A stretch of DNA of 64,000 nucleotides from Actinomycetes bacterium (GTDB lineage: Bacteria > Actinomycetota > Coriobacteriia > Coriobacteriales > UBA8131): NCBI GenBank assembly GCA_009787085.1, contig WRGR01000044.1:81017-145016 (forward strand), written 5' to 3'. The notes under the pieces were generated by a model. It did no database searches. It worked only from the letters and a program-made list of their open reading frames with translations, and was not told the DNA's origin. Below, one piece after another: positions 1-64,000 of this stretch. Positions within the stretch are counted from its first letter, which is position 1; each line of letters begins with the position of its first letter. Position numbers and translations under genes: made by a program.

Positions 1-632
1 TCCAAACCGCTGACCCAAGGGCTATGGCCGTCGACCACCTGTCGGCGGCCATAGTCGATGCTGGTGATCTTGTCCAGTATAGCGCCGTCGCCAGCAATCA
101 CCCCGGGGTAAGCCATCATCTCGCCTAGGCCACGTACCCGTTCCTTGGCCATCAGCGGCTGGATGTCGATGGCATCCAGCCGGGCACCGGAAGTCTCGAA
201 GTCTGTGGCCGGCACGCAAGAGGGTATCATTATCCAGACATCCATCGGTAGATCAGCGCTGTCGGCCAAGATGAACTCGATGCCGGCCACGCCACAGACG
301 TTGGCAATCTCATGCGGGTCGGCTATCACCCCTAAAGTACCATGGGGTACGGCAGAGCGGGCGAACTGCGAGGGGCGCACCATGGTCGACTCCAAGTGCA
401 TGTGGCCGTCAATCAGGCCGGGTGAGACGTAGCGCCCGCTGACATCGACCTCGCAGTCGCCCTGGTAAGACCCAACAGCGGCGATCACGCCGTCCTGAAT
501 GGCGATGTCTGCGGATATGATCTCCTCAGTAAAGACATTCAGAACACGACAGTTCTTTATAACCAGCTCGGCCTGCTCCCGGCCGGCCGCAATCGCGATC
601 CGCCGCTGCAAGGTCTCTTTAGTCGCTGCCAT
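1..632 (-). CDS. ade: adenine deaminase, N-terminal ~210 codons (3' part runs off the window start)
   Basis: Absent from the ORF track because it has no in-window stop. My translation from the ATG at 632..630 reads MAATKETLQRRIAIAAGREQAELVIKNCRVLNVF..VSPGLIDGHMHLESTMV..IADPHEIANV..GLGEMMAYPGVI, matching the amidohydrolase HxH site and conserved adenine deaminase blocks. The start lies 1 nt from the stop of the upstream permease gene. Confidence 0.85.
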   Translation of the reverse strand, partial: MAATKETLQRRIAIAAGREQAELVIKNCRVLNVFTEEIISADIAIQDGVIAAVGSYQGDCEVDVSGRYVSPGLIDGHMHLESTMVRPSQFARSAVPHGTLGVIADPHEIANVCGVAGIEFILADSADLPMDVWIMIPSCVPATDFETSGARLDAIDIQPLMAKERVRGLGEMMAYPGVIAGDGAILDKITSIDYGRRQVVDGHSPWVSGL

Positions 633-633
633 C

Positions 634-2139
634 TTAGATATGGTAGACCGCCTGCAGGATGTAGTTGCCTAGGAACAACGCAGTGACCACCCAAGCCACC
701 ACATGCACCTCTTTGACTTTGCCGGTAACCAACTTGATGAGCACGTAGGAAATGAAACCGAAAGCGATACCGGTGGTGATGCTGTAAGCCAAAGGCATCA
801 TGACGGCAGCCAAGAAACAAGGCACGGCGATCTCCAGCTTCTTCCAATCAATGTCCGCAAAGGCCGACATCATCATGGCACCGACGACCACCAAGGCCGG
901 GGCGACAGCAGCGGAAGGCACCACGCCGACAACCGGTGCGAAGATAATGCAGATGGCAAAGAGTATGGCCACCACCACTGCGGTCAAGCCGCTGCGGCCG
1001 CCCTCGGCAATGCCCGCCGAGGATTCGACGTAAGTGGTGGTATTGGAGGTGCCGACAAAAGCACCAACTGTTGTTGCTGTCAGGTCGGCAACCAGGGCGC
1101 GGTCGAGGCGGGAGTTGAAGTTGCCACCTTCCTCGAAGCGCTTCCAGTCCTTCTCGTCGAAGATACCGCTCTTGCGGCCGGTGCCGATGAAGGTGCCGAT
1201 ACAATCGAAGATATCAGTGAGGACGAAGCCGACAGAAGCGGTGATGGCCAGCATCACCTTGGCCGGGTCCGACCAAAGCCCCAAGAAGTCGATCTTGAAC
1301 GCGGTCTCTTGGATACTGGTGATGCTTTTGACAAAGCTGTCCCCGGATATCGAGACGCTACTGAGACCGGTAAGCGCGATAGCTTGGCCAGTGGCATCCT
1401 TTCCCAAAATCCCGCTGGCATCGATGACGATGCCGATGAATGTTGTGACTAGGATACCAATAAGAATAGCCCCTTTGACCTTCTTCACCAGCAAGACAAT
1501 CATCAGAATCAGCCCGAACAGCCCGAGCAGCAAAGCCGGATTGGAGAAGTTGACCAGGGCTGGTACCGCCCCGGCACCAGCAACTACTGTGTCGCCCAGT
1601 GAGCCAGCAGGCCCGGCAATAGTTCCGGGACCGTCGAGTGCTGGCAGCACGGAGAGAAACGGGCCTTCAGCAGTGAACTTGAAGATGCCCATGTCCTTAA
1701 AGCCGATGTAGGCGATAAACATGCCAATACCACCAGAGACTGCGGCCTGCAGGATCCGTGGCATCACCCGGATAATTGCCTTGCGCAGGCCAGAAAAGGT
1801 GATAATGGTGTTGATGATGCCGCAGATCAGCACCAAGGCCAAGGCCTGCTGCCAAGTAAAGCCCATGGCGAAGCAAACCGTAAAGGTGAAGAAGGCATTC
1901 AAGCCCATACCCGGTGCCAAGGCATAGGGTACATTGGCCACAAAGGCCATGATCAACGTGCCGATTACCGAGGCGATGATCGTTGCCACAAAAACGGCAT
2001 CATGGGGCATGCCGGTCTGTGAAAGGATCATCGGATTCACGACCAAGATATAAGCCATTGTGAAGAAGGTCGTTAAGCCGGCGACCACCTCAGTTCGAAC
2101 ATTGGTGCCTAGCTCTTTCAAATGAAACACTTTTTCCAT
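634..2139 (-). CDS. NCS2/AzgA-type purine (adenine/guanine/hypoxanthine) permease
   Basis: 501-aa polytopic ORF. The N-terminus FHLKELGTNVRTEVVAGLTTFFTMAYILVVNP is typical of the PurP/AdeQ/GhxP family. SD AAAGGGG lies upstream. It sits directly upstream of ade. Confidence 0.85.
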   Translation of the reverse strand: MEKVFHLKELGTNVRTEVVAGLTTFFTMAYILVVNPMILSQTGMPHDAVFVATIIASVIGTLIMAFVANVPYALAPGMGLNAFFTFTVCFAMGFTWQQALALVLICGIINTIITFSGLRKAIIRVMPRILQAAVSGGIGMFIAYIGFKDMGIFKFTAEGPFLSVLPALDGPGTIAGPAGSLGDTVVAGAGAVPALVNFSNPALLLGLFGLILMIVLLVKKVKGAILIGILVTTFIGIVIDASGILGKDATGQAIALTGLSSVSISGDSFVKSITSIQETAFKIDFLGLWSDPAKVMLAITASVGFVLTDIFDCIGTFIGTGRKSGIFDEKDWKRFEEGGNFNSRLDRALVADLTATTVGAFVGTSNTTTYVESSAGIAEGGRSGLTAVVVAILFAICIIFAPVVGVVPSAAVAPALVVVGAMMMSAFADIDWKKLEIAVPCFLAAVMMPLAYSITTGIAFGFISYVLIKLVTGKVKEVHVVAWVVTALFLGNYILQAVYHI

Positions 2140-2219
2140 ACAAAAACCCCTTTCTCTGTAATCCGTGCCTTTTCTTACTACAAACTCCTTTGATTAAGCC
2201 AGCGTTGCGCTTTCCTATC

Positions 2220-2256
2220 AAAAAGCTTAAGCTCAGCCGTTGTGGGCTGAGCTTAA
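2220..2256 (-). terminator. rho-independent terminator overlapping the 3' end of the FAD-subunit gene
   Basis: Perfect 12-bp stem ttaagctcagcc / ggctgagcttaa (2227-2238 / 2245-2256) with a 6-nt loop. On the minus strand it is followed by a T5 run (2220-2224). Confidence 0.55.
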
Positions 2257-3069
2257 ACGCTCCACCAAGAAATCCTCGATCAGGTTCAGACAAACAAGCT
2301 TGCGGTATTCGGCAGAAACTCGACCCCTGATCGGCTGAATGGCGGCTTGCCAAGCCTGAAGGTAGTCGGGCAAGGCAGCCTTAGCCTCACTGAAGGTCTT
2401 GCCGATCAGCATGGCATCGATCTTTGGCCTACGCACCACGGTATCAGCCACAGCACCTAATGCCACCGCCAAATGGGCAATCTGACCGCTCTCGGCCGCA
2501 AACAGACCGGCAAAGGAAACCCGGGAGATGGCTAGGGCCTTGCGCGCCCCGACTTTGCAGAAACTGGCGCCCGCAAGCCAGCGTTTCGGCAGCAAGATCT
2601 CCACCAGCAACTCGTCAGCTCGGCGAATGGTGGTGCCACGACCCTGGTAGAAGTCAGCGATATCCACTGTCCGCTGGCCGCTGGCCGCAGCTAACACTAA
2701 CTGGGCATCAGCAGCCCAGCAGATCAAGGCACCGTCGCCCTTGGGGCTGGCATTGGCAATATTGCCGCCCAAGGTCGCCGTATTGCGGATCGCCGGGGCG
2801 GCTATCGAGGCCGCCGCCTCGCGCAGCAGCGCCGGTGTCAAATCGCTAGCCAAGATGTTACGGAAAGTCACAGCCGCCCCGATATGCAGGTACTGGTCGT
2901 CTTGGCTGATCTGCGTAAGCTCAGGGATGCGCTCTAGGAAAAGGAAGTCCCGCCCCGGTGCCTCGGAAACCATCAGGTCGGTGCCGCCGGCATAGGGAAT
3001 AAGCTCCTCTTCGGCCATTAGCCCTAAGGCCTCAGGCAGACTGGTCGGCATGTAGTTGGCTTTCACCAT
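2233..3069 (-). CDS. xanthine dehydrogenase family, FAD-binding (medium) subunit
   Basis: 278 aa with PYAGGTDLMV and ATLGGNIANASP motifs of the CoxM/XdhB FAD_binding_5 fold. Overlaps the 2Fe-2S subunit gene by 7 nt. Confidence 0.85.
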   Translation of the reverse strand: MVKANYMPTSLPEALGLMAEEELIPYAGGTDLMVSEAPGRDFLFLERIPELTQISQDDQYLHIGAAVTFRNILASDLTPALLREAAASIAAPAIRNTATLGGNIANASPKGDGALICWAADAQLVLAAASGQRTVDIADFYQGRGTTIRRADELLVEILLPKRWLAGASFCKVGARKALAISRVSFAGLFAAESGQIAHLAVALGAVADTVVRRPKIDAMLIGKTFSEAKAALPDYLQAWQAAIQPIRGRVSAEYRKLVCLNLIEDFLVERLSSAHNG

Positions 3070-3539
3070 AGCCCCTCACCTTCCTCCGATGCCTCGACGA
3101 TGGCCTCGACGATGGCGTTATAGCCGGTACAACGGCAAAGGTTGCCAGAAATCGCGGCTCGCACCTCCGCATCTGTGGGTCGCGGGTTGGCCGCCAGCAG
3201 AGCCTCTGCCGCCAGCACCATGCCAGGAATACAGTAGCCGCATTGCACCGCCGACACGTCGGCGAAAGCCTTGTCCAAGGCTCGGAAGCGGTCAGTGTCA
3301 CGGTAGCCTTCGATGGTCGTAACCTCGCGACCGTCCACCGCGCCGACAGCGAACATGCAGCTGTTCACCAGTAGGCCGTCGATCAGGACGCTGCAAGCGC
3401 CACACTCCCCTTCTCGGCAGCCACATTTCACATCGACTTGGCCAAGGTCATCGCGCAGCACGTCGAGCAGCTTGCGCGAGCTGTCGCCTTCCCAGTTAAC
3501 TGTCTTGCCATTGAGTTTCAAGGTCAGCTGCGTCTTCAT
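3063..3539 (-). CDS. xanthine dehydrogenase family, [2Fe-2S] (small) subunit
   Basis: 158 aa with CREGECGACSV and CGYCIPG..CRCTGY, the two classical 2Fe-2S cysteine clusters. Overlaps the large-subunit gene by 4 nt. Confidence 0.9.
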   Translation of the reverse strand: MKTQLTLKLNGKTVNWEGDSSRKLLDVLRDDLGQVDVKCGCREGECGACSVLIDGLLVNSCMFAVGAVDGREVTTIEGYRDTDRFRALDKAFADVSAVQCGYCIPGMVLAAEALLAANPRPTDAEVRAAISGNLCRCTGYNAIVEAIVEASEEGEGLW

Positions 3540-5722
3540 TTTGCCAGCTCCTTTTGCCCAGCGCTGAGGTAGGCCAGCGATTCTTCGGCGGTCAGCGGAA
3601 TGTGGTTCAAGCCCCGGGTTGCCAAGGCCTGCTCGGCAGCGGCAATGAAGGCCGGAGCGATGCCCACTAAGGGCAACTCACCAGCACCCTTGGCACCATA
3701 AGGGCCGAAGGGGAACTCTTCTACATGCAGCTGGACATCGAGCTTCGGCACGTCAGCCGCACAGGGAATGATGTAATCGCTATAGCTGTGGTTGCGGATG
3801 CGCCCTGTGGAGTCGTAGGCCATCTGCTCCATCGCCGAGTAGCCCAAGCCCTGCAGCACACCGCCCTCCATTTGGCCAATGACGATCTGCTCATCGATCG
3901 GTGTGCCAACGTCAAAGCATGCCCAGCAACCGAGAATATCGTTTTGGCCAGTGAGGCTGTCAAAGCCCAGTTCCACCGCCGCCACACCCCAAGCAAAGGT
4001 CGGGTAGGAATCACCGTGAAAGGTCGGCAGGTCGAAGGGCAGCATGAAATCCGGTTCGTGGTAGTGCTCCTCGACGACCTGCTCCACACCATCCTGCCAT
4101 TGTTCTTTAAGCTGCACGGCAGCCCGCCTGAACAGTTCGCCGACAGTCATCAACGAGCGGGAGGCAACAGTGGGGCCGGAGTCCGGCACCAAGGCAGTGT
4201 CCGGGTTATGGTAGTTGACCAACTCCAACGGCAGGTCAAGCTCGTTGGCCACGATCTTGGCGAAGGTGGTCTTGATCCCTTGGCCGATGTCAGTGTTAGA
4301 CCCCAAAACCTCAACGCTGCCGTCCGCCAGTTTGCGCAGACGGACAACCGCCTTGATGTGGTCACGCTCACCGGCACCAGTAAAGCCAGCGCCGTGGAAC
4401 CAAAGCGCGATGCCGATACCCTTGCGCACCCGGCCGCTCTGAGGCTGGGCCCAGGCCGTGCGCTTGCTACGGAAGTCACTGGCCGCCATGACCTTCGCCA
4501 CCATTTGCGGCAGCGGTACCGGGAAATGGTAAAGGCCGCTGGTCGAGGTAGCATCGCCTTGTTTTACCAGATGTGCCAGCTTGAAGTCGATCGGTTCTTG
4601 GCCAAGGTCGGCAGCGATGTGGTCCAGCAAGCGCTCGATAGCAAAAAAGGTCTGCGGGGCCCCGAAGCCGCGGTAGGCGCCAGTAGGCACCGTGTGGGTG
4701 CGCAACGCCTGGCCATTGACCCGCAGGTTCGGCACATTGTAGACACCGGGGGCGGCGATGATGCCGCGTTGCAGCACAACCGGCGACAGGGTGGTGAATG
4801 CCCCGGAGTTGAACAGCACCTGAATATCCAAGGCAGTGACTTGGCCGTCCTTCACCGCCGCCTTATAGTGGCAACACGATGGGTGGCGCTTGCTGGTGAA
4901 CTCCATATCCTCGCGACGGTCGAAGACCAAGCGAACACTTTTGCCAGGCATCTTCATTGCCGCCACTGCGGCTTGGGCGGCGATGAAGGAGGGGAAGGCC
5001 TCCTTACCGCCAAAGCCACCACCGGTATAGTCTTGCTGGATACGTACCTGCGCAGCAGACAGGCCGCAGGCCTTGATCACTGCCGCCTGAACATAGTAGG
5101 GGCATTGCAGCGAGCCGTGCACCGTCAACTGGCCGTCTTGGAAGCAGGCGATCACGCCTTGGGTTTCCAAATAGGCTTGTTCTTGGTAGGGTGTTTGGAA
5201 ATCCTCTTCATAGATCTTGTCGGCGACGGCGAAGGCCGCATCGATGTCGCCTTTGTGGTAGTGATAGTCGAAGAAGACCTTGTCTGAGTCATGGATGTCA
5301 AGTATCGCTGGCAGCTCTCTGTAGTCGATTACCGTGGCCGCTACCAGCTGGTCGACAAGCGCCGGATCAGGGCCTATGATCATGGCCACTGGGTCGCCGA
5401 TGAACATTACCTCATCGGCCTCAAACACCGGGGAATCATCCTCAACAACATGCACAATGTTCTCACCGGGAACATCGGCAGCATCAACTTTGTAATAACC
5501 TTCTGGAAAACGGGGGTAGTGAATCGCCTCGATACGGGCATGGGCGTGTGGTGATCTGACCAAACGAGCACATAATGCCCCTTGCTGAGTAAAGTCTCCT
5601 ACGTAGAGCGCAGTTCCATCAATCTTTTCCCTGTGATCTTTCTTCATCACATGCTGGGAAATTTGGTGCATAGGCCACCTCTTTTCTGTCGCAATACCGT
5701 CCTCTTCATCTCCTTTGAGCAT
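3536..5722 (-). CDS. xanthine dehydrogenase family, molybdopterin-binding (large) subunit
   Basis: 728-aa ORF with the a/b-hammerhead region, then GGGFGGKE and GAGELP blocks. The likely true start is Met18 at 5671, preceded by AAGAGGTGG. Substrate cannot be read from the sequence. Confidence 0.9.
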   Translation of the reverse strand: MLKGDEEDGIATEKRWPMHQISQHVMKKDHREKIDGTALYVGDFTQQGALCARLVRSPHAHARIEAIHYPRFPEGYYKVDAADVPGENIVHVVEDDSPVFEADEVMFIGDPVAMIIGPDPALVDQLVAATVIDYRELPAILDIHDSDKVFFDYHYHKGDIDAAFAVADKIYEEDFQTPYQEQAYLETQGVIACFQDGQLTVHGSLQCPYYVQAAVIKACGLSAAQVRIQQDYTGGGFGGKEAFPSFIAAQAAVAAMKMPGKSVRLVFDRREDMEFTSKRHPSCCHYKAAVKDGQVTALDIQVLFNSGAFTTLSPVVLQRGIIAAPGVYNVPNLRVNGQALRTHTVPTGAYRGFGAPQTFFAIERLLDHIAADLGQEPIDFKLAHLVKQGDATSTSGLYHFPVPLPQMVAKVMAASDFRSKRTAWAQPQSGRVRKGIGIALWFHGAGFTGAGERDHIKAVVRLRKLADGSVEVLGSNTDIGQGIKTTFAKIVANELDLPLELVNYHNPDTALVPDSGPTVASRSLMTVGELFRRAAVQLKEQWQDGVEQVVEEHYHEPDFMLPFDLPTFHGDSYPTFAWGVAAVELGFDSLTGQNDILGCWACFDVGTPIDEQIVIGQMEGGVLQGLGYSAMEQMAYDSTGRIRNHSYSDYIIPCAADVPKLDVQLHVEEFPFGPYGAKGAGELPLVGIAPAFIAAAEQALATRGLNHIPLTAEESLAYLSAGQKELAK

Positions 5723-5965
5723 CTATTTCAATTTATCGTCAAAACACCTATTACAACAAATATACTTCATTGGCAACAGTAAAGCTACAGCAAATTGCTA
5801 TTTGTTTGTGCCAACCACCTAAATGTTTGTCGTTAACACCCATTTACCCCCAGAAAAGCGCCAATCGATGCCGCCCGTCATTGCAAGGTCGTGGTTAGGT
5901 CGGTGCTTCCCTAGGGAGACACGGTTAGATCGGCGTTTTTTTGAAAGATGCCTTACAATAAAACA

Positions 5966-6342
5966 GGCTGCAGCGGGACATATGGCCGCGCAACTTGGCT
6001 TTGCGCCGGGTTGTGAGGAAAGTCCGGACTCCATAGGGCAGGATGCCAGCTAACGGCTGGGCGGGGCGACCCGACGGAAAGTGCCACAGAAAAGAAAACT
6101 CCCCCAAGGCACCAAAGCTGTGCTTTCGACGCTTTGGGAGAAAAGCTGAAACGGTGTGGTAAGAGCGCACCAGCGTCGTGGAGACATGGCGGCTTGGCAA
6201 ACCCCATCCGGAGCAAGGGCAAATAGGAGCGTAGACGTTGGCCCGACGGGCGCTCGGGTTGCCTGCAAGAGTGCGGCGGTGACGCCGCTCCCAGATAAAT
6301 GGCCGTACTAGACAGAATCCGGCTTACCGGCCCGCTGCAGTA
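5966..6342 (+). ncRNA. rnpB: RNase P RNA, bacterial type A
   Basis: Universal cores GAGGAAAGTCCGGACTCCATAGGGCAGGATGCCAGCTAACGG, GGTAAGAGCGCACC, CCGGAGCAAGGGCAAATAGG and ACAGAATCCGGCTTAC. P1 pairing joins ctgcagcggg (5968-5977) to cccgctgcag (6331-6340). End coordinates are good to a few nt. Confidence 0.96.
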
Positions 6343-6391
6343 CCCCGGAAAACCTAGGAGTACAAGGGGACAGTCATTCTCTGCTTCCTGC

Positions 6392-6424
6392 AAAGGCCCA
6401 CCTGCGTGATGCAGGTGGGCCTTT
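6392..6424. terminator. GC-rich hairpin between convergent rnpB and fdhA
   Basis: 14-bp stem aaaggcccacctgc / gcaggtgggccttt with a 5-nt loop. No clear U-tract on either strand. Confidence 0.5.
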
Positions 6425-6449
6425 GAACTTATCCACAACTGACTTTGAG

Positions 6450-9182
6450 TCAGGCTTTGCTGACCTTGACTGCGCAGACCTTGAACTCCGGTATCCGGGC
6501 AATGTCGTCGATCACGGGGTTGGTCACCTTGTTGACGTTGCCGTCGGGGAAATGGAAAGTCATGAACACCTCGTGGGGGTTGACCTTCTCGGCAACGCGG
6601 GCGGTCGTCACCAGCTCGCCGCGGCGGGAGGCCACGCGCACTCGGTCGCCGTCCTTGACACCCAAGGCCTGGGCATCCACCACGTGCATCTCGATATAGG
6701 AGCTGGGGGCAATGGCGTTGATACCCTCTGTCCGGGCAGTCATCGCTCCGGCGTTATAGTGGTAGAGCATCCGTCCGGTGACCATGGCCAGCGGGTAATC
6801 GGCATCCGGAAGCTCGGCCGCCGGCTTGTAGACTGCCGGATAGAACAGGCCTAAGCCCCTGGTGAACTTGCCGATATGCAAAATCGGCGTCCCCGGGTGG
6901 CCAACTTCGGGGCATGGCCATTGCACAAGCTCGCCAGCATCGATGCGCTCGTGGCTGATGCCGGTGAAAGACGGCGTGAGCGAGGATATCTCCTTCATCA
7001 CGTCGCTGGCGCTGTCATAGTGGCAGGGGTAGCCCATCCGGGTCATTACGTCGCAGAGGATATCGGTATCCGGACGCATCTCCCCTTCCAGCTCCACGGC
7101 CTTGCGCACTCGCAGCACCCGGCGCTCGGTGTTGGAGAAGGTGCCTTCCTTTTCGGTGTAGCTCACACCGGGCAGCACGACATCGGCGTATTTGGCAGTT
7201 TCCGTCAGGAACAGCTCCTGGATGACGAAGAACTCCAGGCTCTCCAAGCACTCTACGACATGCCTGGTGTCCGGGTCGGTGACCACCGGATCCTCACCCA
7301 TGATGTAGAGGCCCTTGATCTTGCCTTCCTTGGCGGCCGGCAGGGCTTGGGTGGCCATCAGGCCGACACTGCGGCTGAGCTTGGTGTTCCAAGCCTTCTC
7401 GAACTTCTCCACTACCTCATCTTTGGCCACTGGCTGGTAGCCCGGGAAGTTGTTGGGCAAAGCCCCCATGTCACAGGCACCTTGAACATTGTTCTGGCCA
7501 CGCAAGGGATTGATGCCGCAGCCGGACTTGCCAAGCTTGCCCACCGACATCGCCACGTTGGAGAGGCTCATCACGCCTTCGGTACCGGATGAGTGCTCGG
7601 TGACGCCGAGGCAGTAGATGATCGGCGCTTTGCCGGCTTTGGCGTACATCAGGGCCGCCGTGCGCAGGTCGTCGGGGTTGATGTTGCAGATCTCGCCGAC
7701 CTTCTCGGGCGTGTACTCCTCAACGATCTTGGATATCTCATCAAAGCCCTCGGTACGCTCTTTGATGTAGTCCATGTCGGCCAAGCCTTCTTTGATGATG
7801 ATATGCAGCATGCCGTTGGCGAAGGCGACGTTGGTGCCCGGGCGGAGCGGCAGGTGCAGTACGGCCTGCTCGCAGAGGTCGATCTTGCGCGGGTCGACCA
7901 CCACCAGCTTGGTGCCGTGTTGCACGGCCTGGCGGATCTGCGCCCCAACCACCGGGTGTGCCTCGGTCGGGTTCGAGCCGACCAGCAAGATCATCTCGAC
8001 ATCTTGGGTGATGTCGGCAATCGGGTTGGTCATCGCCCCCGATCCCAAGGTCATGGCCAAGCCGTGAACCGAGGCCGAGTGGCAAACGCGAGCGCAGTTA
8101 TCCACATTATTGGTGCCAAAGCCAGCACGCATCATCTTTTGGAACACGTAGTTGTCCTCGTTGGTGGCGCGGGCACAGCTGAAGCCGGCGATGGCATCCG
8201 GGCCGTTTTTCTCCCGAATCTCCTTGAACTTCTTTTCCACCAAGTCCAGGGCCTCATCCCAGCTGGCTTGGACGAACTCGCCGTTCTTCTTGATCAGCGG
8301 ATGGGTCAGGCGATCCGGAGAATGCACGAACTTATAGGATCCGAACTTGCCCTTGACACAGAGCAGACCTTTGTTCATCGGGCCTTCGGCGGGGTCGACA
8401 CCAACCACCCTGTTGTTCTTCACCAACAGGTCCATCTGGCAGCCGACACCGCAGTGGGGGCAAGTGGTGCGCACCTTGTTGACCTCGAACATCCGGTAAC
8501 TCTTCTTGTTGTCTTTGGATGATAACGCCCCAGTTGGGCAGTTAGAAACACAGTTGCCGCAAGACTCACAGATCGACTTGTCCCAAGCCAACTCATAAGC
8601 CGGGGTCATCTTGCCCTCAAAGCCCCTGCCGGTCATGCTGATGACGTTGCGTCCCTGCATCTCGTCGCAGACCCGGCGGCACTTGCCGCACATAATGCAG
8701 AGCTCGGGGTTGTAATTGAACAGCGGGTTGGACTCGTCGGCCTGGCCGGCGCTTGAATGCCGACCGCGGACGAAGCTGGTGTTCTCCAAGCCGTACTCCA
8801 AGGAGTATTCCTGTAACTTACAGGCACCGTTGCGAGCACAGCTGAAACAGTTCACTACGTGGTTGGACAGCAAGAGGTCCAACACAAAGCGGCGGGACTG
8901 CTCGACGCGCGGCGAGCGGCTGAGAACCTTCATCCCCTCGGCACAATGCTCCGAGCAGGCTGGTATCAGACCGCCTTTGCGTCCGCCCTCGATCTCCACT
9001 ACGCAGATCCGACAGGCACCGTAAGGTGTGAGGTCCTTCAGATGGCAAAGCGTCGGGATCTCGATGCCCAGGGTTGCGGCAGCTTCCAGAATGGTTGTTC
9101 CCTCCGTTACTTGAACGGGCTTACCATCGATTTCCAGGTTTATGGTCTTCACGGCACTTTCCTTTGCTTCTAAAACCGGCAT
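6450..9182 (-). CDS. fdhA: formate dehydrogenase catalytic subunit (NuoG-like Fe-S N-terminus fused to a molybdopterin domain), Cys-type
   Basis: 910 aa. N-terminal 2Fe-2S and 4Fe-4S motifs (CRICVVEIEG, CIMCGKCRRVC, CESCGNCVSNCP), then TTCPHCGVGC and the active-site block NCARVCHSAS. The catalytic position is a Cys codon, not TGA. Confidence 0.9.
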   Translation of the reverse strand: MPVLEAKESAVKTINLEIDGKPVQVTEGTTILEAAATLGIEIPTLCHLKDLTPYGACRICVVEIEGGRKGGLIPACSEHCAEGMKVLSRSPRVEQSRRFVLDLLLSNHVVNCFSCARNGACKLQEYSLEYGLENTSFVRGRHSSAGQADESNPLFNYNPELCIMCGKCRRVCDEMQGRNVISMTGRGFEGKMTPAYELAWDKSICESCGNCVSNCPTGALSSKDNKKSYRMFEVNKVRTTCPHCGVGCQMDLLVKNNRVVGVDPAEGPMNKGLLCVKGKFGSYKFVHSPDRLTHPLIKKNGEFVQASWDEALDLVEKKFKEIREKNGPDAIAGFSCARATNEDNYVFQKMMRAGFGTNNVDNCARVCHSASVHGLAMTLGSGAMTNPIADITQDVEMILLVGSNPTEAHPVVGAQIRQAVQHGTKLVVVDPRKIDLCEQAVLHLPLRPGTNVAFANGMLHIIIKEGLADMDYIKERTEGFDEISKIVEEYTPEKVGEICNINPDDLRTAALMYAKAGKAPIIYCLGVTEHSSGTEGVMSLSNVAMSVGKLGKSGCGINPLRGQNNVQGACDMGALPNNFPGYQPVAKDEVVEKFEKAWNTKLSRSVGLMATQALPAAKEGKIKGLYIMGEDPVVTDPDTRHVVECLESLEFFVIQELFLTETAKYADVVLPGVSYTEKEGTFSNTERRVLRVRKAVELEGEMRPDTDILCDVMTRMGYPCHYDSASDVMKEISSLTPSFTGISHERIDAGELVQWPCPEVGHPGTPILHIGKFTRGLGLFYPAVYKPAAELPDADYPLAMVTGRMLYHYNAGAMTARTEGINAIAPSSYIEMHVVDAQALGVKDGDRVRVASRRGELVTTARVAEKVNPHEVFMTFHFPDGNVNKVTNPVIDDIARIPEFKVCAVKVSKA

Positions 9183-9259
9183 TTGACTACCTCCGATATC
9201 TTTTGATAACAGCTAGCATCTGTTCAGCCAGCATCCATGTGACACAGGTCGTTTGTCCT

Positions 9260-10522
9260 TTAGCCACGAGCGGCCGAGCTGAACTCCTCTTTACGGTGCT
9301 TGATCGCTGTGCGTACGGCCACTCCGGCAGCCTGTCCCAAGCCGCAGGCCGAAAGGCCGTTGATGTTGGCTAACATGGTGTCCAAGTTGTCAATATCCTC
9401 CGCTTTGGCCTTATCGCTGGCAAAATCGTCGAGCAGCTCCAGCGCCCGGGTGGTGCCAATACGACAAGGAGTGCATTTGCCGCAAGACTCGTGTACGAAA
9501 AATTCCAGCACCTTCTTGGAGTACTCAACTAAGCTGACACTGTCGTCTAAGACCACAATGGCGCCGGAGCCGACCGCCAGGCCCTTGTCCGCCAGCCCTT
9601 GGTAGCTGTAAAGGCCATCCAGCTGCTCGGGGAAGGCCAAAGGCCCAGACTGCCCGCCGAGATGCAGGAACTTGACTGGCCTGCCGCTGGACGTGCCGCC
9701 GCCGTATTCCTCGGAATAGAGCAGGTCGGCAAGGGGTGTGCCCAGCGGCACCTCGTAAGTGCCACGGTTTTTGATGTGGCCGGAGAGGCAGACCAGCTTG
9801 GTGCCGCCACCGTCCTCCGTACCCATCTCCAAGAAGGCCTGGCCGCCGATGTTTAGAATCACCGGAATGCAGGCAAAGGTCTCAACGTTATTGACCAGGG
9901 TCGGCTGGGAGTACAAGCCGACTTCGGCTAGGTGCGGCGGTTTGACACGCGGCCGCCCGGCCTTGCCCTCTACCGAGTTGAGCAGGGCAGAGTTCTCGCC
10001 GCAGACGTAGGCACCGGCACCGGAAACCACCGCAATGGTGTAGTCAAAACCCTTGACCCCCAGGATATCGGTGCCGAGGAGGCCAGCGGCGCAGGCGTTG
10101 TCGATGGCCTCTTGGAAGACCTTCTGGATTGCCCGGTATTCGCCACGAATGTAGATGAAGCCCTCGGGCGAGTCGAAGAGGTAGCCAGCGACCAACATGC
10201 CCTCGATGACGCTCAGGGGGTCTTCGGCCAACAATACCTTGTCCTTGAAGGTGCCCGGCTCGCCCTCGTCGGCGTTGCAGACGATATATTTCGGGCCTTC
10301 TTCGATAGCGAACAGCTGCCGCCATTTGCGGCCTGCTGGGTAAGCAGCGCCGCCCCGTCCCCGCAAGTTGGCGGTATCCACTTCGTTCAATATTTGATCT
10401 TTGCCAATCTCGATGGCTTTCTGGATGGCAGAAAATCCGCCCAGCTGCCGATACTCCTCCACTGATGCCGGGTTTTTCATCTTCCCGACGCGCTTTAGCA
10501 AAACAGGCTCTTTCATGCTCAT
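9260..10522 (-). CDS. NuoF-like NAD(H)/FMN-binding Fe-S subunit
   Basis: 420 aa with LRGRGGAAYPAGRKW, ADEGEPGTFKD and ESCGKCTPCR, the complex I 51-kDa family motifs. Confidence 0.9.
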   Translation of the reverse strand: MSMKEPVLLKRVGKMKNPASVEEYRQLGGFSAIQKAIEIGKDQILNEVDTANLRGRGGAAYPAGRKWRQLFAIEEGPKYIVCNADEGEPGTFKDKVLLAEDPLSVIEGMLVAGYLFDSPEGFIYIRGEYRAIQKVFQEAIDNACAAGLLGTDILGVKGFDYTIAVVSGAGAYVCGENSALLNSVEGKAGRPRVKPPHLAEVGLYSQPTLVNNVETFACIPVILNIGGQAFLEMGTEDGGGTKLVCLSGHIKNRGTYEVPLGTPLADLLYSEEYGGGTSSGRPVKFLHLGGQSGPLAFPEQLDGLYSYQGLADKGLAVGSGAIVVLDDSVSLVEYSKKVLEFFVHESCGKCTPCRIGTTRALELLDDFASDKAKAEDIDNLDTMLANINGLSACGLGQAAGVAVRTAIKHRKEEFSSAARG

Positions 10523-10645
10523 TTTGAAATCTCCATTCCGCTGCTAATTCAATTTTACTGTTAATTGAAATTGGGGACTCTACCCTGCCGCGCATTGCCT
10601 AGCATTACGCGACAGATGGTCGGCCTGATTTCAGGCCCTAGGCGG

Positions 10646-11125
10646 TTACTTGCTCTTTTTCAGATTCTGGATCAGTTCCTTGACTTTGTCGCGGCTCAGA
10701 TCGCCGTAAACAGCATCTTTGACCTTGATCACCGGCCCTACATCGCAGGCGCCTACGCAGGGCGTGAAGCGGAAGCTGAACAGGCCGTCGGAGGTGGGCT
10801 CGCCCCTCTTGACCCCCAGCTCGGCTTCTAGCCATCCAGATACCTCATCGGACTTGGTGAAGTGGCAAGGAGCTGAATTGCAGACTTCCAAAACATAGGC
10901 AGCCTGGGGCTTAGTCTCGATCATCGAGTAGAACGAGGCGATTTCGAATACTTTGGTCTCAGTGGTTGACAGTTTTTTGGCAACGAGGGCAATTGTTTCT
11001 TGGTCGACATAGCCCCCAGCAGAGGCTTCTTGTAGTGCCAGCAGAATATTCAGGATGTTCTCCTGTCTGCTGCCGTTTTGGTCAATGATCGTGGTTTTCT
11101 CGGTCTCGGATAACAGTTTGCTCAT
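10646..11125 (-). CDS. NuoE-like thioredoxin-fold [2Fe-2S] subunit
   Basis: 159 aa with C-x4-C (CNSAPC) and C-x3-C (CVGAC) spacing. First gene of the nuoE-nuoF-fdhA minus-strand array. Confidence 0.85.
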   Translation of the reverse strand: MSKLLSETEKTTIIDQNGSRQENILNILLALQEASAGGYVDQETIALVAKKLSTTETKVFEIASFYSMIETKPQAAYVLEVCNSAPCHFTKSDEVSGWLEAELGVKRGEPTSDGLFSFRFTPCVGACDVGPVIKVKDAVYGDLSRDKVKELIQNLKKSK

Positions 11126-11387
11126 ACTCAGACTCTCCTTCTACCGGGTTCCGCATCAATTATGCCTGAGGACAAGGAAATGCCTCAGGCGGAATCGAAC
11201 ACGATTATTCAGTGCCACTATATTGTAGGCAGCAGCCACTGGTTAAAGAACATCATCTCATTAGTTGATAAAGTTTGTCCGGAAACTACACAAAAAATCT
11301 ACAGCACCGCATCAGGCCGCAGCATTGGCGGAGCAGTGACAGGGGCAGGTGCCAGATCTGCATCAACCGCCAGTCATAACTACTTTT

Positions 11388-12527
11388 CTACAGTAACTGC
11401 TCAATTCGATCTACCGCTTCTTCTAAAGAGGCTTCTTGCCTCAGCATGCCTTGTATCTCAGCACTTCGCTGCCGTATCTGTGCATCGTTACAGACATCCA
11501 TCACGGCCTCGAATGCCTGTTTGCCGCTGCTGGGAAATGAGCGCATCTGCTTTCCGATTCCCAGTTCTACTATTCGTTTGGCATTAGACAGTTGATCGCC
11601 AGCAAATGGCATAGCAACCATTGGAACGCCATAGGCCATCGCCTCATTAACACTGTTCATGCCACAGTGAGTCAGAAAAACATCGCAATGTTGCAAAACA
11701 TCGATTTGGGGTACGAACTGATAGGCATATACATTCTTCGGTATCCTGCCCAACGTCTCGACCCTAGTTCTGGCGGTGTTCAGGATGACCGATACATTGC
11801 GGTCGCCAAAAGCACGGATGCATTCTTTGTAGAAACTGCGCTTATTGAACAGGCTGCCCAGCGATATATAGACAATAGGTGATGCCATCTCTTCATAGGG
11901 GATTACCTGATCATCCGGAGGGTCAAAGCCAAGAGTGCCGTTAGCCGGCATTGCGAACAGGTAGTCACCGCCGAACTCCTCGACGCGGGTTTGGAAGATG
12001 CGCGGGACATAAACAATGTTTAGCGCCGGTTTGTCGTGGACAATTGCCTCGGCCATGGTTTTGCCCCCTAGGTTCATATGAGCTTTGTCTCTAGGGCGCA
12101 TCACCTGATAGTCAACCAAACAACAGGTCAACTTGAAATATGCTGATGCTTTGGCCATCGTATCTTTAGGCCAAGCCGGTTGCGCAAACTGACGAACCGC
12201 CGGAACGCCTAGCCTGTCTGCAATTTTTATACCGGGGTGGAAGAACATTTCATAAATCACCAAATCAAACTTCTGCCTCAAGCCGATTGCCGTATCATAG
12301 GCCGCCCGAAACATCATCCTGGCCTTCTGCGAATTAGTTGGCGAGTCCGGATAGTTGACGAAAGGGATAAATTCTGCACCTGTGTTCTCGATCTTGGTGC
12401 GGTACTCCTCGGCGTTAACGTACGACACACTGTGTCCGTTCCCGACCAGCGCCTCAGCGAGCGGCAGCGTCGGGTTAGTGTGCCCGGCCAACGGTATGTT
12501 GACCATCAATATCTTCACCATATTCAA
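11388..12527 (-). CDS. GT1-family (macrolide/UDP-glycosyltransferase-like) glycosyltransferase
   Basis: 379 aa with N-terminal PLAGHTNPTLPLAEAL and the C-terminal donor-binding block THCGMNSVNEAMAYGVPMVAMPFAGDQ. The likely true start is the ATG at 12521, after GGGGAG. Visibly AT-richer than its flanks. Confidence 0.8.
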   Translation of the reverse strand: MNMVKILMVNIPLAGHTNPTLPLAEALVGNGHSVSYVNAEEYRTKIENTGAEFIPFVNYPDSPTNSQKARMMFRAAYDTAIGLRQKFDLVIYEMFFHPGIKIADRLGVPAVRQFAQPAWPKDTMAKASAYFKLTCCLVDYQVMRPRDKAHMNLGGKTMAEAIVHDKPALNIVYVPRIFQTRVEEFGGDYLFAMPANGTLGFDPPDDQVIPYEEMASPIVYISLGSLFNKRSFYKECIRAFGDRNVSVILNTARTRVETLGRIPKNVYAYQFVPQIDVLQHCDVFLTHCGMNSVNEAMAYGVPMVAMPFAGDQLSNAKRIVELGIGKQMRSFPSSGKQAFEAVMDVCNDAQIRQRSAEIQGMLRQEASLEEAVDRIEQLL

Positions 12528-12776
12528 CTCCCCTTACCACATAGATAGCTTCCCAAGACTAACCCGCCCGGATAGTGCCCCCGCACCTGCCCGCGCCTTC
12601 CGTCAGGCCGCGCTTCAAAACCGCCCTAACAAACACCACTATATCGACATATGTAATTTTATCCCCATTCATTGATCACCCTTATTCTAAGCCAAGCCGA
12701 CTGTGGTTTGGAAATGTGTCAATTTCGTGTTGAATATGCCGATTTACGGCAGGTTGCCGGCAGGTTGCCGGCCGCT

Positions 12777-14024
12777 TCAAACGACGATGATCTCCTTCTC
12801 GCCACCGGTGATGCACCTGCCACCGTCAGCGGTCACCACGTAGGTGTCTTCCACACCCACCATGCCTATGCCGCCAACACCTTTCTTCGGCTCTACGGCC
12901 AAGACCATGTTGGCCTCTAGCACCATGTCGCAGCCCTTGGCAATAACCGGAGGCTCGTCGATCTGCAGGCCGAGGCCGTGCCCCAGAAAACCGACCGTCC
13001 GGGCACCGTAGCCCATGAAGTTCTCCAAGAACGCCGGCTCAAGGCCATCCATCACTTGGCTGTAGATCGCTGCCGCCACGTTGCCTGGTCGCAGCAGCCC
13101 AACCACCTGCGCCGATACCTGCTGACACTGGCGATGGATGTCGAGCAGCCACTCCGGCGGCTGAGCCCCGAACATATACACCTGGGTGCGGTCGCTGTGA
13201 TAGCCATAGACCCCGTAGCCGACATCGACGAACACCAGGTCGCCTGACTTCAGCCGTCGCTGCCTATCGCCAACGATCGGCACCGCTGGACACATCCCCT
13301 TCATGCCGCCGGGGCCGTCGAAACTGGTGGGGTAGAGGGAGTTCTCGCCAAAGCCGATCTGCCCGGCAACCATCTCGACCTGAAACATCGAGAAGCGACT
13401 GACACCTTGGAAGCCAAGCTTCAGCATCTCTGCATACATCTCGGCAACCATCTCCACCTCACTTTTGCCCTCGGCCATCAGGCTAGGGACGATGGTCTCC
13501 AGCAGATAACAATGCTGGCGGCCGGACTCTTCCATCAAAGCCAGCTCATAGGGACTTTTCACGGCGCGAAGGGCAGAGATGAGCGGTCCTGCCGGAATGA
13601 TCTGGGTAATCTCAAAGTGCTTTTTCAGGCGCTGGAGCATGCCGTAGGTGAGAACTTCTGTCTCTAGGAAGATATTATGAATGCTATCGCCCAATTTAGC
13701 ACGAATATCACGGTAGCTATTCATCGGCAAGACGTTGTCAATCAGAGCCTCTAAGTGTGCTCGTTCACTGCTGCGCCGCACGAAATAAGCATATGACCCA
13801 TCGCGGAGCAGCACAAAAACACCGTCTTGGAGGGTACCGGTAAAGTAATACTGGTTAACCTTGTCGACAATGAATAGCGCGTCCCAGTCCGCAGACTGGG
13901 CGCATGCCCGCTCGTGCAGCGCCTGAATACGGGCTTGGATTTCTGAAGTTTCTGGCTGGCTGGATAAGTTCTCTGCCATTTGGAACATCTGAGTCATTTG
14001 GAACATCTGAGTCATTTGGGGCAT
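12777..14024 (-). CDS. M24-family metallopeptidase (Xaa-Pro aminopeptidase/creatinase fold)
   Basis: 415 aa with a creatinase-like N-domain and a pita-bread domain (DVGYGVYGYHSD, GHGLGLQIDE, VLAVEP, GVEDT). The likely true start is the ATG at 14015, which forms an ATGA overlap with the upstream stop. Confidence 0.8.
   Translation of the reverse strand: MPQMTQMFQMTQMFQMAENLSSQPETSEIQARIQALHERACAQSADWDALFIVDKVNQYYFTGTLQDGVFVLLRDGSYAYFVRRSSERAHLEALIDNVLPMNSYRDIRAKLGDSIHNIFLETEVLTYGMLQRLKKHFEITQIIPAGPLISALRAVKSPYELALMEESGRQHCYLLETIVPSLMAEGKSEVEMVAEMYAEMLKLGFQGVSRFSMFQVEMVAGQIGFGENSLYPTSFDGPGGMKGMCPAVPIVGDRQRRLKSGDLVFVDVGYGVYGYHSDRTQVYMFGAQPPEWLLDIHRQCQQVSAQVVGLLRPGNVAAAIYSQVMDGLEPAFLENFMGYGARTVGFLGHGLGLQIDEPPVIAKGCDMVLEANMVLAVEPKKGVGGIGMVGVEDTYVVTADGGRCITGGEKEIIVV
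13977..14024. repeat. 18-bp tandem repeat, about 2.7 copies, at the ligase/peptidase gene junction
   Basis: catttggaacatctgagt occurs at 13977-13994 and 13995-14012, with a partial third copy to 14024. It encodes MTQMFQ MTQMFQ on the minus strand. Confidence 0.9.
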
Positions 14025-15595
14025 CCTTTCTTCTTCGGCTCAGGGCTGCATGGGGCGGACTCCGGGCATTGATTCGGTACTCCCCCAGAGTCGAAACGTT
14101 TGACGAAGCGCTTGCCAGCATAACACGGAAAGAAATCGTCGGCGACCTCTAAATGGATTTGGATGCTATGAATGCGTCGATCGGGCAGAAACCCCGTCAT
14201 TGCGGCTCGGGAGCTGCAATGACGGAATTGCACATTAGATGGTGCTCCCATGGCGGCAGCCGGGGCGGCAACGTCTGAGGAAAAAAGCGGTCGCAACGCC
14301 TGAGATAGGCTTTGCTCCCCTAGTGTGCTGCCCGGCAGGGCAATGACACGTAGTCTCAGGGCAGCATTGGCTGCATCAAAGGCCACCTCGAAGTCCAAGA
14401 CCCCCGACAGTCCGAAGATGCATTCCTCCAGCTCAGGCAAGTTGATGTGAGCTCCTTGCAGCCCTGCGGTATCGCCCAAGCGGCCAGCAGGGCCATCGAT
14501 GCGTTTCAGGATCGACCCACAACCGCATTTGCCTGGCAACAGGCGCACCCGATCACCGCTGCGATAGCGAACTAGCGGCATGGCCTGGCAGCCAAGCGTG
14601 GTGAAAACCAACTCGCCCCATTGGCCGTCCGGCAGCGTCCGGCCACTTTGCGGATCGACCACCTCCACCAGCAAGTCCGTCTCCCGAATATGCAGGCCGT
14701 GATGGCAGGGACACTCCACTGCGCCGCCGTAGCCCATCTCGGTCATGCCGTAGTGGACGAAGACCTCTGCGTCCCAGATGCGCCGCAGCTCCCGGCAAAG
14801 CGATCCAGCAGCATTGTCGGCAGAGAGCAGCAGGCGGCGCAAATCAAGCTCAATGCCATGGTGCTCGCACCACCGGGCAAAGGCCAGCAGGTGCTGTGGG
14901 AAACCGACGGCGGCGCTTACCCGGTGGCGCTGGAAGGCTGCCGCCAGTGCCGGGAAGCTCTCCGGTATCCCTTGCGCCAGCGCCTGTGCCCCAATGCGCG
15001 TAACCGCCTCGCAGATCAAAGCACCCAAAGAAGCGGGGGTTTGGCAGGGGTAGAGCACGGCGATCGTCTCCCCTGTCGGATCCGACGGGACTCCACACTG
15101 CCGCGACAGCATTGATTGCTGCCCCGTTAACATGCGCATCCCGGCTGCCAGGTAATCGACGATCTGCTGATGGTCAGCGGGAGAGAAGGCCACGCGCTTC
15201 GCTTTGCCAGTGGTGCCGCTGGTCGGCAAACTGACGATGCGGCCAACGGCCGCCGGACTGACGCAAAGCAGCCCGGCGAAGCACTCGCCCAAAACCGCAG
15301 GATCCGTCAGGGGCAGCTTGGCCAGCGCCTCCAGGCTGTCCAAGTGGTCGACCGGCAGGTGCTGGCGGTAAAAGCGGCTGTTGTTAAAGGCGTGCTGCAG
15401 TGTGGCGTTCAGCCGCTCGAGCTGCAACTGGCGCAGCCCCGCCGCATCCAGCGCACCAGGCAAGCCTACTTGGACGCGATAGCACCAAGCCAGCTCGTTT
15501 TCACCCATCAGGAATGCCCTTCGGTTGTCGGCCAACACGCTTTTTACTTCATTGTCGGTGCTGAAAGGGTATGCCCAGGTATTGCCAGATGCCAC
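14012..15595 (-). CDS. PaaK/F390-synthetase-like adenylate-forming ligase with a C-terminal extension
   Basis: 527 aa with SLPTSGTTGKAKRV (AMP-binding P-loop), HYGMTEMG, YRSGD and GKCGCGS. The last ~95 aa (..FPCYAGKRFVK..CPESAPCSPEPKKKGCPK) extend beyond the usual family end. Confidence 0.7.
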   Translation of the reverse strand: MASGNTWAYPFSTDNEVKSVLADNRRAFLMGENELAWCYRVQVGLPGALDAAGLRQLQLERLNATLQHAFNNSRFYRQHLPVDHLDSLEALAKLPLTDPAVLGECFAGLLCVSPAAVGRIVSLPTSGTTGKAKRVAFSPADHQQIVDYLAAGMRMLTGQQSMLSRQCGVPSDPTGETIAVLYPCQTPASLGALICEAVTRIGAQALAQGIPESFPALAAAFQRHRVSAAVGFPQHLLAFARWCEHHGIELDLRRLLLSADNAAGSLCRELRRIWDAEVFVHYGMTEMGYGGAVECPCHHGLHIRETDLLVEVVDPQSGRTLPDGQWGELVFTTLGCQAMPLVRYRSGDRVRLLPGKCGCGSILKRIDGPAGRLGDTAGLQGAHINLPELEECIFGLSGVLDFEVAFDAANAALRLRVIALPGSTLGEQSLSQALRPLFSSDVAAPAAAMGAPSNVQFRHCSSRAAMTGFLPDRRIHSIQIHLEVADDFFPCYAGKRFVKRFDSGGVPNQCPESAPCSPEPKKKGCPK

Positions 15596-15606
15596 AAATA
15601 TCCTAT

Positions 15607-16008
15607 CTACTCGTTTAGCACCAGCTTCAGGCCCAGGCCCTCGTATTGCTGCATGGCCTTATCGGCACTTAGCAGCACGTGCCCTGTGCGCAAACATTGC
15701 CAGATGATCATCCGGTCAAAGGGGTCTTTGTGCCTTATGGTCAGCCGGTGGCTGGAGGCCAAGACATCGTTCTCAAGCCCTAAGCAGCGCATAAAGCTGC
15801 TGTCGAGAGCTGCGAGGAACTCTTCGGGGGAATGGCCGGCCAGATCGAGTTTTCCTAACCCGTATTTGATGGAGATCTCCCAGAGGCTCATCTGGCTATA
15901 GAAGATATCCTCGGCCTCGTTTTCTAGAATGTGGGTGATACTGCTGCTGAGCTTGCCCGGCTTGGCCAGCGCCCAGATCAGGATGTTTGTATCGACGAGA
16001 AACCTCAT
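15607..16008 (-). CDS. vapC: PIN-domain toxin, VapC family
   Basis: 133 aa starting MRFLVDTNILIW (first acidic PIN residue), with later DPFDR. Overlaps the antitoxin gene by 4 nt. Confidence 0.85.
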   Translation of the reverse strand: MRFLVDTNILIWALAKPGKLSSSITHILENEAEDIFYSQMSLWEISIKYGLGKLDLAGHSPEEFLAALDSSFMRCLGLENDVLASSHRLTIRHKDPFDRMIIWQCLRTGHVLLSADKAMQQYEGLGLKLVLNE

Positions 16009-16244
16009 GGCCCTAGGAGCTCCGTGTCGCTCATCTTCCAGTCGTCAGCAAAGGTTATCTCGCCCCAGTGCTCGATTACCCCCAGCTTTCGCTTCGGTCG
16101 GTTTGCCAGTTTTTCCGGGGGCGCGATACAGGCAACGACCTCACGCTTCTTGCCGCGGGTGATCGCCACCGTCTCGCCGTTGGCGACCAGCTTCAAGACC
16201 TCTGAAAAATGTGCCTTAGCTTCTGCAATTCGATATGTGGGCAT
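16005..16244 (-). CDS. type II antitoxin (Phd/YefM-like fold)
   Basis: 79 aa. The opening MPTYRIAEAKAHFSEVLKLVANGETVAITRGKK is a typical antitoxin N-terminus. Translationally coupled to vapC. Confidence 0.75.
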   Translation of the reverse strand: MPTYRIAEAKAHFSEVLKLVANGETVAITRGKKREVVACIAPPEKLANRPKRKLGVIEHWGEITFADDWKMSDTELLGP

Positions 16245-16280
16245 GGCGGCTCCTGGAGATGCGTCGAATATGGACAGTTT

Positions 16281-16307
16281 TCATTATGACCAATTTGGTC
16301 ATAATGA
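16281..16307. promoter_or_regulatory. perfect 13-1-13 palindrome, candidate VapB operator/promoter
   Basis: tcattatgaccaa-t-ttggtcataatga, every arm position complementary. It lies 37-63 nt upstream of the antitoxin ATG and contains cataat/cattat -10-like hexamers. Confidence 0.6.
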
Positions 16308-16626
16308 TCAAGGCTCCGACGTACATCACTTAAAATGCCCGCGAAATGTGCATATGGCTCGTACCGTGCCGCACCTACACCCAAGGTGGCAAAGCCGTGG
16401 GATGTTCATTGCAAGCTCATTGCACCGTGCGGATCAGGGATGGGTTTCCCTTGATCCGCGAAGTAAAAGATTGCGGCCCTGAGCCCGCAATGACAGGCAT
16501 CAGGCATTAATCGGTGTCTTCCTGGGGAATTTTTTCTTGTACACTAGAGACTCTCGCTATATATGGCATTAGCAGCATTGACCGGCACTTCCTTAAAGTC
16601 CGGATGGAAGAAACAGAGGTTATCAT

Positions 16627-17523
16627 TTGGTGTCTCGTGAAGCGGATATTGTCTTTGAGGAAGTCTCATACTGCTACCCCCATTCGGAGGGCGGCAACCT
16701 CCCGGAAAACCGATGTCAAGGCACAACAAACGCCGCTGCCAGCACCGGCGCAGGCACGGCTCTGTCTGAAGTTTCCCTGACGGTTGAGCGAGGCGAGTTC
16801 ATTGCTGTCATCGGTGCCAACGGCTCCGGTAAATCCACTCTAGCCAGACACATCAACGCCTTGCTGCTGCCCAGCGGCGGCCGGGTACTCGTTGTCGGTT
16901 TTGACAGCAGCGATCCGAACACCGCTTTCACCATCCGCTCCCACGCCGGCATGATCTTTCAAAACCCCAATACCCAGATTATCGCCAGCATCGTGGCCGA
17001 CGATGTGGCCTTCGGGCCGGAGAACTTAAACATTGAGCACTCCGAGCTGGTCGGGCGGGTCAGCGATGCCCTTGACCAAGTCGGCATGCTGCCCTTTGCC
17101 GAGGCCGACCCCAGCCAGCTCTCTGGCGGACAAAAGCAACGGGTCGCAATCGCCGGCATCCTGGCCATGCATCCAGATGTCTTGGTGCTCGACGAGCCCG
17201 GGGCGATGCTTGACGTGCGTGGCCGCCGTGGTATCCGCCGGGTGGTGCGGGAGCTGAATGCCAGCGGTATGACCGTTGTGCTGATCACCCATTTCATGGA
17301 AGAGGCAGTGCTGGCCAAACGGGTGGTAGTGATGGATGGCGGCCGTATCGCTTTGGACGGCCAGCCGGCCGAGGTCTTCAGCGATCCCGATACCCTGCGT
17401 CAGCTGGGCTTGGGCATCCCCTTCTCCATGCGCCTGGCCGAGGCCCTCATCGCCCGTGGCCTGCCGGTGCCTCAGCCGATCCGTCCCGAGGAGCTGAAGG
17501 AGCTGCTGTGCAGTTGGTATTAG
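16627..17523 (+). CDS. ecfA1: ECF transporter ATPase subunit
   Basis: 298 aa with Walker A GANGSGKST, signature LSGGQKQR and Walker B LVLDEP. TTG/GTG start. Confidence 0.9.
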   Translation: MVSREADIVFEEVSYCYPHSEGGNLPENRCQGTTNAAASTGAGTALSEVSLTVERGEFIAVIGANGSGKSTLARHINALLLPSGGRVLVVGFDSSDPNTAFTIRSHAGMIFQNPNTQIIASIVADDVAFGPENLNIEHSELVGRVSDALDQVGMLPFAEADPSQLSGGQKQRVAIAGILAMHPDVLVLDEPGAMLDVRGRRGIRRVVRELNASGMTVVLITHFMEEAVLAKRVVVMDGGRIALDGQPAEVFSDPDTLRQLGLGIPFSMRLAEALIARGLPVPQPIRPEELKELLCSWY

Positions 17524-27462: not shown

Positions 27463-28073
27463 CAGAGCAGCTTCTCTGCAGTCCGCTGCCGATACCAGTC
27501 ATCGACCTGTGAGCGCAATTCGGCCAGGCTGCCGGAATTGTCAAGAACCGTGTTGGCTATTTGCTGGCGCTGCTCGTCAGTCGCCTGCAAGGCAATACGT
27601 GCCGAAGCATCTGCCGCAGACATGCCACGGGCCTGGGCGCGCTGTATCCGCAGCGCCTCGGGTGCTGTGACCGCAACTACCTCATCAGCCAGGCCCATCT
27701 GTACTCCGGACTCTACCAGCAGGGGTATCTGCACCACAACCATGCTGCCGGAAACTATCGGCTGACAGCTACCACCAACCAACAGTTCGCTTAAGCGCTC
27801 GAAAACCGGTGGCCAGCAGATGGTATTGAGGCGGGCAGCAGACTCTGGGGTGAAGAATGCCCGTTCGGCCAGAATATCCCGTCTCAGGCTACCGTCAGCC
27901 GCAACGATGTCGGAGCCAAAAGCCTGCTTCAACTCGGCCAGCACACTGTCGGTTTCCTGCGTCTCTTTGGCAATGGCATCCAAATCGACAAGGGTGGCAC
28001 CCTTCTCGGCCAGCCATCCGGCAACTGTGCTTTTCCCTGAAGCCAAGCCGCCGGTCAAAAACACCACATACAC
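27462..28073 (-). CDS. coaE: dephospho-CoA kinase
   Basis: 203 aa starting [16 protein letters not shown]. Its stop overlaps the uvrB start. Confidence 0.9.
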
Positions 28074-28202
28074 TGTCGGTTCTCCTTTGCCGCCAAGGTT
28101 TCCGCATTCCTCACACTATGCTACAATACCGTCCGCGCTTTTTTCAGCAGCAAACGCTTTTGCGTGTGACACGGCGGTAACGCAAAGCGTATTGCGTAGG
28201 TT

Positions 28203-28286
28203 GCCCGGGTGGCGGAATGGCAGACGCGGAGGTCTCAAAAACCTTTGTCGAGAGACGTGTGGGTTCGACTCCCACCCCGGGCACCA
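28203..28286 (+). tRNA. tRNA-Leu (anticodon CAA), long variable arm, CCA encoded
   Basis: GCCCGGGTGGCGGAATGGCAGACGCGGAGGTCTCAAAAACCTTTGTCGAGAGACGTGTGGGTTCGACTCCCACCCCGGGCACCA, a type II tRNA. Confidence 0.9.
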
Positions 28287-28325
28287 TAGTAAAACTACAG
28301 AATTGAGGTAATTCTGGTTGTGCGG

Positions 28326-28354
28326 TGCCCCATGTAGCGTGGGGCATTTGTGTT
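28326..28354 (+). terminator. hairpin with T-rich tail downstream of tRNA-Leu
   Basis: Stem tgcccca / tggggca, 7-nt loop, followed by tttgtgtt. Confidence 0.45.
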
Positions 28355-28400
28355 CGCCTAATTATCGGCTGGAGCAACCATAGCCTTCCTGCCGCCAACA

Positions 28401-28441
28401 AAAGCCACCTCGCCTGCTGGCGAGGTGGCTTTCTTTTTTTC
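28401..28441 (+). terminator. strong rho-independent terminator, probably bidirectional
   Basis: 14-bp stem aaagccacctcgcc / ggcgaggtggcttt, 4-nt loop, then cttttttt. On the minus strand it is preceded by an A-run and followed by ttttgtt, so it could also serve the membrane-protein gene ending at 28465. Confidence 0.7.
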
Positions 28442-28464
28442 TAGGCTATGTTAACGCTTTGCCT

Positions 28465-28926
28465 TTACACGGTTCCTGGATAATTCCGGCTTGGCTTGCC
28501 CTTGCTGGGATCGAAAGTAGAGCTGCCCAAGCCGATTATACCTAGCCAGACAATGGGCAAGAAAATATATAGCACTACCCAAACGTCCTCTTTGTGGAAC
28601 TTCTGGCCGATATTATAGGCCGCGATAGCCATGAAGACATACGCAGCTACTGAGCATATCCAGCCGATAACGGGAATCCATGCCAGCAATATCGCCAAAA
28701 TCAGCCATCCTGGTTGGCCACCAAGCTCCAAGAACTTCCATTGGGCAAAAAACGGCACCCAAGCCCACCAAGTGGGTAGCCCGGCTTTCTGAAAAATGCG
28801 GCTTAGGAAAAAAGCCGCAACACAGTACACCGCCAAGGCGACCACAACCCCGAAAATACCGGCCGTGAGCAAAATGGCTATTGCTTGTTGATCCACCATT
28901 GATACATCATCCTCCTTGAAATCCAC
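28465..28926 (-). CDS. small polytopic membrane protein (DUF5684-like)
   Basis: 153 aa with 4 predicted hydrophobic helices. The motif SRIFQKAGLPTWWAWVPF resembles the DUF5684 family from memory. Confidence 0.55.
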   Translation of the reverse strand: MDFKEDDVSMVDQQAIAILLTAGIFGVVVALAVYCVAAFFLSRIFQKAGLPTWWAWVPFFAQWKFLELGGQPGWLILAILLAWIPVIGWICSVAAYVFMAIAAYNIGQKFHKEDVWVVLYIFLPIVWLGIIGLGSSTFDPSKGKPSRNYPGTV

Positions 28927-29261
28927 ACACCATCATCATTGTCACATACGATCACGAATACCTTACGGCATTATAACATTGGAAAGACCTTTGGTAGTAG
29001 ACCGGGCAAGAAAATTGCAGATTTTTCATAACAGGCATTCGTAGCCAAGGATCGTAGCCAAGGAGGAAGATTGCAAACCAAGCCAGTAATGGCAAATATC
29101 TGAAAATAGCTATGGACAAGCTCTTGGTCTTAAAATATAATACATATATTCCTTATATGTTTTTGTGCTTCATGGATCATCTGTCTTAACAACGCTGCAC
29201 GAAGGGCTTTAGGAGGTTTGCTATGCGAATGCGCTGAGGGAAGAACTCGGAGGGGCCACCG

Positions 29262-29336
29262 ATGTTTCCCGAATGTTTGACCGTATGTTTTATCAGATTC
29301 ACTAGAGACTGTACTGAAAGGAAAACACCGATATGA
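29262..29336 (+). promoter_or_regulatory. SD-preceded 24-codon upstream ORF (MFPECLTVCFIRFTRDCTERKTPI) coupled to cysP by an ATGA overlap
   Basis: GGAGGGG lies 6 nt before the ATG at 29262. There are three TGT Cys codons. The stop TGA (29334-29336) overlaps the cysP ATG (29333-29335). Confidence 0.35.
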
Positions 29337-30376
29337 AATCCAGTATCAGGAGATTCTTGACCTTAGCACTCTGCACGATTACTGCGATAAGCTTGCTAGC
29401 CGGCTGCTCAAATGCCGGAAGCACGGACGCTGAGACAACTGCCAAGACCGTTTCAATTACCAATGTCTCCTATGACCCGACCCGTGAGCTTTTCGAGCAG
29501 TACAACAAGCTATTCGCCGACTATTGGCTGCAAAAGACCGGGCAGACCGTGGAGGTATCCCAATCCCATGGCGGCTCAGGCTCCCAAGCCCGCTCAGTTT
29601 TGGAGGGCAACGAGGCCGATGTGGTCACATTGGCACTGGCTGGCGATGTCAATATGTTGGCCAAGGCCGGCCTGATCGACGGCGGCTGGATAGACGAGTT
29701 CGACAAGAGCAGCTCCCCCTACACATCCACCATCGTCTTCTTAGTGCGCAAAGGCAACCCCAAGGGCATCAAAGACTGGGACGATCTCGTAAAGCCAGAC
29801 ATTCAGGTCATCACCCCCGACCCGAAGAGCTCCGGCGGTGCCCGCTGGAACTTCCTAGCGGCCTGGGCATATGCCGACAAGCTCTACAAGGGCGACGAGG
29901 TGAAGGACAAGGAGTTTTTGCGGCAGCTCTATGCCAATGTCACTGTCTTGGACTCCGGTGCCCGCGGTTCTACCACCACCTTTGTGGAGAACGGCCAAGG
30001 TGATGTTTTATTGGCTTGGGAGAACGAAGCATTCTTGTCGTTGAAGGAGCATCCGGACGATTTCGAGATCGTCATCCCCTCCATCAGTATCCTGGCGCAA
30101 CCCTCTGTGGCCGTGGTCGACGCCAATGCCAGAAAGCATGGCACAGAGGATGTGTCCAAAGCCTATCTTGAGTACCTCTATTCCGACGATGCCCAGCGTT
30201 TGGAGGGCAAAAACTTCTACCGGCCATCAAACCCGGACATCCTCAAAGAGTTCAGCGATACCTTCGACTTGAGCATCGAGCTGGTGAACATCGACGATAG
30301 CTTCGACGGCTGGGATGCGGCAACTGCCAAGTTCTTCGCTGATGGGGCGATCTTCGACCAGATCTACAAGAAGTAG
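29333..30376 (+). CDS. cysP: sulfate/thiosulfate ABC transporter substrate-binding lipoprotein
   Basis: 347 aa with signal plus lipobox LLAGCS. NVSYDPTRELFEQYN..SQSHGGSGSQARSV..EADVVTLALAGDV closely matches Sbp/CysP. Confidence 0.9.
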   Translation: MKSSIRRFLTLALCTITAISLLAGCSNAGSTDAETTAKTVSITNVSYDPTRELFEQYNKLFADYWLQKTGQTVEVSQSHGGSGSQARSVLEGNEADVVTLALAGDVNMLAKAGLIDGGWIDEFDKSSSPYTSTIVFLVRKGNPKGIKDWDDLVKPDIQVITPDPKSSGGARWNFLAAWAYADKLYKGDEVKDKEFLRQLYANVTVLDSGARGSTTTFVENGQGDVLLAWENEAFLSLKEHPDDFEIVIPSISILAQPSVAVVDANARKHGTEDVSKAYLEYLYSDDAQRLEGKNFYRPSNPDILKEFSDTFDLSIELVNIDDSFDGWDAATAKFFADGAIFDQIYKK

Positions 30377-30410
30377 AATCCAGCCGACCAGAGGACGAGA
30401 GGGTGAGCAG

Positions 30411-31262
30411 ATGCCCGGCCTGATGCGCATATTTAAACGGCGCAAGAATAACGTGATCCCCGGCTTCGGCCTGTCAATGGGAATTACGCTGACCATGCTC
30501 AGCCTGGTTGTGCTTATCCCTCTTGCCTCCGTGCTGCTGATTCTCAGTGACTACACTTTTGCACAGTTCTGGCAGGTGATAACAGATCCCAAGACTATAT
30601 CCACTTATCGGGTTAGCCTTGGCTGTGCCGCAATAGCTGCCTTGATCAATGTAGTTTTCGGGGTACTGTTGGCTTGGGTTTTGACCCGCTACAAATTCCC
30701 AGGCAGACGCATTCTGGACAGTTTGATCGAGCTGCCTTTCGCCCTGCCCACTGCTGTGGCTGGCATCGCCCTGACCACGCTTTACTCCGATAAGGGCTGG
30801 ATCGGCAGCCTGTTCGAGAAGATCGGCGTGAAGATCTCCTACACCACCGTCGGCATCACCATCGCCCTGATCTTCATTGGCATCCCCTTTGTGGTGCGCT
30901 CTATTCAGCCGGTGCTAGAGAGCCTTGACGCTGGTTATGAAGAGGCGGCATCCATCCTCGGAGCCAGCAAGGCCCGCATCTTCTTCCGCGTCGTCTTCCC
31001 AGAGATACTGCCGGCCGCCATGACTGGTTTTGCCCTAGCATTGGCCAGAGGCATCGGCGAGTACGGCAGCGTGGTGTTTATCGCCGGCAATATCCCTTAT
31101 GAGACGCAGATCACACCGCTGATTATCATGAACTTCCTAGAACAGTTCAACTATCCGGCAGCCACTTCAATTGCCTTGGTGATGATCGTCTTCTCGTTCG
31201 TCGTGCTGTTCGGGATCAACATCCTGCAGAGCAAGGTGAACAAGGTCGCCCGGGGGAGCTGA
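30411..31262 (+). CDS. cysT: sulfate ABC transporter permease
   Basis: Start taken at MPGLMRIF, after GAGGG (the ORF track extends upstream to 30315). Has the EAA-type loop EEAASILGASK. Confidence 0.9.
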   Translation: MPGLMRIFKRRKNNVIPGFGLSMGITLTMLSLVVLIPLASVLLILSDYTFAQFWQVITDPKTISTYRVSLGCAAIAALINVVFGVLLAWVLTRYKFPGRRILDSLIELPFALPTAVAGIALTTLYSDKGWIGSLFEKIGVKISYTTVGITIALIFIGIPFVVRSIQPVLESLDAGYEEAASILGASKARIFFRVVFPEILPAAMTGFALALARGIGEYGSVVFIAGNIPYETQITPLIIMNFLEQFNYPAATSIALVMIVFSFVVLFGINILQSKVNKVARGS

Positions 31263-31265
31263 GGC

Positions 31266-32075
31266 ATGCGCACAAAAGTAACCAAAGTCATTTTGATCAT
31301 CTTGGGCGGGCTGTTCATTGCCTCGATGCTGATCATGCCCTTGACCACTGTGTTGGTCTATGCCCTGCGTCAGGGACTAACCGTATTCACCTCGGCTATC
31401 ACCGATGACTACGCCATCAAAGCCCTGCAGCTGACCTTGTTGACCTGCTGTATCACTTTGCTGATAAACACCTTCTTCGGCGTGTTTGCGGCCTGGACCA
31501 TTACCAAGTTCCGCTTTCGGGGACGGCAGGTGCTGACCACGCTGATCGACATCCCCTTCTCCATCTCACCGGTAATAGCCGGCCTAGTTTTCATCTTGGT
31601 CTTCGGGCGCATTGGCTGGGCATACCCGTTGGTGGAGTCTTTGGACATCAATGTGGTGTTCGCCGTACCGGGAATTATACTTGCCACTACATTTGTCACC
31701 TTCCCTTTTGTCTCCCGCGAGCTTATCCCAGTGATGCAAGCCCAGGGCCGTGAGGAAGAAGAAGCAGCGGCTTTGATGGGTGCGAGAGGACTGCGGATCT
31801 TCCGCAAGGTCACTTTCCCGCACATCAAGTGGGGGCTGCTTTATGGGGTGATACTCTGCTCCGCCCGGGCGTTGGGCGAGTTCGGTGCAGTGTCGGTGGT
31901 TTCCGGCCATTTGCGGGGTAAGACCAACACTTTGCCGCTACATGTAGAGATACTCTTCAATGAGTTCAAAGTAACGGCCGCGTTTGCTGTGGCCTCGGTG
32001 CTGGTGGTTATCGCCGTCATCGTTTTGATCCTGCGCAATATCGTCGAATACCGGCTAAAGCGGGAGAAAGGCTAG
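31266..32075 (+). CDS. cysW: sulfate ABC transporter permease
   Basis: 269 aa with 6 TM helices and the EAA loop EEEAAALMGARGLRIF. Confidence 0.9.
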   Translation: MRTKVTKVILIILGGLFIASMLIMPLTTVLVYALRQGLTVFTSAITDDYAIKALQLTLLTCCITLLINTFFGVFAAWTITKFRFRGRQVLTTLIDIPFSISPVIAGLVFILVFGRIGWAYPLVESLDINVVFAVPGIILATTFVTFPFVSRELIPVMQAQGREEEEAAALMGARGLRIFRKVTFPHIKWGLLYGVILCSARALGEFGAVSVVSGHLRGKTNTLPLHVEILFNEFKVTAAFAVASVLVVIAVIVLILRNIVEYRLKREKG

Positions 32076-32077
32076 TC

Positions 32078-33136
32078 ATGTATGTCGAACTGAGAAATTT
32101 GAACAAGCAGTTCAATGGCTTTAAGGCCGCCGACAATGTCAGCTTCGGCATTGAGAGGGGCCATCTAGCCGGACTGCTTGGTCCATCCGGCAGTGGCAAG
32201 ACTACCATCCTGCGGATGCTGGCTGGGCTGGAGACTCCTGATTCCGGGGACATCCTGATCGATGGGAAAAGGGTCAACGACATTCCGGCTGCCCGACGCG
32301 GCATCGGCTTTGTTTTTCAAGACTATGCCCTCTTCCGCTATATGACGGTGTTCGGCAACATTGCCTTCGGTTTGACAGTGCAGAAAAAAGAGAAACGCTT
32401 CATCCAAGCCCGGGTGACCGAACTGATCAAGTTGATCGGCTTAGAGGGGCTGGAGAGGCGCCGACCGCACCAGCTTTCCGGCGGCCAGAAACAGCGAGTG
32501 GCCTTTGCCCGGGCGCTGGCACCCAACCCCCAGCTGCTGCTGTTGGACGAGCCCTTTGCGGCCATCGATGCCAAAGTACGCAAGGACCTGCGCTCTTGGC
32601 TGCGAGAAACCATTAACAAGGTTGGCGTGACCAGTATCTTCGTCACCCATGACCAGGATGAGGCAGTAGAGGTGGCAGACGAGATCGTCATCACCAACAG
32701 CGGTCGGATAGAACAGGTCGGCACACCGACGGATATCTACAAAAACCCGCAGACCCCCTTTGCCGCCGGCTTTATCGGCGAGTCCATTGTTGTCTCGGAC
32801 TATGGCCGTCTGCATGGTTTCCAAGCAACCGACGGCTTCGACCAAGCGGTGCTGCGCCCAGAATTCGTGCGAGCAGTGAAGCTTGAGAAAGAGGTCTTCC
32901 CCCATGCCTCCCAGCACGGGACAGTGCAGGAGGTCTACTTCCGGGGCAACGCCTTAGAGCTGCGCATCAACTTGGGCGGGCAGGTGGTCACCAGCCATCA
33001 GTCTTTGGAGGAAGAGGCCTTCAAAGTGGGAGAAGAAGTCAGCGTACTGATCTACCGGCTATACCTTTTGGGTCGCGACAGCGTTCGCCTGATGGAGAAC
33101 GCCTCCATTAAAAGCGATGGGAGCTTCTTTATCTGA
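32078..33136 (+). CDS. cysA: sulfate ABC transporter ATPase
   Basis: 352 aa with GPSGSGKTT, LSGGQKQRVAFARAL, LLLDEP and a C-terminal TOBE-like domain. Confidence 0.9.
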   Translation: MYVELRNLNKQFNGFKAADNVSFGIERGHLAGLLGPSGSGKTTILRMLAGLETPDSGDILIDGKRVNDIPAARRGIGFVFQDYALFRYMTVFGNIAFGLTVQKKEKRFIQARVTELIKLIGLEGLERRRPHQLSGGQKQRVAFARALAPNPQLLLLDEPFAAIDAKVRKDLRSWLRETINKVGVTSIFVTHDQDEAVEVADEIVITNSGRIEQVGTPTDIYKNPQTPFAAGFIGESIVVSDYGRLHGFQATDGFDQAVLRPEFVRAVKLEKEVFPHASQHGTVQEVYFRGNALELRINLGGQVVTSHQSLEEEAFKVGEEVSVLIYRLYLLGRDSVRLMENASIKSDGSFFI

Positions 33137-34824
33137 TGGAACTCAAAGTCGAGCATATCGAAACCGATTTCTTGGTTTTAGGTGGCGGTACTGCCGGCTG
33201 CTATGCCGCACTGACCTTCAGCGCCCGCTCGGCGGCCAAGGTGCTGATAGCCGAGAAGGCCAATATCAAGCGCAGCGGCTGCTTGGCGGCAGGGGTCAAC
33301 GCCCTCAACGCCTATATAACTACCGGCCACACGCCCCAGGACTATGTCGACTATGCCCGCACCGACGCTGCTGGCATCGTTCGTGGCGACTTGCTGATCA
33401 GCATGTCCCGTGGCCTGAACCGGGCAGCCCAGCGCTTGGAAGAGATCGGCCTGACCATCCAAAAGAACCCAGACGGCAGCTACATGGCTCGTGGCGAACG
33501 GAACATCAAGATCAACGGCGAGAACATCAAGCCCCTGTTGGCGGCAGCAGTTGCCAAGCCGCAGGTCACAGTGTTGGAACGGGTGGCCGCCTGCAGCTAC
33601 ATCATGGGGGCGGACAAGCGGGTGGCCGGTGCTTACCTGGTAGGAGTGGACGATCCAGTTCTCTATGTCATCAGCGCCCGCGCCGTGCTTTGTGCCACTG
33701 GCGGTGCTGCCGGGCTTTACCGTCCGAACAACCCGGGCTTCTCTGGCCATAAGATGTGGTACCCGCCCTTCAATACCGGGGCCGGCTTAGCCATGGGTAT
33801 CCAGGCCGGTGCCGAGATGACCTCCCTGGAGATGCGCTTCGTCGCCTTGCGCTGCAAAGACACCATTGCCCCCACCGGCACACTGGCACAGGGGATGGGG
33901 GCTAGACAGATCAACTCACTTGGCCGAGTTTATGAGCAAGACTATGGCCTCTCGACCTCAGCACGCCTGTATGGGACGATAACCGAGAACTTGGAGGGAC
34001 GCGGCCCTTGTTTTCTCCGCACAGTCGGAGCCACTTCGGAGCAGGATGCCGAGATCGAGAAGGCCTATCTGAACATGGCACCGTCGCAGACCCTGCGCTG
34101 GCTGGAGAGCGGATTGCCGCCCAGCCAGAAGAACGTGGAGATCGAGGGTACTGAACCCTATATTGTCGGCGGCCATACCGCGTCCGGCTATTGGGTGGAC
34201 ACCCATCGCGAAACCACGCTTAAATGCCTGTTTGCTGCTGGTGATGTGGCCGGCGGCTGTCCGCAAAAATATGTCACCGGTGCCTTGGCAGAAGCCGAGA
34301 TAGCCACCGAAGCGGCAATCAGCTACATGTCAGATGAGCTGAAACAAACAGATATCGAGCAAACACAGAGGATCAAGGTTTGGCTGGAGTCGCATCTGAT
34401 GCGCACGATGCCTGAAACTGGCGACACTGTTGACGGCTTGGAAGAAGAGATGCAGGCCCTAATGGATGAGCAGGCCGGAGGGATTACCAGCAATTATCAA
34501 TATTCACAAGCATCGCTGGAACAGGCGGCAGCGGGTATCTACAGTTTGAGCAAACGTGCCAAGGCACTTTCGGTACCAGACATGCCGGAGCTGACCTATC
34601 TCTTGGAGCTGCGCGAGCGTTTGATCGTCTGTCGCTCTTTGCTTGCCCACCTTGCTGCCCGCAAAGAGAGCCGTTGGCCGGGCTTTGCAAAACATGCCGA
34701 CTACCCCGAACAAGATGACAGTTTTCGGTGCTATGTCAATTCCAAACTGGAAGACGGTAAGGTCAAGGTGCTGTTTAGAGACTTAGTGGAGGAAGGTGAG
34801 GTTTATGAGCATCATGATCGATGA
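33136..34824 (+). CDS. aprA: adenylylsulfate (APS) reductase alpha-subunit-like flavoprotein
   Basis: 562 aa with FAD fold DFLVLGGGTAGCYAA. Overall resembles the AprA branch of the fumarate reductase/succinate dehydrogenase flavoprotein family. Context: between cysA and cysDN, followed by a small 2x[4Fe-4S] protein. Confidence 0.7.
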   Translation: MELKVEHIETDFLVLGGGTAGCYAALTFSARSAAKVLIAEKANIKRSGCLAAGVNALNAYITTGHTPQDYVDYARTDAAGIVRGDLLISMSRGLNRAAQRLEEIGLTIQKNPDGSYMARGERNIKINGENIKPLLAAAVAKPQVTVLERVAACSYIMGADKRVAGAYLVGVDDPVLYVISARAVLCATGGAAGLYRPNNPGFSGHKMWYPPFNTGAGLAMGIQAGAEMTSLEMRFVALRCKDTIAPTGTLAQGMGARQINSLGRVYEQDYGLSTSARLYGTITENLEGRGPCFLRTVGATSEQDAEIEKAYLNMAPSQTLRWLESGLPPSQKNVEIEGTEPYIVGGHTASGYWVDTHRETTLKCLFAAGDVAGGCPQKYVTGALAEAEIATEAAISYMSDELKQTDIEQTQRIKVWLESHLMRTMPETGDTVDGLEEEMQALMDEQAGGITSNYQYSQASLEQAAAGIYSLSKRAKALSVPDMPELTYLLELRERLIVCRSLLAHLAARKESRWPGFAKHADYPEQDDSFRCYVNSKLEDGKVKVLFRDLVEEGEVYEHHDR

Positions 34825-35119
34825 TGCCGCATGCAGGGGCTGTGGCAGATGCACTGCAGTTTGCCCCGGCAGCCTAATAAGCCTGAACAAAAACGGGAAG
34901 GCCTGGATACGCCGTCCGCAACGTTGCTGGGGATGCGCTTCTTGTGCCAAGGAATGCCCAGTTGAGGCTATCGCCCTCTACCTTGGTGCAGACATCGGTG
35001 GTGCGGGCGGGCGGATGACCGTGGCACAGGAAGGCTCCCAGCTGACTTGGACGCTACGGATGCCTGACGGCTGCGAGCAAAGCATCGTGGTCAACCTTCA
35101 AGATGCCAACAGCTATTGA
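34805..35119 (+). CDS. aprB: AprB-like small ferredoxin subunit
   Basis: 104 aa from the ATG at 34805 (MSIMIDD), with CRGCGRCTAVCP and CWGCASCAKECP. Overlaps aprA-like by 20 nt. Confidence 0.6.
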   Translation: MSIMIDDAACRGCGRCTAVCPGSLISLNKNGKAWIRRPQRCWGCASCAKECPVEAIALYLGADIGGAGGRMTVAQEGSQLTWTLRMPDGCEQSIVVNLQDANSY

Positions 35120-35142
35120 GCAGCTGCTGAGGAGACTAGCGA

Positions 35143-36039
35143 ATGTCGATGACACATTTAGACCGGCTGGAGGCTGAGGCCATCTATATCTTCCGTGAGG
35201 TCGCCGCCGAATGCGAGCGGCCAGTGATGCTTTACTCCATCGGCAAAGACAGCTCGGTGATGCTGCATTTGGCATTAAAGGCCTTTTATCCCGAAAAACC
35301 GCCCTTCCCTTTCTTGCATATCGATACCAGCTGGAAGTTCAAAGAGATGATCGCCTTCCGCGACCGCCGCGCCCAAGAGCTGGGTATCCGGATGCTGGTA
35401 TACCGCAACGAGAAGGCTTTGGCCGAAGGCATCAACCCCTTTGACCATGGAGCGGCCTACACCGATATCGTCAAAACCCAAGCCCTGAAGGATGCTCTCA
35501 CCGAGTACGGCTTCACAGCGGCATTCGGCGGCGGTCGCCGGGACGAGGAGAAGTCCCGTGCCAAAGAGCGGATATTCTCTTTCCGCAGCGCCAGCCATGC
35601 TTGGGATCCCAAAAACCAGCGTCCCGAAATGTGGAAGCTCTACAACACGCGCATCAACAAGGGCGAGAGTATGCGGGTCTTCCCCATCTCCAACTGGACA
35701 GAGGCAGATATCTGGCAGTATATCCGGCGCGAAGACATCCCTATTGTGCCACTTTACTTTGCGGCCGTCCGCCCAGTAGTGGAGCGCGACGGCAACATTA
35801 TCATGGTCGACGACGAGCGGTGCCGCCTTAGACCCGGAGAAACACCGCAGCTGGAGAAAGTGCGCTTCCGTACCTTGGGCTGTTATCCTTTGACTGGTGG
35901 GGTGAGGAGCGAGGCTGATACTTTGGACGCGGTGATCTCCGAAACCTTGGCCGCAGTGACCAGCGAGCGAACCAGCCGAGTGATCGATAACGAAGCATCA
36001 GGCAGCATGGAGCGCCGCAAACGGGAGGGCTACTTTTAA
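35143..36039 (+). CDS. cysD: sulfate adenylyltransferase subunit 2
   Basis: 298 aa with [24 protein letters not shown] (PP-loop) and [12 protein letters not shown]. Confidence 0.92.
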
Positions 36040-37652
36040 TGGGTGAGCCAAGCAACGGACTTTTGAAACTAATAACCTGTGGCAGTGTCGATGATGGCAA
36101 GTCGACGCTGATTGGGCATATCCTCTATGATGCCAAGTTGTTGTATGCAGACCAAGAGCAGGCCTTGATGCTGGATAGCCAAGTCGGCAACAGGGGCGGT
36201 AGCATCGATTATTCTTTGCTGCTGGACGGCCTGATGGCCGAGCGCGAACAGGGCATCACCATTGACGTGGCCTACCGCTACTTCACCACCGCTGCTCGCA
36301 GCTTCATCGTTGCCGACACGCCAGGACACGAGGAATACACTCGCAATATGGCGGTAGGTGCATCTTTTGCCGATTTAGCAGTGATACTGATCGATGCCAG
36401 CCAGGGTGTTTTGGCACAGACTCGCCGCCATGCCCGCATCTGCGCACTGATGGGTATCCGCTTCTTTGCCTTCGCAGTGAACAAGATGGACTTGATCGGC
36501 TATCAGCAACGGGCATTTCAAAGCGTCAGCGACGAGGTCGAAGCATTAGCCGCCGAGCTTGAGCTGCAAAACGTGGCGATCTTCCCAGTTTCAGCCACCG
36601 AAGGCGACAACGTCACTGTTGCCTCCCCAAATATGCCATGGTACAACGGCCAAACTTTGCTTGGCCACCTAGAGAGCGTCGATATCTCCGGTGCTGCCCC
36701 GGAAGTCGGCTTCTATCTGCCAATACAGCGGGTCAGCCGCCCTAACCAGAGCTTTCGGGGTTTTCAAGGGCAAATCGAGTGCGGCCAAGTGAAAGTGGGT
36801 GACACGCTCACAGCGCTGCCTTCCGGGCAGATGGCACTGGTCAAGGCGGTCTTTATCGGTGAACGAGCAATGCAGGCCGCTGCGGCCGGGCAGGCTGTGA
36901 CCGTCCAACTAGACCGCGAGGTCGATGTTTCCCGGGGCTGCGTGCTGGAAAGAAACTCCGGTCTGAGAATCGCCAAGGAATTCCTAGCCACGCTGCTTTG
37001 GATGGACGACCAAGACTTGGTCAGCGGCAAGGATTACTGGGTCAAAGTTGGCACTAAGCTACTGCCAGCCATTGTTACCGGCATCCGCCACAAAGTGGAC
37101 ATCAACAACGGCAAGCTGCTTCCGGTCGACTCCGTGGCCAAAAACGAGATCGTGCTTTGCGAAGTCGTGCTTTCGGAGCCGGTCGTTCTCGATGCGTTCA
37201 GGCTACATAAAACACTGGGCGAGCTGATCCTGATCGACAGGGTGAGCCACGCCACTTCGGCCTGTGGCGTGATCGAGAGCGTCGGGGAAGACGACGATGG
37301 TGGCGTATTGTTGCAAGATGGTGGCCTAAAGCTGCATATTCAGCTATTTGACAGCTTTTACTATCATCCAGATATCCATACTGTATTGCGTCATAGTCCA
37401 CCGCCAGTCACTTATTTCAAGGGCGATACCCTCCCCTTGCAGTCAGTCGGCTATTGTTACCCGTCAGACTTCGACTTGGTGGGCAACAATTTGACCGCCA
37501 ACATCCGCCAGTCCAAGTTTATCGGCTTCGCTGCTCCAAGCTTAGACCTACCGCTGTTGGACGCGAACGGCTTAGAGCTGGGGGCTGGTCAACCCCGTGA
37601 CTTTGGTAAATATCGGCGTGTATCGGTTTGGGAGACGGACTATGAGATTTAA
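36039..37652 (+). CDS. cysN: sulfate adenylyltransferase subunit 1 (GTPase) with an uncharacterised ~100-aa C-terminal tail
   Basis: 537 aa with GSVDDGKST, DTPGHEEY and NKMD G-motifs. The tail carries no APS-kinase P-loop. Confidence 0.9.
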   Translation: MGEPSNGLLKLITCGSVDDGKSTLIGHILYDAKLLYADQEQALMLDSQVGNRGGSIDYSLLLDGLMAEREQGITIDVAYRYFTTAARSFIVADTPGHEEYTRNMAVGASFADLAVILIDASQGVLAQTRRHARICALMGIRFFAFAVNKMDLIGYQQRAFQSVSDEVEALAAELELQNVAIFPVSATEGDNVTVASPNMPWYNGQTLLGHLESVDISGAAPEVGFYLPIQRVSRPNQSFRGFQGQIECGQVKVGDTLTALPSGQMALVKAVFIGERAMQAAAAGQAVTVQLDREVDVSRGCVLERNSGLRIAKEFLATLLWMDDQDLVSGKDYWVKVGTKLLPAIVTGIRHKVDINNGKLLPVDSVAKNEIVLCEVVLSEPVVLDAFRLHKTLGELILIDRVSHATSACGVIESVGEDDDGGVLLQDGGLKLHIQLFDSFYYHPDIHTVLRHSPPPVTYFKGDTLPLQSVGYCYPSDFDLVGNNLTANIRQSKFIGFAAPSLDLPLLDANGLELGAGQPRDFGKYRRVSVWETDYEI

Positions 37653-38880
37653 CACCAAGCTCTTGCATGGGAAATTCCCGTCTGACTGGAGCGGCTCAAC
37701 GTTGCCGCCTATCTATCAGGTGTCGGCCTTTGCCCATGAATCAGCAGAGAGGCTGGAAAAGGTATTTTTGAACAAGGAGCCGGGGTTTGCCTACACTCGC
37801 ATTGCCAACCCCACAGTCGCTGCCTTTGAGCGGCGAATGGCACTGCTGGAGGGCGGCATGGATGCCGTCAGCTGCTCTTCCGGTATGGCAGCGGTGTCTA
37901 TGGCCTTGTTGAATATCTTGTCTACCGGCGACGAGATCATCTCCAGCAGCAGCCTTTTTGGCGGTACGTTCGGGCTGCTTGCCAATTTCGAGCAATTCGG
38001 CCTCCACACCAACTATCTCAGCGAGCTCAATGCCGAGACAGTGGAGGCAGCGTTGACACCGCATACCAAGGTTATCTTCGCCGAGCTTATCGGCAACCCC
38101 AAGCTGGATGTAGTCGATATCCGTGAGCTGGCATACGTCGCTGAAAGGCATGGTCTGCCCTTGGTGATCGATGCCACTACTGCCACCCCGGCGCTGGTCC
38201 GCCCCTTGGAGCAAGGCGCCCACATCGTTGTACACTCCTCATCCAAGTACATCAACGGCAGTGGCGATGCCATTTCCGGCGTTATCGTCGACGGCGGCCG
38301 CTTCGATTGGGACTTTGAGAAATACCCGGCCTTGGCCGGCTACCAGCAGATGGGTAAGTTCGCCTTCACCGCTCGCCTACGCCAAGATATTTGGCGGAAC
38401 TTCGGTGCCTGCCTAGCTCCCCAAAACGCTTGGCTGAACTGCGTTGGCTTGGAGACCTTGGGGCTGCGGATGGAAAGACTCTGCAAAAACTCACTGGCAC
38501 TGGCCGAGCATATCGAGCAAAACCTAGGCATGGCAGTCAACTACCCGGGCTTAAAAAGCAACTCATACCATGCTCTGATCGCCAAGCAAATGGACGATGG
38601 CTTGGGCGGAGCCATCCTAACGCTGCGTACCGGCTCCAAAAAACGGGCATTCAGCCTGATTGATAACCTCAGATATGCCAAGATCGCCACCAATATCGGT
38701 GATGTGCGCACTTTGGTACTTCATCCTGCCTCGACCATTTATGCCCATTCCGACGAGCAGACCATGCAACTATCAGGAGTTTATGACGATCTTGTGCGTA
38801 TCAGCGTCGGGCTGGAGGACATCGAGGACCTGATCGAAGATTTCACTTTGGCTTCTATTGTAATGAACGGAGACAGATAG
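37642..38880 (+). CDS. metY: O-acetylhomoserine (thiol)-lyase family PLP enzyme
   Basis: Start at MRFNTKLLHG (the track ORF begins at 37597). AYTRIANPT, and the PLP lysine in HSSSKYINGSGD. Overlaps cysN by 11 nt. Confidence 0.85.
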   Translation: MRFNTKLLHGKFPSDWSGSTLPPIYQVSAFAHESAERLEKVFLNKEPGFAYTRIANPTVAAFERRMALLEGGMDAVSCSSGMAAVSMALLNILSTGDEIISSSSLFGGTFGLLANFEQFGLHTNYLSELNAETVEAALTPHTKVIFAELIGNPKLDVVDIRELAYVAERHGLPLVIDATTATPALVRPLEQGAHIVVHSSSKYINGSGDAISGVIVDGGRFDWDFEKYPALAGYQQMGKFAFTARLRQDIWRNFGACLAPQNAWLNCVGLETLGLRMERLCKNSLALAEHIEQNLGMAVNYPGLKSNSYHALIAKQMDDGLGGAILTLRTGSKKRAFSLIDNLRYAKIATNIGDVRTLVLHPASTIYAHSDEQTMQLSGVYDDLVRISVGLEDIEDLIEDFTLASIVMNGDR

Positions 38881-38881
38881 C

Positions 38882-39745
38882 ATGGAAACCGACTATAAAT
38901 CCCTGAAAGAGGGCGGCTTTATGCGCCAAGTGCAGAAGAATAACTTTTCTGCACGCATCAAGGTAGTAGGCGGCAGGCTGACGGCCGAGCAGCTCGTTGC
39001 CATTTCGGCGATAGCGCGCAAATATGGAGCCGGTCATGTGCACCTGACCTCGCGGCAAAGCGTGGAGATCCCCTTTGTCAAACTGAAGGACGTGCCGGCA
39101 GTGAGGGCCGATCTAGAGGCCGGCGGCCTGAAGTCCAGCGTTTGTGGCCCGCGGGTGCGCACCGTCACCGCTTGCCAAGGCAGCGAGATCTGCCCGTCCG
39201 GATGCATTGACACCTACCCGTTAGCACTGGCTATCTCTGAGCGTTACTTCGGGCGGCAGCTGGTCCACAAGTTCAAGTTCGGGGTGACCGGTTGCATGAA
39301 CAACTGCCTGAAGGCCGAGGAGAACGATATGGGCATCAAAGGCGGCTATATTGTGGAATGGCTGCCCGAGCAATGCAATCTCTGCGGTGTCTGCATCAAG
39401 GCCTGTCGTGAGGGGGCGCTCGCTCAAACCGATAGCGAGGTTCTGATCGATCAGGAGAAATGCAACAACTGCGGCCGCTGCGTCAAAGCCTGCCCCTTCG
39501 ATGCCTGGCACGGCGAGGCGGGCTACATACTATCCTTTGGCGGTATTTTCGGCAACCGGATTGCTGTTGGCCAGCAGCTTTTGCCCATCATCAGTGACGA
39601 GCAGACCTTGTTTCGGGTGGCCGATGCCGTGCTGGCCTTTTTCGATGAACACGCCGAGGCTTGTGAACGCTTCCGCTCGGCAATCGACCGGGTGGGCTGG
39701 GATGTTTTCCAAGCCGCAGTGGAGGGAGCTTACCATGGCCGATAG
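38882..39745 (+). CDS. small siroheme-type sulfite reductase with an inserted 2x[4Fe-4S] ferredoxin domain
   Basis: 287 aa with siroheme-cluster motifs C-x5-C (CQGSEIC) and C-x3-C (CMNNC), plus CNLCGVCIKAC and CNNCGRCVKACP. Confidence 0.75.
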   Translation: METDYKSLKEGGFMRQVQKNNFSARIKVVGGRLTAEQLVAISAIARKYGAGHVHLTSRQSVEIPFVKLKDVPAVRADLEAGGLKSSVCGPRVRTVTACQGSEICPSGCIDTYPLALAISERYFGRQLVHKFKFGVTGCMNNCLKAEENDMGIKGGYIVEWLPEQCNLCGVCIKACREGALAQTDSEVLIDQEKCNNCGRCVKACPFDAWHGEAGYILSFGGIFGNRIAVGQQLLPIISDEQTLFRVADAVLAFFDEHAEACERFRSAIDRVGWDVFQAAVEGAYHGR

Positions 39746-39992
39746 GGTTGAGTTTGCGATAGACGAGACGGTAGACATCACCGACGTGGTTTGCCCAGTG
39801 ACCTTCGTCAAGGCCAAGGTAGCCTTGGAAGAGCTGGATGCCGGGCAGATCCTGGCCATCCGCTTAAGCGATGGCGAGCCGGTGGTCAATGTACCCCGAA
39901 GCCTCAAAGACGAGGGGCATCAGGTGTTGAAGCTAGCTGACAACTGTGACGGTACTTATACATTGCTAGTAAGAAGAATGGAGGAAGATTAG
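39735..39992 (+). CDS. TusA/SirA-like sulfur-carrier protein
   Basis: 85 aa from the ATG at 39735, with active-site-like DVVCPVTFVKAK near the N-terminus. Overlaps the reductase gene by 11 nt. Confidence 0.7.
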   Translation: MADRVEFAIDETVDITDVVCPVTFVKAKVALEELDAGQILAIRLSDGEPVVNVPRSLKDEGHQVLKLADNCDGTYTLLVRRMEED

Positions 39993-40199
39993 ATGAAACT
40001 AACTGTAGCGGGTAATTTAAAAGAATTTGCGGACGGTCTGACCGTGGCCAAGCTGATCGAACTGGAACAGGTGGAGACTCCGGAGTACATCACCGTTTCG
40101 GTAAACGATGAGTTTATTGCCAGCGACTCCTTTGAGTCCCATGTTTTGGCCGATGGTGATGCTGTGGAGTTCTTGTATTTCATGGGCGGCGGCCGCTGA
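39993..40199 (+). CDS. ThiS/MoaD-family ubiquitin-like sulfur carrier ending ..FMGGGR
   Basis: 68 aa with beta-grasp length and pattern (..DGDAVEFLYFMGGGR). The stop overlaps the ATG of the E1-like gene (TGATG). Confidence 0.75.
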   Translation: MKLTVAGNLKEFADGLTVAKLIELEQVETPEYITVSVNDEFIASDSFESHVLADGDAVEFLYFMGGGR

Positions 40200-41011
40200 T
40201 GGCCTTCAGCAACGAGCAGCTGGAGCGCTACTCCCGCCACATTATCTTAAAAGAGGTCGGTGCCAAGGGGCAAAAGAAGCTGCAAGCAGCCAAGGTACTG
40301 ATCATCGGAGCAGGCGGCCTCGGGGCACCGGCAGCACTCTACCTAGCTGCTGCCGGTGTGGGCACGATCGGCATTGCCGATGCTGACGCGGTAGACCTCT
40401 CCAACCTGCAACGCCAAGTGATCCACGCCACGCCGGACATCGGCAAGGCCAAGGTGTGCTCGGCCAAGCAAAGCATGCAGGCCATCAACCCCGAGGTGCA
40501 GGTCAACACCTACCAATGCTTCGTGACGGCCGCCAACGTCATGGAGCTTGTCGCCGACTACGACTTCGTATTGGACGGTACCGACAACTTTCCGGCCAAG
40601 TTCCTGATCAACGATGCCTGTGTGCTATCTGCCAAGCCCTTCAGCCACGCCGGCATTATCCGCTTCCAAGGTCAGCTGATGACTTACGTGCCCGGCCAGG
40701 GGCCCTGCTATCGCTGTGCCTTTCAAAACCCACCGCCAGCTGATGCCGTACCCACTTGCCGCCAGGCCGGGGTTATCGGTGCCATGGGCGGGGTAATAGG
40801 CTCGTTGCAGGCCATGGAAGCAGTGAAGTACATCATCGGCCAAGGCGATCTGCTCTGCGGCTCCCTGCTGACCTTTGATGCTCTGAAGATGGAGTTCCGC
40901 AAAATCAAGCTGCCGCGCCGCGACACCTGTGCCGTCTGCGGCAGCCAACCCACCATCTTGGCAGCGTTTGACTACAAGCAGGCAGCTTGCGACCTGAAGC
41001 CTGCGACCTGA
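40199..41011 (+). CDS. ThiF/MoeB/HesA-family E1-like adenylyltransferase
   Basis: 270 aa with RYSRHIIL, GAGGLGAP nucleotide loop and two CxxC pairs (CYRC, CAVC). No rhodanese domain. Confidence 0.85.
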   Translation: MAFSNEQLERYSRHIILKEVGAKGQKKLQAAKVLIIGAGGLGAPAALYLAAAGVGTIGIADADAVDLSNLQRQVIHATPDIGKAKVCSAKQSMQAINPEVQVNTYQCFVTAANVMELVADYDFVLDGTDNFPAKFLINDACVLSAKPFSHAGIIRFQGQLMTYVPGQGPCYRCAFQNPPPADAVPTCRQAGVIGAMGGVIGSLQAMEAVKYIIGQGDLLCGSLLTFDALKMEFRKIKLPRRDTCAVCGSQPTILAAFDYKQAACDLKPAT

Positions 41012-41085
41012 GAGGCGGCCATTGAAGTCAGTGTGGCCAGCAACCTGCGCTTCAGAAGCCCATAACCCGAGAGGCGGTTTGTAAG

Positions 41086-41583
41086 GTGAAACTGCAGATC
41101 AAGCAATGTGATATCGATACTATCATCGCCCACGCCCAAGCTGAACTGCCCAATGAAGCCTGCGGCTTGGTGGCTGGCCGGGTGGATGCTGGTGGTAAGG
41201 CCAGGGGCGGTAATGTGAGTGTCAAGGGTGGATATGCGGAGGCCAAGGGCAGGGGCGCCGAGGCCGACACAGACGGGTTTTTTGTGGTGGAGAAAGTCTA
41301 TCTGCTCTCCAACATTGACCAAAGCCACGAGCACTTCTCCATCGACCCCAAAGAGCAGTTGGCGGCCATCAAAGACATGCGATCCTTGGGGCTTGCCCCC
41401 TTGGGCAACTTCCATTCCCACCCGGAAACACCAGCCCGCCCCTCCGAAGAGGACATCCGCCTCGCCCATGACCGCAACGCCGTCTATCTGATAGTGTCTC
41501 TAGCAGCAGAGCAGCCAGTCTTGAAAGCCTTCCGCGTGATCGACGGAGTAGCCTCAGCAGTGGCGGTGGAGGTTTTGGGCTGA
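41086..41583 (+). CDS. JAMM/MPN+ metalloprotease (Mec+/HcyD-like)
   Basis: 165 aa, GTG start. It has the full JAMM signature: E (NEACG) ... HSHPETPARPSEED (HxH-x7-S-xx-D). A Gly/Ala/Lys-rich ~35-aa insertion follows the Glu. Confidence 0.8.
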   Translation: MKLQIKQCDIDTIIAHAQAELPNEACGLVAGRVDAGGKARGGNVSVKGGYAEAKGRGAEADTDGFFVVEKVYLLSNIDQSHEHFSIDPKEQLAAIKDMRSLGLAPLGNFHSHPETPARPSEEDIRLAHDRNAVYLIVSLAAEQPVLKAFRVIDGVASAVAVEVLG

Positions 41584-41919
41584 AACTGGGTGAGCGCTGA
41601 ACTAAGGTAAAAACCCGGTCGATCCTTTCAATTTCCCTATTTCGATGCCCATGCTTTCTCCTCCGATCAGAGCCTATTCAGCAGTTTCGTTATTTGCCGC
41701 CGCTCCCGAGCGACCTATTCATCAATCTCGGTACTACGTAGTTCAGCTTCCTATAATCAAGTGCGGCGATTTCCCAATAGCAGGTGCAATAAAATTTGTT
41801 AATTTTGTGCTTCTTTGTATATTGGAATAGATTGATTATTTGTTTCTTGAGCGGTTCAATGGTTTTTACCTCCCGGTACTGCTTCGCAACAAGCGACTAT
41901 AGCTACAGCCGCTTTCTGC

Positions 41920-43254
41920 TTATCCTAGTCTTTTTGACCAGCAGCAGCTCTTGGCCTTTTTGCCGCTGCCGCAGGGACAGGGGTCGTTGCGACCTACTCC
42001 TTGCCATCTTGCCGCCATTTGGGTGCGGCAGTTGGCCATTATCGCTGCTAGCGACCGGCCACGTCTGGCCTCTGTGCTGATCGCTTGGAGCAGTGGCTGG
42101 ACGTGAGAGAAGAAACGCCGCAAGCCGCCACAGAGGTAGTTCAGGCCGGGCCGGCCGTCGTCTGCTAGGCTGAAGCGGTCTTTAGGACAGGCACCGTTGC
42201 AAACCTTAAGCCATGGACAAACGCGGCATTGCTTAGGCAGCGAGTCATGCTTGTTCTTGCCGAAGCCGACTTGCTGGGCTGAGTCCACCAGTTCCACCAG
42301 CTCCGAGCTTTGGATATCGCCCAGCCGATGCTCAGGGTTCACGTAGTGGTCGCAGGAGTAGATGCCGCCGTCGGCCTCTAAGACCAAGGCACGGCCACAT
42401 CGTGGTGCCATCCAGCAGAGGCCGGCACTGCCGCCCGACCAAACACGTGCCGTCTCGGCAAACAGCTGGATGTCCAACTTGCCTAGATCGTGGCATGCCC
42501 ATTCATCGAACACGGTGCATAGGAACTCGCCGTAGCCCTCGCTGCTGACACTTTCCTCAGCTAGGCTGCCATCGCTTTCCCTGCGGACAATCGGGATGAA
42601 CTGGATCCAGCCGGTATCCAAGTTGCGTAGTGCCCGATAAACACCCAAAGGATCGTTGACCGAAGCCGAGCTCACCGTGCAGAGCAGGTCGGGGTGAACA
42701 CCATGTGTCCGCAGACGTTTGGCAGCATCGACGACTTGCTGATAGCTGCCCTTGCCATTGCGGTCCAGCCGGTTACGGTCATGCACCAGTTGGCTGCCGT
42801 CGATGCTCAGCCCAACGTCAAAATGAGCATCGGCCAAAAAGCCGCACCACTCGTCATCAAGAAGCAAGCCGTTGGTCTGGAGGTTGTTCCAGCACGTCCA
42901 ACCTTCGGGAAGGTATTGCTGTTGCAGCCCAACTGCCCGCCGGTAGAAGTCCAGCCCGGCCAAAGTCGGCTCACCGCCATGCCAGACAAAGTTCAGCTCG
43001 GGGCCCGGACTGGCCTGGACGTACTGGCAGACAAAGCGCTCCAACAGCTCATCGCTGATCCGTGGCTGCGAAGCAGCATCTGGCTCCCCAACATCCTTCA
43101 AATAGTAACAATAGCTACAGCAAAGGTTACAGCGCGCTCCCACCGGCTTGGCCATTATCGAGAAGGGTTCGACCGATTTCTTGGACAACAGCAACGGCGA
43201 CGACACAGGCGACGGCGCAACCGACGACGATGCGGGTGGCTGGACAGACAGCAC
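41920..43254 (-). CDS. anaerobic sulfatase-maturating enzyme (radical SAM/SPASM) with a C-terminal SEC-C motif
   Basis: 444 aa with CNLCCSYC radical-SAM triad, HGGEPTLAG, LQTNG, DGGIYSCDHYV, CRVCPWLKVCNGACP and LNYLCGG. The tail is NDPCPCGSGKKAKSCC. Confidence 0.85.
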   Translation of the reverse strand: MLSVQPPASSSVAPSPVSSPLLLSKKSVEPFSIMAKPVGARCNLCCSYCYYLKDVGEPDAASQPRISDELLERFVCQYVQASPGPELNFVWHGGEPTLAGLDFYRRAVGLQQQYLPEGWTCWNNLQTNGLLLDDEWCGFLADAHFDVGLSIDGSQLVHDRNRLDRNGKGSYQQVVDAAKRLRTHGVHPDLLCTVSSASVNDPLGVYRALRNLDTGWIQFIPIVRRESDGSLAEESVSSEGYGEFLCTVFDEWACHDLGKLDIQLFAETARVWSGGSAGLCWMAPRCGRALVLEADGGIYSCDHYVNPEHRLGDIQSSELVELVDSAQQVGFGKNKHDSLPKQCRVCPWLKVCNGACPKDRFSLADDGRPGLNYLCGGLRRFFSHVQPLLQAISTEARRGRSLAAIMANCRTQMAARWQGVGRNDPCPCGSGKKAKSCCWSKRLG

Positions 43255-43257
43255 GGC

Positions 43258-44031
43258 TCAGCTCTTTAAGTGCTCGTCAAAGAAGGCCAGCGCCTTGTTC
43301 CAAGAATCCATCGCTGCCGCTGGACGGTAATTCTCGCTGGAATAGTCCCATATCGCATGCCCGGCACCGTCGTAGCGGTGAAAGCTGTATTGTTTATTCT
43401 GCCGTTTCAGGGCCTCTTCGTGCACATCGACCTGCTCCGGCGAAGGATGCTGGTCGTCGTTGCCGAAAATCCCCAGTAGCGGGCAGCTCAGCTTCTCGGT
43501 CAGGTCGATCGGAGCAACTGGCTGAGCTTCTGTAAGCTCATCTCTGGCGGCCACTACCCTACCGCCCCAACACTCTACCACTGCCGAGAAGCCGTCAAGC
43601 TGACAACCGGCAAGGAAAGCATGACGGCCACCAGAGCACATACCGATAACCCCGGCCTTACCGCTAGAGCAAGGCAGTGCATCCAAGTAGCTCAAGGCAC
43701 CAGCCACATCCCCCATCACGCTGATGTCGGCCACCCCACCGGCCTGATAAGACTTCATCGCCACCTCGTAGGGCTGCCCCTGCCCGACACGCTGGTAGAT
43801 GTTCGGGCAGATGGTGATGTAGCCGTGTTGGCTAAAGCGCCGGGCAACCTCACGGTTCAGCTCGTCCCAGCCCGGTAAATGGGGGATCAAAACGATCCCC
43901 GGCCAGGGGCCTGGCCCCAAGGGTCGGGACAGGTAGGCGCGTATCCGCACACCTTGATAGCCAGGCACCACGACTGTCTCCGCCAGCATTCCCTCATAGT
44001 CATCAGTTTGCAGTTCGTTCCACAACGTCAT
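43258..44031 (-). CDS. dienelactone hydrolase family protein
   Basis: 257 aa with an alpha/beta-hydrolase fold and nucleophile elbow GMCSGG. Confidence 0.8.
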   Translation of the reverse strand: MTLWNELQTDDYEGMLAETVVVPGYQGVRIRAYLSRPLGPGPWPGIVLIPHLPGWDELNREVARRFSQHGYITICPNIYQRVGQGQPYEVAMKSYQAGGVADISVMGDVAGALSYLDALPCSSGKAGVIGMCSGGRHAFLAGCQLDGFSAVVECWGGRVVAARDELTEAQPVAPIDLTEKLSCPLLGIFGNDDQHPSPEQVDVHEEALKRQNKQYSFHRYDGAGHAIWDYSSENYRPAAAMDSWNKALAFFDEHLKS

Positions 44032-44104
44032 TTCTCTCTCCTTATCTCCTACCGTTACGGCCTACGGCAGCCATGGCCGCAGCCCTAGGAAACGTCGATC
44101 AACA

Positions 44105-44836
44105 CTACTGCACCCTCCCGCCAGCCTGCTCACGCAAAGTCAGGATATGCGCCGAATACTCCAAGCAAGAAACCAGCCGCAGGGCGTTTTGCAGGCTGTC
44201 GGCCATGGCAAACGGCCCATGGCCACGGATGACAGCCAGTGAGCCGCCGCCACTGACCAGCTCGGCCATCATGGTGGCTACCTCATCGGCGGCCACTGTC
44301 TGCTGTGGACTAAGTACTGGCACCGCTGCTCCTAAGACCAGCTTGCCCTCGGAATCCAAAGGTGTCAATGCGTCCCGCGACAGCGACTGGAAAACAGTGT
44401 ACAGGCTATGGGAGTGCAGCACTGCCCGAACTCCAAAGTCTTCCCCTTGCTTAGTCAAGCGCTCGGTTAAGGCATGGTACATGGCACGATGCACCTTCAG
44501 CTCCATGGAGGCAGCGGCGGCCACATCGGCATCAGAGGCTTGCCACGGTACTTGAACCACGTCGCTCGGATGGATATGGGCGAGCTGGGCGGCAGTGCGG
44601 GTAATCCAAATCCGTGAGCCGTCGCTGACTGAAAGGTTGCCGCCGTGGCTGGTGACCGCACCGGAGACGAAGAGGTCGCGGCCAACCTCGCGGAAGTCTT
44701 TTATCCGCATTACTGAGTCGGCAGCGCCTTTGGCGGCATCAGCCGCTTCCCTAGCGGCTGTGGAGACCCCACTGGCGGCGGCGCTCACCCCGTCCAGAAG
44801 ATCCCTCTTGAACTGCTCGAAGCCGTATTCTGGCAT
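44105..44836 (-). CDS. class II aldolase/adducin-family protein with a ~45-aa Ala-rich N-terminal extension
   Basis: 243 aa with SHGGNLS, metal-binding HSHS and RGHG motifs. Confidence 0.8.
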   Translation of the reverse strand: MPEYGFEQFKRDLLDGVSAAASGVSTAAREAADAAKGAADSVMRIKDFREVGRDLFVSGAVTSHGGNLSVSDGSRIWITRTAAQLAHIHPSDVVQVPWQASDADVAAAASMELKVHRAMYHALTERLTKQGEDFGVRAVLHSHSLYTVFQSLSRDALTPLDSEGKLVLGAAVPVLSPQQTVAADEVATMMAELVSGGGSLAVIRGHGPFAMADSLQNALRLVSCLEYSAHILTLREQAGGRVQ

Positions 44837-44977
44837 GATTGAACGGCACCTCCCTTGGCTGCGTCGATCCTTGATATGCGATAATCATATAGCCTTAGTT
44901 GCCGGAGCACAAACCGGATATCCAAATCTTCATCAAGCGGAAACAGAAACGACAAGAGGACTGAAGAGCTAGCTACC

Positions 44978-47269
44978 ATGCAGACACCTGAGAATCAAAG
45001 CCAGAACAGCAGTGCTTGCTGCGAAAAGCCGGTCGGCGACCGTCAAAACGGTGCGAAGGCCGGGAACTTGTTGGATCATTCAGCGGGAAAAGAACCTGTC
45101 CCCTGCCCTACGACAGCAGCAACACCCCAGCCCCGACCGGAGTGGCCGTCCCGAGCGGTGGTTACTGCCGGCATGCCCTATGGCAACAAGGGTCTGCATT
45201 TCGGGCACGTCGGTGGAGTGTTCGTGCCAGCCGACGTCTATGCCCGCTTCTTACGCGACCGCATCGGGCCGGCCAATGTGCTGTTCGTCAGCGGCACCGA
45301 CTGCTATGGCTCACCGATCGACGAAGGCTATCGCAAACTGGTGGAAAACGAGGGTTTTACAGGCAGTATCGCCGACTACGTAAAGGCCAATCAGTGTGCT
45401 CAGGCAGCCAGCCTGGCGGCTTTCGACATCTCGCTGGACATCTACCAGGGCAGCGGCATGGACGAATCCGGGGAGTGCCATCGCACCCTTTCCGATGAAC
45501 TGCTACGGCGGCTCTACGATTGTGGCCACCTGCAACTGTTGGGCACCGACCAGTTCTACGACGATGCGGCCATGAGCTTCTTGAACGGTCGTCAAGTTGT
45601 CGGTCATTGCCCCGTTCAGGGCTGCCGTTCGGAGCATGCTTGGGCGGATGAATGCGACCTCGGCCACCAGTACCAGCCCTCAGAGCTGATCAACCCGGTA
45701 AGTACGCTCACCGGCAGCCGTCCATCGATGCGCCGGGTAGAGAACTGGTATTTCGACCTGCCGGAGTTCAAAGGCCTACTCGACAACTACATCGAGCAGT
45801 TGATGTGCGACAACGTCACCCGCAAGCTGGTTCCGGAGACTATGGCGGAGTTCTTAGTGCCGCCGATCATCTACCTGAAAGATGAGCTGCTTGACGACTA
45901 CCAAGCACTGAGCTCGACACTGCCACAGCACCGCTACCGTCCAACACCACAGGGCAAGGCCAGCTTCGAGCTGGAGTTTGACTGTATTGCCGACCGCGAC
46001 CAAGCACGTTCTTTGTTGGACGCTGCCGGGCTGCGCTACCGCAGCGGCAAAGCGTTGACCCCCTTCCGCATCACCGGCAACATCGACTGGGGCGTTCCTG
46101 CTCCGGACCTCGACCACAGCGGCAGGGCGCTGACCATTTGGTGCTGGCCAGAATCGCTATGGGCGCCGATCAGCTTCACCCAGGCGGCGCTGAGGCGGGC
46201 GGCAGCAGCCGGCATAGCCGGGAGCACGACAGCGGTTGATGCTGGTAATGACGCAGCTGATGCTGAAGCGGCGGCGGCCGAGGCAGTCGGGGCCGGAAGC
46301 CAAGCTACTGCGACGGCCCGGGCGACCGCAGCGCCGCTTGAATGGCCGGATTTCTGGTGCGACGACACAGCCCGGGTCTACCAGTTCATCGGCCAAGACA
46401 ACATCTACTTCTATGGGGTGGTGCAGACTGCGCTCTGGGAGGCGTTGGCCGCGCTGGACGACTTCGATCTGGCCAACCCCTTGGGAACGCTCAAGCAGAC
46501 ACATTTGATAGCCAACCACCACCTGCTCTTCTTGGACAAGAAGGCCTCGTCTTCTGGCACACTGAAGCCACCACTGGCCGAAGAGCTGCTCGAATACTAC
46601 CGTGCCGAACAGCTGCGTGCCCATTTTGTTTCCCTGGGCTTGGGGATGAAGGCCGTTAACTTCCGTCCAAAGCCCTTGAACCCGAAGGCCGCTGCCAAGG
46701 ATTCTGACCCAGTGCTGAAAGACGGACAGGTGCTGACAGGGATCTTGAACCGTTTGGCCCGCTCCTGTTTTTATGCCGTCCAAAACGAGTTCGGCGGGCA
46801 GATGCCCCTAGGCGAGATCAGCCCCGAAGTCGGCAACTGGGCACAAGAGGCAGTGCGGCTCTACGAGCAGGCCATGTTCCTAACTGAGCTGCACTTGGCC
46901 AGCTCAGCAGCCGCTGATTTGATCCGTAGAGCCAACAAGCATTGGTCGGAGCACAGCCGCAGCTGCGAGACTGGCAGTGCCGAGCGGCGACAGTTGCTCA
47001 TCGATTGCTTTTACCTGCTGCGAGTCTGCTTACTGCTGGAGCACCCCATCGCCCCTAGGGGCTCGGCCAAAGCCTTCGAGTACTTCGCTTTGTCCTGCAC
47101 GGAGGCTGAGTTCTTCAGTTGGGAGCATGTCGATGCCAGCTGCCGTCCTGCCGGCTTTGAGGCTTTTGTTGATGCCGATGCAAAAGCCCGCGCCAGCCAT
47201 AGCCTACGCGAGCTTTTGCCACGTACCGATTTCTTCGAGTGCCATCCCAGCCAGTTCGCCAAGTCGTGA
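44978..47269 (+). CDS. class I aminoacyl-tRNA synthetase, methionyl-tRNA-synthetase-like (divergent)
   Basis: 763 aa with MPYGNKGLHFGH (HIGH region), a CP-domain knuckle HCPVQGC..DECDLGH and FIGQDNIYFYG. The KMSKS position reads KASSS. Confidence 0.65.
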   Translation: MQTPENQSQNSSACCEKPVGDRQNGAKAGNLLDHSAGKEPVPCPTTAATPQPRPEWPSRAVVTAGMPYGNKGLHFGHVGGVFVPADVYARFLRDRIGPANVLFVSGTDCYGSPIDEGYRKLVENEGFTGSIADYVKANQCAQAASLAAFDISLDIYQGSGMDESGECHRTLSDELLRRLYDCGHLQLLGTDQFYDDAAMSFLNGRQVVGHCPVQGCRSEHAWADECDLGHQYQPSELINPVSTLTGSRPSMRRVENWYFDLPEFKGLLDNYIEQLMCDNVTRKLVPETMAEFLVPPIIYLKDELLDDYQALSSTLPQHRYRPTPQGKASFELEFDCIADRDQARSLLDAAGLRYRSGKALTPFRITGNIDWGVPAPDLDHSGRALTIWCWPESLWAPISFTQAALRRAAAAGIAGSTTAVDAGNDAADAEAAAAEAVGAGSQATATARATAAPLEWPDFWCDDTARVYQFIGQDNIYFYGVVQTALWEALAALDDFDLANPLGTLKQTHLIANHHLLFLDKKASSSGTLKPPLAEELLEYYRAEQLRAHFVSLGLGMKAVNFRPKPLNPKAAAKDSDPVLKDGQVLTGILNRLARSCFYAVQNEFGGQMPLGEISPEVGNWAQEAVRLYEQAMFLTELHLASSAAADLIRRANKHWSEHSRSCETGSAERRQLLIDCFYLLRVCLLLEHPIAPRGSAKAFEYFALSCTEAEFFSWEHVDASCRPAGFEAFVDADAKARASHSLRELLPRTDFFECHPSQFAKS

Positions 47270-47285
47270 GCTGGCGGGGTTCATG

Positions 47286-48224
47286 CTACAACGTAAAGTC
47301 TTCCTCACCGGCAAATACCTTGCAAGCCCGATCCACATCATAGTCGGCCAGTGTGATGGCGCTGATGGCCTTGGTCAGGCGCACAGCCTCTGCCAGCGAC
47401 CTCTGATGGATGTTACGGCCAGTGGCATTACCGGCTGCACCACCGATGTGGATCTGCTCATGTAGCTGCGACAAGAACTTCTCCGCCTCCACGGTCGAGC
47501 CACCGGCGCAGACCAAGCCAGTGCGCCCCGCTGCCTCCGAGGCTTGTGCCAAAAGTGCAGCTGAGCTTTCATCAGCGCTGGCCTTGGGCGGGTTGACCTT
47601 CACGAAGTCAGCACCCAAGCAGACTGCCACACCGGCTGCCCCGGCAATCAGGGCGGCATCCTTCTCATTGGCGATGGCCTTGCCACGCGGGTAGATCCAC
47701 AGCACCACCGGCAAGCCGGCAGCATGGGCCTCGCTGATCAGCTCGCCAGCCTCGCTCATCATCGTCGATTCATACTCGCTGCCCAAATAGATGGTGTAGC
47801 CGATGCCCACTATGTTCACGCCGGCATCGCGCATGGCCAGCACGTGTTCCATGGAGTAGAGCAACGCCGAATAGGGGTCGTCTTGGGCAGTCTCCACCAA
47901 GTTGGTCTTGGAGTTCATCTTTACCAGATAGTTTATGTTCGGATAGTCTGCGGCGTAGCGGGCAATCAGCCCCTTCTGGGCGGCAAGCACACCGACCACA
48001 CCCTGATCACCGATCTTGAAAAGGTGCTCCGGGTTGTTGTCCTCTGGCGAGATGCCCTCCCCAAAAAAATCCGCGTTCAAGTGCTCAATCTTCTGGTCGC
48101 AAGCATAGAGCATCAGCCGCCCGGTATTTTGGGTGGCGGCCAGGTAATTCCGAACATAGGTCTCCCGAAACTCCGGGGAAACATCAATGGGCACCCGCAC
48201 ATCGTCAGCAGTGATCTTCGGCAT
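47286..48224 (-). CDS. class I (DhnA/FbaB-type) aldolase family protein
   Basis: Start taken at MPKITADD after GAAGGAGG (the track ORF extends to 48272). TIM-barrel pattern with the Schiff-base lysine context GADFVKVNPP. Confidence 0.8.
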   Translation of the reverse strand: MPKITADDVRVPIDVSPEFRETYVRNYLAATQNTGRLMLYACDQKIEHLNADFFGEGISPEDNNPEHLFKIGDQGVVGVLAAQKGLIARYAADYPNINYLVKMNSKTNLVETAQDDPYSALLYSMEHVLAMRDAGVNIVGIGYTIYLGSEYESTMMSEAGELISEAHAAGLPVVLWIYPRGKAIANEKDAALIAGAAGVAVCLGADFVKVNPPKASADESSAALLAQASEAAGRTGLVCAGGSTVEAEKFLSQLHEQIHIGGAAGNATGRNIHQRSLAEAVRLTKAISAITLADYDVDRACKVFAGEEDFTL

Positions 48225-48369
48225 GTGAACCTCCTTCTCGTGAGGAAATGCATGAGTAATTACATCTGCCAATAGATTAGCATAGAGTGATGCTTAGGAG
48301 CGTTGCAGGAAAGGAGCGACCAGCTGAAGGAGCACCGGTCGGTACCTCTCTAGGCAGAGGCAAGCTCAA

Positions 48370-48756
48370 TTAGCCGTCTACGCTTGCAAAATACCAAGTA
48401 ACCACCATCAATGGTATACATAGAAGTATTCCCGGCACGGTGCCATTACCTGGGGTGTGGAAAAGCCCTCCAGTTCCTCGGGGCTGAACGAGTCGTTGAC
48501 GCTCTGGTCGAGGTCTTGAAAATAGTCGAATAACACACAGTCGAAGTATGGGGAGTAGCTGTAAACACGGAACTGGAAGCTGATCGACTCCTTCCCCACG
48601 AGAATGGTCACCCACTTGGGACAGTCTATGAGCAGAGGCGAAGTTGACCAGCCTCACCTTGACCGTGGCGGTCCGGCCGTTGTGGGAGCGGACGGTGACG
48701 CTGGCCGTGCCGGGCATGGCGCCAGCCGCCTCGCCCGATGCGGACACCTTTAGCAC
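48370..48756 (-). pseudogene. frameshifted remnant containing a Big_2-like Ig-domain fragment
   Basis: Frame A reads ..VSASGEAAGAMPGTASVTVRSHNGRTATVKVRLVN. A second frame continues ..PLLIDCPKWVTILVGKESISFQFRVYSYSPYFD... No credible start or SD. Confidence 0.3.
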
Positions 48757-48798
48757 TGCGGCAGACTAAGAGCAGCCTTGCACATCTGCCTTCTGCTG

Positions 48799-49782
48799 CT
48801 AGCCGTCATCGCCCCGGTATTGCCCACCGGTCCTGGCCTGGGGGTCGCTGATTACTTGGCCGCCCGGCAGCTGGGCCAGCAGGATCGCGGCGAACATCAG
48901 GATGCAGCCGACCACCTCGCGCAGCGTCAGCAGCTCGCCCAGCAACACCAGACCGCCCAAGGCACTGAACACTGCCTCGGTGCTCATGATGATCGCCGCC
49001 GGGGCCGGCCGCAGCCCCTGTTGGCCGATACCTTGGAGGGTGAAGGCCACACCGGTAGAGAGCACACCGGCATAAAGCACCATCACCGCCACATTGGCCA
49101 AGGCCGCCGGGTCGAAGACCTGCTCCACAAAAAAGCCATCGAACAGCGGCACACATACCAGGGCTAGAACCCCCGCCGTCAGGAACTGGACAACGCAGAG
49201 CTTGAGTATCTCCCGGGCATTGATACCAGCCACGAAGTGGTCGACTGCCAAGATATGCCCCGCCCAGAACAGGGCACCGAGGATCACTATCAGGTCGCCC
49301 TCCTGAATGTCGAAGCCGTCGGTGATCGACAGGAAGTACAGCCCCACCCCTGCTATCAGGACACTGACCCAAGCGTTCCAACGTAGACGCTGCCTCATGA
49401 ACACGCCGAGTAGCGGCACCAACACGATATACAGGGCGGTCAGAAACCCGGCTTTGGAGGCCGGGGTGTAGACCATGCCGACTTGTTGCAGGGTGCCGGC
49501 GGCGAAGAGGATAAAGCCGCAGAACATGCCGCCGAGGATCAACCGCCTCGCCGGTATAGCCCAACTGACTGGCATTTTGCCGATACGGGAGATAAAGCCA
49601 CTGACCACTAAGACCGCCACTAGGGTCAAAGCGCCGATGACGAAACGCAGTCCAGCGAACAAAAACGGCCCGATATAGTCCATGCCTGAGCGCTGGGCGA
49701 CAAAGGCCATACCCCAGATAAAGGCAGTGAGCAGAAGTATCAAACTAGAGCGGATCGGACGCTGCCGCGCATCAGATGCCAT
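48799..49782 (-). CDS. EamA/DMT-family transporter
   Basis: 327 aa with 10 predicted TM helices and a duplicated EamA pattern. Confidence 0.85.
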   Translation of the reverse strand: MASDARQRPIRSSLILLLTAFIWGMAFVAQRSGMDYIGPFLFAGLRFVIGALTLVAVLVVSGFISRIGKMPVSWAIPARRLILGGMFCGFILFAAGTLQQVGMVYTPASKAGFLTALYIVLVPLLGVFMRQRLRWNAWVSVLIAGVGLYFLSITDGFDIQEGDLIVILGALFWAGHILAVDHFVAGINAREILKLCVVQFLTAGVLALVCVPLFDGFFVEQVFDPAALANVAVMVLYAGVLSTGVAFTLQGIGQQGLRPAPAAIIMSTEAVFSALGGLVLLGELLTLREVVGCILMFAAILLAQLPGGQVISDPQARTGGQYRGDDG

Positions 49783-49866
49783 GTGTCGAGAAGCCCCTTT
49801 CTTTCAGAAAAATGTTGGTTGGCCAAGCCTCCCACCCTATAGGCTGCACCGGCAGCCCAACAGTCA

Positions 49867-51825
49867 TCAGTTCTCCAAAAATGTCCAGCCGTCCATGCCC
49901 CGTTGGCTGAAGGACAGACCAAGATAGCCCTGAATATCCTTATGCTCCTTGCATGGGCGTTGATGGTCGCAAAAGCCGTTAACCAATGGCCAGTCAAGCT
50001 GCGAGCCGATATCCATGCCATCCAAGCAGGGTGCGGGTGGCAGAGAGCGGCGCTTGAACTCCGAGCACCTGACGCGGTCCAGTACCTCGCACACAGTAGC
50101 CGACATCGCACTGTCCACCTTGGAGTCTTGGCTCAGCACTGCAAGTATCTGATCGACCCCCAAGCCGTCCTCGATGTGCAGGTGGAGGATGCGGTCGAGC
50201 AGCTCATAAGGCGGCAGCAGGTCTTGGTCGGTCTGACCGCTGTAAAGCTCAGCCGATGGCGGCTTGGCGATGATCGCCTCGGGGATGGGTGCCGTGATGG
50301 CACCAACAGCAGCTGCGCCATGCCACTGGTTGCGCCAGTGCGCCAGCCCATAGACATTTGTTTTATAGACATTTCCCAGCGGTGAGAAGGCACCGGCTGT
50401 ATCGCCATAAATCGTGGAGTAACCCTGTGCCGCCTCAGACTTGTTGCCGGTGTTCAAGAGCATCCAGCCAAAGCAATTGGAGAGGTACATCAGGCAAGTC
50501 ATGCGGATACGGGGCTGTAGGTTCTGGGCAGCGAGGCTTGGTTGCGCCGAGGTATCAGAGGGGGCAACAGCATTTGCAGGTACAGCGGGTGCAGCGGGTG
50601 CAGCGGGTGCAGTGTCCCTAGCATTCGCAGCATCTGTTCCCGATGTTGAATGATCGGGCATTGCGGCGCTGTCAAGCGGTAGATCATCGGAGCAGAAGGG
50701 CATCAGCCTCTGAAACCCCTCCAGCGGCTCGGTGATCGGGATAGTCATAGTGGCAATGCCCAACCGGTCAGCCAAGGCTTGAGCATCGCTGATACTGCCG
50801 GCCGAGGAGTAGGGAGAAGGCATCAACACACCATGCACATGCCCTGCTCCCAAGGCATCCACCGCAATTGCCGCCACCACCGCCGAATCGAGGCCGCCGG
50901 AGAGCCCCAACACCACATCTCTGAAACCGTTCTTCACCACATAATCGTGGGTGGCCAAACAAAGTGCCCGCCAGTCGGCCTCATAGGGCAACAACGGGCG
51001 GACTATCGGCTTGGCCGCCGTTGACCCAGCAACCGCAAGGCTGGCACCAGCGGCCATGGCCGTTGTATCCCTCTGGCTGCTTTCCACCAGTGTTGTTGCC
51101 ACTGAAGCGTTAAAGGTGATGTTAGCCCGCAGGACAGCATCCTCGAACACCGGAGCCTGTGCTTGCACCTGTCCGTAGGCATCCATCACCAAGCTGCCGC
51201 CGTCAAACACCATCTCGCCCGCGCCGCCAACCAAGTTGGCTACCACCAGCCAAGCATTGGCCTCCCTAGCAACCTCCTGCAAGAACTCTAGTTGCTCAGA
51301 AGCCGTGAACAGGGAATCTGTGCCGTGATAGTCTTTGGCCAGCAGCATGATGACTAGGTCGCAGTCCGAAAGGTCATCGCCATCCGGATACTCATCGAGC
51401 AGCATCCCGACCTGTACCCCATCGATACGCGCCCGAATCACCGATGGACAGATCGGCATCTCGTCATCTTTCTCCAAGTTGGAGAAGCCCAACCTGCCGC
51501 CCTCACCATCCTTCATGTACAACGCCTCTGATTCGCAGGGACTGTCCAATCCGTCGTCTAAGTGCAGCGGCAAGACTGTACCCATAACAGTGGCCAGTGG
51601 CGCCTCCTTGATAACTTGGCGGGCGTAGTCCACACATTCCAAGCCAAAGGCCTCAGAGAACTGCAGGCCGTCCAAGGGCATACCACAGAGGGCAAAGGCG
51701 GGGAAGACCACCAGATCGGGAGGATAAGCAGTGCTCGCAAGCTCATGGATAGTCTGCAGCGCCGCCTCGCTGTTCTCCTTCAGTGCCCCGGCAGTCGGGT
51801 TGTTCTGGACAATGGCAACGTACAT
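49867..51825 (-). CDS. nadE: glutamine-dependent NAD+ synthetase (CN-hydrolase + NAD synthetase domains)
   Basis: 652 aa with an N-terminal nitrilase-like domain and PP-loop LGLSGGLDSAV. A Pro/Ala-rich insertion lies inside the synthetase domain. Confidence 0.9.
   Translation of the reverse strand: MYVAIVQNNPTAGALKENSEAALQTIHELASTAYPPDLVVFPAFALCGMPLDGLQFSEAFGLECVDYARQVIKEAPLATVMGTVLPLHLDDGLDSPCESEALYMKDGEGGRLGFSNLEKDDEMPICPSVIRARIDGVQVGMLLDEYPDGDDLSDCDLVIMLLAKDYHGTDSLFTASEQLEFLQEVAREANAWLVVANLVGGAGEMVFDGGSLVMDAYGQVQAQAPVFEDAVLRANITFNASVATTLVESSQRDTTAMAAGASLAVAGSTAAKPIVRPLLPYEADWRALCLATHDYVVKNGFRDVVLGLSGGLDSAVVAAIAVDALGAGHVHGVLMPSPYSSAGSISDAQALADRLGIATMTIPITEPLEGFQRLMPFCSDDLPLDSAAMPDHSTSGTDAANARDTAPAAPAAPAVPANAVAPSDTSAQPSLAAQNLQPRIRMTCLMYLSNCFGWMLLNTGNKSEAAQGYSTIYGDTAGAFSPLGNVYKTNVYGLAHWRNQWHGAAAVGAITAPIPEAIIAKPPSAELYSGQTDQDLLPPYELLDRILHLHIEDGLGVDQILAVLSQDSKVDSAMSATVCEVLDRVRCSEFKRRSLPPAPCLDGMDIGSQLDWPLVNGFCDHQRPCKEHKDIQGYLGLSFSQRGMDGWTFLEN
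50583..50612. repeat. 9-bp tandem repeat (cagcgggtg, about 3 copies) inside nadE
   Basis: The sequence reads cagcgggtgcagcgggtgcagcgggtgcag. It encodes PAAPAAPA on the minus strand. Confidence 0.85.
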
Positions 51826-52035
51826 TAAGGGGTCTCCTTGCTGTGTCTTTTAGAGTGTCTTTTTACAGTGTCTCTCTCGTTTACAGTATCTCCATCATAT
51901 ACATGGCCGGAGCCGTTTGTGCCCATGAAGAACATCACAGCTTTGGTTTTTCAAGCTTTGACCTCCATGAACTGACACTTTCCCCATTGTACCAGCATTC
52001 TCAAACAGAATCAGAAGCAATACCGGATTGGCTTT

Positions 52036-52515
52036 TTACTTATGGTATGGCTCACCACGGTTGATGCGGCAGGCCCGGTATAGTTGTTCCAGCAAGACGA
52101 TGCGGGCCAAGTTGTGCGGCAGGGTTATTTGGCCGAAGGAGAGGCGCTCGTTGGCCACCTTGCGGATCTCGGCGGCTACGCCGTGGGAGCCGCCGATGAT
52201 GAACGTCAGGCGGGGGTTGCCGGAGGCTTCTTGGGCGCTCAGGCGGGTGGCCAGGTGCTCACTGGAGGTGGCCACTCCGCCGATGTCCAGCAGTATCAGG
52301 GGCGCAGCCGTGCGTTGCCGCTTCAGGCAGTCGATGATCAAGACGGCCTCGGCCTTGAGTAAGGCCTCGGGGCCGTCACCGTGTTCGGAGCGGTCTGGAA
52401 GCTCGAAGACCCGCAACTGCGCATAGGCCGACAAGCGTTTCTCGTACTCGGCTGCCGCCTCCCGCCAGTAGCGCTCCTTCAGCTTGCCAACAGCAATCAG
52501 GTCGATGGCCAGCAT
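52036..52515 (-). CDS. rlmH: 23S rRNA (pseudouridine1915-N3)-methyltransferase
   Basis: 159-aa SPOUT protein with IAVGKLKERYW and FIIGGSHG. Confidence 0.9.
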   Translation of the reverse strand: MLAIDLIAVGKLKERYWREAAAEYEKRLSAYAQLRVFELPDRSEHGDGPEALLKAEAVLIIDCLKRQRTAAPLILLDIGGVATSSEHLATRLSAQEASGNPRLTFIIGGSHGVAAEIRKVANERLSFGQITLPHNLARIVLLEQLYRACRINRGEPYHK

Positions 52516-52687
52516 CAGCCAACCCGTTCGACAGGCAGGCGAGACAGAGAAGTGCCGACCGATGCTGTTGCACCAAGTCGCGAAACGGTATAACTCGCAG
52601 CCGCCCTTGTCAGCGGCGCGAAAGATTGCGGATCAAGGCCGCAACAATGTACTCCACACACTAATCGGCACTCCCCCAAAGCGGCGC

Positions 52688-53359
52688 TCACGACCCTTCA
52701 CCGTCACGGCTGACACTGAGCCGCTGCACTTCCAACACGCTCCCCTGCTCGCCTAGGATCAGATCGGCCAGCGACTCGGGACGGGCTGCTCCCTGCTCTG
52801 AGCTTCTGAGCGTCAAGGACAGGCGCAAGCTGCCATCTGTTGCATCGACCTTGAGCAGCGGAGTGGTGGCAATGAGCATGGCTGTCTGGTAGTCTTTGGA
52901 CTTCTCCCTCCGCACTAGGGTCAGGGTCTCGCGATCTAACAGCTCGTCCAGTGCGGCTTGCAGGGCTGCTAGGTCACGATCTGGGGACAGCAACCGAAGC
53001 TCATAGCTCTCCAGATTATGGGTGGACTGCAGGCCACGCAGTTGGGTAGGCACATAGCAGACCTCATGTATCGGTATCTGGTCAGCAGCTGCCAGCCCAA
53101 GGCAGGCCAGCGCCTTGGCTGGCGGCAGGTACTCGGTCAGCCAAACGTCGAAAAGCTCCCGGGCACCGGAGGTGCCCACTGGCAAGGCCGGCCCGGGGGC
53201 AAACCGCATATGGGCGTTAAAGCCATGAGTAGTGGCATAGGGCAGGCCGGAGCGGCGGATCAGGCGCTCCATCGCCCGCAGCAGCTCAAGGTGCGACAGC
53301 CAACGCAAACGCCCCTGCTTGGCAAAGCAGATGCGCAACCTGAAGAAAACCTCATTCAT
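52688..53359 (-). CDS. TIGR03936/DUF2344 radical-SAM-associated protein
   Basis: Start at MNEVFFRLRICFAKQGRLRWLSHLEL, forming an ATGAATGA overlap with the upstream stop (the track ORF extends to 53398). Confidence 0.8.
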   Translation of the reverse strand: MNEVFFRLRICFAKQGRLRWLSHLELLRAMERLIRRSGLPYATTHGFNAHMRFAPGPALPVGTSGARELFDVWLTEYLPPAKALACLGLAAADQIPIHEVCYVPTQLRGLQSTHNLESYELRLLSPDRDLAALQAALDELLDRETLTLVRREKSKDYQTAMLIATTPLLKVDATDGSLRLSLTLRSSEQGAARPESLADLILGEQGSVLEVQRLSVSRDGEGS

Positions 53360-55208
53360 GGCGCTCCCCTTCCAAGACGATTCTCGGCCGCTGGCCACCG
53401 GAATCCGCAGTCAGGCAAACACCGCATTCTGTGCAGCGTGCAAAGCTACAGTCCTCGGTAACCTGGCCTTCTAAAGCACACTGCCATTCCTGCTCCAGGT
53501 AGCGCTGGGAGATGCCTGTCTCGATGTGCTGCCAAGGCAAAGGCTCGTCCATCCGGTAGTCATCGGCAGCCGCCGCGTCCAAGTCGATGCCACAGCGCTC
53601 GGCGGCAACAAGCCACTGCTGGTAATCGAAGCGCTCAGTCCAAGCAGCGAAGCTGGCACCCTCCTGCCAAGCCGCCTCGATCAGCTCGGCGACCTCGCGG
53701 CCAGAGCGTGCCAGCACCGCCTCGACTTGGGAGACTTGCGGGTCGTGCCATTTCAGGCTGATCGCCTTCGCTAGGCCGGCTTGGCGCAAAAGCCCGATCC
53801 GCCGGCTGACCTCGGCCAATGGCAGTTGTCCGGACCATTGAAAGGGCGTGCCCGGTTTGGGCACGAACACTGCCACTGAAAGTGAGATGCGGATCTTGCC
53901 GCGCTCGCACTGGGGCACAGCGTCCTTGGCGGCGATGTAGGCCGCATTGGCCAGATCGGCTATCGCTACCACGTCCTCGTCCGTCTCGGTGGGCAGGCCG
54001 ATCATGAAATACAGCTTGCAGCGCCGCCAGCCACCCTCACAGGCCCGTTGGATGGCTAAGAGCAAATCGTCGGTGCTAACGTTTTTGTTGATCACATCGC
54101 GTAGGCGCTGGCTGCCAGCCTCTGGGGCAAAGGTCAGGCCGCTCTTCCGCTCCCCGGCCACCAGGCCGGCCATATCCACGCCAAAGGCATCCAACCGCTG
54201 TGAGGGCAAGGAAACCGACACCCCGGTGCCCGCGAAACACTGTTGTAGGCGGCGCAGGATATCCTCAATGTGGGAATGGTCGGTGCTGGAGAGGGAGACC
54301 AGCGACACCTCATCAAAGCCAGTACAGGCAATACCCTGCATGGCGGCTTGGACGATCATGTCGCTTGGCCGCTCACGCACTGGCCGGTAGGTCATGCCGG
54401 CTTGGCAGAAGCGGCAGCCCCGGCTGCAGCCACGCTGGATCTCAATTGCCAAGCGGTCGTGGATGGTTTCACAAAACGGCACGATGTTGGTTTTCGGCAG
54501 CAGCTCCTCGGCAAAGCCGCCAAACACCCGCCGCCTGACCCGGCGTTGGCTGCCAAAACTGGGCACATAGATCCCTTCGACCTCGGCCAGAGAGCAAAGC
54601 AGGTCGTTGAGCCGGCCTCCAGGTGTTGCCAGCCAAGCGCGGTGCTTGGCAACAAGCTCGCAGATCAGTTCTTCGGACTCACCAATGGCGATAACATCGA
54701 AGAACGGCGCTAACGGCTCTGGGTTGAAGGCTGCTGGCCCACCGCCGACCACCAGCGGCCAGCGGCCGGAAGCATTATCAACGGTGCCGGCCACGTCGTC
54801 CAGCCGCTCACAGCTACGGTGCGGCAGTCCGGCTAAATCCAACAATTCAATGATGTTGGTGGCCGCCAGCTCATGGGGAATGGTTACACCGAGCATCTCG
54901 AAGCCCGTCAAAGGCCACATGCCCTCCAAAGAGAACAGCGGTAGGCCACGCTCGCGCATCAGCGCAGCCATGTCCACCCATGGCAGGAAGGCGCGCTCGG
55001 CAGCACAACCCGGCAAGCGGTTGACGATGTCGTAGAGCAGGTTAACAGCCTGGTTGGACTGGCCGATCTCATAGACGTCAGGGTAAGCGAAGACCGCCCG
55101 GTACTCGGCATCCTTGCAGTGGACGCTCTGATACTCATGATTGATATAACGGCTGGGGCGAGTTGCTTGACCCAAAAGCCCTTCAATACGGGGCCAGAGG
55201 TTTTCCAT
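53352..55208 (-). CDS. TIGR03960-type B12-binding-domain radical SAM protein
   Basis: 618 aa with the radical-SAM triad in EIQRGCSRGCRFCQAG and an N-terminal B12-like domain. Confidence 0.85.
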   Translation of the reverse strand: MENLWPRIEGLLGQATRPSRYINHEYQSVHCKDAEYRAVFAYPDVYEIGQSNQAVNLLYDIVNRLPGCAAERAFLPWVDMAALMRERGLPLFSLEGMWPLTGFEMLGVTIPHELAATNIIELLDLAGLPHRSCERLDDVAGTVDNASGRWPLVVGGGPAAFNPEPLAPFFDVIAIGESEELICELVAKHRAWLATPGGRLNDLLCSLAEVEGIYVPSFGSQRRVRRRVFGGFAEELLPKTNIVPFCETIHDRLAIEIQRGCSRGCRFCQAGMTYRPVRERPSDMIVQAAMQGIACTGFDEVSLVSLSSTDHSHIEDILRRLQQCFAGTGVSVSLPSQRLDAFGVDMAGLVAGERKSGLTFAPEAGSQRLRDVINKNVSTDDLLLAIQRACEGGWRRCKLYFMIGLPTETDEDVVAIADLANAAYIAAKDAVPQCERGKIRISLSVAVFVPKPGTPFQWSGQLPLAEVSRRIGLLRQAGLAKAISLKWHDPQVSQVEAVLARSGREVAELIEAAWQEGASFAAWTERFDYQQWLVAAERCGIDLDAAAADDYRMDEPLPWQHIETGISQRYLEQEWQCALEGQVTEDCSFARCTECGVCLTADSGGQRPRIVLEGERHE

Positions 55209-55225
55209 ATACTGGCTCTTTCTTC

Positions 55226-56047
55226 TCAGTTCTTATCTTCGTCGGTTTCTTTGGCAGCCAACGACTCCAAGTAAAGCACCGTCAGCTTGCCTATAGCCAA
55301 AGTGCCGACATAACCCACCGTGCCTCGCACCGCCCAGCTGACCGGTGGCATCGCGGCCACCAAGCGGCGGGCCACGCCGCGCATCCCCAAGCTGCTGGCT
55401 AATATCACTGCCAGTTCTTTAAGATGTTTCATCTTGGGATCCAACCCATAGGCTACTGCCAGCTTCAAAAACATCTGCATCTGGCTGATCATCAGCACGG
55501 GCAGATCGGCTCCAGGCAAAAAGGGCACTATGGCGATCAGGCCATTGGTGATCGCGGTGGACTGGACAAGCTCATCACGCAAGGCTTCCCGCGCTATCAG
55601 CAAACAGCGTGCCCAGGACAGGGCTTTCTTGCGCTGGTTGCGCACGATCCAGCGCCCCAAGGCATCAAAGTCGCTGCGTTCAGAGATCAGCACCACATCT
55701 TGGCCGAGGGCGTCCAGAATGTGGAACAACGTCAGGGTCTTGGGGCTTGCAGCCATCAGTATCACATGCAGGTCGGCTTGGCCTAAGCCGTGTGGCAGTG
55801 TTTGATAATAGCGGCCAACCAGCAATTCCAACTGGGGGCCTTGCGGCATGAAGACCTGCTTGGCCAGCTCCTCCAGCTCTGGCGGGAAGGTCTCATCCAT
55901 CCAGATTTGCAGCTTCAGGGGCTGAGTGCCCTCCTTGACCACCCCTTTGAACAGCTTATTCATCTTTTTCAGGTCAATTGGCAAATCGAAAAGCCCCTTT
56001 ATTCCCTTTGCTCCCTTGACCTGAACCTTTTTGCGACTTTTCACCAT
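55226..56047 (-). CDS. hypothetical protein with a DUF697-like C-terminal region
   Basis: 273 aa with a Lys-rich N-terminus. The C-terminal PFLPGADLPVLMISQMQMFLKLAVAYG resembles DUF697 from memory. Overlaps rodA by 7 nt. Confidence 0.5.
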   Translation of the reverse strand: MVKSRKKVQVKGAKGIKGLFDLPIDLKKMNKLFKGVVKEGTQPLKLQIWMDETFPPELEELAKQVFMPQGPQLELLVGRYYQTLPHGLGQADLHVILMAASPKTLTLFHILDALGQDVVLISERSDFDALGRWIVRNQRKKALSWARCLLIAREALRDELVQSTAITNGLIAIVPFLPGADLPVLMISQMQMFLKLAVAYGLDPKMKHLKELAVILASSLGMRGVARRLVAAMPPVSWAVRGTVGYVGTLAIGKLTVLYLESLAAKETDEDKN

Positions 56048-57294
56048 CTTCTCCTGTCATGCAACTTGCTGACATCGTTTATCGCCTCCATGCCCAGGCT
56101 GCCCGACTGCTGGTCGCGCCCATGTGCCCAAACCGAGCCGATGAGGCCAATAGCAATATAGTTCACCAGCATAAAAGACGACCCATAGCTCAAAAAAGGC
56201 AACGGGATGCCGGTGATCGGCATCAGACCCGAGGTCATGCCGATGTTCTCGAGGATCTGGAACACCCACATCCCTACACAGCCGCAAACAATCAGCCGTC
56301 CGAAGACGTCAGCTTTGAGGGCAATCCGGATCGCCACGACTATCAGAAACACATACAGCCCCAACAGCCCTAACGCCCCCAAAAAGCCCCATTCCTCAGC
56401 CAAGACACAGAAGATGAAGTCCGTGGCGGCTTCTGGCAAGAATCCGAGTGCCGACTGGGTACCTTGGAGGTATCCCTTGCCCATAAAACCGCCAGAACCA
56501 ATAGCTATCTTGGCCTGATTCAGATTATAGCCGAGTCCGCTGGGGTCGATGCTGTTGTCCATGAACACCAACAGGCGGTTTTTCTGGTAATTTTTCAGCA
56601 ATACGTCATGCCCCGCCCAGCCGTCCAACACCGGGTCGATCAGCAATACTGCTGTGATCAAGGCCACGATCGCCAAAACAGTGATAATCAGCCATTTGCG
56701 GTCGGCACCGCCGTTGAACAGGATGGTGAAGCCGATGACGAACAACACCATGCCGGTGCCCAAGTCCGGCTGGGTCATGATTGTCAGCAGGGGCACCACC
56801 AACAAGGCCAAGCACTTCAGGTAATCCCGTCCATGCACGAGCTTGCCTCTGAACCGGCTGACCATTGCCGCCATCATCAATATCGTTGCTATCTTGGCAA
56901 ACTCACCAGGTTGAATTTGCTGCCCGAAAATATTGATCCAGCAACGGGCACCATTGACTTCCACGCCGAGTCCCGGCAACAGTGGCAAAAGGTTCAACAC
57001 GGCGGCCACAATCAGCAGCGGCAGCAGCATGTTCAAGAGGCGACGATAATCGAATGCCCAGACCAATACCATGAACACCGCGCCCAAGACGACTCCGCTG
57101 AGTTGACGGGAGAAATTATAGTCCGCCCGGTTGAACACCGCACTATACACCACCACCAAGCCGAAGGCTGTGATCATGGCCAGTGCGATGAGCAAAGGCC
57201 AGTTGATGCCCGCCAAAAAGCGGCGCAACAGCGATGGTCGCTGCTCGCCGATACGAGCGTGGACACCCCTTTTGGACGGGCTAACCGTGTCCAT
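56041..57294 (-). CDS. rodA: SEDS-family peptidoglycan polymerase
   Basis: 417 aa, polytopic, with QPGEFAK, SDFIF-like TDFIFCVLAEEWG and PLPFLSYGSS. Confidence 0.9.
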   Translation of the reverse strand: MDTVSPSKRGVHARIGEQRPSLLRRFLAGINWPLLIALAMITAFGLVVVYSAVFNRADYNFSRQLSGVVLGAVFMVLVWAFDYRRLLNMLLPLLIVAAVLNLLPLLPGLGVEVNGARCWINIFGQQIQPGEFAKIATILMMAAMVSRFRGKLVHGRDYLKCLALLVVPLLTIMTQPDLGTGMVLFVIGFTILFNGGADRKWLIITVLAIVALITAVLLIDPVLDGWAGHDVLLKNYQKNRLLVFMDNSIDPSGLGYNLNQAKIAIGSGGFMGKGYLQGTQSALGFLPEAATDFIFCVLAEEWGFLGALGLLGLYVFLIVVAIRIALKADVFGRLIVCGCVGMWVFQILENIGMTSGLMPITGIPLPFLSYGSSFMLVNYIAIGLIGSVWAHGRDQQSGSLGMEAINDVSKLHDRRRW

Positions 57295-59375
57295 CAGTCA
57301 CCGTGAATTGCCGGGCCGGCACGCACCGGGCCGAGGTCGACGCCATAGATAGCGGCCAGAGTATGCTGAACAGCAGGCAAGGCTACACTGTCGCCGGTGC
57401 CGGCCTGTTCGACACAGCAGGCCACACAGTACTTCGGTTTGCCTGCCGGAGCAAAGGCTGCCAGCCAAGAGCAGGTTTCTTTGGGGGGAACCTCGCCGGT
57501 GCCGGTCTTGCAGGCCACCTGTACTGGCAGCTTGGTGAAGTCCTCGGCTAAACGGTTGGCAACCCGCTCCAAGCCATCGTGAAGGCGCGCTAGGTGCTTT
57601 TTAGTGACGTGGGGCTGTACATCACTTTCCTGCACTTGATACTCCTTTATCACCCCGCCCGTATCGTCCAGCGTTTGGCGGTAGAGATGCGTTTTGAGCA
57701 TCCTGCCACCCCGGGCAATGCCGGCATAGCCGTTGCATATCTGCAACGGTGTAACTAGGATATCACCTTGGCCGATTGACATGTTCGTCATGTCACCGCC
57801 CTGCCATAGCGACTGTTCCGGGGTTTCCCGGTAAAAATTGCGCTTCCAAGCAGCATCCGGAACCCGGCCGGTGGACTCACCGGGAATGTCCAAGCCGGTC
57901 TTCGAGCCGAAGCCCCAAGTGCGGAGGTACTCTTGAAAGGTGTCCTGTTTGGCATCGGCGGCCTGATTTGCCCAAATCCTGAAGAAGTTAGCCCCAACAT
58001 CATAGAAGAAGGGGTCGCAGCTATGGTTGATTGCCTCTTCAAAGCCAAGGGTGCCATGCCCGGGAGGCTTCAGCCAACATTTCTGCGGCCAGTCCTTGCT
58101 GAAGCCTGTCCAGACACCCGTGCAGTAACTGGTAGTATCGTCTTTGATAATGCCGTTCTCCATACCGGCCATCGAGACAAAGGCTTTGAATGTCGAGGCC
58201 GCCGGATAGAGTCCGGAGATTGCCCGATTGGTCATCGGGTAGTCCGAGGCCTTGTTGGTCAGCGATGTCCAGAGGTCTTGGGAAATGCCGTTGACAAAGC
58301 TAGATGGGTCGTAGGTCGGCCAACTGGAACAGGCGAGGATGCCGCCGTCTTCGATGTCGATACAAACCAACGCACCAGCATTGCAGTGGGTCCGGCCGAT
58401 GGAGACAGCGGAGGCGATCACTGCCGGCAGAATGCGGTCAGTAGCCTTTTGCAGGTCAAGGTCAATGGTCAGACTGACATCGTGGCCGTTGGCCGAGGGT
58501 ACTTCGTCCACCAAGGCCACCGGGTTGCCGCCTGCATCTACCTGATAGGTACGCTTGCCCTTGACGCCTACCAGATCGTCCTCGAAAGCCTCTTCTGCAC
58601 CTCCCCGCCCCACCAAGTCGCCGTTCTCATAACCGGAGTTGGTGGGTGCCTTCAGCTCTTCCTCAGTGATTGGCGCGGTGTAGCCCAACAAATGCGCTGC
58701 CAAGCTGCCATGGGGGTAATGGCGGATCACCTTTTGGTCTATTGTCACCCCAACAAAAAGCTGTGGATGAGCCTTGATGTAGGCGGCAGCACGCAGCGGC
58801 ACTTCGGTGGCCAGCACCCGGTCGGACTGGGCGGCCACCATCTCGTCGAGAAGCTTCAGGCGCAAGATACCCTTGGGGATGCCGAGTACCAAGGAGAGCC
58901 GGTAGACTAAGTTGCGGTCATCGGCAACTTTTCTCGGTGCAATGACACTCAGAGATGCCCGGTTGCCCACCAGCTCTTTGCCATTGCGATCGAGTATCCG
59001 GCCACGAACGGCCGGAGTGGGAACATCTCTGTGCATCAATTGCTCGGCCTCTTGGGTATAACGGTCGCCAGAGAGCAGCTGTAGGCTCCAGAGCTTGACC
59101 ATCAAGGTGCCGATGATCGCCGCAATTGCCAAGCTAAAGAGATAGATACGTCCCTTGCCCTGTTCCCGCTGGCTCTCAGAGACGCTCTCCATATCCTTGG
59201 GGATGTCGATGCCCACCCCCTCACGGGTGCTATGCCGCCCAAAACTTTGCTTGACCACGATCTTCTTTTCCTTTTGCCCATGGTGCCGCAAGAAGAGCAC
59301 GGTAGCTGCCACCACCAAGGCAAAGACCAAGATACCGACGATCAACGCTATGACCACACCTAGTATGCCCGTCAT
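57294..59375 (-). CDS. mrdA: penicillin-binding protein 2 (class B transpeptidase)
   Basis: 693 aa with an N-terminal TM helix, a dimerisation domain, the STFK active site in AASTFKAF, and KTGTG. Confidence 0.9.
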   Translation of the reverse strand: MTGILGVVIALIVGILVFALVVAATVLFLRHHGQKEKKIVVKQSFGRHSTREGVGIDIPKDMESVSESQREQGKGRIYLFSLAIAAIIGTLMVKLWSLQLLSGDRYTQEAEQLMHRDVPTPAVRGRILDRNGKELVGNRASLSVIAPRKVADDRNLVYRLSLVLGIPKGILRLKLLDEMVAAQSDRVLATEVPLRAAAYIKAHPQLFVGVTIDQKVIRHYPHGSLAAHLLGYTAPITEEELKAPTNSGYENGDLVGRGGAEEAFEDDLVGVKGKRTYQVDAGGNPVALVDEVPSANGHDVSLTIDLDLQKATDRILPAVIASAVSIGRTHCNAGALVCIDIEDGGILACSSWPTYDPSSFVNGISQDLWTSLTNKASDYPMTNRAISGLYPAASTFKAFVSMAGMENGIIKDDTTSYCTGVWTGFSKDWPQKCWLKPPGHGTLGFEEAINHSCDPFFYDVGANFFRIWANQAADAKQDTFQEYLRTWGFGSKTGLDIPGESTGRVPDAAWKRNFYRETPEQSLWQGGDMTNMSIGQGDILVTPLQICNGYAGIARGGRMLKTHLYRQTLDDTGGVIKEYQVQESDVQPHVTKKHLARLHDGLERVANRLAEDFTKLPVQVACKTGTGEVPPKETCSWLAAFAPAGKPKYCVACCVEQAGTGDSVALPAVQHTLAAIYGVDLGPVRAGPAIHGD

Positions 59376-59920
59376 ATCGGCGGCAACCTGTCTTTTAGCG
59401 ATCCGGAACCGGCAAGGCCAGTGCCGCCCTTGGGAGCTTTGCGGCGTTTACTGATCAGCAGGATCAAGACGGCGATCACTGAGTCGAAAACAGTGGCTGG
59501 CAGAACAATGGTCAACAGGGAGTACAGGAAATCAAGCTCGTAGCCAATCACCGACATCACGATGGCATATATCAGCTCGCCAACCAAAAGCGAGACAACG
59601 ACGGCCAGCACCTGCATCGGCAAGAATTGCAAGCCGGGCATTTCACGGATATTGCTAACTAAAAAAGCAACAATGCATAAGGTCAAGGCCCCCGGGCCGA
59701 TCGGCGCGACACTTACCAAGTCGTAGAGCAAGCCGGCAAAAAATCCGTAAAGGGTGGCTGGCAGACGCTCCGAGCTGAGAGAGTTGAGAACGACGAAGCA
59801 GAGCATCAGGCTGGGCACCACACCACCAATGGCAACGTTCGGAGCCAAGGCGACCTGTGCCACCAGTGCCACCAAGAGCATAATCAAGGGGAAGGCTGGC
59901 AGACGGGAACGCCCGTTCAT
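59372..59920 (-). CDS. mreD: rod shape-determining protein MreD
   Basis: 182-aa membrane protein positioned between mreC and pbp2, with 4-nt overlaps on both sides. Confidence 0.8.
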   Translation of the reverse strand: MNGRSRLPAFPLIMLLVALVAQVALAPNVAIGGVVPSLMLCFVVLNSLSSERLPATLYGFFAGLLYDLVSVAPIGPGALTLCIVAFLVSNIREMPGLQFLPMQVLAVVVSLLVGELIYAIVMSVIGYELDFLYSLLTIVLPATVFDSVIAVLILLISKRRKAPKGGTGLAGSGSLKDRLPPI

Positions 59921-60765
59921 TGGGCGCTGCCTTCGCTGCCAGTGATCACCAAGACCTCTTCAAAGCTTTGTGCCCGGCTCAGTTGCTGAACCACGATGGT
60001 CTTATAGACATCGGACGGTTTGAAATCGACACTTAACACCGTGCCGACGGGGATCCCCTTGGGGTAAACCCCACCAGCCCCGGAAGTGATCAGTGTCTCT
60101 CCCGGACTGACATCCACATTCATGGCAATATAACGCAGGTAAAGGGTACCGTCGGGAGAACCCTCCAGAATACCTTCAGCCCGTGTGCTCTGGATGAACA
60201 CCGCCAAGCCGCTACGCTCATCAGCAATCAGGCGCACCACCGAACTGGTGGGCCCGGAAGCCTCGATTTGGCCGATCAGGCCGTTGGCGCTAATCACCGG
60301 TAGACCGGCATGGAGGCCGTCGTTGGTGCCCTTGTTGATGGTGATGCTGCGATCCCAAGAGTCCGTGCCTTGGCTGATCACCCGGGCACCTACCGACTGC
60401 AGGTGATAGGCATCGCTGATGTCCAGCAGTGCCGAGAGCTTCTCGTTTTCCAGCTCGTATTCTTGCAGACGGATATTGTCCGAACGCAGCCGCTCGTTTT
60501 CTGCCCGCATCGCCGAGATGTCGTCGGTAGAGAGGCTCATGTTGTCAAAGCTGCTGCCCATACCGCGCAGGGGTGCAGCGATAAACGAACCGGCCGTCTG
60601 CAAGGGGGCGGTAAGTACGGAGGCACCAGATCGGATCTTGTGCAACACCCCCCCATCACCTTCTCGCACCCAGACAGTAATAGCCACTAATGACAACAAG
60701 CAACAAACAACAAGCACCGGCAAGCTGCGGTCCTTGCCGACCTGCTTATGCTGTTCCAAAGGCAT
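59917..60765 (-). CDS. mreC: rod shape-determining protein MreC
   Basis: 282 aa with a TM helix, a coiled coil (ENERLRSDNIRLQEYELENEKL) and a beta-barrel region with GLIGQI and GGVYPKGIPVG. Confidence 0.9.
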   Translation of the reverse strand: MPLEQHKQVGKDRSLPVLVVCCLLSLVAITVWVREGDGGVLHKIRSGASVLTAPLQTAGSFIAAPLRGMGSSFDNMSLSTDDISAMRAENERLRSDNIRLQEYELENEKLSALLDISDAYHLQSVGARVISQGTDSWDRSITINKGTNDGLHAGLPVISANGLIGQIEASGPTSSVVRLIADERSGLAVFIQSTRAEGILEGSPDGTLYLRYIAMNVDVSPGETLITSGAGGVYPKGIPVGTVLSVDFKPSDVYKTIVVQQLSRAQSFEEVLVITGSEGSAQ

Positions 60766-60782
60766 GCGCTACGCCTGCCAGA

Positions 60783-61823
60783 TTAACGCTGCGTATAGGA
60801 GCGTTGGAGGGCGATCGGGTTCTCCAACGCCCGGACGCAGCCGACTACGACATTGGTGAAAGCAGTGTCAGATGCATAAACTGGCACTTCAAGCTCGTTG
60901 GTAAGGTAGATGTCGAGCATTTTCATCATCCCGCCGCCGCCGGTGAGCAACACACCGTTGCGGATGATATCGCCAGCCAAGTCAGGATCCGTCTCCAAGA
61001 AGGTTTCCTTGATGGCAATCAGGATCTCTTGCAGGGGGGCACGGATGCCTTCGCGGACATCCTCGGACTGGATAATCTCGCTGCGAGGCAAGTTGGTGGC
61101 CAAGTCGCGCCCGGATATCTCCATGTCCAGCTCGCCTGTGGAGATAGGCATGGCCGAGCCAATCGCGATCTTGATGTCCTCGGCGGTACGCACGCCGATG
61201 TTCAACCCGTAGACCTCGCGGATGTGGCGGGCAACTGCCTCATCGAACTCATTGCCAGCAATGCGCAAGGAGTTCGAGGTGACGATACCGCCCAGCGATA
61301 TCACGGCTATCTCGGTAGTGCCGCCACCGATGTCCACCACCATGGAACCAGTAGGCTCCTCGACTGGGAGTCCGGCCCCAATGGCCGCTGCCATCGGCTC
61401 CTCAATCAAGAAGGCCTGCCGTGCCCCGGCTTGGATGGTTGCCTCAAATACGGCACGCTTTTCTACAGATGTTACTCCACAGGGGATGCAGATCACGATA
61501 CGCGGCTTAGGCTGGTAAAAACGGGTGCGGCGGTTGGCCTTCTGGATAAAATAAGAAAGCATCGCCTCAGTAACATCATAGTCGGCTATCACCCCGTCGG
61601 CCAAGGGCTTCTCCACGGAGATGTTGCCGGGATTACGACCGATCATCTCCCGGGCCTCAGTACCCACGGACAGCACCCGGTTGGCATCAGAGTCAATAGC
61701 CACCACCGATGGCTCGTTCAAGACGATGCCCTCGCCGGGGATGGCCACCAAGGTGTTTGCCGTACCCAAGTCAATGGCCATATCACAGCTCCATTGATTG
61801 AACAGGTTATCGAGAAAGGACAT
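60783..61823 (-). CDS. mreB: actin-like rod shape-determining protein MreB
   Basis: 346 aa with AIDLGTANTLV, DIGGGTTE and LTGGGGMM. Confidence 0.95.
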   Translation of the reverse strand: MSFLDNLFNQWSCDMAIDLGTANTLVAIPGEGIVLNEPSVVAIDSDANRVLSVGTEAREMIGRNPGNISVEKPLADGVIADYDVTEAMLSYFIQKANRRTRFYQPKPRIVICIPCGVTSVEKRAVFEATIQAGARQAFLIEEPMAAAIGAGLPVEEPTGSMVVDIGGGTTEIAVISLGGIVTSNSLRIAGNEFDEAVARHIREVYGLNIGVRTAEDIKIAIGSAMPISTGELDMEISGRDLATNLPRSEIIQSEDVREGIRAPLQEILIAIKETFLETDPDLAGDIIRNGVLLTGGGGMMKMLDIYLTNELEVPVYASDTAFTNVVVGCVRALENPIALQRSYTQR

Positions 61824-61925
61824 GGGTTTCCTTATCCATAGCTCAGCGTATTCAAAGTCGCACTGCTCTTCTGCGCAACTTTGTATTTTACCACATGCCC
61901 AAGATTTTCCCCAGAGCGCCGTGGC

Positions 61926-63356
61926 TTATGTGGTCGATGCGAAGACTAGATCAATGCCGTTGATCTTCCAGCCGATCATGTCCCGCACCAAATTGATCTG
62001 GTAATGGACGATGCCCCCCTCGGGTAGCTGGACATCGACCAATGCCGTGGTCTCGTTCATTGATGCGCTCATGCCGATCACTTTAACCTTGCTGGAATCC
62101 ACTTGCACCACCGAGTTGACGATACGCTGAAAATCGGCCTGCCTGTCGTCGGCCACGTTCACCCAGCTGTCGGTGACCGACCCCGAACCAGCATGCGCGT
62201 CGAAGAAACGATTTATCACCGCCTGTTGGCTAGGGTAACCGACGCCTTGGACGTAGCAGACGATTGCAGCAGCCAATGCCAAAACGACAACGACGATAAC
62301 CGCCAAAAAGACCTTCAAGCCGGTGTGGCGCAATTTCTTCTCTTTTTTGACGCTCTGCTTGCCGGCCTCTATCAACTCGGCATCAGTGGCAGTAAAAAAG
62401 CCGGTGTTCTCGGCCGAGGGGATGTTGGCGCCAACGACCATCGGCCCAGAGACCTCAGCATCCAAGGGCTTCAATCCCGTCGGGTCGTCAAAGAGGCTGT
62501 CCGGCTCTTGGTAGCCATCCGTAAGGCCATCCTCGCCGCCGCCGAGCGCCATGTCTTGGCCGCTATGGGATGAGTCGTCAGTATCAGCATCAGTATCAGC
62601 ATCGGCTCTTGGGTTGGAACTGTCGGTTTCGGCTAGATGGGCCTTGGCCTCCCGCAGCTGTTGCCGGGAACGGTCGGAGATCTGGTAATCTGCGCCCATC
62701 TGGGCATCGTTGAAGGCTTGGATGGCCTTGTCGTACTGGGCATCAAGAAAATATGCAGCACCGAGGCGCTCATAGGTCTTATGCAGGGTGGCACCAGTGA
62801 CCCGAAAGTCCAAAATGGCCAAATAAGCCTTGATGGCATCAGCTGGGCGGTCGAGGGTGCAAAAAGACGCCCCCAAGTTCATCAAGGCCTTCACCGGGTT
62901 GGGATTATTCTCGTCTAAGGCTGCAGTGCGGTAGGCAGTACCCGCCTCGACGATGCGCTTCAGCTTGCTCAAGGCATTGCCCATACCCATCCAAGCCCGG
63001 TAAGGGGTCGGATAGTAGCGATCGTCCAAAGCCGCATGATACTCCTCGATCGCCTCATCGTAGCGTCCGAGCGCTGAGAAGGCAGTGCCCATGTTGACAT
63101 GGATGCTGCCGCGCTCGGAATAGTCGCTGTCTTCCAACGACTTGTGATAGGCGGCTACAGCCTCCTCATAACGCTTCACCTTGATCAGGCAGTTTCCCAA
63201 GCGGTGGTAGACGAGCCCCTTATCACCGCTCTCAAACTCCGACTGGTCTTCTTTCAAGCAGCGGAAATAACCCTCCAGTGCCCTGGCGTATTCACCTGAG
63301 TTGTAAGCGATGGTCGCTTGTTCGTAACTATAGCTTTGCACGTCTGCTCTCCGCAA
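61926..63356 (-). CDS. TPR-repeat membrane protein
   Basis: 476 aa with several TPR units at the N-terminus, an acidic DADTDADTDD linker (12-bp tandem at 62578-62601), one TM helix and a C-terminal extracytoplasmic domain. Confidence 0.7.
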   Translation of the reverse strand: MRRADVQSYSYEQATIAYNSGEYARALEGYFRCLKEDQSEFESGDKGLVYHRLGNCLIKVKRYEEAVAAYHKSLEDSDYSERGSIHVNMGTAFSALGRYDEAIEEYHAALDDRYYPTPYRAWMGMGNALSKLKRIVEAGTAYRTAALDENNPNPVKALMNLGASFCTLDRPADAIKAYLAILDFRVTGATLHKTYERLGAAYFLDAQYDKAIQAFNDAQMGADYQISDRSRQQLREAKAHLAETDSSNPRADADTDADTDDSSHSGQDMALGGGEDGLTDGYQEPDSLFDDPTGLKPLDAEVSGPMVVGANIPSAENTGFFTATDAELIEAGKQSVKKEKKLRHTGLKVFLAVIVVVVLALAAAIVCYVQGVGYPSQQAVINRFFDAHAGSGSVTDSWVNVADDRQADFQRIVNSVVQVDSSKVKVIGMSASMNETTALVDVQLPEGGIVHYQINLVRDMIGWKINGIDLVFASTT

Positions 63357-63890
63357 TCAGTTGCTGGCATTCTCAATGCTCACCGACTCAATGATATCGC
63401 CCACCCCCAGTGCATGGATCACCGCTAAAGACTCCTGGTCTGCGGGATCTCCAAACACCGTGTAATTGTCGTCCAAGAAGGGCTGTGGCCCTAGGCAGAA
63501 ATAGAACTGCGACCCAGCAGAGTCCGGATCCTGGGAGCGAGCCTGAGCCAAGGTGCCGTCTTGATGCTTGTTGTTCGGGTTCTGTTTCCACTCGCCCTTG
63601 ATGCTATAGCCGGGGCCACCAGTGCCCGGAGGCGGATAGGCATTGCCCGATTTGACCTGCTCCGAGGTCAAGTCCCGGGTATGGGGGCAGCCGCCTTGGA
63701 CAACAAAGCCAGGCTCATAGCGATGGAACTTAAGGCCATCATAAAACCCCTTCTGTGCCAACTCGACGAAGTTAGCAACATGGATAGGAGCATCCTTTCC
63801 GGCCAATTTCACTCTAATAACACCTTTTGAAGTGTTGATCCTAGCAATCTCGTCGCCGCTCGGCAGATACTGCGGTGTATACAAAGACAT
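63357..63890 (-). CDS. cyclophilin-type peptidyl-prolyl cis-trans isomerase
   Basis: 177 aa with FHRYEPGFVVQGG and SAGSQFYFCLG. Confidence 0.9.
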   Translation of the reverse strand: MSLYTPQYLPSGDEIARINTSKGVIRVKLAGKDAPIHVANFVELAQKGFYDGLKFHRYEPGFVVQGGCPHTRDLTSEQVKSGNAYPPPGTGGPGYSIKGEWKQNPNNKHQDGTLAQARSQDPDSAGSQFYFCLGPQPFLDDNYTVFGDPADQESLAVIHALGVGDIIESVSIENASN

Positions 63891-63940
63891 TCAAAGCCTC
63901 CTTATGGTTCCCTTTTTGGAAAAGAAATCGCGGTTCCCAT

Positions 63941-64000
63941 TGGTGCCCTCTATAGGATTCGAACCTACGACCTTCTGCTCCGGAGGCAGACGCTCTATCC
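63941..64000 (-). tRNA. tRNA-Arg (anticodon CCG), 3' 60 nt; the 5' end lies beyond the window
   Basis: Reverse complement reads GGATAGAGCG TCTGC-CTCCGGA-GCAGA AGGTCGTAGGTTCGAATCCTATAGAGGGCACCA. Confidence 0.8.

Follow-up and report, generated by a model that had tools for sequence, protein, structure and literature searches.

The 64-kb stretch of DNA analysed here (the window), from a Coriobacteriia MAG, carries 14 plus-strand genes that probably constitute a conserved Clostridia-type assimilatory sulfate-reduction operon coupled to protein-thiocarboxylate-dependent homocysteine synthesis, as in Wolinella succinogenes. An earlier note had described a 12-kb, single-strand cluster leading from uptake through CysDN, an AprAB-like enzyme, a small siroheme Sir and a carrier thiocarboxylate to MetY. 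The ORF list and the NCBIfam/Pfam family scans bore out this cluster, the identities of all 14 genes and the overall route.

Gene content and organization

The genes fill exactly positions 29333-41583:

29333..30376, plus strand: sbp/cysP, sulfate ABC substrate-binding lipoprotein (NF008022, 438.6 bits, cutoff 288; TIGR00971, 411.8)
30411..31262, plus strand: cysT, sulfate ABC permease (TIGR02139, 376 bits, cutoff 246)
31266..32075, plus strand: cysW, sulfate ABC permease (TIGR02140, 354.5 bits, cutoff 329)
32078..33136, plus strand: cysA, sulfate ABC ATPase (TIGR00968, 336.8 bits, slightly below the cutoff of 342.75; the call is supported by its placement within the cysPTWA set)
33136..34824, plus strand: aprA-like FAD subunit, assimilatory APS/PAPS reductase, MtPAPSR clade (NF005331, 810.8 bits, cutoff 557)
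34805..35119, plus strand: aprB-like small 2x[4Fe-4S] subunit, 104 aa
35143..36039, plus strand: cysD, sulfate adenylyltransferase small subunit (NF009214, 514.5 bits, cutoff 413)
36039..37652, plus strand: cysN, whole gene, GTPase part plus extra C-terminal domain
36039..37283, plus strand: CysN GTPase subunit, residues 1-415 (TIGR02034, 509 bits, cutoff 336, residues 9-412)
37284..37652, plus strand: orphan CysN C-terminal domain, residues 416-537, conserved motifs LFDSFYYHPDIHTVLRHSP and KYRxVxVWExDYEI
37642..38880, plus strand: metY-like, O-acetylhomoserine sulfhydrylase-like PLP enzyme (PF01053, 346 bits; TIGR01326, 401, below the cutoff of 495)
38882..39745, plus strand: small sir, siroheme sulfite reductase, 287 aa (NIR_SIR_ferr, NIR_SIR and Fer4 domains)
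39735..39992, plus strand: tusA, TusA/SirA-type sulfur-transfer protein, 85 aa (PF01206, 68 bits; Cys in DVVCPVTF)
39993..40199, plus strand: thiS, ThiS-fold sulfur-carrier protein, 68 aa (TIGR01683, 56.5 bits, cutoff 37.45)
40199..41011, plus strand: thiF/moeB, E1-like adenylyltransferase, 270 aa (PF00899, 276.5 bits, residues 11-244)
41086..41583, plus strand: JAMM/MPN+ metalloprotease, 165 aa, GTG start (PF14464, 83.7 bits; 2kks, 126.9 bits)

Gene identities, motifs, tight packing and conserved synteny are direct observations of our analysis, and the gene models from sir to the JAMM gene match those publicly annotated on this contig. From cysP to JAMM, the junctions measure about +31/34, +3, +2, -1, -11/-20, +23, -1, -11, +1, -11, 0, -1 and +74 nt; ten of the 13 are overlaps or gaps of at most 3 nt. 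All six junctions previously singled out as tight (cysA/aprA-like, aprA/aprB, cysD/cysN, cysN/metY, sir/tusA and thiS/thiF) are overlaps.

The reported absence of cysC, cysH, cysE and cysK from the window was confirmed by tblastn and family scans. A tblastn search of all frames of the 64 kb found no homologue of cysC, cysE or cysK, using queries that proved effective since they detected cysK, cysE and cysC in related loci. The sole match to the cysH query was cysD, owing to a domain common to both, and NCBIfam or Pfam scans of approximately 50 ORFs of the window turned up none of the four genes.

Upstream region and transcription

Three features precede sbp:

29113..29141, plus strand: promoter-like site TGGACA-17-TATAAT, 11/12 consensus matches, ~190 nt upstream of sbp
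29143..29159, no strand: palindrome CATATA-TTCCT-TATATG, read from the sequence, directly after the -10 hexamer
29262..29336, plus strand: 24-codon upstream ORF, MFPECLTVCFIRFTRDCTERKTPI, containing three Cys codons and with a GGAGGGG ribosome-binding site of its own

The cluster is likely a single transcription unit, as had been proposed. The site at 29113-29141 is the sole strong promoter-like site in 28000-43000, where such sites are altogether as numerous as expected from shuffling. Within the cluster, promoter-like and terminator-like sites were no more frequent than in shuffled sequence, and no convincing internal terminator was found there. The palindrome is a possible repressor operator; TATGAA/TTCATA words are enriched in the leaders of related loci. 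The TGA of the upstream ORF overlaps the sbp ATG; in the window itself, this ORF is a weak candidate for a cysteine-codon leader peptide. At the corresponding place ahead of sbp, 14 of 38 relatives have Cys-codon leader peptides vs 2.0 +/- 1.3 in shuffles, and this points to cysteine rather than methionine control. Neither the window nor six relatives showed a SAM riboswitch or methionine T-box ahead of the cluster.

Distribution among related loci

Sixteen of 80 related loci, mostly from Clostridia, contain all 14 genes, in spans of 12.4-15.5 kb; 15 of these complete relatives are single-strand and seven have the identical gene order. Because it recurs in this way, the arrangement is not a product of chance. 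Nor is the packaging unusual, as the earlier note had it: this type of operon recurs in many Clostridia, and a catalogue of 2006 already includes the neighbourhood (PMC1779556). Forty related loci contain the sir-tusA-thiS-thiF-jamm core, with tusA directly 3' of sir in every one. Thirty-three of them also have metY, which lies directly upstream of sir in 32, and metY is not nearby in the other seven. About 16 related loci have a cysK gene no more than 10 kb away from the aprA-like one. Together with the seven loci lacking metY, this suggests that the carrier may serve more than homocysteine. The claim that the route bypasses cysteine finds no support in comparison with these cysK-bearing loci and with the Cys-codon leaders; the 64-kb window alone is insufficient to show such a bypass, and Sir-made sulfide could feed a CysK encoded elsewhere. 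Overall, the operon appears largely ordinary: its type was predicted in 2006, was reportedly demonstrated biochemically in Wolinella in 2011, and is common in gut Clostridia. As a separate observation, the host of this Clostridia-like cluster belongs to the Coriobacteriia.

To our knowledge, the carrier module is absent from the C. acetobutylicum CAC0102-0110 operon, whose CAC0102 we take to be an O-acetylhomoserine sulfhydrylase. The window resembles that operon (PMC4669385, PMC3828012) and C. thermocellum Clo1313_0108-0125 (PMC4676874, PMC5209896) in its sulfate ABC transporter and cysDN. These clostridial operons are co-regulated as one block and respond to sulfur and redox state (PMC4669385, PMC3828012, PMC4676874, PMC5209896). 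In contrast to the window, the C. acetobutylicum operon keeps cysC (PMC3828012), and C. thermocellum has a thioredoxin-dependent CysH-type APS reductase (PMC4676874, PMC5209896) rather than an AprAB-like enzyme.

The ThiS/MoaD-JAB-E1-SirA sulfur-assimilation neighbourhood of Iyer, Burroughs and Aravind (2006; PMC1779556, Table 1 row 4e), listed for Wolinella and several low-GC Gram-positives, likewise combines a ThiS-like protein, a JAB protein, an E1 without rhodanese and an obligatory SirA/TusA with a sulfate ABC transporter, ATP sulfurylase, sulfite reductase and O-acetylhomoserine sulfhydrylase. However, row 4e includes a PAPS reductase of the CysH family along with adenylylsulfate kinase; the window lacks both and has the AprAB-like pair instead.

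Substrate of the AprAB-like reductase

The closest solved relative of both subunits is MtPAPSR of Methanothermococcus thermolithotrophicus (PDB 8A8O, PMC10322725), the single characterised member of the AprAB-like clade. The alpha subunit scored 560.7 bits against 8a8o_A vs 266.7 against A. fulgidus AprA; 8a8o_C was the best PDB match of the beta subunit (84.7 bits), with an alignment that runs from the MSIMIDD start. The dissimilatory models TIGR02061 and TIGR02060 reached just 302.8 bits (cutoff 641.75) and 55 bits (cutoff 135.65). The two systems share a short beta subunit and an assimilatory context, but MtPAPSR co-occurs with APS kinase and PAP phosphatase and uses Sat, whereas the window has CysDN and no kinase (PMC10322725).

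It is possible, though in our judgement doubtful, that the enzyme is a PAPS reductase that depends on APS kinase and PAP phosphatase genes at other sites in the genome, in which case PAPS would not be bypassed. In favour of this is the similarity of both subunits to MtPAPSR. In the alignment, the PAPS-trait residues K120-R121-S122 correspond to E121-R122-N123 of the window protein. All 80 relatives have x-R-N there; the Arg is thus invariant, and the smaller Asn replaces the clash-causing Gln of true APS reductases. The first position, however, is Lys in just two of 80 relatives, and Glu in the window protein is a charge reversal. The C. acetobutylicum protein CAC0104 is presumably AprA-like. 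Its gene shares an operon with cysC (CAC0103; PMC3828012), and MtPAPSR is ~16-fold more active on PAPS than on APS (PMC10322725). Against this, cysC is absent from 79 of 80 related neighbourhoods (tblastn), as from the window, and cysDN adjoins aprAB in nearly all 80. Operons of the PAPS route usually include cysC (E. coli cysDNC, the B. subtilis cysH operon), which also counts against a PAPS reductase. The missing cysC therefore leans the predicted substrate towards APS. The claim that the route bypasses PAPS entirely may hold, as the absence of cysC favours it, but the similarity to a PAPS-preferring enzyme speaks against it.

Sulfite reductase, carrier module and MetY

The small Sir carries an inserted 2x[4Fe-4S] ferredoxin domain. 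Among PDB entries, it is most similar to the C-terminal half of the F420-dependent sulfite reductase Fsr (7np8, 119.9 bits), with which its Cx5C...Cx3C cluster/siroheme cysteines line up. The TusA cysteine is invariant among 42 relatives. In about 33-35 of 42 relatives a thioredoxin gene, missing in the window, lies between tusA and thiS, which fits a persulfide or acyl-disulfide relay needing reductant.

The carrier ends in FMGGG-R, indicating a glycine tail masked by one extra residue. An invariant VEFLYFMGGG followed by a variable tail was seen in 43 of 43 relatives (one or two residues in 40), as expected for JAMM maturation. The E1-like protein shows the motifs GAGGLG, CxxC x2 and PTCRQAG (read from the sequence), its best NCBIfam match is a MoeB model (NF006444, 371.8 bits, below cutoff), and a Pfam scan found no rhodanese domain in it. 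An E1 without rhodanese accompanied by an ever-present TusA is exactly the rule given for such neighbourhoods (PMC1779556). The JAMM motif E(24)...HSHPETPARPSEED is intact and conserved in an alignment with 10 relatives; in that alignment, a 28-residue Gly/Ala/Lys-rich insertion is found only in the window protein.

MetY keeps its PLP lysine (SSSKY) and scores higher against the bisulfide-using MetY of T. maritima (7kb0, 324.5 bits) than against the W. succinogenes enzyme (3ri6, 264.9 bits). From these similarities, it could simply use free sulfide.

Proposed pathway and alternatives

Protein-thiocarboxylate-dependent methionine biosynthesis was reportedly shown in Wolinella succinogenes by Krishnamoorthy and Begley in 2011. 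Later papers cite the HcyS/HcyF/HcyD/MetY/Sir pathway as established (PMC8191291, PMC6225789, PMC5764234). As far as that pathway is described there, the window shares with that system a ThiS-fold carrier with a masked Gly tail, a JAMM protease, an E1-like adenylyltransferase, and MetY and a sulfite reductase clustered with sulfate activation and reduction genes. It differs in its AprAB-like flavo-FeS sulfite-forming step, its small, Fsr-C/Dsr-like Sir with a ferredoxin insert, a MetY not specially close to 3ri6, and its Coriobacteriia host.

By analogy with the Wolinella work and from gene context, from which the part played by TusA and the electron donors are also predicted, sulfate would enter via Sbp-CysTWA and be converted to APS by CysDN. 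A soluble, probably ferredoxin-fed AprAB-like flavo-iron-sulfur enzyme would free sulfite, acting on APS itself or, should the genome encode an APS kinase outside the window, on PAPS; the small siroheme Sir would then reduce the sulfite. The JAMM protease would trim the extra C-terminal residue of the ThiS-like carrier, and the E1-like enzyme would adenylate the exposed glycine. Reduced sulfur, as free bisulfide or through a TusA-cysteine relay, would convert the adenylate to a thiocarboxylate, which MetY would transfer to O-acetylhomoserine; the JAMM protease would finally release homocysteine.

Alternatively, this could be a general sulfate-assimilation operon in which Sir, TusA, ThiS, ThiF and JAMM form a sulfide-trapping relay for several acceptors, including cysteine by way of CysK/CysM, with MetY as one client or a free-sulfide user. 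We regard this as rather unlikely, even though the nearby cysK genes, the loci without metY, the Cys-codon leaders, the lack of methionine-type riboregulators in the window and six relatives, and the MetY similarities all favour it. A precedent exists in the M. tuberculosis CysO/CysM/Mec+/MoeZ cysteine pathway (Burns et al. 2005, cited in PMC6225789), where a PLP enzyme likewise takes sulfide from a carrier thiocarboxylate and the amino acid is freed by a JAMM protease. There, unlike in the window, the acceptor is O-phosphoserine via CysM, the product is cysteine, and the E1 (MoeZ) has a rhodanese domain where the window has TusA. Moreover, MetY is the only sulfur-accepting enzyme in the window's operon, metY almost always directly precedes sir, and exactly the same gene set is tied to homocysteine in the Wolinella precedent.

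Homocysteine synthesis is also preferred over two more distant readings. The dissimilatory-type architectures of the AprAB-like reductase and the Fsr/Dsr-like Sir might indicate an electron sink or dissimilatory-like sulfate/sulfite reduction. In C. thermocellum hydrogenase mutants, a related, co-regulated cluster shows strong induction and more sulfide is released, which was read as redox balancing (PMC5209896). Such a role seems improbable here given the sub-cutoff dissimilatory models, the GTP-consuming CysDN activation and ATP-driven importer, the biosynthetic nature of a carrier protein and MetY, and the lack of Sat, Qmo, DsrAB, DsrC and DsrMK among the scanned window ORFs. It is more improbable still that ThiS, ThiF, TusA and JAMM are chance neighbours from thiamin, molybdopterin or tRNA-thiolation pathways, as the NCBIfam names ThiS and MoeB might suggest: the scanned window ORFs include no thiG, thiH, thiC, moaE or ttuA/ncs6, the linkage to sir is invariant and that to metY frequent across the 40 loci, and a masked GGG-X tail with JAMM is typical of Cys/Met carrier systems.

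An orphan domain in CysN

A family scan found no APS-kinase domain in CysN, and its C-terminal domain had no Pfam match and no fold match in the PDB. The AlphaFold model of this domain is all-beta (pLDDT 72). Only 67 representative clusters match it, in which it is C-terminal in full-length proteins, and it is kept in 61 of the 80 related loci.

Gene organization of the proposed sulfate-to-homocysteine cluster

The cluster at 29333-41583 adds one more member to an operon type already known, and the local peculiarity of the cluster is that an AprAB-like reductase (an aprA-like alpha and an aprB-like beta subunit), related to the PAPS reductase of Methanothermococcus thermolithotrophicus (MtPAPSR), replaces CysH and CysC. 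Our ORF list and the NCBIfam and Pfam scans confirmed 14 consecutive genes on the plus strand, in agreement with the location and the 14 gene identities that the earlier note had proposed. The gene calls of the public assembly for the same contig agree with ours from sir to JAMM, and the proteins of the window are deposited under MCL1880167-75.

Features of the cluster and of the region upstream of it
28203-28286, tRNA-Leu, upstream of the cluster
28401-28432, strong terminator between tRNA-Leu and a divergent membrane-protein gene
29113-29141, sigma-70-like promoter site TGGACA-17-TATAAT, about 190 nt upstream of sbp (11/12 matches; the single strong site of simple scans)
29333-41583, plus strand, sbp/cysP, cysT, cysW, cysA, aprA-like, aprB-like, cysD, cysN, metY-like, small siroheme sir, tusA, thiS-like, thiF/moeB-like E1, JAMM (ORFs and NCBIfam/Pfam)

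The genes are tightly packed. Ten of the 13 junctions are overlaps or gaps of at most 3 nt (~+31/34, +3, +2, -1, -11/-20, +23, -1, -11, +1, -11, 0, -1 and +74 nt), and the six that had been named as tight from the sequence alone are all overlaps. Splitting of the cluster by internal promoters or terminators, raised in the earlier note as a possibility, was checked: the remaining promoter-like and terminator-like matches were weak and their counts were at the expectation from shuffled sequences, and the terminator scan found no convincing plus-strand terminator within or just past the cluster. Upstream, the cluster is isolated by the tRNA-Leu, the strong terminator and then the divergent membrane-protein gene. 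Its downstream neighbor is a convergent gene for an anaerobic sulfatase maturase, which ends at 41920. The whole cluster probably lies on a single transcript.

Recurrence of the arrangement in other bacteria

At least 521 relatives of the aprA-like protein were found in bacterial contigs sampled at one genome per species, and we used the best 80 (59-68% identity). Nearly all of these belong to Clostridia (Ruminococcus, Lachnospiraceae, Oscillospiraceae and Clostridium) and a few to termite-gut Fibrobacterota and Synergistota MAGs. The gene content of the 80 loci was determined by tblastn with the 14 window proteins; the resulting counts are lower bounds, since many loci end at a contig edge. 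The genes aprA, aprB, cysD and cysN were adjacent in almost all of the 80 related loci. The carrier module sir-tusA-thiS-thiF-jamm was present in at least 40, of which 33 also had metY and 7 lacked it. The complete set of 14 genes was contained within 12.4-15.5 kb in at least 16 of the 80 loci, on one strand in 15 of the 16. Seven of these complete loci, Roseburia porci among them, present exactly the gene order of the window, and seven, including Ruminococcus callidus, present the permuted order cysPTWA-metY-sir-tusA-thiS-thiF-jamm-aprAB-cysDN. From this recurrence, a single block that holds the entire route is a recurrent and selected arrangement and no oddity of the window, and its description as unusual in the earlier note is not borne out.

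The carrier module and its known counterparts

In the homocysteine pathway of Wolinella succinogenes, Krishnamoorthy and Begley reportedly found that the metalloprotease HcyD takes the C-terminal Ala off the carrier HcyS and that HcyS is adenylated by HcyF. The thiocarboxylate is said to be formed with bisulfide from Sir and to be added by MetY to O-acetylhomoserine, after which HcyD releases homocysteine; the Wolinella cluster reportedly also codes for sulfate-to-sulfide enzymes. The window resembles this pathway in its masked carrier tail, its JAMM protease and an E1 encoded beside the carrier, and Sir, CysDN and CysPTWA are likewise all found in the cluster. PMC8191291, PMC6225789 and PMC5764234 cite the W. 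succinogenes carrier chemistry (Krishnamoorthy & Begley 2011) as established.

A survey from 2006 described this type of neighborhood in several low-GC Gram-positives as well as in Wolinella and Geobacter (PMC1779556, row 4e); in its words, the E1 "always lacks" rhodanese and is "always" joined by a SirA. The window agrees with this description in its E1 without rhodanese, its TusA, its sulfate ABC transporter, ATP sulfurylase, sulfite reductase and O-acetylhomoserine sulfhydrylase. In contrast, the CysH-family PAPS/APS reductase and the adenylylsulfate kinase of row 4e are missing, and the AprAB-like pair is found instead. The counterpart in C. thermocellum (Clo1313_0108-0125), which has an APS reductase of the CysH type, is a co-regulated block whose induction increases sulfide output (PMC4676874, PMC5209896). 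The discovery value of the cluster is small, as reports of the neighborhood type date back to 2006 and those of the carrier-protein route to homocysteine to 2011.

The carrier of the window scores above the cutoff of the ThiS model and ends in FMGGGR. All 43 carriers of the relatives present the invariant sequence VEFLYFMGGG followed by a variable tail, which is one or two residues long in 40 of them (Q, R, SF, AF, QF and others); judged by its sequence, this combination marks a tail presumably removed by a protease. The JAMM protein (PF14464, 83.7 bits) has an intact Glu...HxHx7Sx2D motif in the form HSHPx7Sx2D, and its NEACG and HSHPETPARPSEED segments are kept in the relatives and in 2kks. 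It also carries a Gly/Ala/Lys-rich insertion of 28 residues, GGKARGGNVSVKGGYAEAKGRGAEADTD, at residues ~36-63 (~41191-41274), which has no counterpart in 2kks or in any of the 10 relatives aligned. The E1 (270 aa) consists of a ThiF domain alone (PF00899, 276.5 bits), and its gene overlaps thiS by 1 nt. A role of ThiS/ThiF in cofactor biosynthesis was considered and rejected.

TusA (PF01206) retains its invariant Cys in the motif DVVCPxTF, and tusA directly follows sir in 40 of 40 loci. Sir is a siroheme protein of 287 aa with a ferredoxin insert, and among solved structures it best matches the F420-dependent sulfite reductase Fsr, in the C-terminal half of that enzyme. The PLP lysine of MetY is retained, and the protein matches the bisulfide-using MetY of T. 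maritima at 324.5 bits versus 264.9 bits for the MetY of Wolinella; it is the context, not the sequence, that argues for the use of a thiocarboxylate by MetY. Approximately 33-35 of 42 relatives (e.g., loci L003, L009, L043 and L076) encode between tusA and thiS a thioredoxin of ~105 aa with a CxPC motif (PF00085, 84.7 bits). No such gene is found at this position in the window, in which tusA is immediately followed by thiS (39992/39993), or in its closest relatives (L002, L006, L008, L010 and L024). A thioredoxin beside TusA would fit a persulfide or acyl-disulfide relay needing a reductant.

Substrate of the AprAB-like reductase

The earlier note had reported cysC, cysH, cysE and cysK missing from the window, and our searches confirm this. 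We used as tblastn queries the E. coli CysC, CysH, CysE and CysK sequences, validated only by the homologues they found in related loci, where they pick up cysK, cysE and cysC and are therefore valid probes. Within the 64 kb, CysC, CysE and CysK had no match in any frame, and the sole match of CysH was cysD, which has the PAPS_reduct domain in common with it. Scans with NCBIfam or Pfam, which took in ~50 ORFs of the window, found none of the four genes either. From the E. coli-type assimilation set (CysDN-CysC-CysH-CysJI-CysE/CysK), CysDN and the transporter alone are present in the 64 kb, from which a flavoprotein/hemoprotein sulfite reductase, serine acetyltransferase, cysteine synthase, APS kinase and thioredoxin-dependent PAPS reductase are absent. 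Beyond the left edge of the window lie purine catabolism genes and a gene for a PALP-family protein of 404 aa, which, judged by its size and neighbors, is probably no cysK product.

The FAD alpha subunit of the reductase matches NF005331 at 810.8 bits (cutoff 557), and its closest solved relative is by far the alpha subunit of MtPAPSR (PDB 8A8O; 560.7 bits versus 266.7 for AprA of A. fulgidus). The beta subunit is short, with 2x[4Fe-4S], and is also closest to its MtPAPSR equivalent (84.7 bits). Dissimilatory sulfate reduction was rejected: the alpha subunit falls below the cutoff of the dissimilatory AprA model (TIGR02061; 302.8 versus 641.75), the beta subunit below that of TIGR02060 (55.1 versus 135.65), and no Sat, QmoABC, DsrAB or DsrC was found among the ~50 window ORFs scanned.

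The activity of MtPAPSR with PAPS is ~16-fold that with APS, which its authors credit to Lys120, Arg121 and Ser122; the 3'-phosphate would run into a conserved Gln of true APS reductases (PMC10322725). The window has Glu121, Arg122 and Asn123 at the positions of the triad, and all 80 best relatives present x-Arg-Asn, with x being Lys in two. By this pattern, the bacterial AprAB-like clade matches neither reference. That the enzyme reduces PAPS is suggested by the Arg of the triad, which is invariant in all 80 relatives. CAC0104 of C. acetobutylicum is presumably an AprA-like protein. The operon that contains it also includes cysC (CAC0103; PMC3828012), which again speaks for PAPS. Against this, MtPAPSR has an APS kinase and a PAP phosphatase as partners whereas the window has no cysC, tblastn detected cysC in only one of the 80 related neighborhoods, and cysDN adjoins aprAB nearly everywhere in the 80 loci. 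We lean toward direct reduction of APS by the AprAB-like enzyme, which would leave PAPS as its somewhat less probable substrate, and the claim of the earlier note that PAPS is avoided altogether is plausible, yet unproven. The question matters in that CysDN is paired with a reductase whose sole characterized relative prefers PAPS, with no APS kinase nearby, in many gut Clostridia and in at least one genome of Coriobacteriia. The nucleotide specificity in these abundant gut organisms also bears on the reading of metagenomic "aprA" hits, as signs of assimilation rather than of sulfate respiration.

CysN (537 aa) has a C-terminal extension of ~120 aa at residues 416-537 (37284-37652) that is not an APS kinase. 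It matched no Pfam family and no fold in the PDB, and its structural model is all-beta with medium confidence (pLDDT 72). The extension is kept in 61 of the 80 related cysN genes linked to aprAB, with the near-invariant motifs LFDSFYYHPDIHTVLRHSP, ANIR and KYRxVxVWExDYEI. Among 1.84 billion proteins it matched only 67 representative clusters, where it is C-terminal in the full-length members and no alternative architecture was found; a word-index search returned only five matches. Such a conserved domain without known relatives is a point worth attention, and we speculate that it may couple CysDN to the AprAB-like reductase.

A joint reading of these observations is that a ferredoxin-linked APS reductase clade, a DsrC-like hand-over from Sir to TusA and thioredoxin together would constitute an uncharacterized third bacterial route of assimilatory sulfate reduction, with sulfur protein-bound from sulfite to homocysteine; we consider it tentative and rather unlikely. 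The AprAB-like clade would consist of assimilatory APS reductases acting directly on the APS from CysDN, perhaps with docking or channelling via the all-beta domain of CysN, and APS kinase and CysH would be dispensable. The small Sir would pass partly reduced sulfur to the cysteine of TusA in the manner of DsrC, and the persulfide would move to the adenylated carrier and be resolved by the thioredoxin of most relatives.

Cysteine supply and the leader of the cluster

The earlier note also held that the route bypasses cysteine entirely, which is not concludable from 64 kb: in approximately 16 of the 80 related loci, tblastn located a cysK no more than 10 kb away from the aprA-like gene, and metY is missing from 7 of the 40 loci with the carrier module. 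The leaders upstream of sbp also point to possible control by cysteine supply. In 14 of 38 relatives, the leader contains an ORF that starts with ATG, spans 8-45 codons and encodes CC or CxC (e.g., MLNRSNLRIPVRFRCCTDLEG and MKNLIGKIFLSERCRMCCCF), versus 2.0 +/- 1.3 (maximum 5) in dinucleotide shuffles. These ORFs are rich in Cys codons (R-C-C, CxC); in locus L006, one lies ~145 nt upstream of sbp, and others are found in L001, L004, L008, L011, L012, L034, L057, L058 and further loci. These leaders resemble the polycysteine uORF attenuators that respond to cysteine in mycobacteria (bioRxiv 10.1101/834739) and suggest ribosome-sensed control by cysteine outside this group. The leader of the window presents the following candidates.

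Candidate regulatory elements in the window leader
29143-29159, palindrome CATATA-TTCCT-TATATG, directly after the -10 hexamer
29223-29237, mini-ORF of 4 codons
29262-29336, uORF of 24 codons with 3 Cys, its stop overlapping the sbp ATG; a weaker candidate than those of the relatives

As regulatory elements these are suggestive only. The palindrome may be a putative operator of a CymR/Rrf2-type repressor, and TATGAA/TTCATA words are overrepresented near the promoters in the leaders of the relatives. No riboswitch or T-box was detected in the 190-nt leader of the window at Rfam gathering or relaxed thresholds, or ahead of the cluster in six relatives, and the leader folds no better than its shuffles (z = +1.48).

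Host and genomic surroundings

UvrB (25195-27264) shares 77-80% identity with proteins of Coriobacteriales and Eggerthellaceae MAGs, which makes a member of Coriobacteriia the probable host; the sequence record carries the label Actinomycetia. None of the best 80 relatives of the cluster, of at least 521, is labelled Actinomycetota; all are from Clostridia or other non-actinobacterial MAGs, which suggests an old cross-phylum transfer. A search from the tRNA-Leu side to the downstream flank found no att-like repeats, and the GC3 of the cluster (0.68) is close to that of the flanks (0.71), which indicates that any transfer was not recent; the recent insertion of an island is not supported on these grounds.

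The anaerobic sulfatase-maturating radical SAM enzyme convergent to the cluster (41920-43254, minus strand) matches TIGR03942 at 422 bits, and no sulfatase gene was found among the scanned window ORFs. Further downstream, an ORF of 763 aa (44978-47269, plus strand) matches methionyl-tRNA ligase at residues 58-283 only (186 bits, cutoff 587) and may be a MetG-like fusion, a paralogue or a mis-joined ORF near the methionine-pathway operon. Finally, positions 1-24000 of the window are the gene context of an anaerobe, with xanthine dehydrogenase subunits and a permease, an NAD-linked formate dehydrogenase (FdhA with NuoF/NuoE-like subunits), a DMSO/selenate-family reductase with its chaperone, and an ECF/CbiQ transporter. 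The RNase P RNA lies at 5970-6342.

Follow-up and report, generated by a model that had tools for sequence, protein, structure and literature searches.

We analysed a 64,000-nt window of DNA from an Actinomycetes bacterium (GCA_009787085.1 WRGR01000044.1:81017-145016), in which positions 37642–41583 carry, in order, metY, a gene for a 287-amino-acid siroheme sulfite reductase (sir), tusA, a thiS-like gene for a 68-amino-acid carrier, a gene for a ThiF-type E1 enzyme and a JAMM protease gene; these, the other genes of the operon and its candidate promoter are on the plus strand. The order, read directly from the sequence, is that of the original prediction, which had also described the first five genes as tightly joined, as indeed they are. 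The metY ATG (37642) overlaps the end of cysN (stop, 37652) by 11 nt, the metY stop (38880) is separated by 1 nt from the sir ATG (38882), the sir stop (39745) and the tusA ATG (39735) again overlap by 11 nt, the tusA stop (39992) abuts the thiS ATG (39993; 0-nt gap) and TGATG at 40197–40201 is common to the thiS stop and the thiF start. Through these junctions, translation is coupled from metY to the E1 gene. A gap of 74 nt separates the thiF stop (41011) from the GTG start of the JAMM gene (41086), which has GAGAGG 11 nt 5′ of it. All six proteins pass Pfam gathering scores, including those of the four profiles proposed with the original prediction (ThiS, ThiF, Prok-JAB and TusA).

At its 3′ end, the six genes close a 14-gene sulfate-assimilation operon (29333–41583), in which they are preceded by cysPTWA, aprAB-like genes and cysDN. 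The cysP-like gene (29333–30376) encodes a sulfate-binding protein of 347 amino acids (SBP_bac_11, 134 bits) and lies in synteny with cysTWA at related loci. It is followed by genes for two BPD_transp_1 ABC permeases, one cysT-like (30411–31262, 283 amino acids by the public gene call, with a possible start at 30315; domain matched on the identical contig L001) and one cysW-like (31266–32075, 269 amino acids), and for a cysA-like ATPase with ABC_tran and TOBE_2 domains (32078–33136, 352 amino acids). A 562-residue AprA-like flavoprotein, the alpha subunit of APS reductase (33136–34824), scores 810.8 bits (cut-off 557) on NF005331 (‘adenylyl-sulfate reductase subunit alpha’). Its partner is a short AprB-like 2×[4Fe-4S] ferredoxin of 107 amino acids (34796–35119; alternative ATG at 34805) that matches Fer4 families and reaches 55 bits on the aprB model TIGR02060, under the cut-off of 135.65; the gene invariably comes after aprA in related loci. 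The ATP sulfurylase small subunit CysD (35143–36039, 298 amino acids; NF009214, 514.5 bits, cut-off 413) and GTPase subunit CysN (36039–37652, 537 amino acids; TIGR02034, 509 bits over residues 9–412, cut-off 336) complete this part. CysN has a C-terminal extension of about 105–125 amino acids that is conserved in operon relatives and has no Pfam match. An APS-kinase domain is absent from CysN, and the operon has no APS kinase gene. No genes for O-acetylhomoserine synthesis (metX/metA) or for methylation (metE/metH) were identified in the window.

A candidate operon promoter lies about 190 nt upstream of cysP (29113–29141; TGGACA-17-TATAAT), identified by its 11/12 consensus match alone, in a region where the count of such sites equals the shuffle expectation. 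Just 5′ of it are a strong terminator (28401–28432) and a tRNA-Leu gene (28203–28286). A search for a riboswitch at the operon found none.

MetY (37642–38880, 412 amino acids) is a PLP-dependent O-acetylhomoserine sulfhydrylase (Cys_Met_Meta_PP, 346 bits) that scores 401 bits on TIGR01326, under the cut-off of 495. Its PLP lysine, K202, is kept in 58 of the 59 cluster homologues that were aligned, with a gap at that column in the remaining one. Its PDB matches are MetY enzymes, including those of Thermotoga maritima (7kb0, 324 bits) and Wolinella succinogenes (3ri6, 265 bits); because the nearer of these two, from T. maritima, uses sulfide, the sequence does not show which sulfur donor MetY uses. 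The adjacent sulfite reductase (38882–39745; NIR_SIR_ferr, NIR_SIR and two Fer4 domains) has an inserted 2×[4Fe-4S] ferredoxin domain and, among solved structures, is closest to the sulfite-reductase half of F420-dependent Fsr (7np8, residues 342–610). The C-x5-C and C-x3-C motifs and both ferredoxin motifs are invariant among 42 homologues. In principle, such a reductase beside MetY could provide free sulfide for ordinary direct sulfhydrylation.

The next three genes encode a sulfur-relay protein, a carrier and its E1. The TusA/SirA-like protein (39735–39992, 85 amino acids; Pfam TusA, 68 bits) has an active-site Cys20-Pro21 pair that is invariant in 71/71 homologues. The carrier (39993–40199), an HcyS-like member of the ThiS family (Pfam ThiS, 43 bits), ends in EFLYFMGGG followed by a single arginine, so that its tail is capped past Gly-Gly, as originally proposed from its FMGGGR ending. 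EFLYFMGGG is invariant in the subfamily, and every one of 120 homologues carries a cap, which varies in identity and in length (1–36 amino acids); none ends at GGG. The terminal Gly-Gly of the TIGR01683 profile aligns on G66-G67 of the carrier, and genuine ThiS proteins stop at the aligned Gly-Gly (…VGGG in Bacillus subtilis, …AGG in Escherichia coli). An always-capped tail of this kind is characteristic of a ubiquitin-like precursor for which processing is obligatory. The HcyF-like E1 adenylyltransferase (40199–41011, 270 amino acids; Pfam ThiF, 276 bits) aligns over its full length with E. coli MoeB (1jw9) and ThiF (1zfn). Its GxGxxG motif (G37/39/42) is invariant, C187 is kept in 77/77 aligned homologues and, of the zinc cysteines, C170 and C173 are invariant (78/78) and C244 and C247 are each cysteine in 75. 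The E1 lacks a rhodanese domain; rhodanese-bearing profiles (PRK08762, MoeZ) are matched over their own E1 part only.

The thiS-like and thiF-like genes could be ordinary thiamine-thiazole genes that lie beside sulfur assimilation for their sulfur supply alone, and public annotation indeed calls the carrier homologues ‘sulfur carrier protein ThiS’. The carrier passes the TIGR01683 ‘thiS’ equivalog (56.5 bits, cut-off 37.45) and the E1 falls just under the TIGR02356 ThiF cut-off (269.6 bits against 275). We regard this as very improbable, however. The operon and its flanks lack thiG, thiH, thiO, thiE and thiC, the conserved partners are MetY and TusA, and the carrier is always capped and paired with a JAMM protein, neither of which thiamine ThiS needs. 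Moreover, genomes with such operons have separate thiamine operons (Iyer et al. 2006, PMC1779556). More broadly, the 17.6 kb for which genes were called contain none for ThiG, ThiH, MoaE, CysM or an E2.

The last gene (41086–41583) encodes an HcyD-like JAMM/MPN+ zinc metalloprotease of 165 amino acids (Prok-JAB, 84 bits). Its site is complete, as had been proposed, with E24, H110-S-H112-x7-S120-x2-D123 in invariant alignment columns. The AlphaFold model (pLDDT 85) best matches the folds of DSY2949 of Desulfitobacterium hafniense (2kks) and Pyrococcus furiosus JAMM1 bound to SAMP2 (5lda). Alignment with homologues delimits a Gly/Ala-rich insertion of 28 amino acids in the β2–β3 hairpin (residues 39–66; 41200–41283), which is predicted to be disordered (pLDDT below 50 over residues 37–59) and coincides with an imperfect 24-nt direct repeat (41186–41209 and 41234–41257, 75% identical). 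The insertion is found in none of 77 syntenic homologues, and the 119 other database JAMM homologues listed are all 136–150 amino acids long and lack it. The original prediction had recognized the insertion but put it at about 35 amino acids and counted it among the additions of the locus; the most suitable reading is that a loop has expanded in this protein privately, and not that the system has such a trait.

The superposition on SAMP2-bound JAMM1 raises the possibility that the carrier, E1 and JAMM protein form a ubiquitin-like conjugation system of the SAMP/UbaA/JAMM1 or TtuB kind, with the carrier placed on target lysines and the JAMM protein as deconjugase, possibly besides sulfur carriage; archaeal SAMPs and Thermus TtuB have such dual functions (PMC6225789). 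Over its full length the E1 reaches 319.7 bits on ‘SAMP-activating enzyme E1 UbaA’, and the JAMM protein reaches 69 bits on ‘desampylase’, but both scores are far under the equivalog cut-offs (450 and 130). With no E2 or target-specifying gene present, and a fixed metabolic context of MetY, TusA, Sir and sulfate genes that favours a biosynthetic role, we consider conjugation improbable. It is scarcely credible that the genes are an anti-phage E1/JAB/Ubl system of the CBASS Cap2–Cap3 or Bil type: the PADLOC matches are weak (at most 58.6 bits for the E1, against the E1 portion of ‘E1-E2’ models, and at most 25 bits for the JAMM protein, against ‘JAB’ models), those of the E1 are limited to the generic Rossmann region (for example, residues 26–155 against 282–411 of 523), the carrier and TusA have none, an E2 domain, effector and cyclase are all absent, and the context is a sulfate-assimilation operon.

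The carrier subfamily is present in at least 592 species genomes with conserved neighbours, and the arrangement of the module is far beyond chance. The original prediction had correctly joined the module to metY and sir, but missed both the 14-gene operon around it, which starts with cysP at 29333, and the wide occurrence of this operon type. Across 52 related loci with adequate flanks, the carrier is accompanied by the E1 and the JAMM protein in all 52, TusA in 50, MetY in 44, Sir in 27 and cysD in 16. TusA is thus not an addition to a Wolinella-type logic, as had been supposed; the neighbourhood type 4e of PMC1779556 already has a SirA. The order aprAB-cysDN-metY-sir-tusA-thiS-thiF-jamm recurs in loci L005, L010, L040, L070 and L077, and in L008 up to the contig end after thiF. 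The linkage of MetY to the carrier persists in variants without Sir, so that the carrier is associated with MetY and not with sulfate reduction in itself. Many related loci have, in place of Sir, an encapsulated cysteine desulfurase beside the carrier set, and both the source and the sink of the sulfur may therefore vary.

This variation leaves room for a scheme in which MetY uses free sulfide from Sir and the carrier, E1, JAMM protein and TusA serve another acceptor (a thio-cofactor, tRNA thiolation or cysteine made by a bifunctional OAS/OAH sulfhydrylase). MetY is most like sulfide-using MetY enzymes (7kb0, 8sf5), and TIGR01326 includes bifunctional OAH/OAS sulfhydrylases. However, MetY is the sole sulfur-accepting biosynthetic enzyme conserved beside the carrier, the operon encodes no alternative acceptor enzyme, the translational coupling reaches from metY to the E1 gene, and the Wolinella MetY provides a precedent for the use of a carrier thiocarboxylate (PMC8191291). 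We therefore think a separate acceptor unlikely, although less so than the other alternatives.

We consider it probable that a single operon leads from sulfate to homocysteine by way of a carrier thiocarboxylate and that the six genes serve its last part, the incorporation of sulfur. We infer every chemical step, and the role of TusA, by analogy with the HcyS/HcyF/HcyD/MetY/Sir pathway of W. succinogenes. CysPTWA would import sulfate, CysDN would synthesize APS, the AprAB-like reductase would convert APS directly to sulfite without an APS kinase, and the small Fsr-type siroheme reductase would produce sulfide. The carrier, made with its cap (…GGG-R), would be trimmed by the JAMM protease to expose the Gly-Gly carboxylate, which the rhodanese-less E1 would adenylate. 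Sulfur would then displace AMP to give carrier-COSH, coming either as free sulfide from Sir or as a persulfide on Cys20 of TusA, which in the latter case would stand in for the missing rhodanese domain. Read from its context, MetY would combine the thiocarboxylate with O-acetylhomoserine; after an S-to-N acyl shift, JAMM hydrolysis of carrier-homocysteine would free homocysteine and recycle the carrier. The operon thus most likely hands sulfate-derived sulfur to homocysteine, the precursor of methionine, on the tail of a small ubiquitin-like carrier. The Wolinella-like logic proposed earlier for methionine sulfur held in our in silico tests for its core of capped carrier, JAMM protease, E1 and MetY, but not for TusA as an extra.

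As originally suggested, the host is of the Coriobacteriia type, where UvrB places it. The closest relatives of the operon, in contrast, are Clostridia, suggesting that it was likely gained by lateral transfer.

The CysO/MoeZ/Mec+/CysM system of Mycobacterium tuberculosis, in which an E1 makes the thiocarboxylate of a ubiquitin-like carrier, a PLP enzyme uses it and a JAMM protease releases cysteine, follows the same logic. Here, however, the PLP enzyme is of the gamma family (MetY, Cys_Met_Meta_PP) rather than CysM, the E1 lacks a rhodanese domain, TusA is present and the expected product is homocysteine. Closer is the protein-thiocarboxylate methionine pathway of W. succinogenes (HcyS/HcyF/HcyD/MetY/Sir), reportedly described by Krishnamoorthy and Begley in JACS in 2011, the carrier of which is said to have one extra residue past Gly-Gly, an alanine. 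The carrier here likewise has one, an arginine, and carrier, E1 and JAMM protein resemble those of Wolinella by description; a JAMM protease, a ThiF-type E1, MetY, sulfite reductase and sulfate-activation genes share one cluster in both. MetY here is homologous to 3ri6 (265 bits) but not nearest to it (T. maritima, 324), and AprAB-like APS reduction without an APS kinase, the small Fsr-type Sir and a Coriobacteriia host set this operon apart. Among solved structures, the nearest carrier relative is 2k5p/3cwi (‘ThiS’, 51 bits), whose aligned region terminates in FLYFMGGGK, and the nearest JAMM relative is 2kks (127 bits, fold TM 0.74–0.83), from which the 28-residue insertion is absent. These are functionally unannotated structural-genomics structures; we take 2k5p to be from Geobacter metallireducens. 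Both Geobacter metallireducens and Desulfitobacterium hafniense are placed under type 4e (PMC1779556), and the Wolinella MetY is recognized as a protein-thiocarboxylate user (PMC8191291; PMC6271081). Type 4e itself comes from the 2006 work of Iyer, Burroughs and Aravind (PMC1779556, section 12, Table 1 row 4e), which lists Wolinella and describes neighbourhoods that ‘always contain a SirA’ and in which the E1 ‘always lacks’ rhodanese. The present operon shares these two traits, the patchy phyletic spread and the suspected lateral transfer, and has all listed components but adenylylsulfate kinase, in place of which it has the AprAB-like APS reductase; Coriobacteriia are not in the lineages listed in 2006. 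The operon is thus an ordinary member of a known, well-conserved and previously described bacterial type.

All six open reading frames of the original prediction are present on the forward strand, and profile searches with each protein returned scores above the Pfam gathering thresholds. They encode MetY (37642-38880; Cys_Met_Meta_PP), a 287-amino-acid sulfite reductase (Sir; 38882-39745; NIR_SIR_ferr, NIR_SIR and two Fer4 domains), TusA (39735-39992; TusA), a 68-amino-acid ThiS-like carrier (39993-40199; ThiS), a 270-amino-acid ThiF-like E1 (40199-41011; ThiF) and a JAMM protein (41086-41583; Prok-JAB). The genes are separated by 1 nt (metY and sir), overlap by 11 nt (sir and tusA) or abut (tusA and thiS), and a shared TGATG joins the carrier stop to the overlapping E1 start. 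The JAMM gene begins with GTG, after a 74-nt spacer that contains a Shine-Dalgarno-like GAGAGG motif. Equally dense and in the same direction, cysP (29333), cysT, cysW, cysA, aprA-like, aprB-like, cysD and cysN lie 5' of metY, and the bases show an 11-nt overlap of cysN with metY. The full co-directional, tightly packed string (29333-41583) brings together Sir, CysD, CysN, the AprA-like protein and CysPTWA.

The reading with the best support, which we consider probable, is a protein-thiocarboxylate route to homocysteine. The JAMM protease would trim the carrier, the E1 would adenylate the trimmed form, sulfide or a TusA persulfide would convert the adenylate to a thiocarboxylate, MetY would add this to O-acetylhomoserine and the JAMM protease would then release homocysteine. 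We infer the chemistry of all of these steps from Wolinella succinogenes, the protein-thiocarboxylate pathway of which was reportedly characterized biochemically by Krishnamoorthy and Begley in 2011, including details of HcyS-Ala and HcyD. Within what sequence analysis can show, the functional interpretation first proposed for the JAMM protease, E1 and MetY holds.

The terminal Gly-Gly of the ThiS profile aligns with G66-G67 of the carrier, so that R68 alone forms the cap, and a survey of the best 120 of 458 carrier homologues found EFLYFMGGG to be invariant. A tail of 1-36 residues and variable sequence follows GGG in 120 of these 120, none of which ends at GGG; the tails begin with Q, R, A, S, E, T or other residues. 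The predicted capping of the Gly-Gly end is borne out by both the alignment and the homologues. A universally capped carrier is the expectation for a ubiquitin-like precursor that needs trimming, and matches the co-encoded JAMM protease. A few carriers (homologues P0090, P0100 and P0105) have tails of 30-36 amino acids after GGG, and two of the long tails finish with EGGTI or IGGSI, which looks like a further, degenerate Gly-Gly end. The closest solved carrier structures (2k5p and 3cwi) have an FLYFMGGGK ending in the aligned region.

The database name of the carrier implies a ThiS/ThiF pair for thiamine synthesis, and the protein does score above the cut-offs of both Pfam ThiS and TIGR01683. 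Genuine ThiS proteins of Bacillus subtilis and Escherichia coli, however, end at the aligned glycines, whereas this carrier is capped and has no free Gly-Gly end, and no thiamine genes (thiG, thiH or thiO) occur among the called genes of an identical contig (L001); we regard a thiamine function as highly improbable. A molybdopterin synthase of the MoaD-MoeB-MoaE kind was rejected, as the operon contains no MoaE and the only NCBIfam match of the carrier is the ThiS equivalog.

The JAMM protein (Prok-JAB, 84 bits) has the complete active site that was claimed for it, with E24, H110, H112, S120 and D123 intact in invariant columns. Its AlphaFold model (pLDDT 85) has the JAMM fold and superposes on DSY2949 of Desulfitobacterium hafniense (2kks) and on Pyrococcus furiosus JAMM1 bound to SAMP2. 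The reported insertion is also present, with a length of 28 amino acids (residues 39-66) rather than about 35. It sits in the beta2-beta3 hairpin, is predicted to be disordered and occurs in the window protein alone when compared with 77 syntenic homologues; 119 other listed homologues are all 136-150 amino acids long. An imperfect 24-nt direct repeat in its DNA suggests local duplication. As a feature of the JAMM family the insertion is rejected, being seen in this lineage only, and we read it as a loop expansion private to that lineage, with no sign of function. The JAMM homologue of Hungatella sp. UBA5982 (locus L040), obtained by six-frame extraction, appears disrupted or masked around HxH (an X residue followed by divergent sequence), probably through an assembly or masking artefact.

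A carrier, an E1 and a JAMM protease that superposes on a SAMP2-bound enzyme could also serve protein conjugation in the manner of SAMP, UbaA and JAMM1. With 319.7 for UbaA (cut-off 450) and 69.1 for desampylase (cut-off 130), both scores are far below equivalog level, and we think such conjugation very unlikely, although it may occur as a side function. PADLOC matched proteins of an anti-phage E1/JAB system (CBASS Cap2/Cap3 or Bil), with matches that do not extend beyond the generic cores of E1 and JAB; the locus has neither an E2 domain or protein nor an effector, leaving an anti-phage role with next to no likelihood.

The E1 (ThiF, 276 bits) aligns full-length with MoeB and ThiF structures, and its nucleotide-binding GxGxxG, zinc cysteines and Cys187 are conserved or nearly so across homologues from related loci. 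It exceeds the cut-off of the broad MoeB subfamily model NF004281 (296 versus 266), a match that we take to reflect the shared E1 core. Rhodanese-containing profiles matched over their E1 part only, and the protein has no rhodanese domain. This, together with a pyridoxal-phosphate enzyme of the MetY rather than CysM (PALP) type, led us to reject the CysO/MoeZ/Mec+/CysM system of Mycobacterium tuberculosis. Past the MoeB-like core, residues 251-264 (40949-40990) form a conserved tail, P-T-I-x-x-L-x-D-Y-E-Q-x-x-C, in which 78 homologues share D258, Y259 and Cys264 without exception. Cys264 falls within the UbaA profile alignment, which extends to residue 265, whereas the MoeZ alignment ends at residue 261. 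It is speculation that Cys264 accepts sulfur from TusA.

The most serious rival concerns MetY, which may take free sulfide while the carrier serves another acceptor. The protein is a clear member of its family (Cys_Met_Meta_PP, 346 bits), its top Protein Data Bank matches are MetY enzymes and the pyridoxal-phosphate lysine is conserved. Wolinella MetY uses the carrier thiocarboxylate (PMC8191291; PMC6271081). MetY enzymes of other organisms rank above this enzyme (3ri6; 265 bits) as matches to the window protein, and the sulfide-using Thermotoga maritima enzyme, at 324 bits, is nearer. The sequence itself, as far as we can read it, gives no indication of the sulfur donor. We judge the free-sulfide alternative unlikely and retain the thiocarboxylate route.

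The wider distribution of the module is consistent with this route. A scan with one genome per species found the carrier subfamily in at least 592 genomes. We mapped the 14 proteins of the window operon onto 80 listed loci and counted genes in the 52 that have 5 kb or more upstream and 3 kb or more downstream. E1 and JAMM were each present in 52 of 52 loci, TusA in 50, MetY in 44, Sir in 27 and cysD in 16. The order aprAB-cysDN-metY-sir-tusA-thiS-thiF-jamm recurs in five Bacillota loci (L005, L010, L040, L070 and L077), and a further locus (L008) keeps the window gene order up to its contig end, after thiF.

TusA (68 bits) has an invariant Cys20-Pro21. Because TusA is nearly universal and Sir optional in these loci, TusA more probably works with the E1 and carrier than with Sir. 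The original prediction presented TusA as an addition to the known pathway, which it is not: in the type 4e gene neighbourhoods of Iyer, Burroughs and Aravind, SirA is "always" present and the E1 "always lacks" rhodanese, and those authors proposed that TusA/SirA stands in for the absent domain (PMC1779556).

In 28 of the 80 listed loci, a thiS-thiF-jamm-tusA core lies beside four other genes, for example at L016:4870-12593 in Lachnospiraceae bacterium KH1P17. These encode a Family 2A encapsulin shell similar to SrpI, a cysteine desulfurase whose N terminus carries a long extension, a hexapeptide acyltransferase and a 484-amino-acid fusion of ThiS-like, ThiF and rhodanese domains. Among the taxa are Lachnospiraceae, Fibrobacter and Succinivibrionaceae as well as metagenome-assembled genomes of Planctomycetales and Bacteroides. 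The SrpI paper left open the destination of the sulfur of the encapsulated desulfurase and does not mention ThiS or ThiF (PMC8049743), and Nichols et al. 2021 gave its fate as alternative models only. The linkage may point to the acceptor pathway of this sulfur.

Upstream of the module, the operon appears to supply reduced sulfur from sulfate. The AprA-like flavoprotein scores 811 bits against NF005331 (cut-off 557); its AprB-like ferredoxin partner is unusually short (107 amino acids; 55 bits on the aprB model, cut-off 136). The pair (33136-35119) occurs with cysDN in many related loci. CysN matches the bifunctional CysN/APS-kinase profile NF004035 over the CysN part only (positions 22-433 of 632). 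In the place of the APS-kinase domain is a C-terminal extension of about 105-125 amino acids (residues 413-537; 37275-37652) without a Pfam match, whose conservation is 57-64% in the nearest operon relatives and weak in others, and for which a single-sequence AlphaFold model is uninformative (pLDDT 32.6). Neither the profile match nor the Pfam search of the extension revealed an APS-kinase domain in the operon; the encoded route therefore runs from sulfate through APS and sulfite to sulfide. Sir belongs to the minimal type of sulfite reductase, which carries a ferredoxin insert. Homologues keep all or nearly all of its siroheme/[4Fe-4S] cysteines and those of its ferredoxin, and the closest match among solved structures comes from the reductase half of the F420-dependent Fsr (7np8).

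The assignment of the host to Coriobacteriia is supported by UvrB, which is 77-80% identical to proteins of Coriobacteriales, Raoultibacter and Adlercreutzia. The operon proteins are closest to those of Bacillota among the matches listed (CysD up to 90%, E1 84% and carrier 82-84%), whereas the sole Coriobacteriia locus among the 80, from Collinsella sp. (L030), is more distant (47-74%). The operon is absent beside coaE-uvrB in Raoultibacter timonensis, which as a distant relative gives weak evidence. Judged from these similarities, lateral acquisition of the operon from Clostridia is likely.

A near-consensus, promoter-like candidate site (29113-29141) lies upstream of cysP. Farther upstream are tRNA-Leu(CAA) (28203-28286), a strong terminator with a 14-bp stem (28401-28432) and, between terminator and promoter-like site, a DUF5684 gene on the minus strand (28465-28926). 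With a probably transferred operon beside it, the tRNA may indicate where integration took place. This tRNA was the sole Rfam match at the gathering threshold, with no riboswitch or leader upstream of cysP or within the operon; a permissive scan gave sub-threshold matches only, most of them at the terminator hairpin. A search of the forward strand 3' of the JAMM gene (41584-42500) yielded no terminator-like site. Convergent with the operon end is a 444-amino-acid radical-SAM/SPASM protein with a C-terminal SEC-C motif (41920-43254, minus strand), similar to anaerobic sulfatase-maturase. At 44105-47269, a class II aldolase-family protein (243 amino acids, minus strand) adjoins a long methionyl-tRNA synthetase (763 amino acids) with an Ala-rich insertion and an N-terminal extension; the class II aldolase family contains the methionine-salvage enzyme MtnB. 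GC content drops to 0.50-0.52 at 22001-26000, compared with about 0.57-0.60 in the remaining window, and this stretch has a DUF2130 coiled-coil protein (23461-24828, minus strand) beside a molybdopterin oxidoreductase (20518-22950).

A more ambitious reading would make TusA an obligatory relay rather than a bystander, the pathway the acceptor of encapsulin sulfur and the host the recipient of a Clostridia operon; taken jointly, we consider this possible although doubtful. Sulfur carried by TusA as a Cys20 persulfide would pass to the E1-bound carrier acyl-adenylate in the rhodanese domain's stead, so that free sulfide would never need to accumulate. The source would be the sulfite reductase product in the window operon and, in the variants of Lachnospiraceae, Fibrobacter and Succinivibrionaceae, the encapsulin-packaged cysteine desulfurase. 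If true, the encapsulin linkage would identify a downstream acceptor for Family 2A encapsulin sulfur, and the Coriobacteriia host would have obtained its sulfate-to-methionine capacity through a whole operon from Clostridia.

Returning to the thiocarboxylate route, homocysteine production from sulfate via a protein thiocarboxylate is probable in this Coriobacteriia genome and in no fewer than 592 further species. Public labels obscure this: the carrier is named "ThiS", the protease "M67 metallopeptidase" or "proteasome lid subunit RPN8/RPN11", and the best-scoring models of the E1 are MoeB. With such misleading labels, automated reconstructions would miss the route to homocysteine; Price et al. 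2018 noted that in November 2017 neither MetaCyc nor KEGG included the pathway and that UniProt mis-annotated its proteins (PMC5764234). The chief value of the locus thus lies in annotation correction, metabolic reconstruction and a few small open questions, the biology itself not being new.

The window shares with the HcyS pathway a capped ThiS-family carrier, a JAMM protein, a ThiF/MoeB-type E1, MetY and Sir, together with sulfate-activation genes. Type 4e, for which Iyer et al. 2006 suggested lateral spread, was described from Wolinella, Geobacter metallireducens, D. hafniense and several Clostridia (PMC1779556), and the closest solved structures of the carrier (2k5p and 3cwi) and JAMM protein (2kks, from D. 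hafniense) are consistent with that list. The rhodanese-less E1 and TusA of the window operon resemble type 4e. In contrast to type 4e, the linked adenylylsulfate kinase is missing and its place is taken by an AprAB-like APS reductase; further differences lie in the host lineage and in the extension of CysN. Ordinary and widespread, the window system belongs to a kind known from bioinformatics since 2006 and from biochemistry since 2011.
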